DNA of 62,959 nt, the filler included. It is 7 parts of 7 records of this genome, joined end to end, with 100 filler letters (N's around TTAATTAATTAA, not from the genome) between each part and the next. Parts side by side here need not be neighbours in the genome. Positions count along the whole stretch, not along the records: positions 40,431 to 53,342 come from SRR7504441_474; 6 more parts are not named here. One strand, written 5' to 3'. Below, in pieces: positions 1 through 62,959 of this stretch. The notes under the pieces were generated by a model, which had not been told where the DNA came from, searched no databases, and saw only the letters and a program-made list of their open reading frames with translations. Each line of letters starts with the position of its first letter. Position 1 is the stretch's first letter. The position numbers were made by a program, and so were the translations under genes.

Positions 1-10318: not shown

Positions 10319-11839
10319 ATGACGATCGTGGAGTCACCCGCGACCCTGCCGTGCGGCCTGCGGCTCAAGAACCGGATCGCCAAGGCCGCAATGACCGAGA
10401 ACCTGGCGGACAGCCACAGCCGGGCCACTGACCGCCACTGCAGCCTCTACCGGGCCTGGGCTCACGGCGGGGCTGGGCTGCTGGTCACTGGCAACGTCCA
10501 AATCGACCGTCGATACCTCGAGCGGCCGGGCAACCTATGCATCGACGGCCCGCAGGACGCGGCCGCCACCGCAGCGCTCGCCGCACTGGCCGCGGCCGCC
10601 TCGGCGTGCGGAACCCACTGCATGGTGCAACTGTCGCATGCGGGCAGGCAGAGCACCGCAAAGACCAACTCCAGTCCGGTCGGGCCGTCCGCGGTGTCAC
10701 TCGAAGGGATCCCCACCCTGTTCATCGGGCAGCCGCGAGCGCTAACCCCCGAGGAGCTCTCCAGCATCCCGGGCCGGTTCGCGACGGCAGCACGGGTGTG
10801 CGAGCAAGCGGGCTTCTGCGGGGTACAAGTACACGCGGCGCATGGGTACCTGCTGTCCAGTTTTCTCAACCCCAGGGCCAACCGCCGGGCCGACGGGTAC
10901 GGAGGCCCGCTCGAGCACCGGGCCCGGCTGCTGTTGGAGGTGGTGAGAGCCGTGAGGGCCGCTGTGAGCAGCCGGTTTGCTGTGTCTGTTAAGCTTAACT
11001 CGGCCGACTTTCAAAAGGGCGGGTTTGGGCACGGCGAGGCGGTGGAGGTTGCGTGCATGCTGGCCCGGGAGCACGTGGACCTGCTCGAGCTGAGCGGAGG
11101 CAACTATGAGAGTCCGACTATTATAGGAAGCAAAGCAAGCGTGGCCAATCCCGAGGGAGTGGCGGTTGATCGGGAGCAATACCGGGCCATCCAGGAGTCC
11201 ACCCAGCTGCGCGAGGCGTACTATCTGCTCTACTGCCGCGACGTACGCAGCGGACTCAAAGCGCAGGCCGAGCAGCTGGGAATCCCGGAGCAGGAGCAGA
11301 TGAGGCTGATGCTCACTGGCGGGTTCCGATCGAGGTCTTGCATGGAAGCGGCCTTGGCAGATGGCGATTTGGACATCGTCGGAGTGGGCAGGCCGTTGTG
11401 CGGCAGCCCTCACTGCGTGGATCAGCTGTTGAGTGGCCAGATTGATGAGCTGCCTCAATTCGAAGACAGGCTGTGCCCTGGCGGCGCGGGCGCATTGGGT
11501 CGGTGCTGGCGGTGGCTTATGGCCAGCTTCAGGCTGGGCCGGCTCGTGCTATTTGCGGCCACACAACAGTGGTACTACGTCAATATTTATAATATTGCGG
11601 ATCAGAAACTGGCGGGTGTGGGTAACATGGAACAGCTAGGGTGTATGGCGGCACTGCTTTGGAATGAGCGAGAAGAGGCCAAGTTGGCTGGGCGACTTGA
11701 AGGGGTCGATTGTACTGGCGTGTTCTATGGTGGATTGCCTAGCAAACACAAGCAAAGCATCTTCGCTGTCACAAAGCTCAGCTTAGGCGTCTTGGCCATT
11801 GGCTTGATATTAATGGCTATTATAGTGCTGACCTGGTAG
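10319..11839 (+). CDS. NADH:flavin oxidoreductase (old yellow enzyme family) with a C-terminal membrane anchor
   Basis: LKNRIAKAAMTE, VQLSHAGRQ, GVQVHAAHGYLLSSFL, VKLNSADFQKGG, MLTGGFRS and VGRP. Hydrophobic C-terminus. Start placed at 10319, directly after the promoter motif pair. Confidence 0.9.
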   Translation: MTIVESPATLPCGLRLKNRIAKAAMTENLADSHSRATDRHCSLYRAWAHGGAGLLVTGNVQIDRRYLERPGNLCIDGPQDAAATAALAALAAAASACGTHCMVQLSHAGRQSTAKTNSSPVGPSAVSLEGIPTLFIGQPRALTPEELSSIPGRFATAARVCEQAGFCGVQVHAAHGYLLSSFLNPRANRRADGYGGPLEHRARLLLEVVRAVRAAVSSRFAVSVKLNSADFQKGGFGHGEAVEVACMLAREHVDLLELSGGNYESPTIIGSKASVANPEGVAVDREQYRAIQESTQLREAYYLLYCRDVRSGLKAQAEQLGIPEQEQMRLMLTGGFRSRSCMEAALADGDLDIVGVGRPLCGSPHCVDQLLSGQIDELPQFEDRLCPGGAGALGRCWRWLMASFRLGRLVLFAATQQWYYVNIYNIADQKLAGVGNMEQLGCMAALLWNEREEAKLAGRLEGVDCTGVFYGGLPSKHKQSIFAVTKLSLGVLAIGLILMAIIVLTW

Positions 11840-11918
11840 CTAAACGTAGAATAGTATCGCATGCATCTTAATAAAGTAGAATCACGGCTGATTACATGTA
11901 AACCTTGAAGTCGCATGC

Positions 11919-11968
11919 ATGATCGAACGATCGGCTCCCGAGTCAAAAAAAAAATGATCGAACGATCG
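11919..11968 (+). mobile_element. 15-bp direct repeat flanking a 20-bp A-tailed insert (non-LTR retrotransposition footprint candidate)
   Basis: ATGATCGAACGATCG occurs at 11919-11933 and 11954-11968, around GCTCCCGAGTC plus an A-run. Confidence 0.45.
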
Positions 11969-12011
11969 ACAATTACATGTCCCCTCCGTTGCTACCTGGT
12001 AGAGCGAGGGG

Positions 12012-13148
12012 ATGTGGCTGCTCCCACTGCTACTGCCGGTTGCCCCGACCAGCGGCCGGCTTCTCGCCCCATGCTGGCTAGCCCGCGACGCGCCCGACTG
12101 CTACAGCGCCCTCGGGGTGTCGCGGACGTCCGGGCCTGGGGAGATCAAGCGTGCCTTTCGAAGACTGGCCCTCCGGTATCATCCAGACCGGCACCATGAC
12201 CCTGCCGCCAAACGCGAGATGGCAGCAAGATTCGTGCAGCTAGCCACAGCGTACGAGACAGTTGGCGATCCGGGGGCGAGAGGCCGGTACGACCCGGGCT
12301 GGATGTTTTACCGTGCAGCCCGGACCGGCAAGCTGTCTGAGGCCGGAGACTCGGCCGGCCGCTACGCCGCCATGCTACTGTCCGAGTTGCTGTTTTGGGG
12401 TAGGCGCGGGCTGGTGACCCTGCTCCCTACCGGGCAGCAGGCCGGCCCTAGCGCAGCAGAGGCGATCTCAGACACGCTGTTTACTCGGGCCATATTCGGT
12501 GTAATCACACCTCTAGTGGTCGGCGAATTTGCGCGCCGCGAGTGGCGCTGGTGGATGGCCCAGTGGCGGAGAGAGGTTGGCCGCCGACGATGGCTCGAGC
12601 GAGTGGTGCGCGCGACTCCGCTCCATCCGCCCACTGGCAGAGCCGTACATGGGCCGATCTGGCGCTGCTGGGTGCTCGTTTTTCACCACGTGTTCGCCCG
12701 CTGCATGATGGTATGCTCTATGGTGCCCACAGTGCTTGCGTGCCAAGTGTTGCTAGGGTTCGACATATTCGATGAGGGAGCCCAACCTGGGCTGTGTCAT
12801 GTTGTCACTGTCCTCATCGCTGTTGGTTGGACGGAGTGGTTTCTTCATCAAATGCGCCTGCTAGCGGGCGCACCCTCCTTTGCGGAGTGGGCCGTGTCGG
12901 GGTTTGTTCCCAGAAGTATGGCCTCTCTGAGCTGGCTGGCGACGGTGCCAGTGGCGGCTGTATTGCTCGGCCTCACGATCGTGCTCTGCTTAGTGGCGGT
13001 GCGAAGGGTTCTAGTGGCGGGCGCGAGTGGCCTGAAAGCATCTGAGGAAAGACTGGCGTTAAGTCTCGCGCGCCTTGAAACTAGTGATAGCAAACAAGGA
13101 GCATATCCCTTGAGGACAGTGTGCGACCCTCCTTATCGCGGTCTTTAA
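12012..13148 (+). CDS. DnaJ (type III J-domain) membrane protein
   Basis: Signal-like N-terminus, DCYSALGV...IKRAFRRLALRYHPD...AYETVGDP, followed by several hydrophobic segments. Confidence 0.85.
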   Translation: MWLLPLLLPVAPTSGRLLAPCWLARDAPDCYSALGVSRTSGPGEIKRAFRRLALRYHPDRHHDPAAKREMAARFVQLATAYETVGDPGARGRYDPGWMFYRAARTGKLSEAGDSAGRYAAMLLSELLFWGRRGLVTLLPTGQQAGPSAAEAISDTLFTRAIFGVITPLVVGEFARREWRWWMAQWRREVGRRRWLERVVRATPLHPPTGRAVHGPIWRCWVLVFHHVFARCMMVCSMVPTVLACQVLLGFDIFDEGAQPGLCHVVTVLIAVGWTEWFLHQMRLLAGAPSFAEWAVSGFVPRSMASLSWLATVPVAAVLLGLTIVLCLVAVRRVLVAGASGLKASEERLALSLARLETSDSKQGAYPLRTVCDPPYRGL

Positions 13149-13323
13149 CTCACCCTCGGGAACTGCACTAAAGCAGAGTAGGGATGGACGGTCGATGCAT
13201 CACCACCTGGGCGTTCATCTCAGCTTTTAATATTTAGATTCAATTCCGCCGTCCAATACTACTACTACTTATGTACTTATCATTATACAATGTCATGTCA
13301 TGACATAATCATACACGAGTTCG

Positions 13324-14214
13324 CTATAATTCATTTCGGGCGTCAAACCCCGACTCCTGGGAACTAGCTTGATCGCTGCGAGCAAACTCGGCATGAATGT
13401 CCTGGCGGCGCCAGTTCTGCAGCGCCTTGAGCAGCTCGTATGACCCCAATCGATTACCACGATCGCTACACACGGCCCGCAAGTTGGCCATGTCATCCGC
13501 CTCTGCCCAGCGAGCAAAGCTGGCAAGCTGCCCCTCCCCGTGCAACGCCGGAGCCTGACCAAACCGGTTCCTGAGCTGGCGCAGGCTAAATATCCCGGCG
13601 CGCCCGGCGCCTGCCAGTGTCACCATCAAATCCTCGAGCAGCTGCTCAGCCTCCGAATGGACTCTTGCGGCCACGGAACGGGCTCGAGCTATTTGCGGCC
13701 GGGCCGGCAGTGCTGCCGCTGCGTCACCGCCCGGCCGCCCCCCGGCCAGAATCCCCCGCCGACCGACCTGCAGCTTTCCCGGTTGGTGCACACTCTGCAG
13801 GCCCTCCTGCAGCTTGCCCGGTTTAGCCACGCCCTGCACAGCCTGTGGCTCGGGCGGCCGGAGGCTGGTGAGCTGCTTGGCCCGTTTCTCGGCCGCGGCC
13901 CCAAACTGGGCGATCGCCTTGTGCAGCCTGACAGTTCTGTTCCACCCTCCCATCCTGGCAGTGTTGGCTGATGCGGCCGCCAGGAGCGCTGCCGGGTCGT
14001 CGGGCGTGGGCGGCGGGGGCAGCCGCCGGTGGATGGTCGGGAGCAGCCGGGGCCTGCGGGCGGGCGGGGCTGGCGGGAGCCGGGGCTTGGTCGGCCGGGG
14101 GAACTGGGGCGGCTTGCGCACCCGGGCTGCAGGATTGAGCCGGGGCGGCAGCCAGAGCTTGCTCCGCTTGGCCCCGCCGAAGCGAGTCAGCGGTGCCAAG
14201 GGCGGCGAGGCCAT
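13324..14214 (-). CDS. Hypothetical Pro/Arg-rich protein
   Basis: Long ORF with ATG 14214 head-to-head with the MBL gene across a motif-bearing 93-bp gap. No recognisable domain. Confidence 0.5.
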   Translation of the reverse strand: MASPPLAPLTRFGGAKRSKLWLPPRLNPAARVRKPPQFPRPTKPRLPPAPPARRPRLLPTIHRRLPPPPTPDDPAALLAAASANTARMGGWNRTVRLHKAIAQFGAAAEKRAKQLTSLRPPEPQAVQGVAKPGKLQEGLQSVHQPGKLQVGRRGILAGGRPGGDAAAALPARPQIARARSVAARVHSEAEQLLEDLMVTLAGAGRAGIFSLRQLRNRFGQAPALHGEGQLASFARWAEADDMANLRAVCSDRGNRLGSYELLKALQNWRRQDIHAEFARSDQASSQESGFDARNEL

Positions 14215-14307
14215 CCCCACCCCGCAGCACGCGGGCACCGCCACGGGGGGTCCCAGAAAAGCTCTTCCGTTATAACTCCCGCTGGAGGTGCCCGGCCTGG
14301 GAGCAGT

Positions 14308-15252
14308 ATGGTCCGGCTGGAGGTGCCCGGGTTGGACGAGCTGGAGGTGCACCAGCTGCTGGTGGGCAGAGATGTCGGGACCGATTCTTCAGGAGACCCG
14401 ACCAAGGGGCTCGTCTTCCAGTTCGCCGGGCAGATGGCCAATTACGTCTACCTCATCCTGGATCGGGCCAGCAACACCGCCACCGCCGTCGACCCGTGCT
14501 GGGACGTGGATGGGATTGCCCAGTGCGCCGAGGCATTGGGGGTCCGGATAGCCCGCGCCGTGTTCACCCATCGGCACTTTGACCACACTGGGGGCACCGT
14601 GCCGCGTCAGATGACCGGCGGGCTGCCCATCAAGCTGGACGGGCTGCACAGCATGCTCGACCGGGGCGCTGAGGTGGCAGTCGGACAGCAGGACCGCGAG
14701 GCCACCGCCCGGCAGTCCGGGGTGTCAATAGAGCGGATTTCCGCGCTCTGTGATGGGGACAGAATACCGATCGGGCCGGCAGAGCTGCGGGTATACTCTA
14801 CCCCTGGCCACACCCCCGGCTCGGTGTGCTTCCATCTGTGCGGGCCACACGCGGCCGGTGTTCTGTTCAGTGGCGATACGCTTTTTATCGGCTCGTGTGG
14901 CCGGGCCGATCTGCCTGAGAGCTCCCCGGCTGACTTGTTGGGCTCTCTCAAGAGGCTGAGCCAGCTGCCCGAAGCAGTGATGGTGCTCCCGGGCCACAAT
15001 TACGCCGCCCCGGCGCACTCGACGATTGGGGCGGAGAAGCAGTCCAACTCGGTGATGATGCAGGCCTGCAGCAGGGCTGGGGCGGTCCAACCGCTGCCTG
15101 CGAGCTCGGCTGTTCAATGGCTAGCGCTGCCGGATTACCTCGGCGCTTGCAAGCGAGTGCTAGAGAAGCAGGCGCAGGCAGGCGAGGTGCACAACTGCTA
15201 TGAGCAGCTCGAAGCGTTCTTCCGGCAGCATGCAGGGGCGCCGAAGCTGTAG
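14308..15252 (+). CDS. Metallo-beta-lactamase-fold hydrolase (glyoxalase II-like)
   Basis: NYVYLI, THRHFDH (HxHxDH), TPGHTPGS, FSGDTLFIGSCGR and VLPGHNY. Confidence 0.9.
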   Translation: MVRLEVPGLDELEVHQLLVGRDVGTDSSGDPTKGLVFQFAGQMANYVYLILDRASNTATAVDPCWDVDGIAQCAEALGVRIARAVFTHRHFDHTGGTVPRQMTGGLPIKLDGLHSMLDRGAEVAVGQQDREATARQSGVSIERISALCDGDRIPIGPAELRVYSTPGHTPGSVCFHLCGPHAAGVLFSGDTLFIGSCGRADLPESSPADLLGSLKRLSQLPEAVMVLPGHNYAAPAHSTIGAEKQSNSVMMQACSRAGAVQPLPASSAVQWLALPDYLGACKRVLEKQAQAGEVHNCYEQLEAFFRQHAGAPKL

Positions 15253-15354
15253 GATGCGGTCAGATATGAACCAAGTACGTAGTAAGGCATGCCCTATGCA
15301 TGGCCTTAGCATTCACTTGCAATGAACCAATTGAAGCCGTCATTAAGCTACGCG

Positions 15355-16132
15355 TTAGGACTTTATTAAGAAGGTGCCAACTACTACTAAAGTCCACAAA
15401 TGCAATGGCAAATGCAAGCTGCTATGCAAGGCAACGAACATTCGAATCTGAGTACTTGTGATAACTGCGATTTCAAACACGGACGCGACCACACAAAGAA
15501 ACCCCGTCGCCAGCGCAATCTCTAACAGCATCCACGGCCCCGCCTGCGGCTCTAGACTGCTGGACGCAACCAATTGTAGCGCGGAGGTGACAAAGGACCC
15601 CCAGAGTCCCGCCACAACGAACCAAACCGTGACCTTGGCCACCTCTCTCCAGCTCCTTGGCTGCACCGCGCGGCTATGCCAGCGGCAGCCTTGGCTCGCA
15701 CCTCCCAGTAACTGCTGCCATAGTCGGCGAGCACCTCGTCTCCCTGGGCTATCGGCTTCAGGGCGACTACTTTAGCGTGGTCAGTGTAGGCCACGAATTG
15801 CACATTCGGGCTGCGGCTGTGGTTGATGAAGCTATCGCCATCCCGCCGTGAACGCCCGGCTTGGGCATGGCGCACCGGGCTTGACAGTCGGGGTGTGGCT
15901 TGGCGTCGATGTATCTGCCCGGGGCCACACAGAGCGCGTAGGCGCAGTCGGGCCGCTGAGAGAGCTCCGCCTCGGTGATCAGGTCGCCTCCCCCTTCACA
16001 TGAGGCTGCCAGTGCCGACGGCGAGGCACCATGGTACGTGCAAGGCAGCTCCTCCCCCTCTGCAAAACGTCGGCACGCGAACAGCCCGTCGCCCGCCACG
16101 CGCGAGCTCCGGACCTGCACTGACGTCTCCAT
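15355..16132 (-). CDS. SET-domain protein with C-terminal transmembrane helices; 2-3 short introns
   Basis: SSRVAGDGLFA, ARFINHSRSPN (after a 44-nt intron) and GDEVLADYGSSYW. A 41-nt intron joins the hydrophobic 15355-15666 exon. Confidence 0.75.
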
Positions 16133-16198
16133 ATTTTGCCGTTGGGAGTCCCGACAGCACCATGCAGCACGCGGCGAAATGACGCTCCCCGGAGAGGA

Positions 16199-16298
16199 NN
16201 NNNNNNNNNNNNNNNNNNNNNNNNNNNNNNNNNNNNNNNNNNTTAATTAATTAANNNNNNNNNNNNNNNNNNNNNNNNNNNNNNNNNNNNNNNNNNNN
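16199..16298. other. Artificial assembly linker (N-run + TTAATTAATTAA + N-run)
   Basis: 100-bp six-frame-stop spacer. Identical spacers at 23664-23763, 29957-30056, 34967-35066, 40331-40430 and 53343-53442. Confidence 0.97.
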
Positions 16299-16484
16299 GG
16301 CTAGGTGATTTAAGGTAGATTTGAAATAAAAAAATAATATATTAAGTAAAAAAAAATAAATAAATAAATAGCTACATTAAAAATGGTTGTCTAAAGTCAT
16401 TCATGGCATCATGGTCCAAACCGGACCAACAAAGCTAGCTACCTCAAAGCTCTCGCCACATCTCTACCACATCTCATCACGTCA

Positions 16485-17801
16485 TCAGTCCACCTCGTCC
16501 TGCAAGAACCTCGTCATGAAGTTGATAATTCGACTCATCCCATGCTGCTGGTTGACCGCCGTCGGGGCCGCCTCTTGCACCCAATCCTTCAGCTTGCGGG
16601 CAAGCAACTGACTCAGCGACCCGCCAAGCTCGAGCACCTCAACTAGGCGACTTGCCATCTCGGTGAGAGTTTGGATCGGCATTTCCCACAGGTCCAGTGA
16701 GTCCACGGTCGCCACCATCTCCTTCAACCGGTCGGCCGCCGTCTCCGACTGCTGCAGGAATGCCCGCACCAGCCGGGTGTAACCATGCATGTATTGTTTG
16801 TCTAGCTCACAAGCCCTTTGTGCATCCTCCTGAGCCTGCTCCGCGTCTCCCAGCGCGAGGTAACATGCAGACCTGTTCGCCAGGAGCAACGCCGACAGAA
16901 GCTCCATCCCCACCCCCGCCGCCATCTCCAGCGCCTGGTTGTACACGGGCAGCGCCTCGGCCGGCCGGCCAGCCATCATGTAAATATTCGCCGCATACTT
17001 TTTGAGCTTAACCGCCTTCGCCTGATCGCTCACATCTTCCTCAAAGTCCAGCCAGCCGGCGTCCCGCACCCTCTGCGCGCCCTGCAGCAGCCCCGGGTTG
17101 TCCGGCTCGATGGCCAGCCCCAATTGGAAGCTGAACATGGCCTCTTCGAGCATCTTCAGTTCATGCAGTGCAGCGCCCTGCCGCGAATAGCCTTTCACAA
17201 ACTCCGGCTGGAGCTCGACGCAGGCCAGCGCGTCCACCAGTGCCCCCCGCTTGTGCGTCCGCACCGTGCGCGACCACTCGAGCCCCTTGACCTGACTGGT
17301 GGCGTCTCGCAACGCCCGGTCGGCTTCGCAGGGGCTGTACTCGTGGCACACTCCCAGCCGGGCGGCCGACCGGTTGCTGCCGGCAGTCAGTGCCGCCCCG
17401 GGCCCGGGCGCACCTGTACAGCACATGCCAGGTCGACCGGATATCAATCGCCTGCGAGTATTTCTCCACTGCCCGCTCTGGCCCGGCCCGGTCACCCGGT
17501 GCTCCCAGGGCCGCCCACCGTACTGCCGGGTCTTAAAGTAGTGGTCGCCCTCGCCTTTGAGCCGGTCCAGCTTGGTGTCTCCGTCAATCCAGCCCAGCGC
17601 CGTGGTGAGCAGCCCGCGTTCCTCCACCGGTCTGCTCGGGGCCAGCGGAGCCGCCTCCGGGGCGCCCTTGTCGTCCACGGAGATCACCGTGGCCGCCGAC
17701 GGGTTGGAGCCCCGGCACTCCTTCCGGTGCTTCCGCCGGAGCGCCGGGGCCGTCGGCAGAGGCTGGCCGCAGTCCGGGCAGTCGTACACCGGGAGCGGCA
17801 T
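16485..17801 (-). CDS. TPR co-chaperone-like (STI1/HOP-type TPRs) protein with an N-terminal Zn-finger-like motif; 2 introns
   Basis: CPDC..H...C at the N-terminus; LKGEGDHYF, SNRSAA, KGYSRQGAAL and ANRSACYL TPR motifs. GT-AG introns of 41 and 37 nt flank the exon AVEKYSQAIDIRSTWHVLYS. Confidence 0.8.
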   Translation of the reverse strand: MPLPVYDCPDCGQPLPTAPALRRKHRKECRGSNPSAATVISVDDKGAPEAAPLAPSRPVEERGLLTTALGWIDGDTKLDRLKGEGDHYFKTRQYGGRPWEHRVTGPGQSGQWRNTRRRLISGRPGMCCTGAPGPGAALTAGSNRSAARLGVCHEYSPCEADRALRDATSQVKGLEWSRTVRTHKRGALVDALACVELQPEFVKGYSRQGAALHELKMLEEAMFSFQLGLAIEPDNPGLLQGAQRVRDAGWLDFEEDVSDQAKAVKLKKYAANIYMMAGRPAEALPVYNQALEMAAGVGMELLSALLLANRSACYLALGDAEQAQEDAQRACELDKQYMHGYTRLVRAFLQQSETAADRLKEMVATVDSLDLWEMPIQTLTEMASRLVEVLELGGSLSQLLARKLKDWVQEAAPTAVNQQHGMSRIINFMTRFLQDEVD

Positions 17802-17934
17802 CCGAAGGAAGCCGTGTGGTGCGCTAGCGTGCCGCGGTGGCGATGATGGAAAGTCCGTTGCTCGGGGGGCAACCGGGCAAGGCGCCGAGGCGGCTCCGCA
17901 GGCCCCGCGCAGACCGGCAGAGGAGTGGTGAGCG

Positions 17935-19341
17935 ATGGAGTGGAAGCGGGTGCTTGAGTCGCTGGACGCGGAAGACGCCCGGCGGCTGCTCAAGCTAGTC
18001 CGGGCGCGGCTGAAGCGAGACCGCGAGGCCAAACTGGACGCGATGCTGGACGAGCTTTACGTCGAGGAACCCGCCACTGCAGTGGCCTCCGGTCCGCGGC
18101 GGCTTGTTCAGGAGCATACAGAATCGGGGGTTCTGCGGCAGCTGCATGGTCTGGCTAAGACCGAGGACCGTCGGGCGTTGCTGCGAGTGGCCAACGCTCG
18201 GCTGGAGCAATTGGCGGGGTACGAGTCCAAGCGAGACCCATTGGAAGATCCAGTGGACGCGGTGCTGGCCGCAGGGTGGGCGCAGAGCAGCCTGGACTCG
18301 GCCTTGGAGGAGTTCAGGGGAGAGAAGCGCCTGAAGAAGGCATTTTGGGCTGTGACTAAGGGGATCAGGCCGAGCGTGCACACCGAGTTCTTCGACCCTG
18401 CATACTGGGAGAAACTGAGTGATGGGGCCCTGCTGGTGGCAGGAGCTGTGAACTCTGTAGGGGTCAACACGTTGCCAGAAGCCACAGCTGCAGGCGTCAG
18501 GTGCCACGTCGGATCTCACGGTTATTTTCGGCACCAGTCGCCCCTGTGCTGGGACTGCTCACCCAAGGTCCAACTTGATGCAATTAAAAGCACGCTGCAG
18601 CGCCTGGTTGCTGCTGGGTGGCCTCCCAGTTTCATATTCGTTTACCACGAGCCGTGGCGTTTACTTGAGCGACTTTGGCCGTATGCTCGTGCAGTGCTCG
18701 GAGAAGACTGTGTGCTGGAGCCATCCTCTTTCGCCTGGGTGCTGAGGCAGCAAGAGTCGGGCACCTTCCGCAAGTATGTCGGGGGCAACTTTGGGCTTCC
18801 TCATAGGGACTATCCGGCTGCTGAAAGCTGCCGAGATGACGGCTCCGTGCAAGCGCTGTCACTTTGGGTGCCGCTCACCTACACTGATGAACACAACGGA
18901 TGCATGATGGCGGTGCCGTGGGAGCGAGACGGCTTGGTGCATGATACAGATCACGCTGATCACATGCGAGCAGCGGTCAGCTCGATGGTGGGCACACAAA
19001 GTATTAGCTTCCCCGTCGATGCAGCTACACCACTGCGGGGTGCACCCGGGGATATCATGGGCTGGGCTGGTAACACTGTGCACTGGGGGAGTCGATGCTC
19101 CATGTATGCAAGTCAGCCAAGAATTTCACTGGCTACTGCATTTCGCACAGCGTCGTCCGCAGCTAAGGGGAATCCAAATTGGGCTCTTCCCCCAATACAG
19201 CAACATCAGGTTCTTCAACTGAGCTTTGAGCAACGACTCGAGTATATTGCGCACTCGACGCTATTGTACACGAGTTGGTTCAACCTTTCTAAAAACACAT
19301 GTCCCTCAGTCTTCTGGGATGCGTTTTCATCGGAGGAGTAG
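17935..19341 (+). CDS. PhyH-like 2-oxoglutarate/Fe(II) dioxygenase
   Basis: LPHRD (HxD), LSLWVPL, NGCMMAVP, VHWGS and PRISL. Intronless. Confidence 0.8.
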   Translation: MEWKRVLESLDAEDARRLLKLVRARLKRDREAKLDAMLDELYVEEPATAVASGPRRLVQEHTESGVLRQLHGLAKTEDRRALLRVANARLEQLAGYESKRDPLEDPVDAVLAAGWAQSSLDSALEEFRGEKRLKKAFWAVTKGIRPSVHTEFFDPAYWEKLSDGALLVAGAVNSVGVNTLPEATAAGVRCHVGSHGYFRHQSPLCWDCSPKVQLDAIKSTLQRLVAAGWPPSFIFVYHEPWRLLERLWPYARAVLGEDCVLEPSSFAWVLRQQESGTFRKYVGGNFGLPHRDYPAAESCRDDGSVQALSLWVPLTYTDEHNGCMMAVPWERDGLVHDTDHADHMRAAVSSMVGTQSISFPVDAATPLRGAPGDIMGWAGNTVHWGSRCSMYASQPRISLATAFRTASSAAKGNPNWALPPIQQHQVLQLSFEQRLEYIAHSTLLYTSWFNLSKNTCPSVFWDAFSSEE

Positions 19342-19561
19342 GATTAGAGTAGGATGTAAGTAGGATGGTGTCGATGCAGCATTGATTAACGCAACAACAA
19401 GTGCAATCCTCGTAATTGAGCTAAATTCCAATTACACTGGCCAGTAGTTATAAGTGTACAAAGGGAGCGTCAGCTCGCCCGTCTTTGTATAAGTGTATAC
19501 AATGTTCAGAAAAATTGTTACATATTAAGAATCTACTCAGAAATCACCAGGCACACAGTCA

Positions 19562-22500
19562 CTACTCGAGCTCAGAAATCGGACCACCAGCACTAACCAC
19601 AGCGTGATTGTCCGGCGTGCTATCAGCTAATAATGGTGCCATGAGGACTCTTTGTACCGAGCCCCAGTCATCGAACATTGCAGCCCCAGTACTGGCGCAA
19701 ACTAGCATCATCTGGACCACAGTGCACGTCCCAAACATCGGTACAGGTGTTGGCCGTTCCCGACAATGCACTCTGACCTGAAGAAACAACAGTGAGCCAA
19801 TCCCTCGTGCTCGTAACCTTTGTCCCGTCGCGCAGTGTTGCGCCTTCTTCCCAGTAAACCTAACCACTGATGATGCACGCAAAGATCGATTTCAAGCGTG
19901 ACCTGACACTTTGCAGTCTTGATGGCTAGGTGAAAGTGCACCATTGGCCTGTCGGAGCCGCTGATTAGGGTAAACCTGAATTAAATCGGACCTTGGCTTC
20001 AGTGAACCTAGCAGGACGTTGGAGCAGCCCACAATCGAGTGCTGATCTTCACCTGTTCCTCCATTCAATACACCTAGACCCGCCTGCTTGAGCACCATAC
20101 AGTTGAGCAAAGCATTCATTCCCATACAGTACCCTATTTGTGATCGTTCGACAGTACACCTGAACCTTTGCTCAGTTGCTGCCAAGATACTACTACTCCA
20201 ACTCAATTGCACTCACCGGGCAGGTGTCGTCGTCAGCGAATGCAAACAGACTTCTACTCAGCTCGTGTGCCCCGTCCCATGCGTCGATGGTCTCGCCAAT
20301 AGACTCAATCGAGTCCAACTGATCAAGAATGAATAACTGCTGCTTAAAAAGGGCAGCACCGCAGGCAAAACCTCCCACTTCTCATTCAGCTGTACGCCGT
20401 CTTGGTCTCGGCAGAGCTTTAGCCGACGCCTCATTGGTTCATATTGAGCTGGTGGCTTGTCCTGTCGAGTGGCCGTCAATTAGGCAGTGCTAGGCATCAT
20501 CGAGCACCTCGCAATTTTCAACGTCAAACTCCCCAAAGTGCAAGTCAAACATAGTGAGCACCACCCCGGTGAGAATGTTGAGCATAATCAATACCTGGAT
20601 ACCCTGGGCTCTCGAGATCCGAACAGGCATTCAACAACCGTGATGATGCTGAAGGCCAGAAAGTATAGCACCACCCAATTACTGCCCTGCCAAGCACTCG
20701 TCAATAGCGCGTCCTGTCAGGCACATGCCGTGCACAGGATATAGCCGTTGACGATTGTCTGCCAAGTTGGTCAGTCATCCGAGATGGGCTAGCCTCAACC
20801 CACCGGCATGTTGTTCTCAATTGTTATCACAAACAGGGTAAAGGCCGCCCTCATTGGTGAGTCAAAGTTCAGGTTAGTATAGTAAGTCTCTTTTACGCTC
20901 TCTGCGAATGCGCCACTCCACTGCGCACCTGTCCAGTCGCCTGGGCCGCCGTATTGCGTCTCCTCCTGCCAGCGCTAGTGAGCTCTATGATCACCATTTG
21001 CCTGCACCGTGATACACCCAGCAAACAGTCCGTACCCAATCACTGCAAAGGTGTAGTACACCACAAAAAAGAAGAGAAGCTGAGTCAGGACCGAATAAAT
21101 GCAGCTAAGCATGGCTACGGCGAATCGGCGGCCTCGCTTCCACCTTGAACAGAGCATCGCACAACGAGCCACTCGTAGCATCATCAGACACACCACCCAG
21201 TCGCCATTGTCGAGAGAGCTGATGCACATTATGGTCCATCCGACGACCGTCGCGGCGACGTAGAGGACATCAACCCAGCCGAGAATGTGAGTATAAGACA
21301 CAAAGAACACTCGGCCCGTGGAAGACTTGACCCACGGCCACACAAACATCCAAGGGTCAGCAACAGTGGCTGCAGCAAACGCAGATAATACGATATCCAC
21401 GAAAACCAGCAGAGTTAAGACGACGATCACCCATGTATAGCTGCTCATGCTAGAATTGGACGAGAAACAGGCGAGCTGCCGCTGATGATTTGGGCCGGGC
21501 ATGTGAGATCTAAACAGAGGGGCAAGAAGAAAGCTGAAGTTGACAAGCATCACGAGCTTGAAGTAGGTACATCCGGAGAGAATTCTCGACCAAAGCGTGG
21601 CTGACGAACTGTCGCCTTGGGTGCAACTGCAAGACCTCTCGAAAACCTGCAACAGCTGGTATAGATTTCCTTCAACGATGGCATTGGCAATGGCATATCG
21701 CTTTGGTGAGTAGTATGTACTCGCTGGGCTGCGTTTGAATAGGGGCGCACGGTAGCTTTTAACAAAATGGACGAACTCGTTGCAAGAGAGCGATCCAGTT
21801 GAGCCAACATCATGCAACACAAACCACAGCTCTGGATAGCCAGTCGATCGGTCAGCCACTAGGTCCACCAGTTCGGCAAAAGTGTCGTAATTCAGCTGGC
21901 GAGAGCCGAGCGCAGCGTAGACGCCAGCTAGCAACTGCCTGGCGTGCTGCTCTCTAATTTGTATGAGCCACTTGACGCGTGCCATGTAGAAGTTACAAAT
22001 CACCGCCAGTAGCACATTGAGCAGAAACAGCACATTAATGAGTAAGAACGATACCAATACAAGGCAATAGTACAACTTGAGATCGATCATTCCCATCCAG
22101 ATCTACCGACCCCAATTCAGACCGAGCACCAGGCCGGGCGGGCTGTCACATCCGGGTTGTTGCTGGTGGTCAGGAGCCCGTAGAGGCTGTAGAGAGACAT
22201 CCAGGTGTCTGGAACGAAGAATCAGATCAAATCCCACGTTATCATATGCCCATTATGACGATTGTTATGAGCGTCATTGCTACTACAAGTATTACATGAT
22301 TGCACCTGGAAAGAAGTATTCGAGTTCCCATTCAGTCTGGCTTTTCACGCCGCCGTACTCATAGTTGTGTTCTCTCACAGCGTATAACACCCCCCACCTA
22401 CATCTCCGAATGAGCTCACCCCAGCATCCATGTCACATGAGATAGAAGTGGCCGATAAATGAGAGCCCGAGGAAGAACGCAACGGGCATCGAATGATACA

Positions 22501-23349
22501 GCATCGCAACACAAGAGGTCACCGACTTGCGCAGGTCACCTAGAAGGTAGACAAGCACATAGCCATGCGACAACCGTGATAGCACGAAAAACCCGCTGTA
22601 CACTCTGCCAGATCTGCACACAACAGCAGGCCTGAGAGGCCCAAGGCTTATGCGCGTGGCTCACGTTGTATACTTTACATACTTGAATGACGGGGCTTCG
22701 TGGTTGTTGTAGTCCCAAGGGATGCAGGCCGACACTATGAGCAACAGCAGTGCAGAAAGGTTCACCACGCCCAGACCGACCAGCCACCACTGCTCCCAGG
22801 CAGCTGCCCCACCTGCCGGCGTGCCCCACCGGCTGGGCGGCATGCAATACACCCTGCCGCACCAGCAGCTCATCAGGTCGCCACGCATGGCTAGGCGGGC
22901 AGTGCCACTCACTGCAGCGCGAACCAGACGAGCCAATACACCGCGACCGCTGCTTCCAGCCCGGCCAGCGCTTGCTGGAACCCCCGGCTGAAGTCGTGGC
23001 TCATTTTGTCGTGAACAAACCTAATTCCAGTCGGGTCTTGGAAGAGTGTTATGAACATCATCAGGCTGACCAGCAACAAGTTGGCCCGGGACAGCCACCG
23101 CCGGTGCATCCAAAGGTTCAGTCGGAGCGCCAGCCCGCTGTCGAGCCAGATCGATTCGAGCTCCTGGCCGCCGTCTGGGCTGGCCACCGAGCGGTAGGTG
23201 CTGATCTGATCCCAACTCACGTCACGCACCACTATCTGCAGCGGCGTGAGCTCGGCCGGCACCACCGGCTGCTGCCCAGCGAACCACGCCGGTTGGGCCG
23301 GCGGGTCCGGTGCGGCTGAGTCGGCAGCGCCGGCTGGCTCGAGGTTCAT
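19562..23349 (-). CDS. TPC1: Two-pore channel (TPC) family cation channel with many tiny introns; 3' end uncertain
   Basis: First S6 LFLLNVLLAVI, EF-hand-like linker DVGSTGSLSCNEF, Arg-rich S4, pore YYTNLNFDSPMRAAFTLFVITIENN and second S6 VLIMLNILTGVVL. Exons between 20480 and 19562 are tentatively attached. Confidence 0.75.
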
Positions 23350-23453
23350 TCAGTCGCGCTCAGAGCTGCTGCCAAGAGGCCTCCCCGACTTGTGCCGGCC
23401 ATCGGTGCCGTTGTGCTGCCGTTACTGTTGGAGAATCTCGGCGGGCCGGCGGC

Positions 23454-23663
23454 ATGGACGGCAACGGCGACGGCCAGGAGCTCGACCGTCTATTCCGGTG
23501 GTTCCTCATGGGGTGCGGCGCCTGGCCGCACAGGACTGACCCAGGGGCAGCACGCTCGACCCCGGGAGCGCCGGGGTTTGGCGACTCCGAGGCGACTTTC
23601 GGATCATCCAATTGATTCGGGCCAAACTCACCCCACCCAAACTGCTCCCGAGCTCCGTGGTGC
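23454..23663 (+). CDS. 5' fragment of an unidentified gene truncated by a linker
   Basis: ATG lies 104 bp from the TPC start, across two CCGTTR motifs. Confidence 0.3.
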
Positions 23664-23952
23664 NNNNNNNNNNNNNNNNNNNNNNNNNNNNNNNNNNNNN
23701 NNNNNNNTTAATTAATTAANNNNNNNNNNNNNNNNNNNNNNNNNNNNNNNNNNNNNNNNNNNNCAGGATCCCAGGCCGACGGTGCTCGCCCAGTTTGGTC
23801 GGGTGCGTGAACAACGGCGTCGAGTACACGCCCACCATTGTGACCGGCCCACAACGGCATCTTGTTACCGCGTGCCAGAGTCCGGGTGTCCGGCGTAGAT
23901 CTAGCTTACTGACTGACAAGTAATGGTTTATTATCTCTAGACTATGATTCTA

Positions 23953-26900
23953 TCAAACCTCCACAAGCGCGAAATCGACCACATCATTACATGTACTATC
24001 CTTAACATCGTGATCCGATTCGGACTCGTCCACGGTTTCAAACCCGTATTCCTCCTCATCCATTACCTGCTTTGCTTCAAATAGCATATTTTCATGGAGA
24101 TGATCAACACCATTAGCAGTACCCTCGACAGCCAACATGTTCGCTTCTGAGACTGACGATCTTTCTGCCTTGAATTTAGTGAAATGCTCTTTAGCGCTGT
24201 TTCTCATTTCTTGCCGTTCGTGGACAGGTCGAGCCCGCAGCTGCTCATTAAAGCCGGACGACTCGAAAAAGACATCCCAGTCTTGATCGTCTTGTGTGTC
24301 GGGGATGCTCGCTAAGAACTCAGTTTCGCTCTCCTTGTCCCTGTCTTGGTCTTGGCTGACTAGAAGATTCAGTGTGTTCTCAGTGACGTAGTCCCTTCGA
24401 CGCTGGTTAAACCTTTCGTGGAGGGCCAAAATGGACAAGCCCAGGAGAAGCACTACGCTCCACTCAATAAGCAGCCACCCGAAGACCAAAAAGTCGTGAG
24501 AAAAGTCATACAGAATCGCACCAGCGTAGTCTGGGTTATGCACGTCCGGCCAGCCGATGTCCACGCCGTTCCATATCCACGCCGGAAAGATGATCAGTAC
24601 AGCACACCCACTTATGATGATGCACAAAGCTCTGACATTGTTCATCATTTGCCTGAGCCGTTTGAGCACACCAGTCTCGGCCCGCCGGGCAAAGATAGTG
24701 TAGTCGGCGTCACCGAGATGGTTGCTGGCCGAATTCGCGCTAGCGGAGAAATCTTGAAATGAATGAGCCTGGTCATGGTTTTCCAGATGATCCAGTTCTA
24801 CCTCAGAGTCAAACGGGCGATCCATCATGGGCACATGGAGCGCCAGATCGTCCTCATGGTTGGTTATGATCGGTATCCAGTCCAGGATGATCATCCGAGT
24901 AACTATGACCAGGCTCATTAATATCAGTCCTCCGCCAGCGAGCATCAGTGCTGAATACCCCCAGAGACGAGTCTCGCATGGGCAGCTCCCACCAGCCGCC
25001 TTATAATCTGCGTATTCCTGGCTGTAACACTTGGGGCGTCCCTCTAGATGGGCATCCCTTGCAGCTTTCTGTGCAGAGATGGATGTGACCATCAGTGCAC
25101 CCAGCACTGAAAGCACCATTATGCTCGAGGCAAGGATCAGCCATCTGTGCTTTATAGGGGGCGTGAGAAGCATGTTTCCAGCTCGGTATAAGTGAATGTT
25201 GATCAACGGGAGCAAAGCAGAGAGGATTATTGCACACAATAAAATCCAGCCCAGGGCCGTATCCTTGCTGCCCCCAGCAAGCCAATTCCAGCCATCATCA
25301 CTGGAGAATGAGTAGATCACCAAACAGATAATCGCCGATGCGATACCATGGAGCCGCATTGCCTGACCTGTGCATGCGTGTAGGATCGCTGGCATGGCAA
25401 ACACAGTGAACAATGGCGTGACCAGGCCTGTTGTCCAGTTAGCGAGCTGACTTGGACAAGCGTCATCATAATTGTATTCGTCGTTGCATACCCAAGTGTT
25501 CCGGATAAATATCACGATCGCAAAGTAAGACGGCATCAGGTCGAGCCCTAGGAAACATATGAGACCAATCCACAGGAGCTTGCAGCGATTATACCACTTA
25601 CCATCATTCGACCAGTAGCTGCGCACACCCAGTGTGATTCCGTGGCGGTTAAGCACACCATAGGAGGGGTACAGATTGTCCATACTGCATTTGAGCTGCT
25701 CGATGCCTTCAATCGCAAAGACAAAGTCAGGTGTCTCCTCATGAGGTTCTGTTTCAACCTCATCCGGGTCTTTCTTTTCATCGGCATGCTTGCCAGCAGA
25801 GAAGATTGTGCTTAGAGCGCCGAGGCCATCGAAGAGGTGTGCGAGCGAGTATGTTGTCCAAGCAATGTCCAACACGCCCACACCATGAAGAAAGGAACCG
25901 CGATTCGTCATCTGATGCGCAATACGGGAAAGTTTGTTCTCATCTGACGTGCCAAATTTGATCTTGAGGTTCGGATGTCCGGTTTCAGGGGACAATAAAA
26001 CTGTGATGAACGCTACTTGAGGGTCTAGCATCATTGCAAGCCAGCGATCTATAACCTCGTCACGTACTGCTGAAGTCACACTCACGCCGACGACGTAAAT
26101 ACAAATCCGCTTTTTGTGTGAATTGTATACAATCACCGGCGCATCAAAGTCCAAATTGATCTCGCCATTTCTCGCAACGTTACATCGCAGTGCCCGGAAG
26201 GTGACTTTCAGTTCTCCAGAGGTTTTGTAGGTCAGCTTGCAGCCATTTGTATCCGTGGGATCCAATGCTTTCAAACGCATATCACACGAGTTGTAATCTG
26301 CGATCGAAATCAGATCTCTGAGCTCATCCACGTCTGTGCCAAAAAAGTCCTCTTCATGTGGGCTACGCTCTTTCTTGCTCTCGATCTTGTGGACTTGATC
26401 ATTGAGCATTTGTGAGAGCTCCCGGGCACCTGCAAGCGACACTGCCGCGTGTCGCCTGACTCGGCGCCAGAATTTGGTCACAATCTTGTCCTTTGAAGCT
26501 GGGATACTGGGTTGCTCCGGTCTTCCATTAGAGGCTTGTTGCGTGTAAGACCGCCTGACCCGTGACACTTCCGAATCTCGTATCGCCAAGCTTGTTGTTC
26601 GGACGATGCTGAGCTTGGCCCAATAGAGCTCTTCGGATGCATCATTCAGCATTTCACGAATTCTCGAGGGCGGCGGAGGTCCGATCTCCATCGTACCAGG
26701 AGTCGAATGTCGTTCTGGAAATCGGCCGAGCAGAGAGGGGAAATCACAGACTAGCAAGCCATCATGGAAGTCAATCTTAATTGGGGCCAGAGCAGTCAGC
26801 GAGCCTGTGAACTCCCCTGGTGCTATATAGATTGCTTGGACATTGTGACAGAGACTGGCCCGTATAATGAATGCTCCTTCTTCCATACCTTTCAATGCCT

Positions 26901-29643
26901 GTACCACCGCTGCCCTCGCCTTTTCACGGACCCGCTGTATTGCCTCGCTGCTTAGCTCATATCCTGCTCCCATCCTCGCCACAGTGGACGGTGAGCGTGG
27001 AATATCAGCACTCTCGGTCTTAATTGCATCCAAGACTCCGGAAAACACGGCCAGTTTAGTGTGCACAAACCGAAAGGTCACAGTTGAGCCTCGAGGAAGA
27101 AGCATCGTGTCTAGCTTGAATATGCCTTCACCAGCAACAAGTCTGACATAAGAGGCTACAAGAGCATCTCGTTGCTGACTAGCAGCCATCATGTAGATGA
27201 CTGGGTCTTCATCGTCGTCGTCTTTGGACTCCTTGAGTACGTTATTTTTCCAGGTGTAAGCCTTGAGGAACATCAGGGGGAATGATGCGGTGTGTTCGTG
27301 TACGCGAGCCTCGGGATGAATGGCCACTGTGAAGTAATGTTTTCCTGAGCCTTTGGACACAGCGTGTAGTTCATCTAATTGGCCCCTGCACTGCAAATGG
27401 TTCGACCTATACGACTTTTCTTGTCCATCAAGCAGCACTTTGACCATCCCAGGATTCCATTTCGGATCTTCGACGATGGCGACTCGGCCATAGTGCGTAC
27501 TGCCTGGTTTCGCGATTTCAACCTCGTCACCTTTGGCAAAGCGATTTTTTTTGGCGCCTGCTTGGTCCGATCTGGCCCGCTTTTTGGGACATCCTTGCGA
27601 CTCGTAAATCGCACGCTTCTCGTCGAACGATCCACAATTGTCAATCACAACCGCTCCTGGAGAAGCGACAAGGCACTCGACCTGTCCAGACTGGCTAGTT
27701 GTGCCTGGCAAGATCACAATCGGAGCCGCAATGTGCATCTTGACTTTTATGTCGTCGGCTCGAGATATTGGCGGTCTTCCACGTATCACTATGTAATAGA
27801 GCCCAGCGTCGACCTCCTCTTCTGTATGCAGATCCAGCCTTAAATACCTGCCACCGCACAATCAAGCCGGCCGTCGACACCAAACTCACCTCAGATCAGC
27901 AACCAGATGCTCAGTCTGTAGCGTGGTGGGGGCGTCGGCGCGTATCTTAGTAATCGAGATGAGCGGCTTGAACGTGTCAGCCCTACGAGAACTTGTATCC
28001 GAGCCGTACACAGCAACGCGTGGAACCGCCAGATTCTTATCGAGAGGCGCCGGGCAGAGCTCGACGCTGTGGACCTCGAACGTATCGTCCAGGTCGAACA
28101 CCACCTCGGTGCAGGCCTCTCCACCGAGCGCGGCGCTCTTTCGACGGAACCAATAGTAAGACTCGGTCTGTTTGGTGTGTTCAACGTCTTGAGAATTCGG
28201 GTGAACGAACAGCGTGCGCTTGGAATCGGCCGCCACGGTGAGCTGTGTGGCGCTCAACGTCCTGTCTGGGATCCCATGCTGCTGGTGGAGCACGCCGGCA
28301 GGGATCTTGCCTACTGGCAGAAGCTGCTCCGTTGGCTTGGGCGGCGGAGTCTGGTCGGGGAGGGTTGAAGCCTTTGCCGGGGGTGGCAAGTTGGTGAGAA
28401 TGTATTTGAGCCCGGCCATGATCGGCTCAGTGAGCAGGAGCAGCTGCATCGGGACCACAACGTCCAGCTTCAGCTTGGACCCAAACAGCAGCCGATCTGC
28501 TGGGCTGAGCAGCTGGTTCCTGTGCAGCTCTATCAAACTCTCGCTGGCAGCGTCCTCACTAAACTGTCCAGCCTGGCCGTAGTTGTGGTTCAAATTGGTC
28601 GCAAAGATCTCGATCAAGTTTGACGTATGCCCGAGCGACTTAGCCAGCCCGAGCACCCGCGCAGCCTGCCCCGGCGGCCCGACACTCGCAGCTATGGACT
28701 TGAACCTCACCTGAAGAATCACCTTCGGGTCCAGCAGCAGGTGCTCAATCCACAGCCGGACGGTGGTGTCTTTCTTCTGCTCGCCGTCCTCCATCTCCAG
28801 GTCCCGCTCGATCACGATCTGCGGCGACAGTTGAGTCCACTGCTCCCAATCGTCCATCCCGCGCGCCTGGCCCTCGGCTCGAGACCACTTCTCGGGCCCG
28901 GCCTGCACGGTCAGCTTGGTCAGCTGGAGCGTCAGATCCAAGTGGTCCAGGTCAAACCGCTGCCCCCGGGCGCTGCTGTGCGACAGCTTGAGCTCCTCAA
29001 ACTTGAGCAGCACGGGACCGCGGAACGGCGCCCTCGACGCCGGGTCCGAATTCCCTTTCAGCGCGAGCTCAAACTCCTTGAATTCAACCACCACGTTCAT
29101 CAGCGCCTTGAGCAGGTAGTCCGTTGCATTTGAGGCCAGCGGTGTGAACAGCGCTGAGAACAGCCCGCCCTGTGACTCCTCGGCCGCCTCCGGCCCGGCT
29201 GGCTCCGCCGCTGGCTGGGGGGCTGCCCGGCGGGCCGGCTGCTCGCCGTACCGGTCGGTGCCTAGCGCCAGCCGGGCCCCGACCACCTCCAGGGTGCTCT
29301 GCTCCTCTCGGGCCAGTCGGAGGTTGATCTGCATTTTGTCTATCTTCTGGAAGGCCAGTTCGAACCCGGTGTATTCAAACAGCAGCGCGGCGAGCGCCGG
29401 CTGGAGCTGCAGGTCGCGGGCCGTCACGGTGAGCCCCCCGGGCACGTTCTGGTGCTCGATGACCGAGCCGGGGCCCGGGGTGATCCACTTTTGCAGCGCC
29501 TTGAGCAGCTGCTCGTCTATCGAGTCGATTGCTCCAACCGCCGCCAGCCCCTCGAGACCGCCGTGCAGCGTGTTCTTGCCGAACGCCATCGCCTGGTCCC
29601 GCAGCCATACGCCCCACGAGCGCTGGTCCGGCTGGCTGGCCAT
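23953..29643 (-). CDS. ~1880-aa protein: Chorein/VPS13-N-like N-terminus, beta-sandwich and KOW/SH3-like modules, multi-pass membrane C-terminus; one intron (27848-27889)
   Basis: A 42-nt GT-AG intron joins the 654-aa and 1302-aa ORFs (ADLR-YLRLDL). About 8 hydrophobic helices lie in 24400-25600. Confidence 0.75.
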
Positions 29644-30056
29644 CACCGCCCGGCGCTCACCAGTACCCTCATCTGCCTTGTGACAGCACGGTGGTGTCCG
29701 TTTTCTCGATTTTCGTGAATGGTGCTGACACTCATCACGGACCCTAGACTTTTTTTGAGACTCTACCGTACCAGGTAGGTACGTACTGTCGTACTGTACG
29801 TCAATTAAGCTTACACGTACGGCCCTTCGTGTGGATAGAAAATCAAACACAAGCGCTATTCAGTTCCCCAAATACTCGTATACAATGATACTAAAACGCG
29901 AGTTCCTAGGACACTACGCAGCCTTCTTCTTGCTCCGGTTGCGGCCCGGTCGGCTTNNNNNNNNNNNNNNNNNNNNNNNNNNNNNNNNNNNNNNNNNNNN
30001 TTAATTAATTAANNNNNNNNNNNNNNNNNNNNNNNNNNNNNNNNNNNNNNNNNNNN

Positions 30057-30824
30057 GCGCTCATCTTCCTTCTGTTGCTCTTCTCGAGCAAGCGCAGCAT
30101 CACTGGCTATCTGAGGCTGCCTCCGCCGACCCGCATTCTGAAGCTGCCGCGCCACTTCTGCGTCATCCGCTATCTGTTGGTCCCTGGCGCTCTTCCGACA
30201 GACTGCAGCGTCTGTGCGGTGCTGCTGTGCTACTGCAGTCTGCCCCCCGTACGCTGACCTGCGCTGCGGCTGAGGCTGGTGTGCGTTCAGGTCGGATTTC
30301 TGCTTACGGTGCCTCTCCACAGTGGATCCTTGGCCAACGGCTAGTTCTTTAAGAAGGCCCTGCTTGCCGGCCTGCACCTGGCCGAGCTTGATATCCTGGC
30401 CAGCTGCCACCTTCGCTGCCATAGGAGCCAGCCCCTCCTCCATGCTCCGCGACACGGGACCGCCTCTCGGCACAAACTCTCCCCACTGTTCTGCAGGAAC
30501 ATCCGCATCTGAGCCCGCGTCCGGGATCCAGGTCAGCCCGGCATTTGTACAGCTGCGCTTCGGGCGGCTGCGCTGCTGTTGATCTAGATCGCGAGCATAC
30601 TGGGCGTCAGCCTTCACCTGCTGGCGCCGGCCCTGTCTATATCCATCGGGGCACTCGACAATACCGCCCGATGTGGCATTGGCATAGCCCCGATGTTGTG
30701 GCATTGGCTCACCAGACCATCCCTCCGTCCAGCCACTCTTGGGCGGATCCGGTCCGCGGTCGTTGGGCGGCGAGACCTGTACCACATCGTCCTTCTCGTC
30801 GTCGACGCAAAAGCTAGTGTGCAT
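30057..30824 (-). CDS. Hypothetical protein with repeated D-x-x-(L/V/Y)-A-R-x-L/E-Q (MIU-like) motifs; 3' truncated
   Basis: DAQYARDLD, DDAEVARQLQ and SDAALAREEQ; the ORF runs into the linker. Start codon uncertain. Confidence 0.45.
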
Positions 30825-31041
30825 AGTGCATCTGCCGTCCTGTGCACGACGCCTCTCGGGTCGGGGCTCTGGCACCCGGTCGGTGTCTCCGGTCTCCCGG
30901 GCTGGCCCGTTCCCCGATGAGTTGCCCGTGGTGTTGTAACCAGGTGTCCTCCGGGTCTCAGCAAGCCGGGGCTTCGATCCGTTGCCGCTTCAAGCCAGCC
31001 AGCTGTGCGGCCAGAGCTGCAGCCCGTCGCCGCAGCCCTCC

Positions 31042-32391
31042 ATGGAGGCGCTGTACGACGAGATGGTCCGGCTGGGGATCGGCGAGCACAACACGGGCTT
31101 CATGGTGGCCGGGGTGGACTCGCCGGCCGCGCTGGCGGCGCTCACTGACGACCAGCTCTACGAGTTGGGGATAGAATCGGCCTCCGAGCGCCAGAGACTG
31201 CTGCGCGAGCTGGCCGCGCAAGCTCAGCCCGAGCAGCCGGCCCCGACCGCTAGCGAGCCTGTAGCTCCACCGCAGCTGGCCGAGGCCTCTGGGGGAGAGC
31301 TGCAGGCCGAGCTGGAAGTGCTGCGGGCCCAGCTGGCGGAGAGCGAGTCGGCGCGCGAACAACAGCAGCAGCAGCACAACGCCGAGCTCGAAGCGATCTG
31401 GCAGGAGGGCGAGGGCAAGCGGGTGTCCGTCCAAGCTGAGCTGGACAGCCTGCGAGTGGCGTCTGAGGCGCGGCGGCAGGAGGCGGCAGAGTGCGTGCAC
31501 AGGCTGGAGGTGGAGTTGGATCGGGAGCGCGAGGGCGGGCGGCAGGCGATCAGGAAGGAGTTGGACCAATTCATGATGCAGGCGGGCTGTCCGACCAGCA
31601 GGGCAGAACTCGGGCGCAGGTGAGTCGGCTGACGGAGGCCAATCAGGAGCTGGAGCAGCAGCTGGCCAGTGCGCAGAGTGAGGCGGCTGAGAAGCTGATG
31701 GCGAGCCGCCGGGCCTACCGTCGTGAGGGGAGGGGCAGGGGCTGGAGAGCGAGCTGGGCGAGCGTGAGCAGTATATCGAGCAGTTTCGGTCGGAGATGAA
31801 CGCTCAACTAGTTAGCTGCGTGAGTTGAGGCTAAACGGCTAGTGTGACCGGGTGCTGGCAGCGCAAGGCATCGCGAGAAGTCGAGGCGGAAGCACAGGGA
31901 CGGGTAGCGCAGCTTCAATTGGAGAAGACTGATGTCCAGAACAAGCTGCGAGCTGCAGAGGCCGAGCTTGTAGAGCTAGTAAAGGAATTCAATTTGCGGG
32001 CGTGCAGGATGAAAGAGGAGAAGAGCACAGGTGGGGCGCCGGCCAGCTGGCTCTGAGGGCTGTCGTAGCGTTCGATGAGGTGAAGAACCAGCTGTTGAGC
32101 GGGCTGGGCGACATGTGCAGGTTGGCTTGCGAGGATAGCGGTGATGCAGTCGATAGTTTAGAGGTCGAGGGGCTGATAGATCTAGTATTTGGCCCGTTGG
32201 TGCACCCTGTCGGCGACAAGCCCCTGGAGCAGGCCGGCCATCCGCTGCCCGGAGCGGATCCCGAGGAGCAGCTTGAGCTATCCCGGGAACCACAAGTCGA
32301 CAGCAGCTCCTCAACAAATAGAGGGATGGTCGACAAAATTCTAGGCTTTGCCGAATATCTCATGCCGCCAGCAGCGTCCAATAACGGGTAG
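31042..32391 (+). CDS. SAM-domain coiled-coil protein, spliced
   Basis: LAALTDDQLYELGIESASERQRLL (SAM), then heptad-rich exons. GC-AG intron at 31582-31619. Confidence 0.65.
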
Positions 32392-32471
32392 AGCTCTTGT
32401 AATTAATTTTATCATAAAATAAGAAAGCATGGACGATGTACCGGTCGCGCTCTTCTATCTAAAGCACGTGC

Positions 32472-33853
32472 TCAATGCTGGGCGGATCGTCGAGCCTTGA
32501 GTGTGCTGCTTCCCCGAAGACACTCGATTGCATCAACAAATACTTTCGCCTCATACTTGGCAAAGCCTCTCGTAAACTCTTCCCGACTGAGCACGCCCGA
32601 CCTTGAGGCGTTGAGCGCCCGAAACAGCTCTCTGCTCTCCTGCTGGTTGGATAAGTACAACTACACTGTATGTGAGAGTAAGCACACCTGCTCTGACAGC
32701 CCCATGTCGCTCATCAAGTCGCAAAACCTCTCTGAGTCAACCCGCTTCTCATCAGCCAGCCCAGCCTCAGCCCACTCCTCAGCGGCCAGCTCCTCATCTA
32801 CTCCATCACCCCACTCGGGTGCCAGACCCGACTCCACAGCCCGTGATTGGAACACATGCGCCCCGGGCACAAAGTACTTGCGAGATGGGTCCATCACAAA
32901 TGGGTACCCGCTCAGTCGGGCCCGGCCATCCGCTTCGCTGATTGTCAATTCAACCTCGGAAGCGGGTGCCTCTGCCTCATCGTTTTGAGTGGCACTTGGT
33001 ATCAACCCAGCATCGGCTAAGCTTGCACGACGAGACTGATAGACGCCGGTGCCACGCCGGTTCATTATGCTGGAGTTAACATCGGGAACGTCAGTCACTC
33101 CAGCATACTTGCGAACAGCACGCTCCAGCGAACTGCCCAAAGTACGAAATGACAGCCATGCTTCCTGTAGATTGGTTTTGCACGAAATGAGCTCTGCCAG
33201 CCGTTTTGATCGCTGATCCTGCAACTCGATTAGCTCTGTATCAGGACAGCTGACACGCAACGCATTGAGCAGTGGCTCAAACTCCTCTTCCTCCGCCCAC
33301 GCATTTTCCAAGAGGCTCCAATTATCTGTCCTCTGTATGTTTCCAAACTCCTTGTTTCGCATCAAAGTTGAGAGCAAGCCATGCTGGCTTGCTACTTGAA
33401 CAAAGGACGAGGGACTCATAGTGTTATCTGAGCTCTGCGCCTCCCAGAACAAACTCGTAACCTCTCGCGTTCCTGCAGATTAATCGTCAAGCAATCAAAC
33501 GCGAGCTGCTGCACTTCGTGGTTGCTCTGGCTGAGGGTCTTGGGCACAAGCGTCGGGTGGTTGCGATTGAACCTGAGCCCGTCCACCGCAGAGCTCATCT
33601 TGGCGTTCTTGGAGTTGACGGATGCGAAGTAAAAGGGCGGCGCTGTCTGTGACAGCGCGCTCTTGCTGCGTCCCTGCTGCTGGACCAAACGCGGCAGTAC
33701 TTGGGTGCCTGATTTGCGCGTCTTGCGGTCGAGCTCGGCGTAGCTCGGGGCCGGCCGGATCCTCACTCCGTTGCCCTTGTTGGTGTGCGCCCCCGCGAAC
33801 GCAGTCCCCTCCGGGAACAGCGAGTAGCCCGGGCTCGGCGGAGCGTCCTGCAT
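32472..33853 (-). CDS. Hypothetical protein with a C-terminal EF-hand, spliced
   Basis: Three collinear ORFs; LFRALNASRSGVLSREEF EF loop. Exon junctions not fully resolved. Confidence 0.55.
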
Positions 33854-33943
33854 CCCACGCCACCGGAGCTCAAGCTCGGACCCGCGCGGCGGCCATTTTG
33901 GGAGTGGTCAGCAGAACCTGTCGGAAGAAATCTCGAGCTCAAG

Positions 33944-34945
33944 ATGGGGTGGGCTGGGGCGCTGGCCGCGGTGCTGGCGGTGCTGTGCCACCTGGGGCAG
34001 TGCTCCCTCGTGCAGGATCTCTCCGCCACCGGTGCACCCCGCTGCAGGCTCGGCTGACCCGCCTGCTGCAGCCCAAGCGCCGCCTAAGGTCCAACCTCCC
34101 AAGCTGAGTCTCAACATCAGCGATCTAAGGTCGGTATGGCGCTCAAGGCTTCTGTTGAAGTGAAGGAGAAAATGAAGGAATCAAGCAAGGCTGCTGAAGA
34201 CAGTGTGGCCCAGATTGCCGAGCAAATCAGACAGAAGTCCGACGCCGAGATTGCAAAGCAGACCAAACAAGAGACGCGTGGCACAGACGCTGGTGCCAAA
34301 AGGCAACTCGGTCAGAAGGATAAGATCAAGATTGCCCTATCCAAACTGAAATCGCAGCAAGCGTTTCACAGAGACTACCTGGATAAGGATGAGGGTAACA
34401 TCACCGCTATGAACGAAATAAACCAAGAGAAGGCCAACGCAGAGGCCATGGGCAAGCTGCTCGACAAAAAGCAGGAGCCTGAACAGTTGGTGGATGCAGA
34501 GGGTGCGTACAACGAACACAAGATGTTCGAAGCAAGCAATAATGCGACATTGGAGATTGAGCGTGCCGAAACAAACGACAAGCTCAAAAAGCTGGAGGCA
34601 TGGCAGGATGATCATGCGCGGGAACAGCAGGGCATAGTGAACAAGTTTTTGAACAAAGTGCAGGCTGCTGAGTCAAAGGACCAGGAGATGAATGACTTGG
34701 AGCTGCAAGCTAGCCACATGGCTGCGAAACGAGATGCATTACGCCGCATAGTAAAGCTGCACAAGGAGATTCCTCAGCTCGAGCAGGCCAAACAGGATTT
34801 AGATGCAAAAGCCAAGGCTCCTAAAGGGCCCAATGCAGTCAAAATGTTGCAGAGTCAGATTGAAATAGCTACCGATGAGGTCAAGAAAGCGCAGTCAATT
34901 GAAGATCAGCTCAAAAGGGAGCATGGCCATAGCATGAACCAATAG
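33944..34945 (+). CDS. Secreted/lumenal coiled-coil protein; 2 introns
   Basis: Signal peptide MGWAGALAAVLAVLCHLGQC. GT-AG introns of 40 and 41 nt lead into a K/E/Q-rich ORF. Confidence 0.65.
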
Positions 34946-35066
34946 TTTCAAGTATAGCTTCAATAANNNNNNNNNNNNNNNNNNNNNNNNNNNNNNNNNN
35001 NNNNNNNNNNTTAATTAATTAANNNNNNNNNNNNNNNNNNNNNNNNNNNNNNNNNNNNNNNNNNNN

Positions 35067-35460
35067 GGGCTCTTGTTTGTGCGTGAGTATGCGCATTTTG
35101 GACACAGAGTGGCTGGGTGACAATCGCTTGAGACTCTCCCTATTGGTAATGCAGACCTCAAGAGATTGTGAGCCTTGGTGCAACAATGCCAAGCTGCTAG
35201 CAGACCTCGAGGTGATCGATGGTCATGTTGGACTGCGTCTCGTGGTCCCAGACTGGCGCACGACCTCATGGAGACGCACGAGCAGCATCACGTACAGCGA
35301 CACCACACGTGATCAGGAATCAGCCCTCTGCAAGCATAGGCATCGATGGCGGGTGTTGTGTAAGCGGGTCCGGCTGAGTTGTGTGGCGGCGGAGTTGGTT
35401 TACTTCGGATATTGCTGTTTGCACATGCGTGCTATGGAAGAAGCGCAGAACGAGCTGTAG
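35067..35460 (+). CDS. 3' fragment of an unidentified gene
   Basis: Open frame from the linker to TAG 35460, followed by AT-rich terminator-like sequence. Confidence 0.4.
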
Positions 35461-35990
35461 TTAGCAGTTAGTTAAACGAGCTATAAGGCTCAATCGATGG
35501 TAAGCATGAGAAATAACAACACTAAAGTCAACTAAATCAGTGCGGTATGTAAGTACTCGCAGTACTAGTGTAAGCGACCGATCTAGTACAGGATGTTGAA
35601 TGCCAGCAGGTAGATGACATATTCTGAAAATTTCAGTAACAAACGCCCCTTCCGCCGGATCCGCCCGCTTCCTTTTAATATGGCGGGGCCGCCCTAAGGG
35701 GTACCTAAGGGGCTCGTGGTCCTCCGATGCTAGAGCGCGGTGCACTGTGTCTTGAGCCGCTGCGATGTCTATCGCGAGGTCCTCAGGCACCCCAAAGGTT
35801 GTTGGCGCCATCGCCCCAGTGAGCTCATCGAGTGGGATGGCCCGCACGTGCACAGCTTCCCATGGCGGTTTGCGCTCTGCAGAGCTCCGAGAAAAATTAA
35901 AGTAAAATTAGAACGGAACACTTGGGGAAATACAAAAGCGAAGCCTGCAGCTGCATGGCCCTGCCTTGGAGCACAGGTTGAGAGGAGGCG

Positions 35991-37994
35991 ATGGACGGCC
36001 TTGAGACGTTGATGGAGCAGTACGCCGACGAGAACGGCTGCATCTCACGCGACTCGATGCGCCGGGCCCTCGAGACCAACTTGGGCGCCCCCGTAAGCGA
36101 CGGCGACCTGGACCGGGTCATGTCCCGGCTTGGCTCGTCCGAGGACCACGGCCACTCGCGCCGGGTGAGCCTGGTGGAGGCGGACGCCGCGATCAAGGCC
36201 TTCCGCAAGGCCAACAGCCCGGTCGAAGCGCTCAAGAGCCCTACCGGGATCTACTCGCCGGTACCTGGCCGTGGGGCCGAGCCGGGCGAGCGAGGGCAGG
36301 ACATGGAGATGGCCGCCCGGTGCGATCAGGCCGAGCTGCGGGCCATGAGCGCCGAGGCCGCGTTGAGCGCATCAGAGGAGAAGCTTGGCCGGTTGGTGGA
36401 GGAGGCGGGCGCGGCGCAGCTCGAGATAGAGTGCGTCCCGGCCGTGGGGGCTGGCTGAGGCTAGTGCAGGCAACTAAAGCAGCAGCGGGAGGCCGAGGTG
36501 CACTCGAGCTGCTTCGCGCTCGAGGAGCTGCAGGCTGAGCTGCAGGCGCGCCACCCGGGCCGGATCTGGCCGATCGGAGGACAGGATGCGAACGAGGAGC
36601 TTGGGCAGCAAGCCAAGGCGCGTGAGCTTGACCAGCGGCGGATTGAGCTACTCACGGAGGAATTAGAGGAGCTGAGGCAGGGCAACGCCAGCGCTGAGAG
36701 CGTGGCTGCTCGGTGTAAGGAGCTTGAAGCGGAGAACAAGCAGATGCGGGCGATTGAAGCGAACAACGCCGAGCTGGCAGCCAGTCTCAAGGAATCTCAG
36801 AGCGAGATTGAACTGCTCGGACAGAGGATCGCGCACCAGGACGAGCACACCCGCAGTGTGACCGAGCAGCTGCACCGGTGGGTCCTTCTAGTTTGGCCCG
36901 GGCTGATCTGGTGTGGTAGGTATCAGGAGCTCCTGAGTGACACGCAGGCAACGCTCCAGAACCAGCGGGCAATAGTGGAGACGCTGCACGAGGCCATCGA
37001 CACGAGCAACATGGCGCAGCAGGACAAGGGACTCGATCTAGCCACCGAGCATTCTCTGGCGGAGATTGATGCGCTTGCCAAGGAGGTGGGAGCCTCGTCT
37101 TGCGCACCCTGACGCTGGGTGCAGGTATCGAGCCTGTCCGAGGTGCTCCGAAAGCAGGACGACGACCGGCAGCAGGAGAGGCTCTCACCACCGCCGACTG
37201 CACAGCTAGGGATGAGCACAGATGAGTTGATGGCCAACCTCCGCAGCACGATCAAAGCGGAGCTCAAGTCCGAACTCTCTCAGATGCGCGATGTGCTCAC
37301 CCCTACTGGCACCCCGCAGCACACCCCCAAGCACTGCACCCCGCAGCGCCCCCCCGGGACGGCCGAGGTCTCGTGGCGGCCATCGCGCGAGCTTATAGAC
37401 CTCGAGTATCAGTTCCAGGCACAGGCTGAGCAGATGACGGACCAAGCCGCCTCGATTGCCAACTACCTGGACCGGCTGCAGAAGGCGTGCGACACGTTCA
37501 GCAACAAAATCAACAACAAAGTCACCAGCCCGGGCGGCGAGACTCAAGAAGCGTTCGTTCAGGCGGTGCACAAGCTGCTGCTTAAGATGAAGAAATCAGA
37601 GAGCCAGCTGCGCGATTGCCTGCAGGGCATCTTTGGCGAGCGCGAGCAAGGGCTTGCAGCTGTGCCGCGCGAGACGGAGATCTGGAGCAAGCGGTGCAAC
37701 CCTCCGGTGTTGATCCTTGCGCTACAGAAGGAATTAGTAGACATGCGAGCTGAGGAGAGCGAAAAGATTCTGAAAATGCAAAGGGAGAAGGAGGAGGCGA
37801 TTGAACGGAACGCGCTAGAGTGGAAACGGGCGATCCGGAAGGCGGCCAAGCGGATCAACAGGGACCCTGAGACCCCGATGTCGATCAACATACAACATAG
37901 CCAGGAAGAGAAGATGGAGATTGAGAACATCCCGCCGCTGATCGACCAAAACATTCAGCCGGACGCGCTGATCGAGCAGTTCGCCGAGTGCTGA
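35991..37994 (+). CDS. EF-hand plus long coiled-coil protein, spliced
   Basis: YADENGCISRDSM EF-like loop; heptad-rich exons separated by short GT-AG introns. Confidence 0.65.
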
Positions 37995-38278
37995 GGGCAC
38001 TCGTCGACAGATCATCATCTTGGATAGTACATGCCTTGAAGGCATTGCTTTCGTCGCACTCGCGAGTACGCAAAAACAGCAAGTTTTGGATGAGGTTAGA
38101 CGCTTGCAATGATTGCCGATTAATTAACAAAACACGGAACTTTACATGTACATCTGAAATGAATGAGATTAACACACTAGACCTAAAAGCATTCATAACA
38201 GCTTCAGCATCTTACTTAAATACAACTTGCAAGCTCATTGACGAGTCTTAACGAGTCTCGAACGAGTCTCATTGTGAG

Positions 38279-39269
38279 TTAATTGTCAGTGTCTCGCTTC
38301 CTCTTGGACTTCTTGGTGTGCCACTCCCTTGCCCATCCAAACCCCTTGGCCAAGTCCGCTGCACTCACGTTAGCTGGAAAGCTAGGCAGCTGCATCAGCT
38401 CCAGCTGCTGGTCAGACGCCTGGCCCCGGCTGCCATCAGGCCAGCACCAGCCCGGGACCGGTGTGTCGCCGGTAGTTAGGATCACTCCAAACAGCCCAAG
38501 CCTGCTGTCCTTCCGCACCAGCTGCAGCTGGCCGTACCACCTGCCGCCCGCGCGCTCCAGGCCAGGCCAGGCAAGCGGCACCAGCTGAACTGGCCGCTCT
38601 TGTGCCGCAGCTGGCCCCTGAGCTTGATCTGCTTCTTCTTGCCCTGCGCCAGCTCGCCCACCTGCTTGAACGCTTGCTGCAGGCTATCCTCATGCACGAT
38701 CGACCAGCAGTTCCGCACCTGCCACTGGGCTCCGCCCTGGCCGGCCGAGGGGCGCACCTCGAAAGGCCGGTAGCCGAGTGTCTTGAGCAGGTACGGGTTG
38801 GCGTCGATGGCTTCCATGCTCGGACTGGACACAAACAGCCCCACCGGGGAGAGCCGCCAGAGATCCTCGAAGCTGCCAGCCCAGGGCTTCCTCTCGCCGC
38901 CGCCAGGGGCCTCGACCTGGCCTTCTCGGCCTGCACTTTAGAACTCAGCCGCCGGGGGAGTCGCTTGCACAGCTGGCTCTCGGGCTTGGAGTCTGCACGG
39001 ATGTCCCGAAGCTCGCTGGCGGCGTGCTCCAGGATGGCCGCCTGGCCCTTGTCGGCCGGGTCGCGCGGCCCAGTGAGCGACGCCGCCAGCTCCTGCCGGC
39101 CCGGCTCGCCTCTGGGGCTGTGGCTGGCTGGCTGCCTCGATGCGCGAGCTGAGCAGCGCCCGCCGCCGCTTGGCGCCTTGCTTGGTGTGTTCATGCCTGA
39201 CCTGCATCCAGCTAGCGGCCAGCCGGCACTGGGCAGCGCCTCGTCGACCGGCTCGCTCGGCGGCTGCAT
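38279..39269 (-). CDS. Hypothetical spliced protein
   Basis: Collinear minus-strand ORF pieces. ATG 39269 is head-to-head with the SDR gene across an inverted motif pair. Confidence 0.45.
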
Positions 39270-39333
39270 GTTTCCCACACACGGACAGCTGAGGACCGGA
39301 GCGCGAGGGATGCTCACGGGGTTGCGAAAGCAG

Positions 39334-39351
39334 CCGTTAGTTCAGTAACGG
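39334..39351. promoter_or_regulatory. Inverted CCGTTA / TAACGG pair in a bidirectional promoter
   Basis: Lies between ATGs 39269(-) and 39396(+). Confidence 0.7.
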
Positions 39352-39395
39352 AAAACTCCGGAGCGCCAGTTTGTTGACGCGCTCCGATTGCTGAC

Positions 39396-40330
39396 ATGGC
39401 TGCTCGACGTATCCTTGTGACTGGGGGCAATGCTGGGATCGGGCTGGCGCTGTGCCGGCAGCTGGCGGTGGAGCATCAATGCTTCGTCTACATGGGCACC
39501 CGCAGCCTTGAGCGGTCCGCCGCGCGGCTGGCCAGGCTGATGGTGGTTCAGCGGGCAGGCCGGTCTGAAGAGCATCGTGGATGCGCACCCGGAGGCGGCC
39601 GAGAGCATTGAACTGCTCCAGATCGACGTGTCCGACGACGCATCAGTTGCCGCCGCAGCCCAGACCCTGGAGGCTACCGGCAAGCCGCTCTACGCCCTCG
39701 TCAACAACGCGGGGATCGGACTCCAAACCGACGCCGGCCAGCCAGCGCTGCTCGCGACCAACTTTTACGGGCCCAAGCGGGTCTCAGAAGCCATGCTCCC
39801 GCTGATCCAGCCCAGCGGCGGGCGGATCGTCAACGTGAGCTCTGGTGGCGCCTCGATGTGGCTCCGTGGCCAGGTCGTCGGGCCGGGCTGGTACCCGCCC
39901 TGACCAGACTGGGCAGTCGGATGAGCTCAAGAGCCTCTTCACCAGCCCGGAGACCAGCTGGGAAGACTTAGAGGCCGCAGTTCTGGCCAATGCTCCCAGC
40001 GCCTCCATGGGAGGGTGCCGAGCCCATGTTTATAGATAAGAGTGCATTACAGCTGGCCTCTTGTCGTATTGCAGCTTGTCGTGTGGCTCACTCTGTTGTG
40101 CAGGTACGGGCTTACCAAAGCAGGGCTCACTGCATACACTATCATCCAGGTCGCCTGCCGGTGGGGCTAGCGTGCCAAGGCTGGCAGGCCAAGGCACACC
40201 CGGAGCTCATGATTACTTCGCTCAGTCCTGGGTTCATAATCACCAACATGACTCAAGGATTTGGAGCAAAGCTTACCGCCGAGCAAGGCACAGTCTCGCT
40301 GATCAAGTGCCTGTTCTCGGATGACGTCGT
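39396..40330 (+). CDS. Short-chain dehydrogenase/reductase (carbonyl reductase-like), spliced, 3' truncated
   Basis: ILVTGGNAGIG, LVNNAGI, TNFYG, GGRIVNVSSG and LSPGFIITNMT. A 37-nt intron follows SLER. Confidence 0.88.
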
Positions 40331-40453
40331 NNNNNNNNNNNNNNNNNNNNNNNNNNNNNNNNNNNNNNNNNNNNTTAATTAATTAANNNNNNNNNNNNNN
40401 NNNNNNNNNNNNNNNNNNNNNNNNNNNNNNTGAGGCGCACGGCAGGGGCGGCG

Positions 40454-41747
40454 ATGGCGCCAGGTCGGGCTCTGGCACTGCTGTGTCTGGTGCACCGGCT
40501 GGCCTGGGCCGAGCACACCGACAACTGGGCCGTGCTGGTGGGCACCTCGCGCTTCTGGTTCAACTACCGGCACGTGGGCAACACGCTGAGCGTCTACCAC
40601 GGGATAAAGAGCCTGGGGATCCCGGACTCCAACATCGTGCTCATGCTGGCCGACGACGTCCCGTGCAACCCGCGCAACAGCCGACCGGCCCAGGTGTCGG
40701 CCGACGAGGTGCCACCGCCGGCCGACCAGCGGGCTGAATCTGGGCCAGGCCGGGACAGACATTTACGGGACCGACGTGGAGGTCGAGTGCCCCCTACCCG
40801 TAGAACCTGTGGCCCAGGGCTGCCCGGGGCTGAGCTGGCGCCTGGCTGACAGCGCCGGACAGGTGGACTACCGGGGCGAGGACGTGACGGTCGAGAACTT
40901 TATCCGGGTGCTGACAGGCGATCCGGCCAGCACGATCTGCGGGGCTGAGTTGGACACAGGCCGGCACCAGCCGGGCACTCCGCCGACCAAGCGGCTGCTC
41001 TCCCACGACAAGAGTGCGTGGCTCGTGCTCTGACCGGTCTGGAGCAAGCAGGGCTGCAGGCAACGTGCTCGTCTACCTCTCGGGGCACGGCGGGGACGAG
41101 TTTCTCAAGTTCCAGGCAGCGTGGCGCTGTGCGCGAGCTGAGATGCTCGGGAGACAGGACTGTGAGGAGATTGGCGCACAGGATTTTGCAGATGCTGTAG
41201 CCCAAATGCACAGCCAACACAGGCGAGTTGCCTGACCGGAGCCATCGAGCGCAGTGCCAGGTACCATAAGCTGCTGTTCATCACCGACACGTGCCAAGCT
41301 GCGACTCTGAACACCTACTTTTATTCACCCAACGTGTATGCGATTGGCAGCAGTCGCAAGGACGAGAACTCGTACTCGGTGCCGAGCTCGGGCTGTGAGA
41401 TCTGAGCGGGGCCTCAGCATGGGTTCACGGCCAACCTCGGGATTACCATCCTTGACCGGTTCTCGTTCATGCTATCTCGGTACCTCAATTCGCTCTCGCG
41501 TGATTCGACAGCATCTCTCAGAGACCTGGTGAGCCGCCAGGCGCTCATCCCGAGAGCAACGGGCCCGCAGGTGCAGCACTTTGAGCGAGAGTATGACATG
41601 CGCAAGTCACACATAGGCTTCTCGTTCACCCCCGGGATTGCAAGTGCCGATCAGGTTCTAGTGACTGATTTCTTTGGGAGTGTTTTGCAAGTTTCATTGC
41701 CAAAGCACGTACGAAGCCTTAGTTTTGCCGATCAAGTTAAATCTTGA
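40454..41747 (+). CDS. PIGK: GPI transamidase catalytic subunit GPI8/PIG-K (peptidase C13); 8 introns
   Basis: [56 protein letters not shown] and DFFGSV, all reconstructed in frame. Confidence 0.95.
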
Positions 41748-42194
41748 ATCGTTTGTGTACTGTAGCCAGGCTATCAAGGGCCATGTAGACTGTCTTGTCC
41801 TTCCAGTGTGCCCCGAGCACTCGCGCTGCCATGAGGACTTGCAGTGCTTCCATGTGCTGTACAATGTGTACATGTGCTGTGAGCTTGGCCCCTTCTTTCG
41901 CTGCACTGCTTGCCACATCTCATTTGTCCACGGCATCTTGTAGAAGTATCTATCGTCGTGTTCACCCATGCCCCATTCGGAGCCTGCATCTCCCACCATA
42001 TTGTGAGCACCGACCAAGCAACCCCACGAGGCGCTCCTCGCCTCGGTACGCTCCACGGTCTCAAGTGCGAGTATTGCTTTATCAGTTCACGTAAGAATTG
42101 AAGTACGCGGTACTCTCGTAAAGACGTTTCAAGATTAGATTTAAATATCTAAGATTTATCCCCATTGTAGGGATTCATTTGTACCCAACATTAT

Positions 42195-44112
42195 TCATCT
42201 ATGGGGCTGCTTGACGTTCTTTCTAGGGAGCAAGCGGACTGGTGTGCTATGGTACGAAAACTCGTCACAAAGCGCCGTGATAATCCTGTCGGAACACAAG
42301 CAACCGGATGAAAACAGCTTACAAAGTGGCTGATTGCACCGGCGGCGCTGAGCTGCTGGCAGCTTAGTGCCGGGCATATTGTAGAATAGCGTGAAAGTGG
42401 GTGGTCTGGTGCTAGTTTGAGTGATGAACTTAAGGTTGAGCCCGGCTGGCCATCTCATGGTCGGGTTGCTCTGTATCATCTGCCATATGGTCACAGCACA
42501 CTGTCAGCACGCTGCCACCTGGAGCCACTGATTCAACAAGGATGTGCCAACTCGAAGGGACCATGCTGCGTGGGCTGACTGAATCGCGCGCAGCAGCTTG
42601 TCCATTCCCTGCCGCCGCAGCTCAGCAACCTCCTGCCCGCCCACAGGCCTGGCGCTCCAGTGCGGAAATTGCAACCACGCCCGGAGCACGCAGCTGTGCC
42701 AGCTCGCGAGTCAGCCTACCCGCAATATGCTTTTCAACCTAACGGGGCCTCAGGCATGCCCCACAGCTCACTCGCCTCCTCGGCTCGCCCGGACCAGTCT
42801 GGGCACACCGCTCAGGCTGGCAAGAGAGCCGGCTGACCTGCAGGCAGCGAGTCGAGCTTGTTGACAGCGAGCACGATCGCCTTGCCCGCGTCCACCACCT
42901 GGCGAGCCACCGAGAGGTCCTTGCGTGTGAGCGGCATGTTGGCGTCGATCACTAGCACCACCACCTGCATCCCGATCGCAGCCACCCGCGAGCCCTAGGC
43001 ACGTCAGACATGCTGACTGCCCGCTCGGTATCCCAACGCGATAGCAGAGAGAGTCTATCCGTGCCTACTGTCCGGTGCGGAAGCAGCCCTGCGCACCAAG
43101 CCTGCTGAGCCGGCATCCGGCCAGGCTACCGGCGGTGTCAAGCAGTCTCGCGAATTGACCACCTGCCAGGGCTGAGTGCGCGGCGGGCGGTGGGTGGCAC
43201 CTCCGAGGTCCCAGCGCGTGGCTACGTGCTCCCTGGTCAGTCCCGGCTTCTCGCCTGCCCCGGCCGCTCAGCGGAGCTTGCTGTGCTCCCGTCTTACCCA
43301 CAAGCATCCTCTGCTGACCGCAAATGGTGTTGACCAGCGTAGACTTGCCCACGTTGGGCACTCCGACCACCGACACCACTAGCTCAGGCTCGGCCCCGCT
43401 CTCGGCCTGTCCCGGCTGGCGCCGCGCGCACAGGGCTGGCCGCACCGGTTCATCAGACAGGTGCGGCAGCAAGGCCCGCCCAAGGTCCTGGATCCCCTCA
43501 TTGTGCTCGGCCGACACCCGGACAGCGCCCCCGAACCCGAGCCGGGCCGCCTCCGCCGCCACGTCCTCGCCCACATCGTTCTCGCACTTGGTGGCCACCA
43601 CCAGCACCGGCAGGCCCCGGCGGATCGGCCGGAGCCACGAGGCGATCCGCTCGTCCTCGGCTGTCAGCCCGACCCGGCTGCCCCCGGCTGAGCGGCGGAG
43701 CTGGGACGCCGGCTACCCGTCGACGACCAGCAGGGTGAGCTCGCTGGAGGCGACCACTTTGGAGGTCAACTCTCCGAGCATCTGACCGACCTCGTCCGCC
43801 CCGCGCCTCGGCGCCTGCACCCGCCTCGCCGGCCTGCAGGCAGCCCAGCACCTGCAGTCCGGCGGTATCGGTCACTGTGAACCGTGTGCCGAACAGCTCA
43901 CACTGACCATCCTGCCAGTCGCTGGTGACCCCGGGGGTGTCGTGCACCAACGCCTGCCGCTTGCCCACCAGCCTATTGAACAGGGTAGACTGCCCCCCCG
44001 TCCGGCCCGGAGCGCGGCTGCGCACCTTGCCCGTGTTGGGCCGGCCCACCAGCGTCACCGTGCAGCACCACCGGCTCCCAAGCAGCCGCAGCTGCCGCCG
44101 GCCCACCAGCAT
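42195..44112 (-). CDS. der: Organellar Der/EngA double GTPase; 13 introns
   Basis: GRPNTGKSTLFNRL, DTPGVT, DTAG, a second [20 protein letters not shown] and KH-like KFITQ...RPPTF. Arg-rich N-terminal transit-like peptide. Confidence 0.93.
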
Positions 44113-44145
44113 GAGCCCCGACCAAACAGCGACAGCGCCGGCCGG

Positions 44146-44168
44146 CCGTTCAACGGTTGAGAATCTCG
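44146..44168. promoter_or_regulatory. CCGTTCAACGG near-palindrome plus GAGAATCTCG in the der/methyltransferase bidirectional promoter
   Basis: Centred in the 87-bp gap between ATGs 44112(-) and 44200(+). Confidence 0.7.
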
Positions 44169-44199
44169 ATCATGCCAGTGCCCTTTCGAGGCTGCGCAG

Positions 44200-45159
44200 A
44201 TGATCGGTGCATTTCTCCTGCTGGGCTGCCTCGTGGCCGGGCTGGTGCTCCTCCGGGCAGTGCACCGGAACCTGCCTGCCTTGCGGCTCTGGCTGTCTGT
44301 GGCCGGGGACGACCAGAGATTCTACAAACAGCTCTTCCTTCCCGGGTGGCGCGCCCTCGTATCGCAGTCCGGCTGGATGAACCTGGGCTACTGGGGCGCA
44401 CAGGACGGCGACGACCCCGCCGCCACTAGCTACGCCGAGGCCTGTGACCGCCTGGCTCTCAAGCTGGCCGCCGCCGGGATCGGGCCGCGGCAGTCGGGAC
44501 CTCTGGAGGTGTTGGACGTGGGCTGCGGCTGCGGCAATTCGACGCTCCTGGTCGCGCAGAAGTACCCGGAGCTGAAGCGAATCGTGGGCATAAACTTGTC
44601 GGCCGAGCAGGTCAGCCGGGCCAACAACAGACTCGCTGCGCTGGATGCTGACGACGCCCGGATCTCATTTCAGGTGGCAAGTGCCACAGAGATGCCATTT
44701 GCCGATGCGAGTTTCGACGTGGTGATGGCCCTCGAGTGCGCCTTTCATTTCCAGACTCGGGAGGCCTTCTTCTTGGAAGCACGCCGCATATTGCGCCCAG
44801 GTGGCAGATTGGCGCTTGCTGACATCGTCACAAGAAATGGGGTGCCTCTCATTTCGCCTCCTACTCTGATGCAACGACTGATGCTCGCACCAGCGGTCGG
44901 TAATACTGAGAACATGGCATCGTACCGTCGGCGCATGGAAAATGACGGCTTCAGTTCAGTCTGTGTAGACCGAGTGACTGACGAAACCATTATACCATTT
45001 TGTGAACATTTTGCCGGCCTGCACAAACTGGAACACCTACCACGTGAAACTGACGACGACGACACCTCAATTGAGGCATTCAAATTATACATGATTGTAA
45101 CGAACTTCTTAATGCGGGCCGGAGGAGAGTACATCATTGCTAGAGGCTCCGTGCCGTGA
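44200..45159 (+). CDS. SAM-dependent methyltransferase (sterol/tocopherol C-methyltransferase-like) with an N-terminal anchor
   Basis: MNLGYW, VLDVGCGCG, MPFADASFD, ECAFHF and LRPGGRL. Intronless. Confidence 0.88.
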   Translation: MIGAFLLLGCLVAGLVLLRAVHRNLPALRLWLSVAGDDQRFYKQLFLPGWRALVSQSGWMNLGYWGAQDGDDPAATSYAEACDRLALKLAAAGIGPRQSGPLEVLDVGCGCGNSTLLVAQKYPELKRIVGINLSAEQVSRANNRLAALDADDARISFQVASATEMPFADASFDVVMALECAFHFQTREAFFLEARRILRPGGRLALADIVTRNGVPLISPPTLMQRLMLAPAVGNTENMASYRRRMENDGFSSVCVDRVTDETIIPFCEHFAGLHKLEHLPRETDDDDTSIEAFKLYMIVTNFLMRAGGEYIIARGSVP

Positions 45160-45570
45160 TCATGAGTCAAGCTATTGAGATCAATGAGCACTCTAGATAG
45201 CTTGAGACGACATTTGCCGTGCTAGCGGTCGCTGGCGTCTGTCGCTGCATTTTGCTGCTTCCACGTACACTCTATCCAAAGTTGATACTAAGTACAATCA
45301 GTCAGTTGGCCTGAATTAACCGCATCAAACTTTAGTTTGAACGATCACTAAAGGAATATAGAGGGTCCGGACGGAAGCCCGAAGCCAGAGATCTATATAT
45401 ATGTGTCAGATAATCATTATGATAATCATAATGTAATAATTGTAATTAGGTACCGATAGCCGACGTAGCCGAGAAGTGTGCATGCACGATCAATCGAGTT
45501 TATTGCACACAAACACCCATATTAGCTCGACAAGCATAGTCGATCACCGTCGTATCTTGGCAGGTGTGCG

Positions 45571-46887
45571 TTACAGGAAATATTCTGGAGCTGGCTTTTT
45601 TGCAGGAACGCCGCGCACCTGCACGCAAACTAAGGGAAGCTCGAGATTGATGGTGCACCTCCTGCGGAGCAGCATCAAAGCACTTGAACTGGCGCTCGAG
45701 ATGCTCGTCCAGCTCTAAAATCGCGGCTACATTGCCACACCTGTATTTGGCCAGTCAGAGAGGAGCGGTGTACGAGTCCCCACCGGTAGCAGTAATTCGG
45801 GGCAGACCACACTGTGAAAAGCGTCTCGTTGAACATCGGCTTGTAACCCTCCATCACCAGCTGGTGCGCCCGACAGATTGTGTCAATTTTGTTTGTGTGC
45901 TCGAATTGTGAGACCACATCTCCCCCAAACAAGTAGCCCGCACCGCGAGGACTCAACCCCCAGCCATCTATTTCCTCTGGATCAGACCACAGCAAGTCGC
46001 ACATTGCGCCATCGTGCGGAACCTGTCGCGCGTGTCAGATGCCGGAGGTGCCTGTGGCCACCTCTTGTTTGCGGTCAATCACCCTGATTTGATCCAGGGT
46101 GCTGATAGAAGGGGACAGCCCTCCGTGCACACAGAAGATCCGGTCCTCTATGAGGGCCGACAAGCTGCCGTCCACAACCACGCTCAGCCCAGCCGCTGCT
46201 GGCACCCGCCGCCGACCGACCTCAAGTAGTCGAAAATGTCTGTACAGAACCGCCACACGTTGACTGAGCCGTACTTGCGCAGGCACTCGTCGTAAAAGCC
46301 GTAAACCTGTATCAGCCGTGGCTGAGCCAGGGGGGGTGGTGGGGCAGCGCCTGGGTGATCTGCCTGCTCTCGTGATTGCCTCGAATCAGCGTGATCCTAT
46401 CTGGGTACCGCACCTTGCACCGCACTAGTGAGCAGCCCTGCGACGGGCTGAGCCGCACCTTGAGCGCGAGGAGCAGGAGGAAGGTCTCCACACTGTAGAA
46501 CCCGCGGTCGACAAAGTCTCCCATGAACAGGTAGTTTGTCTGAGGGCACTCGCCGCCCACCTGCACGGCCACTCGCGCTGGGGCCGGCTCGGTCCGCCCA
46601 CCTTGAACAGCTCCTTCAGGTCGTAGAACTGCCCGTGGATATCCCCACACACCTGCACCGCGCGGCTGCTCAGCGGCCCTGTCGGACGGCGGGAGCTGAC
46701 CGTCACAGGGGCGTGCACCCGCTGAACGTTGGACTCCTCCAGCAGTATTTCGCAGGCTTTGTTGCATAGCGCTTTCACCTCGGCCTGCAAACGCCGCGGT
46801 CATGGTGCCGGGTTCTGGGAGGGCGGGCACCTCCTTGATGTAGTTGCAGTTCCGCAAGTCCTCGATTTGTCTGTCGAGGTCCGACAT
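45571..46887 (-). CDS. PPP4C: Ser/Thr protein phosphatase 4 catalytic subunit; 9 introns (39-56 nt)
   Basis: [66 protein letters not shown] and C-terminal EYFL*. Confidence 0.97.
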
Positions 46888-46952
46888 GATTGCCTGCTGC
46901 TACCCACTTTGCCTTCGGCGACCCGCTTCGAGCAAAATGCAAAGACGCTTGT

Positions 46953-46975
46953 CCGTTGCTGCTGCTTCGCCGTTA
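46953..46975. promoter_or_regulatory. Tandem CCGTTG / CCGTTA in the PP4/ankyrin bidirectional promoter
   Basis: Lies between ATGs 46887(-) and 46999(+). The same CCGTTG-then-CCGTTA layout occurs at 23408-23424. Confidence 0.7.
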
Positions 46976-46998
46976 CTCCGGAGTGTGGTGGCAGCGGG

Positions 46999-49900
46999 AT
47001 GGCCGAGGCTGCTGGCGACGCGGCGCCCGGTGCACCCGGGCCGCCCCGCGCGGAGTCGGTCGTTCCCGAGGCGCCGCCGGCTGGGTCGGGTCAGTTCATC
47101 CCGCGCTCGTCGTACGATTACATCGAGTCGCTGGTGATCAACCACCTGCTGGCCGGCATGACGGTCCACTGCCCGGTGAGCCGCCCGCCCGTCCCCTGGG
47201 CTGACCGTGGGCAGATGGACTCGGGCCGCAGCCCGATCGAGACGGTGTTCGATGCGGCGGTGGACGGGCACCTCGACGCGCCGGAGTGCCTGCAGCTGGT
47301 GGGCTGGCTGCGGGAGCAGCAGTGCAAGATCCCACGGGACGAGGACGGGGTGATGCTGCTCAACAGGGTGAGCAGCCGGGCAGGGCGCGCGCCAGCCTTG
47401 GTAGGTGCTCCGGTCTGGGGCGATGCAGCTGCCGGACAAAGTGGCCATTGGGCGGTATTTGGTCCAGAAGGGCGGCTGCTCCCGCGACCAGCAGGACCAG
47501 CAGACTCGGTGCCCCGCCCGCGGCCCGGCGGCCGATGTGCGGGGCAGGGAGGACGCGCTATTTGCGGCGGTGGACGACCCCGGGGCAGCCAGCGCGGTGG
47601 TGCGGATGCTGCTCGAGAGCCAGCCGGGCGAGCCTGGAGAGGTCGGCAAGAAGAGCACAAACAGCAGCGGACACACGGTGCTGACCAAATTAGTCACCCA
47701 GCTGAGCCACACCTCCGACCCGGAGACCATCGAATCGATCCAGGGCGCGATGCTCATGCTGTGCAGGGAGGCCGAAATGGAGACTGGCCCGATCGTGCCC
47801 TGCCTGGTGCAGGCGGCCGGACACAAGGTGACTGTGTGCACCCAGATGCTCGACTTCTTCAAAAAGCGACTGGGCGATGTGGTTGATTTCAACGCCACTC
47901 TCGGCGAGATGCACCAGACTGCAGTGCACCTAGCAGCAGCTGAGGGGCAGCACAGCATCATCAGGGCACTGCTGCAGTCGGACGCAGATGTGGACGTCGC
48001 CGACGGTCAGGACGACACACCGTTGATTCTGGCCTGCAGAGGCGGCCACATTAAGACGATTGCGGTGCTTCTGGCGGCCAATGCCAACCCAAACACCAGG
48101 AGCACAGTGGATGGCACGCCGCTCCTGGCTGCAGTGACCAGCGGCCAGGTTGCTGTGGTGGAAGAACTCTTCAGGAACAACCAGTGCGTCGACCTGGATC
48201 CAGGTGCAGTGGATGCAGACGCCGCGATTGATAAAGCCTACTGGCCAATTGGCATCAACGAGCCAGATGCAGATGGATGCACGGCCCTCGATCTGGTGAT
48301 CCAAGCTGAGCAGTCCGGCTCACCCCCCCCCGAGAATGCCGAAATGTGCAAGCTGCTGCTGGCGCACGATGCCAAGACTGCCAATGACGGCGGGGCGCTA
48401 CACGATGTCATCAAGATGGTTTGCAACTCAGACCATTTGTCGCACACAGATCGGATGCGGAATGCTGCGGTTGTTGTGATGCTGCTCGATGCGAATGATG
48501 GTACCAACCGACTGATCGATCCCAACAACAAGGTGGACGGTGTCTCGCCGCTCGATCTGCTGGTATGGAAGCCATTTGGTAGCGTGATGCAGGCATTGCT
48601 GCGCGCGGGTGCGGTGCTCGAAGACGGGCTGCTTCAGCGAATGCTTCGCAGCATGGCCAGCGAGGACTGTCCCCAGGAGAAATTTGATCGGCTTCTCGAG
48701 TCAATAGCTATTCTGAGCGAAGGAGAGGGCGCGCCAGTGGGAGAGCAGAGGGTGCCGTGCACCAAGTCGGCCGATGGCGAACCCACGCTGCTCCTGCTGG
48801 CAATCAAGCTCAGGCTCAAGGAAGTTGTGGACATTCTGGTCACCAACGGTGTCGATGTGAATGACGGCACTCCAGTGTTCGCTACTCTCAAGGCCTTCAG
48901 CAAGGCTAGGGCTGCAGATGATCGCAAATCAGCAGCGGAGTTGCAATCAATCGTATCCCTGCTTTTTGAGTCAGGTGAGCTGGACTGCAATTGTCCTGCT
49001 GCTGATGAGATGAACGAAGAACGTACTCTGCTCGAATTCGTTGTATCAAGTGAAATCGGTAGAGACGATTTCTTGGATCTTGTCCTGGGCCAGATTGGTG
49101 ATACCAATCCTCTCAGTGCTGACCCCAACCGGCCGTCTGACAACCTGGTGCTCTCACAGCTGATGAGCGAGCTGCACCAATCTGAAGTTCTCAATCCGGA
49201 GCGGGTGCACTTTATCTTGGAGACTGTGAACAAGCTGATCCATCACGGGGCGCGTGTGGACATCCGAATCGAAGGAACTGATGGCAGAGGCACCACTCCT
49301 CTCAAAATTGCTATTGGCCTCTCAGAGTGGGAGCTAGCCAGGACCATGATCCAAGTTGGCAATGCGGATATCAATTTCTTAAACCCTTTCTATGAAAATG
49401 TGCTGCTGCCTTATTGCACTGAAGGCTTGCAACAAAAGGCATATGATGAACTTGAAGCCATGCTTGACGTTTTCTTTATGAATGGTGCTGATGAGACTAC
49501 AGTTGATGTGGGGATTCCGTCTTCATTAGACCTGGCCTGGAAGAGCGGAAAGTTTGGTCTCGCGCACAAGCTTGTCAAGAAAGGTGCTGATGTGAACCGA
49601 ACTCAGCCTCTGTTCCGTGTGATGGAGGCGATGATTGAGGCCCGGAAAGAGAGAAACGCAACAAAGGTTCAATCGCTCTCCAAATTTCTCGATTTTCTGA
49701 TTAAAAATGGAGCTTCAGCAAATGTTATTGATCCAGTGACAGAAAAAACAGCGCTTGGCTATGCAATCGACATACGAGACATGTCTCTGATTGAAATGTT
49801 GCTTGATAAGGCTGACGCCGACCCGCAAGAACCAGGACTGATTGCGGCTTTGATGAAGTCCTTAGCAAACTATGTGATCGCTTTCTGTCATGGACAGACC

Positions 49901-52900
49901 TTGAGGCCTGACCAAGATGAGGACATTGCTGGAACCAACAGTTACAGGTTTTACGAAAAGGTTGCTATGCTGCTAATCAGCGTAGGAGCATCAATTCTTC
50001 CAGAAGAAGAGACTGGCGAACCCGATGGGAGTGTCAATGGATCAGAAGTCGATGATGATATTCATGGATCAGAAATCGATGTACAAGTAGGTGAAGAAGC
50101 GGCTGATGAAGAAGCCGATGAAGAAGCCGACGAAGAACCTGTTCAAAAGGGCAAAAAGAAGCCATCATGGTGTAATGCACAAACTGCAGAGGCGTTTTGG
50201 GTCAAGCGTGACAGCTGGAGTGTGTTAGACTATGCGCTTCTTGTTACTAGTGAAACAGTTGCGAGCGAGTGCATTGAAAAAATGGAAAACGGTTCCACTC
50301 TAGGTCACATTATGTCACGCGTCTTACATGATCTGGAAGAGCTGCGTAACCGGAAGGAGCTGCTTAAGCAGAAGGAGCAACGGCGACTGGAGGGTGAGGA
50401 ACTGGAGGGTCAAGAAGATGAGGAAGATGAAGACATATTCTCAGTTGCGTGTAAGCTGAAATACGGACCACTAGTTACGAGTGAATTTCTGGAGACTATC
50501 CTTCGAGCGGTGGTTAAAAAGGGATCCATGGAGCACATGCCTTCAGTTGATGGCAGAACACCATTTGAGCGCTCACTATGTCTGAATGATGAAGACCTGT
50601 GCCAGCTTTTCATTGATCACGGTGCAGACATTACCACTCACAATCCTCAAATTCATTTGCTAGAGGAATACTACAAGAGCTCAGACTATGCGGAATACCA
50701 CGCTCCTTCATCAAAACGGAACAGGTTTGTGTTCAAAATGTCCGAAGTTTTGCTGCAAGCCAAGCCAGAGCTTTGCAACTACAAGACAAAGGACGGAATT
50801 ACCAATTTAGAGATGGCAATTATGCATGCTGATACAAAAACAGCTGAGACTCTAGTGAACAATGGGGCAGATTGCAACGAATCCCAACCACTGGGCCTGA
50901 CTTTGTCGATGCTCCATTCAGGAGTTCGAAAAGTTGGAGGTAAGCCAAGGGACTTTTTGCGTCTCATAGACCTGCTGATTGAGAAAGATGCAAACGTGGA
51001 CCAAGCCAGGCCAGGCAAGGAAAAACCATTGCAATATGCTATCTGGTTGAAGAAGCTTCCATTGGCACAAAGGCTGTTGCAGAAAGGTGCACAGGTTAAT
51101 GAGGCACCATTCCTGCCAATCAGCATGCAGCATTTGTGTGATGCAAAAAATTTGCCAGAAGAGGAAGTAGAGGAGGAGGAAGAATTCCACGGTGCGCTGG
51201 TATCCATGCTGCTGCACAACAAAGCAGATGTTGAGCAAGTGGGTCCTCGTGGCATGACAGCTCTGCAAATCGCACTTGAGGCTCACAACATGGAGTATAT
51301 CGACCAGCTCCTTGAAAGAAATGCTAGCTACAATCCAGATCTTTTGCTAGATGTTCTGGAAGATCTGAGGGCCAAGTACGACCCAAGAAACTTTTCCGGT
51401 GCAGAGATCGAAGAACGGCTGGCATCACTGCTGGTGCGGCACAGAGCCGATGTCAACATATGTAAAGACACTGTTGAGCCACTTGAATTGGCTGTTGAAG
51501 CACTGCACGTCGACATGGTACAGAGCTTAGTTCGACACGGCGCTCATTTGCGCGATGAAAAAGCAGGGAACCCGCTATTTGCTATTTTCAATCCACTACA
51601 TCATGCATTGTCGCTCGACAATCAAGCTATTGTTCGCAAATGTAGTGTGATTGCAGATTATCTCATTGAGAAGGGAGCGAATCCCCATTGCTTGCACAAT
51701 GTTCTAGACATGTGCTTTGAGGCTAAGGACAGTGACCAGCTCATTGTTGGAATGCTCACTTTCTTCGGGCAGAAGGGCGCGCGCTTGAATGAGGATATTG
51801 GTGACGACGGTCCTTTGCTGATGCGCTGTGCACGACTAGGTCTCGTGCTGTCTGTTGATGCACTAATTGAGCTTGGGGCTCCTGTGAGGCAAAAGCGGAA
51901 ATCTGACGAGAGCACTGCTGTGGCTGTGGCTATTGCAAATAACCGAACGCAATGTGCTGCGATTCTTCTGGAGGCTGGAGCAGACATCAAAGAACTCAAG
52001 GGTGAGGGCGGAGTTCCCATGGTCCATCAAGCCGTCCTTCATAAAGACGTCATGCTATTGAAACTCATGGCAAAATCCAGCGGTACCTCGCTCAAGAAAT
52101 TGACCGACCAGTTCGATAGAAGTGTCCTGCATTATGTGCTCTGCCCTGAAGTTTCTCAAAACAAAGGCGATTCGGCCGAAATGTTTGATGCGATTCAAAG
52201 CTTGGCAAATCCTTGTGCTCAAGACTGCCAAGGAGACACCCCAATTCATACAGTAGCTGCGATCCATTCCTTGGAGACCATTGCGCAGATCTTGCAGATG
52301 AAAGGTCAGTTATTGCGTTGCTGCTGCACAATTCTGACTGTGACGCAGGTGCTGACATTACAAAAGTGAACTCTCGCGGATGGACCAGCTTAGATGTGGC
52401 TGCAATGCGTGGCAATCCTGATGTCTTCCGGGTATAACCTGACAATATAGAGCAACCTGTCGTTTCACATCAGTTTATAGTGTATTTCTAATGTCCTTGT
52501 CTGACTGGGGTTTAGTTCCAACGCCTGGAATCACTTACTGATCTGTTTGGGCCAGGCGTTCCTTGAGAGCACTCCTAAGACACGCGCTCTACCTGCCGAG
52601 ACTGCAGCGATATGTGCTGGTTCCAGTTTTATGAAGGGTATGGAGCTGTGTGCTGCGTGGGGGGTCGAATCTTGGGATATGGCATTGTGGAAGGCTGCCT
52701 TCATGGGACGCTTGGATGCTATGGTCTTTGCCATTCAGCAGGTAAAACCATAGGGTAACACAGGTACTGAAATATGGCAGGGAGCTGATGTGAACCAACG
52801 AGATGCACACCGCCAGACCATCCTGCATTGTCTCCCAGGATGGCACAGTCGTAATCCGTCCTATGTGACAGCGCTTGCCAAACCATTGCTGGAAAAAAGC

Positions 52901-53342
52901 GCCAATACGCTGCTTCCTGATGCGAATGGGTCGACTGCACTACACTCAGCGTGCTTATTTCAGAATGCCGCCTTGGCAAGGCTTCTGATGGATTATGGTT
53001 CCTCCTCGACCGCTGAGACACAAAATGGAATGAAACCCTTGAACGCATCTACCATTGCTGGGGCAGAAGAACTTGCAGAGGCCCTGGATGTACCACTACA
53101 CGAGATTCCTGAAGACAAACGCAAATTCAGAGACCTGGAGGTGAACATCGGATGGGGTCTTCTCACTCAAAGGCCAAATTACCGTCCTGAGCGTTTTGAA
53201 GGTATAGAGTGGCGACGCATCCGCGAGTTGAAATCTTCTTCTAAAGCTCTGAGCAGCAACCCGGATGGTCCACTGTTGGCTGAGAACATCAGGCTGGCTA
53301 ACGTCCATGTTGATTCCTTTACATGCAGCTTGATGCAAGGCT
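46999..53342 (+). CDS. Giant (~2000 aa) ankyrin-repeat protein, 3' truncated by a linker
   Basis: Many TPL/TAL..A...G ankyrin repeats and acidic linkers. Two introns near the 5' end (39 and 37 nt), a ~4.9-kb central exon, and further introns near 52300-52780. Confidence 0.9.
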
Positions 53343-53585
53343 NNNNNNNNNNNNNNNNNNNNNNNNNNNNNNNNNNNNNNNNNNNNTTAATTAATTAANN
53401 NNNNNNNNNNNNNNNNNNNNNNNNNNNNNNNNNNNNNNNNNNCCCCCCCCGTCACCCGCGCGACCAGGCCGGGCCGCACTTGGTTGGTGTCCGGTACAGC
53501 AGGGACATCCTTCAGATTCCGTTGACGACCCGAACACTTACACGAAGGCCGGCGGAGTGGAGAGTGATTAGGCGCCGCGGGGAGG

Positions 53586-54804
53586 ATGGCGAACCGGACA
53601 GACCCGGCGGCGGCGACCGTAAAGGGGGGCAACCCGCAGAATTTGATTGAGAAGATCCTGCGCCAGCGGATCTACGGCTGCATGTACTGGAAGGAGCATT
53701 GCTTTGGGCTGACCGCCGAGACGATGGTGGACAAAGCCACCGAGCTGGAAGCGTACGGTGGGGCCACCGGCGGGCTGCGGAAGCCGACGGCGTTCCTGTG
53801 CCTGGTGCTCAAGATGCTGCAGATCCAGCCTGAGAGGGAGATCGTGCTGGAGTTGATCCACAACGAGGAGTACAAGTATGTGCGGGCCCTGGGGGCCTTC
53901 TACCTCAGGCTGGTGCGTGCGGCCGAGCAAGCCCTGGGCCGACCCGGTGGGGCAGATCGGCACTGCCAAGGACGTGTACACCACGCTCGAGCCATTGTAC
54001 AACGACTTCCGCAAGATCAGGTTCCGTAAGGCCGACGGGGGGTACGAGATCCGGCACATGGATCAGTTCATTCAGGAGATCCTCACCTCGGACTACGTGT
54101 GCGACGTGACCTTGCCGTTCCTGCTCGGTCGACAGGCGATGGAGAACACAGGCCAGCTCAAGCCCCGGATGAGTGCCATCGAGGGTGAGATCGATGACCT
54201 AGCTGAGGAGCTCAGAGAGCAGCAAAGGGCGCTTGAGCCGGAGGCCGCGGCCGAGGAGCCGGAAGCGCCAGCTGCCGCTCCCCCGTCGGAGGAGGCCGAC
54301 AAGAGCTCGCTGCGTGCGGGCGCGAGGCAGGAGCGGCAGGCAGAGCGGCGAAAACACCCTAGTCTTGAGCGGAGCCCTGCGCGCTCCAACAGAGGCAGGT
54401 GAAGGGGGGGTGGCGACCAGCTTGGTGAGCATGGGGTGCAGGGACAGCCGGGGAGAACAGCGGGAACGGGGCAGGGACAGGCGAAGGAGCCGGAGCCGGA
54501 GCCGGAGCCGCCGCAGGAGTCGCAGCCGCAGGAGTCGCAGCCGAGACCGCCGGCGGGATCGGTGACGTCCCGGCCGGGCCGAGGGGTGAGGGGCGGCGGC
54601 AGGTCACGGAGCCGGAGTAGGGGGCGGGACTCCAAGAGGGAGCGGAAGAAGAAGCAGGAGAAGAAAGCGAAGAAGGAGACCAAGCAGAAGACAGCAGAGG
54701 AGCTGGAGATCGAGGAGGCGCAGGCGCTGCGAGCTTCGCTCGGGCTCAAGCCGCTCAAACTGGACACGAAGAGCAATATTAAGTATGTCACAAAGAAGGA
54801 TTAG
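53586..54804 (+). CDS. PRPF38A: Pre-mRNA splicing factor PRP38 with an RS-like region and a C-terminal HIND motif
   Basis: MANRTD, NPQNLIEKI, YWKEHCFGLTAE, FLCLVLKMLQIQP and KYVRALGAFYLRL. A 43-nt intron; C-terminal LEIEEAQALRASLGLKPLK. Confidence 0.95.
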
Positions 54805-54904
54805 ATTGATTGCTTTCATGACTGTTCTATACGGGTAACTAATATCATGCCAAAAGCTTAGGGCCACTACAAGTAAAATTCATGCTCACACAACAATTCA
54901 GGCG

Positions 54905-55633
54905 CTATTTGGGCCTGAGCGTGACTAAAAGGCCGAAATGGTCGCTCGGCCAGGTCGGTGGGTCGTCAGCTATCGGCTCCTCGGCCACCAACTCTACCGA
55001 CTCTAGCTCCATTCGACTCAGCTTGACCCAGCACCGGTCATACCGGAGCTCGGCTCTGTTCTGCCGGGCCCAGCTGTCCATTGCGTGCACCATCCGGTTC
55101 CGCACCGCATCAAAAGTGGCCCCGGGCTCACCGGGCCGCAGGGTGGCCCACGCGTCCTGCCAGCCAGCCGGGAGCGCCACCGGCCCGTCCACCGCCTCGT
55201 TGATGTTGGTGTCGCCCATGAACACGGCGTCATCTGCCTCGCCGAGCTCCGCGAACAGCTGCGCCATCTGCCTGGCCCGCTCGGCGGACCGGTCCAGAGA
55301 CTCTAAGTGGGCCGTCCCTAGTAGGATCGGCTCCGTTGGAAGCGCGAGCAAGTCCCGGTTCATCTGGCTGGTCGGGAACGGCACCCGTCGCTCTGACCCG
55401 CACGGGGGCTGGCGGGTGCCGATGAGCGTGAAGTAGGGCGCGTGGGATGGCGGCTGGGACCAGCAGAACTGCCCGAACCCGTCGAGCTGGGCGCAGACTG
55501 CCCAGTGCTCGGCGGTCATCTCCTGGAGCATCACCGCGTCTGGGCCGGTCTGGAGCAGCAGCCGGCCCACCGCCCGCATCCGGGCCTCCAGCTCGAACCG
55601 GGAGAACCATATGTTCAGCGACAGCAGCTTCAT
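54905..55633 (-). CDS. EEP-family phosphodiesterase, TDP2-like
   Basis: LLSLNIWF, MLQEMT, SQMNRDL, TAHLES, GDTN, RYDR and PSDHFGL. Confidence 0.88.
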   Translation of the reverse strand: MKLLSLNIWFSRFELEARMRAVGRLLLQTGPDAVMLQEMTAEHWAVCAQLDGFGQFCWSQPPSHAPYFTLIGTRQPPCGSERRVPFPTSQMNRDLLALPTEPILLGTAHLESLDRSAERARQMAQLFAELGEADDAVFMGDTNINEAVDGPVALPAGWQDAWATLRPGEPGATFDAVRNRMVHAMDSWARQNRAELRYDRCWVKLSRMELESVELVAEEPIADDPPTWPSDHFGLLVTLRPK

Positions 55634-55691
55634 GGCGTGGTTCAGTAGCCTCGAGCTACTCGAGTCCGGATCGAGCAGCAACAAATCCGTT

Positions 55692-56246
55692 ATGATGAGT
55701 CGAGATCGGATGGCAGCCCGAGAGGAGGGCGACTCGCCGGGGTGCACGGTCTTCCTGGACGTGGACGGCTGCCTGCACCCGGCGACTGGCGGCAGCCTGT
55801 TCGAGCCCGGGTGCATGCGGGCGCTCCGGCGGCTGGTCGATCGGGCGCCCGGCGGGGTGCGGCTGGTGCTGTCCAGCGCCTGGCGGCTGCTTCCAGGGGC
55901 CCCCGCGGCGCTCGACCGAGCGCTGGGCGAGTGGGGGCTGCCCCCGGTGTGCTCGGTCACCCCGTCGGTGGATTTGGCCGTGGCCCGGCCGCTGCCCCGG
56001 CCGTTGGAGATATTGTCATGGCTGGAGCAGCGGGGGGCTGAGCGCAGCTGCTGGGTAGCGATCGACGACATGAACCTGCTAGAAGACGCCGCGGACAACG
56101 ACTCGGAGAGCCAGGACTCGGCGGCGGAACCGGTGCGGTACGACTTTATGGCGGGCCACTTCGTGCATGTGGACGGCAGCAAGGGGATGACACAAGAAGA
56201 CGCCGACGCGGCGGTTAGAGCGCTTTGTGATCAGTCGACGCGATGA
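55692..56246 (+). CDS. HAD-family protein (Swiss Army Knife RNA-repair-like HAD)
   Basis: VFLDVDGCL, LVLSSAWR, EILSWL, WVAIDD and GMTQEDA. Confidence 0.85.
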   Translation: MMSRDRMAAREEGDSPGCTVFLDVDGCLHPATGGSLFEPGCMRALRRLVDRAPGGVRLVLSSAWRLLPGAPAALDRALGEWGLPPVCSVTPSVDLAVARPLPRPLEILSWLEQRGAERSCWVAIDDMNLLEDAADNDSESQDSAAEPVRYDFMAGHFVHVDGSKGMTQEDADAAVRALCDQSTR

Positions 56247-56310
56247 CACAGTGCAACTAAGCAGCTTATAATAATGATCACGATTCTATTCCGTTGAATT
56301 TTATCGTTGG

Positions 56311-57136
56311 TTATCGTTGGTACAAGTAGATCGTTGCCGGGGTTTGCCACCGCTGGGCGCTGCCTTGGAACACAACAGGCACGCCCTCGCCCTCCCTCGG
56401 AGCGGCGCACCGGACCACCTCCACCGGCTCCCCCAGCCGCTCCGCCATGGCCCGCTCAAACTCGGGTATGCCTCGCCTCCCGTCACACGTAGCCACCACG
56501 ACCTTCCCTGCAGGCTTGCACACCGCCATCACTGCCGCGACCAGGTCCGGAACCATCGCCTGGCCATACACCACGTCCGACGCGATCACCAAGTCCGCCG
56601 CCGCCGCTAGCTCCCCAGCCGCCGCCGGGCCCTCCTCGCCACACCGTGCCCAGTCCAGCCGTCTGGTGCCCATCGCCGCGCAGCCGTTCAGCCGAGCGTG
56701 CCATCCGGCCAGGCGCAACGCCCGGCGCGAGGCGTCCGTGGCCACCACCCGCCCCGCCCCCCGCAGCGCCGCCATCACTCCGCCGAGCGCCACTCCGCAC
56801 CCGAGCTGCCGCCCGCTCAGCGCGCCCAGGACGCTCACACCTCCACCACCACTCCCCCGGGCGGGACCAGCGGACGGCGCGCCAGCAGCTCAGCCAGGTG
56901 CACCGCCGCGCCCCACACCACGCACCCGGTCTTGTCCTCCCCTGAGCCATCGAATGCGCCGGCCGCCTGCGTGTGGCCGCTCGGCCAACGGCCCGGGGCG
57001 GGCAGCCTACCTGGGCCAGCTGGACGGTGAGCGGTCCGAACTGGAGGCGGCTCAGTGGCCACTCCTCCACCGGATCCTCCGCCGGCTCATCACACTCGGC
57101 GTCATCACACTCGTCGCCAAACAGGTGTCGGAGCAT
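56311..57136 (-). CDS. Methyltransf_16 (METTL21-like) protein lysine methyltransferase; 2 introns
   Basis: TGCVVWGAA, VVELGCG (across a 35-nt intron), VVATD, LDW and DLVIASDVVY. Confidence 0.88.
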
Positions 57137-57218
57137 TGACAAGAACAACGGAATCACAGTTTGATCCAAAAAGCACCTTGCTTGCGCCGAGCCTCTACTG
57201 GCGCAGCCGAGCTGGGCG

Positions 57219-58697
57219 ATGCAGCCGAGCTGGGAGGCGACGCTCAGCTCGATCATCCAGACCACCGAGCACAACCTCAACCAATGCGGCGCCAAGACGC
57301 TCGGCCAGCCGGGGCTGCTTCAGAACAAAGAGAACGCCCACCCGAACCGGCCGCACTCCCCGCTCCAGACCGTGCTGACCCTAGACGCGCCCGGGAGGGA
57401 CGACGTGGCTCAGCTGCGGTCACTGGTCAACCGACTCGACGGCCGGCTCTCGTCGGAGATCGATCGGATCGGGGGCGAGTCCCAGCGGGGTTTGGACGCG
57501 GTAAGAGACGAGCTGCGGGCTCAGGCGATCCATCAGGACTTGTGGGAGTCCTCCGAGCGGCGGCTGCTGATGCTCATCGACAAGGTCCACGCGATTGAGA
57601 GCCGGTCGATTGGCCTTCCCCCGTTGGCGGACCAACCGCTGGCTTCGGTCAGCGGGTCCGGGGCCGATCCGCTCAAACTAGCCCAGCTGGAGCGGGCGGT
57701 GCTGGAGCTGCAGCCGATGAGCCAGCTGCCCGGACGGATGGGCCAGATCGAGGCCCGACTGAACGCGATGCAGTCCCGTCCGGCGGGGCAGGGCGGCGAG
57801 GCGGATGGGGCGCGGGCTGCGGAGATCGCGAGGCTAGAAGATAAGATGTTGACCATCCAGCGGGATATTGACGACGACGGGCTGCTCAACCAGGTGTCGC
57901 TGGTGAAGCACGAGGTGGAGGCGTACAAAATGGAGGTCGGAGAAATGGAAGAGCGACTTGCCGATCTGGAGTCGCAGCACGAGCGGGGCCGGAGCGCGCA
58001 GCAGGGCCGGCTGGACGAGCTGGAGCGGGCGGCCGGCCGGCGGGCCGACGGGGATGAACCGTTGCTCCACGCTCAGGTGCTTTAGGGCCGTTTGATGGGG
58101 GGTGAGTGGGTGGGCAGTTGGCCGATTTGATGGGCGTGGTGCATGCGCACGCTACGAGGATCCAGGAACAAGATGGTATGCTGCAGCAGCTGCGCGCCGA
58201 GTACGAGCGCGACGTGGCCTCGCTCACGGCCAAGGCACGGCGCCGGCTGAGCGGCTGAGGTGACTGGGCCGGTTCAGGTGGATTCGCCTCTGGGCTCTCC
58301 GAGTGAGCTGCCTCAGCAGAATGCAGAGGCCTTGGACCAAGTGGCGCGCAAACTGCAGCTGACCAAGCAGAATGTGACTGGCGACCGGGCTCAGCTGCAG
58401 CAGTGTTGCGATATGGTGGTGAAGCTAGGGAACAAATCAATCGATGAGAGCCAGAAGTTGGACCAGCAGACTGAGCTGCTTACAATGATGCAGGCGAGGC
58501 TGTCCGAGCTATCCGCGGAGCTACAAGCCGAGCGGCGGGAGCGGCTGACGCTGGAGCGGGAGGTAAAGTGGTGGATTGAGCGGCAGAAGGGTGTGCCTCT
58601 GGACGAAGTTGATGACCCCGAGCCCAACTCCGAGCTGTCGGAGCATCACTCACCCACGTTCCAGCTTTCAGACCTGAGCGTTCCCGATACTCCGTGA
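57219..58697 (+). CDS. Coiled-coil protein; 2 introns (one GC-AG, 58235-58277)
   Basis: Heptad-rich exons joined in frame by short introns. Confidence 0.7.
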
Positions 58698-58880
58698 GCT
58701 GCCGCGAGCTCAGTAAGTGCCTGCATTCGCTATCGTGAATCTTGCTTTAAATCAGCTTCAAGGCGGCGGGGTCCCTCGGAACTGAAGCTACGTATGTACA
58801 TACCTAGCTACGTGACGCATACCGTGAATTAAACTTAGCGTTAATATCACAAATATCATTAATAACCGGCCTCCATCGAA

Positions 58881-60987
58881 TCATAATTGCTCTCGAGCAT
58901 CATTGCTCCATCGAGCAATGATGCGGGTTTGCTCCGGCATTGCTTGCGATTGCGCTTGCGAGATTCTCAACGCATCCTGATAGGGCGTTGTGATCTCCTC
59001 TTCGTCGATCGCCAAGTCCCGGCCTTCTTGGTCGGCCGATTGCAGTGCCTCTAGCATGATCTCGCTGCTCTCGATCCACTGCCAGCCACTCAGTTCTAGT
59101 CGGCAGGCTTATGGGACTGCCTTTTGCTTGGCGGCCGGCGAGAGCTTGATGTCCAAGTCGTCCCAGAGATCATTCCTCGCAACCAGGAGATAGAACCCGA
59201 TCATCTTCACCCCCCGACTCAGCCGCCTCAGCCAACCCGCCGGCACCGTCAACGCGGTAGGATGTTCGGTAGTCGAATACTGCGGGACCAGCCGCTTTAT
59301 CTGGTCGATCCTAGCTCTATCGACAGAGCCCATACCGGCTCTGCCTCCCTTGATCGACTCCAGAGTGCTCACTAGCTCCTCGATTTCGACCAGAAAATTG
59401 CAGTCAGTGTCCGCAGAGACGAACGCCTGGTTCAGTTTGAATCTGGCTTCTTCGGACTCAAATATTGTGTCGTTATCTTTCCACCGTTCCACCGCAGCGT
59501 GAATCTGCTTCTGGAGCTCCTCAGGATTCTCCTCCAAGCTAGCCGACGCCGCAGTCTCTTGATCAAACAACTGCCAGCCGATCAGCAGAGCCATCTGTTG
59601 ATTGGACCTGCTCCTCGCAACTGTTGCTCTCGTGTCGACAGCCCAGCCGGTCACGCTCGAGCCAGTCTTGGTCGTATTCGCCTGCACCGATCATCAGGCT
59701 ACACACCGAGCCTGGGCACACCCCAGCCGCGCGAACGCTGCTCGTAATAGCCCTCAGGTCGCAGCACAAGCGAGCACCGCCGACGCCGGTACCTGCAAAC
59801 CTGGTGGGTCGCCGCACAAGCCGGCGGGCACTCGCGGTTCCAGTCTTTGTGCCCGAAGAAGGTCTCGCTGATCGTGGGCGTGAGAAAGTTCCAGATGTAG
59901 CTTGAGACAGTCAGGCCTTGGCTGACGGTGAACAGATACCCATTCTGGAGCGCCTGCGCCGTTATCAATGCGGAGGCCTGCAGGGGCTGGACACCACGAG
60001 GGTCGCATACATCAGGTTGCACTGGGAGAAAGCGAGCACAAAGAAAGCAAAAACAAGCTCAACTACGTATGTGCTCTCCGACTGCGAGATGCACCGAATG
60101 CTCTGGTAGCCGCTCCATGAGGAGACGCTGCAAGGCAGAGCTGAGTCGTAGTACGCCTTTCGAGTGAGGTAGACTAAGCTCAGGATGAGCCCTGCGAGCG
60201 TGAATCCGAGCACTCCGAGAGAGTAGATCACCATCATCAGACGACCGTTCCGATAGAACCAGCGCTCCCCGACTGTTCCCATGAATGGATCCAGCCCGTA
60301 CCGCTTGACCATTCTGAGTCGCATCACGTCGGATAGGGCAAACATTGCAGCCTCGATTAGAATTAGCCCGCCTACAGTAATCAGTAGGTATCGGCAACTG
60401 CGCTGGACATCGCGGCTTGTGCTCAGCTGGACGTCCGTCACCCTGCACACGCTCTCCAGGATGGCAGCCAGCTTGCTGTCGCCGCCATGATACTCATCGC
60501 CCAGGCCATCCGTCCACGGGCCGCTGCCGCTGTAAGTGGCCCCATGCACGGCGCTCTGCCCGGTGTAGGCGCTGGTCGAGAGGTACGGCGAGTAGTGGTT
60601 GACCACGTCGCTGATGGTGAGCGTGATGCAGGTGCTGATTAGCCCTATTTTGACAAGAATATACCACCCGGCGAGCGCCCACACCCAGCCCGCGTTGTCT
60701 CTCAGCGCCACTGCGGCGTCCATCAGCAGCTTGATCGACTCAGTGGCGCTAACGGTTATCCGGCGCGGCTGGGGGCTCACCCGCAGGTCGGCCCACTGCT
60801 CCCCGCGCAGTGTGAGGCAGCCGGGCTGGTCCATTACGGTCTGGAGGTGCAGCTGCTTCATCCGGCGGAACAATCGGTGATTGGCCACCTTTTGTACTTC
60901 CAACTCGGCCCGCAAGTGGTCCGGCAGCCAGCCGGTCCCCGGCCTGGGCGGTCTGTCCGCCGCCTCCCCGGCCTGACTAAACCACAT
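58881..60987 (-). CDS. Multi-pass membrane protein with an EF-hand-like loop, spliced
   Basis: Several hydrophobic helices in the 340-aa ORF; a downstream exon carries ADTDCNFLVEIEEL. 3' end tentative. Confidence 0.6.
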
Positions 60988-61113
60988 CCTGCCGAGCTCA
61001 CTGGGTAAGAGTCAGCTCGCTGGTTGCGCCACTTGCGGACTCGCCGGATGATTAACGGCACTCTAACGACTTCCGTCGCCAAGGCGACTCGTCGGACTGG
61101 CATTTCCGGGCTG

Positions 61114-62475
61114 ATGGCCGGCCGCTTGTGGCTTGCCCTGGTCGCGCTGGTACTGGCTGCCGCACAACAGTCACCAGGTCGCCCAGTCTGGACCGACCGA
61201 CCGAAAGGCGGAGGCCGATGCTCCTCACTGTCCGACTGCAACGGCGGCGGCCCCTGCGAGGCAGCACAGTGTGTGTGCGACGATACCTGGACTGGGCCGC
61301 ACTGCGAGGCGCTCGACTTGCTGCCGATAGAGAAGGATGCCGCCGGCTGGCCATTCACCCGGGCGGCCTGGACCGCTCCGCAGCTGCCGACAGATGTGGG
61401 CTTTCCGTGGGGCGGGGCGATGGCGGAGGAGCCGGAGGGCACTTTCCACCTATTTTTCACCGAGTGGCTCAACCACTGCCCGATGACGTTCGACACCTTC
61501 TACACCAGTACCCGCATCGCCCACGCCACAGCGCCGACGCCGCTCGGCCCGTGGACGCCTGCTGCCGCGGCGGTGGTCCCTCCAGCAGCGGGCAACCCGG
61601 CGCTAAGTCGGGCGCCCGACGGGACTTGGCTGCTGTATTACACGAATCATCGGCAACCTGCGGCCGTGGTGTCAGCAGCTCGGAACTGCTCCGGACCGGT
61701 GGACACGTGGGGCAACTGTTCTATCAATCCTGCCGTCTTCCCTTGGAACAAGAGCTCCACCTGCGCTAGCCAGGCTGCTGGCGAGCCTTTCGGGGTCAGC
61801 CTGGCGTACACAAAGGACCTCAACCAGGGGCCGTGGAAGTATCAAGAGAACGTGATCAGCGTGCCTGCGTCCAACCCTGGTGGGCCCTTCTTCCTACCCA
61901 ACGGCACGATGCTGATGCCTTTCCAGACGTGGCGACCGGGCCACCCCTGCACAACGCCGACGTGCATCAGCATTGTGTCGGCACCATCTTGGGATGCATG
62001 GCCGTACAGCACCTACCCTCTCGGGCCAGCACCTGGCGGGAATGCGTCGTCCTGTATCGAGCAATACAATGCAAGCGCAATCAACCCTGCGACCGGCAAG
62101 CGCCGAGGTGGCAGCGTCGAAGATCCGTCGCAGATTTGGCGCGACCAGCGTGGTACGCTCCACCTCCTTATGCACCAAGCTCACAATGGAGGCCGTGCCT
62201 ACAGCACGGATGATGGGAACAGCTGGCATTATAACTATTCAGTACAGGCATTCTCGTTTCGCCCAAGCGTGTCCGATGGGACTGTGGTCGATTGTTTGCT
62301 TAACGCAGCTAGCTCCCGTGGCGAGCCCAGGGTATTGCTCGATCGCAAGACGGGCGTGCCCACAATGCTGTCTACGGTGTGCTATAGGGGTGACGGCCCT
62401 GGCAAGGCTGCTGATGGACAGAGTCAATTTTGGTCTCGCATACTGCTGCAAAAAATTAACAACAAGATATTATAG
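61114..62475 (+). CDS. Secreted EGF-like + five-bladed beta-propeller (GH43/GH-F clan-like) protein
   Basis: Signal peptide, CNGGGPC..CVCDDTWTGPHC, WGG, IAHATAPTPLGPW and VEDPSQIWRD. Intronless. Confidence 0.75.
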   Translation: MAGRLWLALVALVLAAAQQSPGRPVWTDRPKGGGRCSSLSDCNGGGPCEAAQCVCDDTWTGPHCEALDLLPIEKDAAGWPFTRAAWTAPQLPTDVGFPWGGAMAEEPEGTFHLFFTEWLNHCPMTFDTFYTSTRIAHATAPTPLGPWTPAAAAVVPPAAGNPALSRAPDGTWLLYYTNHRQPAAVVSAARNCSGPVDTWGNCSINPAVFPWNKSSTCASQAAGEPFGVSLAYTKDLNQGPWKYQENVISVPASNPGGPFFLPNGTMLMPFQTWRPGHPCTTPTCISIVSAPSWDAWPYSTYPLGPAPGGNASSCIEQYNASAINPATGKRRGGSVEDPSQIWRDQRGTLHLLMHQAHNGGRAYSTDDGNSWHYNYSVQAFSFRPSVSDGTVVDCLLNAASSRGEPRVLLDRKTGVPTMLSTVCYRGDGPGKAADGQSQFWSRILLQKINNKIL

Positions 62476-62959
62476 ACGTTGCGCGCGTGCGAAATCATCG
62501 GACGGATACGAGTGTGCCCAGCCCGCCCGGCACACTGAGCGCCATCCCCACGCGCCCATGCACTCAACGCCGCCCGGCCCAAGACAATCTGGCAAGGTTC
62601 CCGCCATCGCGCTGGCCTTTGTAACAGGATTTCGGTCTTTGAGACTAAATTACATCCATCAGCGCTGATGGAAGCTAATCATTGAACGACGTATCGCTAA
62701 GTTGATACACGATTGATTTTTTGATTTTGAATGACTTGGTTATAAGTACACGTGCATGAACAAGAACATAAAATGAAAAGTGAATATGATATTGTACTAT
62801 TATAGCATCTTCCTACTAGGGGGAGGTCTATACCCCCCAAGACTTGAGTCGCTTTGCCAAGGGGGTGGTCAGAACCCCGCAAAGGACGCCCTCTAATAGA
62901 GGGTCCCCTCTAGGAGCAATTTGCCCCGACTCTGATGTACATATACAGATCGGAAGAGC

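Follow-up and report, generated by a model that had tools for sequence, protein, structure and literature searches.

Frequent GC-AG introns among the very short introns of a GC-rich marine eukaryote

Results

Introns that begin with GC and end with AG appear to make up roughly 10–20% of the very short introns of a GC-rich marine eukaryote and to be removed by an ordinary major (U2-type) spliceosome, a reading to which we assign a probability of about 0.78. The window analyzed here, a stretch of 62,959 nucleotides along which all positions are counted, contains genes for a PIG-K-like protein, a Der-like GTPase and the PP4 catalytic subunit (Table 1). In these genes, a preliminary description had identified six segments, all of which were found at their given coordinates with the sequences reported, and all of which start with GC and end with AG. 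All six are missing from the mature message, as RNA from the same organism demonstrates directly for one segment and gapless homology to transcript-derived or close relatives indicates for five, and at each of the six junctions GC alone fits positions +1 and +2. Thus, as the preliminary description proposed, the GC-AG donors are real, and they are far more frequent than the usual ~1%.

Table 1. Positions of the three genes and of the introns discussed in the text. L001, P0147 and P0148 are relatives used as aligner queries; X1, X3, X6 and X7 are RNA sequencing runs.
Feature	Positions	Strand	Length (nt)	Evidence or remark
PIG-K / GPI8-like GPI-anchor transamidase gene	40454-41747	+		8 introns (5 GT, 3 GC); PDB matches
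GT-AG intron	40709-40748	+	40	L001 spliced alignment; distant homologs alone ambiguous
GT-AG intron	40782-40862	+	81	Single long outlier; homologs, L001
GC-AG intron	40918-40959	+	42	In frame, stop-free; 16/19 homologs, L001
GT-AG intron	41014-41059	+	46	Homologs, L001
GC-AG intron	41116-41157	+	42	In frame, stop-free; 16/19 homologs, L001
GC-AG intron	41223-41260	+	38	Donor GCGAGT; 17/19 (GT+GC), 13/19 (all 16), L001
GT-AG intron	41379-41417	+	39	Homologs, L001
GT-AG intron	41529-41570	+	42	RNA joint in X7; L001
Der/EngA-like double GTPase gene	42195-44112	-		12 introns found (10 GT, 2 GC); 3' end outside curation
GT-AG intron	42480-42518	-	39	Spliced alignment
GC-AG intron	42609-42648	-	40	Retention = frameshift; P0147, P0148, all 16 donors allowed
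GC-AG intron	42739-42775	-	37	Donor GCGAGT; retention = frameshift; P0147, P0148, all 16 donors allowed
GT-AG intron	42799-42837	-	39	Spliced alignment
GT-AG intron	42965-43002	-	38	RNA joint in X6; spliced alignment
GT-AG intron	43089-43129	-	41	RNA joint in X6; spliced alignment
GT-AG intron	43163-43200	-	38	Spliced alignment
GT-AG intron	43255-43297	-	43	Spliced alignment
GT-AG intron	43407-43445	-		Boundary uncertain (alternative 43416-43445); two homologs disagree; excluded from statistics
GT-AG intron	43678-43716	-	39	Spliced alignment
GT-AG intron	43815-43851	-	37	Less certain boundary (alternative 43825-43875); spliced alignment
GT-AG intron	43990-44025	-	36	Spliced alignment
PP4 catalytic subunit gene	45571-46887	-		9 introns (8 GT, 1 GC); 304-residue product
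GT-AG intron	45619-45658	-	40	RNA joint
GT-AG intron	45741-45783	-	43	RNA joint, 4/4 runs
GT-AG intron	46023-46061	-	39	RNA joint, 4/4 runs
GT-AG intron	46165-46220	-	56	RNA joint, 4/4 runs
GC-AG intron	46307-46350	-	44	RNA-verified; joint in X1, X3, X6
GT-AG intron	46414-46458	-	45	RNA joint (both=10); 10-nt direct repeat spanning both junctions
GT-AG intron	46561-46601	-	41	RNA joint (both=10); 10-nt direct repeat spanning both junctions
GT-AG intron	46653-46700	-	48	RNA joint
GT-AG intron	46785-46830	-	46	RNA joint
GT-AG intron	52305-52348	+	44	RNA joint in X1; 3' end of long ankyrin-repeat ORF

RNA contigs are spliced at a GC donor in the PP4 gene

RNA contigs of the marine runs X1, X3, X6 and X7, which come from three studies, were compared with positions 40431-53342. 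Thirteen of the 14 joints listed were intron-sized, skipping 38–56 nt, and 12 of these 13 had GT-AG boundaries; the 14th joint, which skips 476 nt between CA and CG ends (side 24), was excluded from the count as chimeric or of foreign origin. The joint from 46305 to 46350 skips 44 nt with an ambiguity of 4, and only the cut at +1, corresponding to 46307-46350, gives GC and AG ends on the minus strand; the other four cuts give no recognized boundary pair. This joint was present in two contigs from X1 and one each from X3 and X6 but absent from X7 (three of four runs and two of three studies), and its flanks match flawlessly. In these contigs the segment is removed at GC; no GT occurs inside or adjoining it. 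A spliced protein-to-genome aligner, which was run with GT donors only, with GT and GC, or with all 16 donor dinucleotides, picked the same GC intron with three of three PP4 homologs when all 16 were allowed, and its score dropped by 100–103 units under GT-only alignment. RNA contigs bridge 9/9 PP4 introns, the aligner reproduces all of them, and the resulting gene model is gapless against homologs.

Contig cover reaches this one GC intron, and the other five lie in uncovered stretches. The donor +2 base is moreover read from the assembly, as spliced RNA cannot show an intron base, and the window is made up of seven pieces of contigs with N linkers between them, resembling a binned assembly. 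GC at +1/+2 might then be an artefact of metagenome assembly or a strain polymorphism, with GT in the expressed alleles. At any single site a T/C polymorphism or an assembly error may be present, but as an explanation for all six we consider this highly improbable: T would have to be misread as C six separate times, each time precisely at donor +2, in surroundings that match the RNA contigs with 0–1 differences over hundreds of bases.

Homologs place five further GC-AG introns

Several alignments support removal of the five GC-AG segments outside contig cover, each of which was chosen with all 16 donors allowed and is spanned by a gapless alignment to relatives. First, the spliced PIG-K model has an open frame and is gapless against L001, a close relative with an uninterrupted ORF; used as query with all 16 donors, L001 gave exactly five GT and three GC introns and zero decoy donors. 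Second, among 19 homologs, 16, 16 and 17 selected the three PIG-K GC introns, respectively, when GT and GC were allowed, and 16, 16 and 13 did so when all 16 donors were; GT-only alignment lowered the score by 55 with L001 and by 17–53 with the 19 homologs. Third, two of these segments appear in PDB alignments as inserts of exactly 14 residues: 40918-40959 relative to human PIGK, a solved GPI transamidase subunit, and 41116-41157, lying between FLKFQ and D, relative to the solved GPI transamidase 9ub7_C. Finally, the transcript-derived Der relatives P0147 and P0148 chose both Der GC introns in four of four runs that allowed GC, with gains over GT-only alignment of 59 and 76, and their alignments are gapless across both junctions.

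Some of these five introns might nonetheless be misplaced, with a nearby GT donor used instead or with the two in-frame 42-nt segments kept as coding sequence. Both 40918-40959 and 41116-41157 are multiples of three and stop-free, in-frame and stop-free GT alternatives exist for these two as well as for 41223-41260 and 42609-42648, and the aligner can err in weakly conserved stretches. There it placed a CC decoy at 40712-40748 with 13 of 19 homologs and GG and AC decoys in Der. At the Der intron 43255-43297, P0147 favored a GG decoy 8 nt off by 3 score units with all 16 donors allowed. Further decoys that RNA contradicts are one of GC type at 45595-45622 and one of CG type obtained with P0014. 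Misplacement is nevertheless improbable in our judgment. Each GT alternative removes or alters residues conserved in close relatives: use of 40908-40949 in place of 40918-40959 alters two residues conserved in L001, and use of 41227-41270 in place of 41223-41260 removes two. Neither L001 nor the solved transamidases have the 14-residue inserts, and retention of either Der segment would shift the frame. The GT-only score drops with L001, the PIG-K homologs and the Der relatives also speak against misplacement, as do the intron-typical length, CTGAG-type branch-like motif and CAG end of the segments.

Frequency of GC donors

GC donors occur in 6 of 29 curated introns (95% CI 8–40%), and at a base rate of 1% the probability of at least six is 3.9e-7. 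The preliminary description had counted 6 in 30; the six stand, and the total becomes 29, including one intron outside the three genes. By gene, the GC share is 3/8 in PIG-K, 2/11 in Der (a count that excludes the GT intron with an ambiguous boundary, 43407-43445) and 1/9 in PP4, the additional intron being the GT intron 52305-52348. These figures come from curated introns, an ab initio census of the window having no power to add more, and from three genes selected in the preliminary description, so that the sample may be enriched in GC. As GC accounts for 1 of 13 introns in the sample defined by RNA only, the true rate could be closer to 8% than to 20%. Additional GC candidates proposed earlier at 2034-2117, 31582-31619 and 58235-58277 were not confirmed; each lies in poorly conserved sequence and has an in-frame, stop-free GT-AG alternative.

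GC donors fit the U1-pairing consensus better than GT donors

The general eukaryotic donor consensus for pairing with U1 is CAG/GTRAGT, where the slash marks the exon-intron boundary. The six GC donors read GCGATC, GCAGCG, GCGAGT, GCCTGT, GCGAGT and GCGCTG, and thus two of six have the near-consensus GCGAGT. The exonic AG noted earlier precedes six of six GC introns. The proposed degenerate context is only partly borne out, as exonic CAG precedes 5/6 GC introns vs 3/23 GT introns (Fisher p=0.0025). Outside +1/+2, GC donors match the consensus at 5.17 of 7 positions and GT donors at 3.52 of 7 (Mann-Whitney p=0.0019), although this general eukaryotic consensus may differ from that of the organism's U1. 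With the same proviso, the remaining donor positions of the GC introns compensate for mispairing with U1 at +2.

Other aspects of the preliminary description were borne out. Intron-side 5' splice sites are weak, with GT introns favoring only G at +3 (14/22), and intron length is constrained, with 27 of 29 within 36–48 nt. The curated introns have a median length of 41 nt and a GC content of 70%, in intron-rich genes of ~62–65% GC and a window ranging from 48 to 67% in 2-kb steps. All have AG acceptors, G-rich sequence precedes the 3' splice site in place of a pyrimidine tract, and branch-like motifs of CTSAS type are present. U12-type GC-AG introns begin with GCATCC (+1 to +6) and have a U12-type branch site at a fixed distance (PMC1557818); 0/6 donors read GCATCC, and no TCCTTAAC-like branch was seen on reading the printed sequences. 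In all-against-all BLASTN of the 29 introns, the best pairwise matches were 11–21 nt with E>=0.01, which argues that the introns share no repeat family, and BLASTN against the window gave only two short non-self matches.

Discussion

We propose that GC-biased base composition pushes T to C at +2, and that C would be tolerated where canonical U1 still pairs well with the remaining donor positions, chiefly exonic CAG and sometimes GAGT at +3 to +6. Tight intron length would be consistent with paired recognition of both ends across the intron, and a special snRNA may not be required. The better consensus fit of GC donors argues for ordinary U1 pairing over altered snRNAs. An Rfam search of the window at two thresholds found no RNA family and no snRNA.

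The preliminary description had instead suggested relaxed 5' splice-site recognition based on exonic AG/G and intron length, with altered U1, U6 or U5 or helper proteins. Such a system, with changes in these snRNAs or in proteins of the U1-C/Prp8 type, would make +2 near-neutral. The weak intron-side consensus of GT introns, the G-rich approach to the 3' splice site and the tight clustering of intron lengths are all compatible with this idea, and for Aureococcus and Micromonas pusilla Iwata and Gotoh left base modifications or U1 snRNP proteins open as a cause (PMC3033335). We regard it as unlikely. GC donors fit the canonical U1 register better than GT donors do, as unchanged U1 predicts, and in the same study both of these GC-AG-rich algae have a U1 5' end identical to the consensus. 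A related version, in which +2 is near-neutral, introns of 36–48 nt and 70% GC without a pyrimidine tract are set mainly by exonic CAG/G, a CTSAS-type branch and length, and GC donors are prone to retention, seems just as doubtful; if true, it would need changed U1 snRNP proteins, snRNA modification or changed U6/Prp8 contacts. Transcripts of the close relatives P0008 and P0132 start within the intron preceding VYGF, and it is on this account that a retention-prone subset was considered.

Ordinary U2-type GC-AG splicing, the reading we prefer, places these introns among known systems. GC-AG introns make up 0.37–0.87% of introns in five species, and their donors offset the U1 mismatch at +2 by closer agreement with the consensus elsewhere (PMC1557818). 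Those studied here resemble the U2-type GC-AG introns of model eukaryotes in their GC and AG ends, in donors nearer the U1 consensus, including its exon side, and in lacking U12-type motifs, but are ~20-fold commoner in our sample (6/29), 36–48 nt long and 70% GC, with no pyrimidine tract. Closer parallels are found in GC-rich marine algae, with which this GC-rich marine protist may have in common a GC-AG share of at least 10%, the counts here being 6/29 among curated introns and 1/13 by RNA only. Two atlas searches pointed weakly, and in conflict with each other, to Chlorophyta and to Bacillariophyta. Reported shares are 39.6% in Aureococcus anophagefferens, 22.2% in Micromonas pusilla CCMP1545 and 7.7% in Chlorella (PMC3033335), 56–65% in Emiliania huxleyi (PMC4028052), and 14–17% in Aureococcus and 14% in Pelagomonas calceolata (bioRxiv 10.1101/2024.10.30.620910). 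Authors working on such algae propose a link between GC-AG abundance and high G+C; published GC-AG-rich algae have a genomic G+C of ~64–70%, to be compared here with the 48–67% of the window only. AG acceptors, exclusive among our curated introns, account for about 98% in E. huxleyi, and the average pelagophyte intron is 103–177 bp vs a median of 41 nt here.

Two previously described intron classes share other features. The IE-A1 introner elements of Micromonas pusilla have 53% GC donors in the context AG/GYGCGT (PMC3879977); they belong to a GC-rich picoeukaryote and, like the introns studied here, combine GC with GT donors that follow exonic AG. Introner elements form repeated families, whereas the introns studied here share no family and are far shorter. 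The BOC1 introns found in Mamiellophyceae are described as <75 nt, AT-rich (<43% GC), without a branch motif and mostly GT-AG, with some TG or CG acceptors (PMC3879977). Many very short introns per gene and conserved, expressed host genes are common to both sets, but the introns reported here combine 70% GC with branch-like motifs of CTSAS type and have AG acceptors throughout.

Abundant GC-AG introns have thus already been described for other GC-rich marine algae, and an ordinary spliceosome can explain the pattern observed here. Our results support base composition and the usual donor compensation as a sufficient explanation and open no new mechanism; they add a lineage with very short introns to the GC-rich protists with many GC-AG introns. 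In conserved genes of the window, GT-only alignments shifted the reading frame or produced minor in-frame errors. Software for gene finding or spliced alignment that accepts only GT donors would mis-model about 1 intron in 5–10 in this organism, with the same kinds of error, which matters for the annotation of marine eukaryotic assemblies.

Evidence for GC-AG splicing

Six introns in three genes, encoding PIG-K, Der and the PP4 catalytic subunit, begin with GC in our gene models (40918-40959, 41116-41157 and 41223-41260 on the plus strand; 42609-42648, 42739-42775 and 46307-46350 on the minus strand). First, we compared RNA contigs of four marine metatranscriptome runs (X1 and X3 from one study, X6 and X7 from two others) with the contig piece at 40431-53342 and found 14 RNA joints, 13 of which skip 38-56 bases, with GT..AG on the coding strand in 12 of these 13. 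In PP4, the joint 46305->46350 skips 44 bases and slides by four, allowing five possible cuts, and the sole recognised boundary pair among them is GC..AG on the minus strand, at cut +1, corresponding to 46307-46350. This joint was supported by two contigs from X1, one from X3 and one from X6, flanked by as many as 49 bases, and was not seen in X7; PP4 contigs of several hundred bases lie beside it with 0-1 mismatches. RNA bridged all nine PP4 introns, and the spliced product of 304 residues aligned to PP4 homologs without gaps. There is no GT within or adjoining 46307-46350, and retention of its 44 bases would shift the reading frame. The other five GC introns had no contig cover in the four runs, and RNA therefore speaks neither for nor against them. 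The fourteenth joint, which skips 476 bases with CA..CG boundaries and a 24-base side, was treated as foreign or chimeric.

Second, we aligned homologous proteins to the genome using a purpose-written spliced aligner that permitted GT donors only, GT and GC donors, or all 16 dinucleotides. As a control, every one of the nine RNA-verified PP4 introns was recovered at its exact boundaries with the PP4 homolog P0017. With three PP4 homologs, the GC intron was picked in every run permitting GC, and GT-only runs cost 100 to 103 score units and mis-placed a neighbouring intron. For Der, two transcript-derived relatives (P0147 and P0148; 69% and 63% identity over the query exon) each gave 12 introns, and 42739-42775 and 42609-42648 were picked as GC-AG with both, even when all 16 donors were available, with gains over GT-only of 59 and 76 units and gapless alignment at both junctions.

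Third, the three PIG-K introns were picked in 16, 16 and 17 of the runs with 19 distant homologs (336-424 residues, selected among 150 listed) when GT and GC were permitted, and in 16, 16 and 13 of 19 runs with all 16 donors. When metagenome collections were scanned with the 80-residue first exon, a close relative emerged in L001, a contig of 1,330 bases whose reading frame stays open for 313 residues. Where exon 1 and L001 match (residues 19-80), identity is 87%. Alignment to L001 returned five GT and three GC introns and nothing else, without decoys although all 16 donors were permitted, and crossed every junction without a gap. Moreover, 40918-40959 corresponds to an exact 14-residue insert relative to the solved human GPI transamidase subunit, and 41116-41157 to an insert of exactly the same size relative to 9ub7_C, another GPI transamidase of known structure.

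The aligner is fallible in weakly conserved stretches. With P0014 its calls included two decoys that RNA contradicts, one GC (45595-45622) and one CG, and elsewhere it called a CC decoy at 40712-40748 in 13 of 19 PIG-K runs and GG and AC decoys in Der; all six GC junctions lie within well-conserved sequence.

Frequency of GC donors

The curated set comprised 29 introns (eight from PIG-K, 11 from Der with one ambiguous GT intron left out, nine from PP4, and the RNA-verified GT intron 52305-52348). GC donors account for 6/29 or 21% (exact 95% interval 8-40%), a share that may be inflated because the three genes were chosen in the preliminary description; in the RNA-only sample the count is 1/13. 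At a 1% rate, the chance of six or more among 29 is 3.9e-7. The earlier observation of about 20% GC-AG donors is correct, and the share is well above chance.

The window was also parsed ab initio in full, using a 3-periodic Markov coding model with neutral weights at junctions and permitting decoy donors. This recovered at most 18/28 known introns and, at a penalty of -6, called 30 GT, 13 GC, 12 CG, 12 CT, 11 CC and 11 CA donors; with decoys called about as often as GC, the parse has no power and was dropped. Three further proposed GC introns (2034-2117, 31582-31619 and 58235-58277) lie in unconserved sequence and each has in-frame, stop-free GT-AG alternatives (for 2034-2117, an ordinary GT donor lies just six bases further on), and they are therefore counted as candidates only.

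Intron anatomy and donor context

The curated introns are 36 to 81 nt long (median 41; 36-48 nt in 27/29) and average 70% GC. The acceptor is CAG in 26/28, and the downstream exon begins with G in 22/28 and GT in 16/28, so both junctions look like AG/GT. The sequence leading up to the acceptor is rich in G and has no pyrimidine tract. By eye, most introns contain CTGAC, CTGAG or CTCAG at a distance of about 10-25 bases from the 3' end. GT donors are weak past +3, with G at +3 in 14/22 and mixed bases at +4 to +6.

The preliminary description held that GC donors are degenerate in context apart from an exonic AG, and its interpretation proved half right. Intron-side recognition is relaxed, length is tightly set and the exonic AG is present, occurring in all six GC introns compared with 14/23 GT introns (p=0.08). 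GC donors are not, however, context-free: the exon ends in CAG in 5/6 GC introns compared with 3/23 GT introns (one-sided Fisher p=0.0025), and two of the six have the donor GCGAGT. CAG/GTRAGT is the general eukaryotic donor consensus, which may differ from that of this organism; outside +1/+2, GC sites match it at 5.17 of seven positions and GT sites at 3.52 (Mann-Whitney p=0.0019).

Two RNA-verified PP4 introns, 46414-46458 and 46561-46601 (both minus strand), carry a 10-nt direct repeat across both junctions, such that the exon end plus intron start recurs as the intron end plus next exon start. When donors and acceptors of 30 introns were cross-paired, the probability of a repeat of at least 10 nt was 0.0023 (0.07 expected, two seen). 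The two introns are dissimilar to each other, and the repeats may be left over from introns being gained through duplication or break repair.

Among transcript-derived PP4 fragments from close relatives, P0008 and P0132 have a non-homologous start ending in Q directly before VYGFYDEC, and this start apparently falls within the intron whose counterpart in the window is GC-AG; P0007 has the same kind of start at a GT intron, and P0131 has adapter-like residues instead. The first three starts hint at intron retention in relatives. P0131, P0132 and the Der relative P0148 all belong to the transcriptome of one cultured close relative.

Genomic setting

The window (62,959 bases) is made up of seven pieces of contigs with N44-TTAATTAATTAA-N44 linkers between them and thus looks like a binned assembly; as the linkers join separate contigs, gene order across them is no evidence of synteny. 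G+C ranges from 48 to 67%, measured per 2-kb step. Public runs sharing window 31-mers were marine metatranscriptomes only (eight runs, three studies, 7-11% of sampled words each), and the nearest protein-collection relatives of four window proteins were environmental or transcriptome entries. Taxonomic affinity in two atlas look-ups was weak and conflicting (Chlorophyta versus Bacillariophyta).

Features of the window. Positions count along the joined stretch.
Feature	Position	Strand
Linker 1	16199-16298	
Linker 2	23664-23763	
Linker 3	29957-30056	
Linker 4	34967-35066	
Linker 5	40331-40430	
Linker 6	53343-53442	
GPI-anchor transamidase (PIG-K/GPI8) gene	40454-41747	+
Der/EngA-type double GTPase gene	about 42195-44112	-
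PP4 catalytic subunit gene	45571-46887	-
PRP38-family splicing factor gene	53586-54800	+
Uninterrupted ORFs	23953-29859	-
Uninterrupted ORFs	47405-52369	+
Uninterrupted ORFs	296-1678	-
Uninterrupted ORFs	44161-45159	+

Intron density is very uneven, and uninterrupted ORFs (1302, 657, 1654, 461 and 332 residues), some within stretches of 48-55% GC, adjoin genes with 8-12 tiny introns; a methyltransferase-like ORF without introns lies between Der and PP4. No Pfam family was found in the 1302- and 657-residue ORFs. Leaving aside the two eukaryotic transcript relatives, nearly every Der match with a named organism is a bacterial Der (e.g. Pigmentiphaga, 36-38% identity), which suggests that the gene may be organelle-targeted or bacterial-derived, with its 12 introns acquired since. 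The gene for a pre-mRNA splicing factor of the PRP38 family (ORF 53857-54399 matches Pfam PF03371 with E=3.7e-14) has an RS-rich tail and, as read from frames, at least one candidate GT-AG intron (about 53913-55, donor GTGCGT). An Rfam search of the window at gathering and E<=1 thresholds found no snRNA or other RNA families.

Discussion

High GC-AG shares have been reported in Aureococcus (39.6%), Micromonas pusilla (22.2%) and Chlorella (7.7%), compared with 1.3% overall (PMC3033335), in Emiliania huxleyi (56-65%; PMC4028052), and, in a later report, in Aureococcus (14-17%) and Pelagomonas (14%) (bioRxiv 10.1101/2024.10.30.620910); Micromonas IE-A1 introner elements have 53% GC donors (PMC3879977). 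The present case is probably a further example of this known kind, with very short introns. Other intron classes were ruled out. U12-type introns fail on motif, the GCATCC donor occurring in none. An introner family was dismissed when all-against-all BLASTN of the 29 introns gave only 11-21 nt matches with E>=0.01. The short-intron class of the Mamiellophyceae outlier chromosome (BOC1) was rejected because its introns are AT-rich (PMC3879977), whereas introns here are 70% GC.

In U2-type GC-AG introns, the +2 C forms a mismatch with U1, for which the remaining exonic and intronic positions of the site compensate (Sheth et al., PMC1557818). Since the donor pattern matches this description, we read the six GC-AG introns as ordinary major-spliceosome introns. 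The simplest explanation for their being so frequent is a GC-biased composition, which, we infer, would act on +2 and be tolerated where the exon side pairs well; the authors of studies on other GC-rich marine algae offer the same explanation (PMC3033335, PMC4028052, bioRxiv 10.1101/2024.10.30.620910, PMC3879977). The preliminary description had instead invoked altered U1, U6 or U5, or helper proteins. The altered-snRNA step is without positive support and runs counter both to the compensation observed here and to published U1 data: as reported by Iwata and Gotoh (PMC3033335), the U1 pairing sequence is identical to consensus in Aureococcus and M. pusilla, as it is in Micromonas RCC299, included by them as a reference and with a GC-AG share of only 2.7%. 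The same authors left proteins or base modifications open as a cause. The main practical consequence of these GC-AG introns is for gene annotation.
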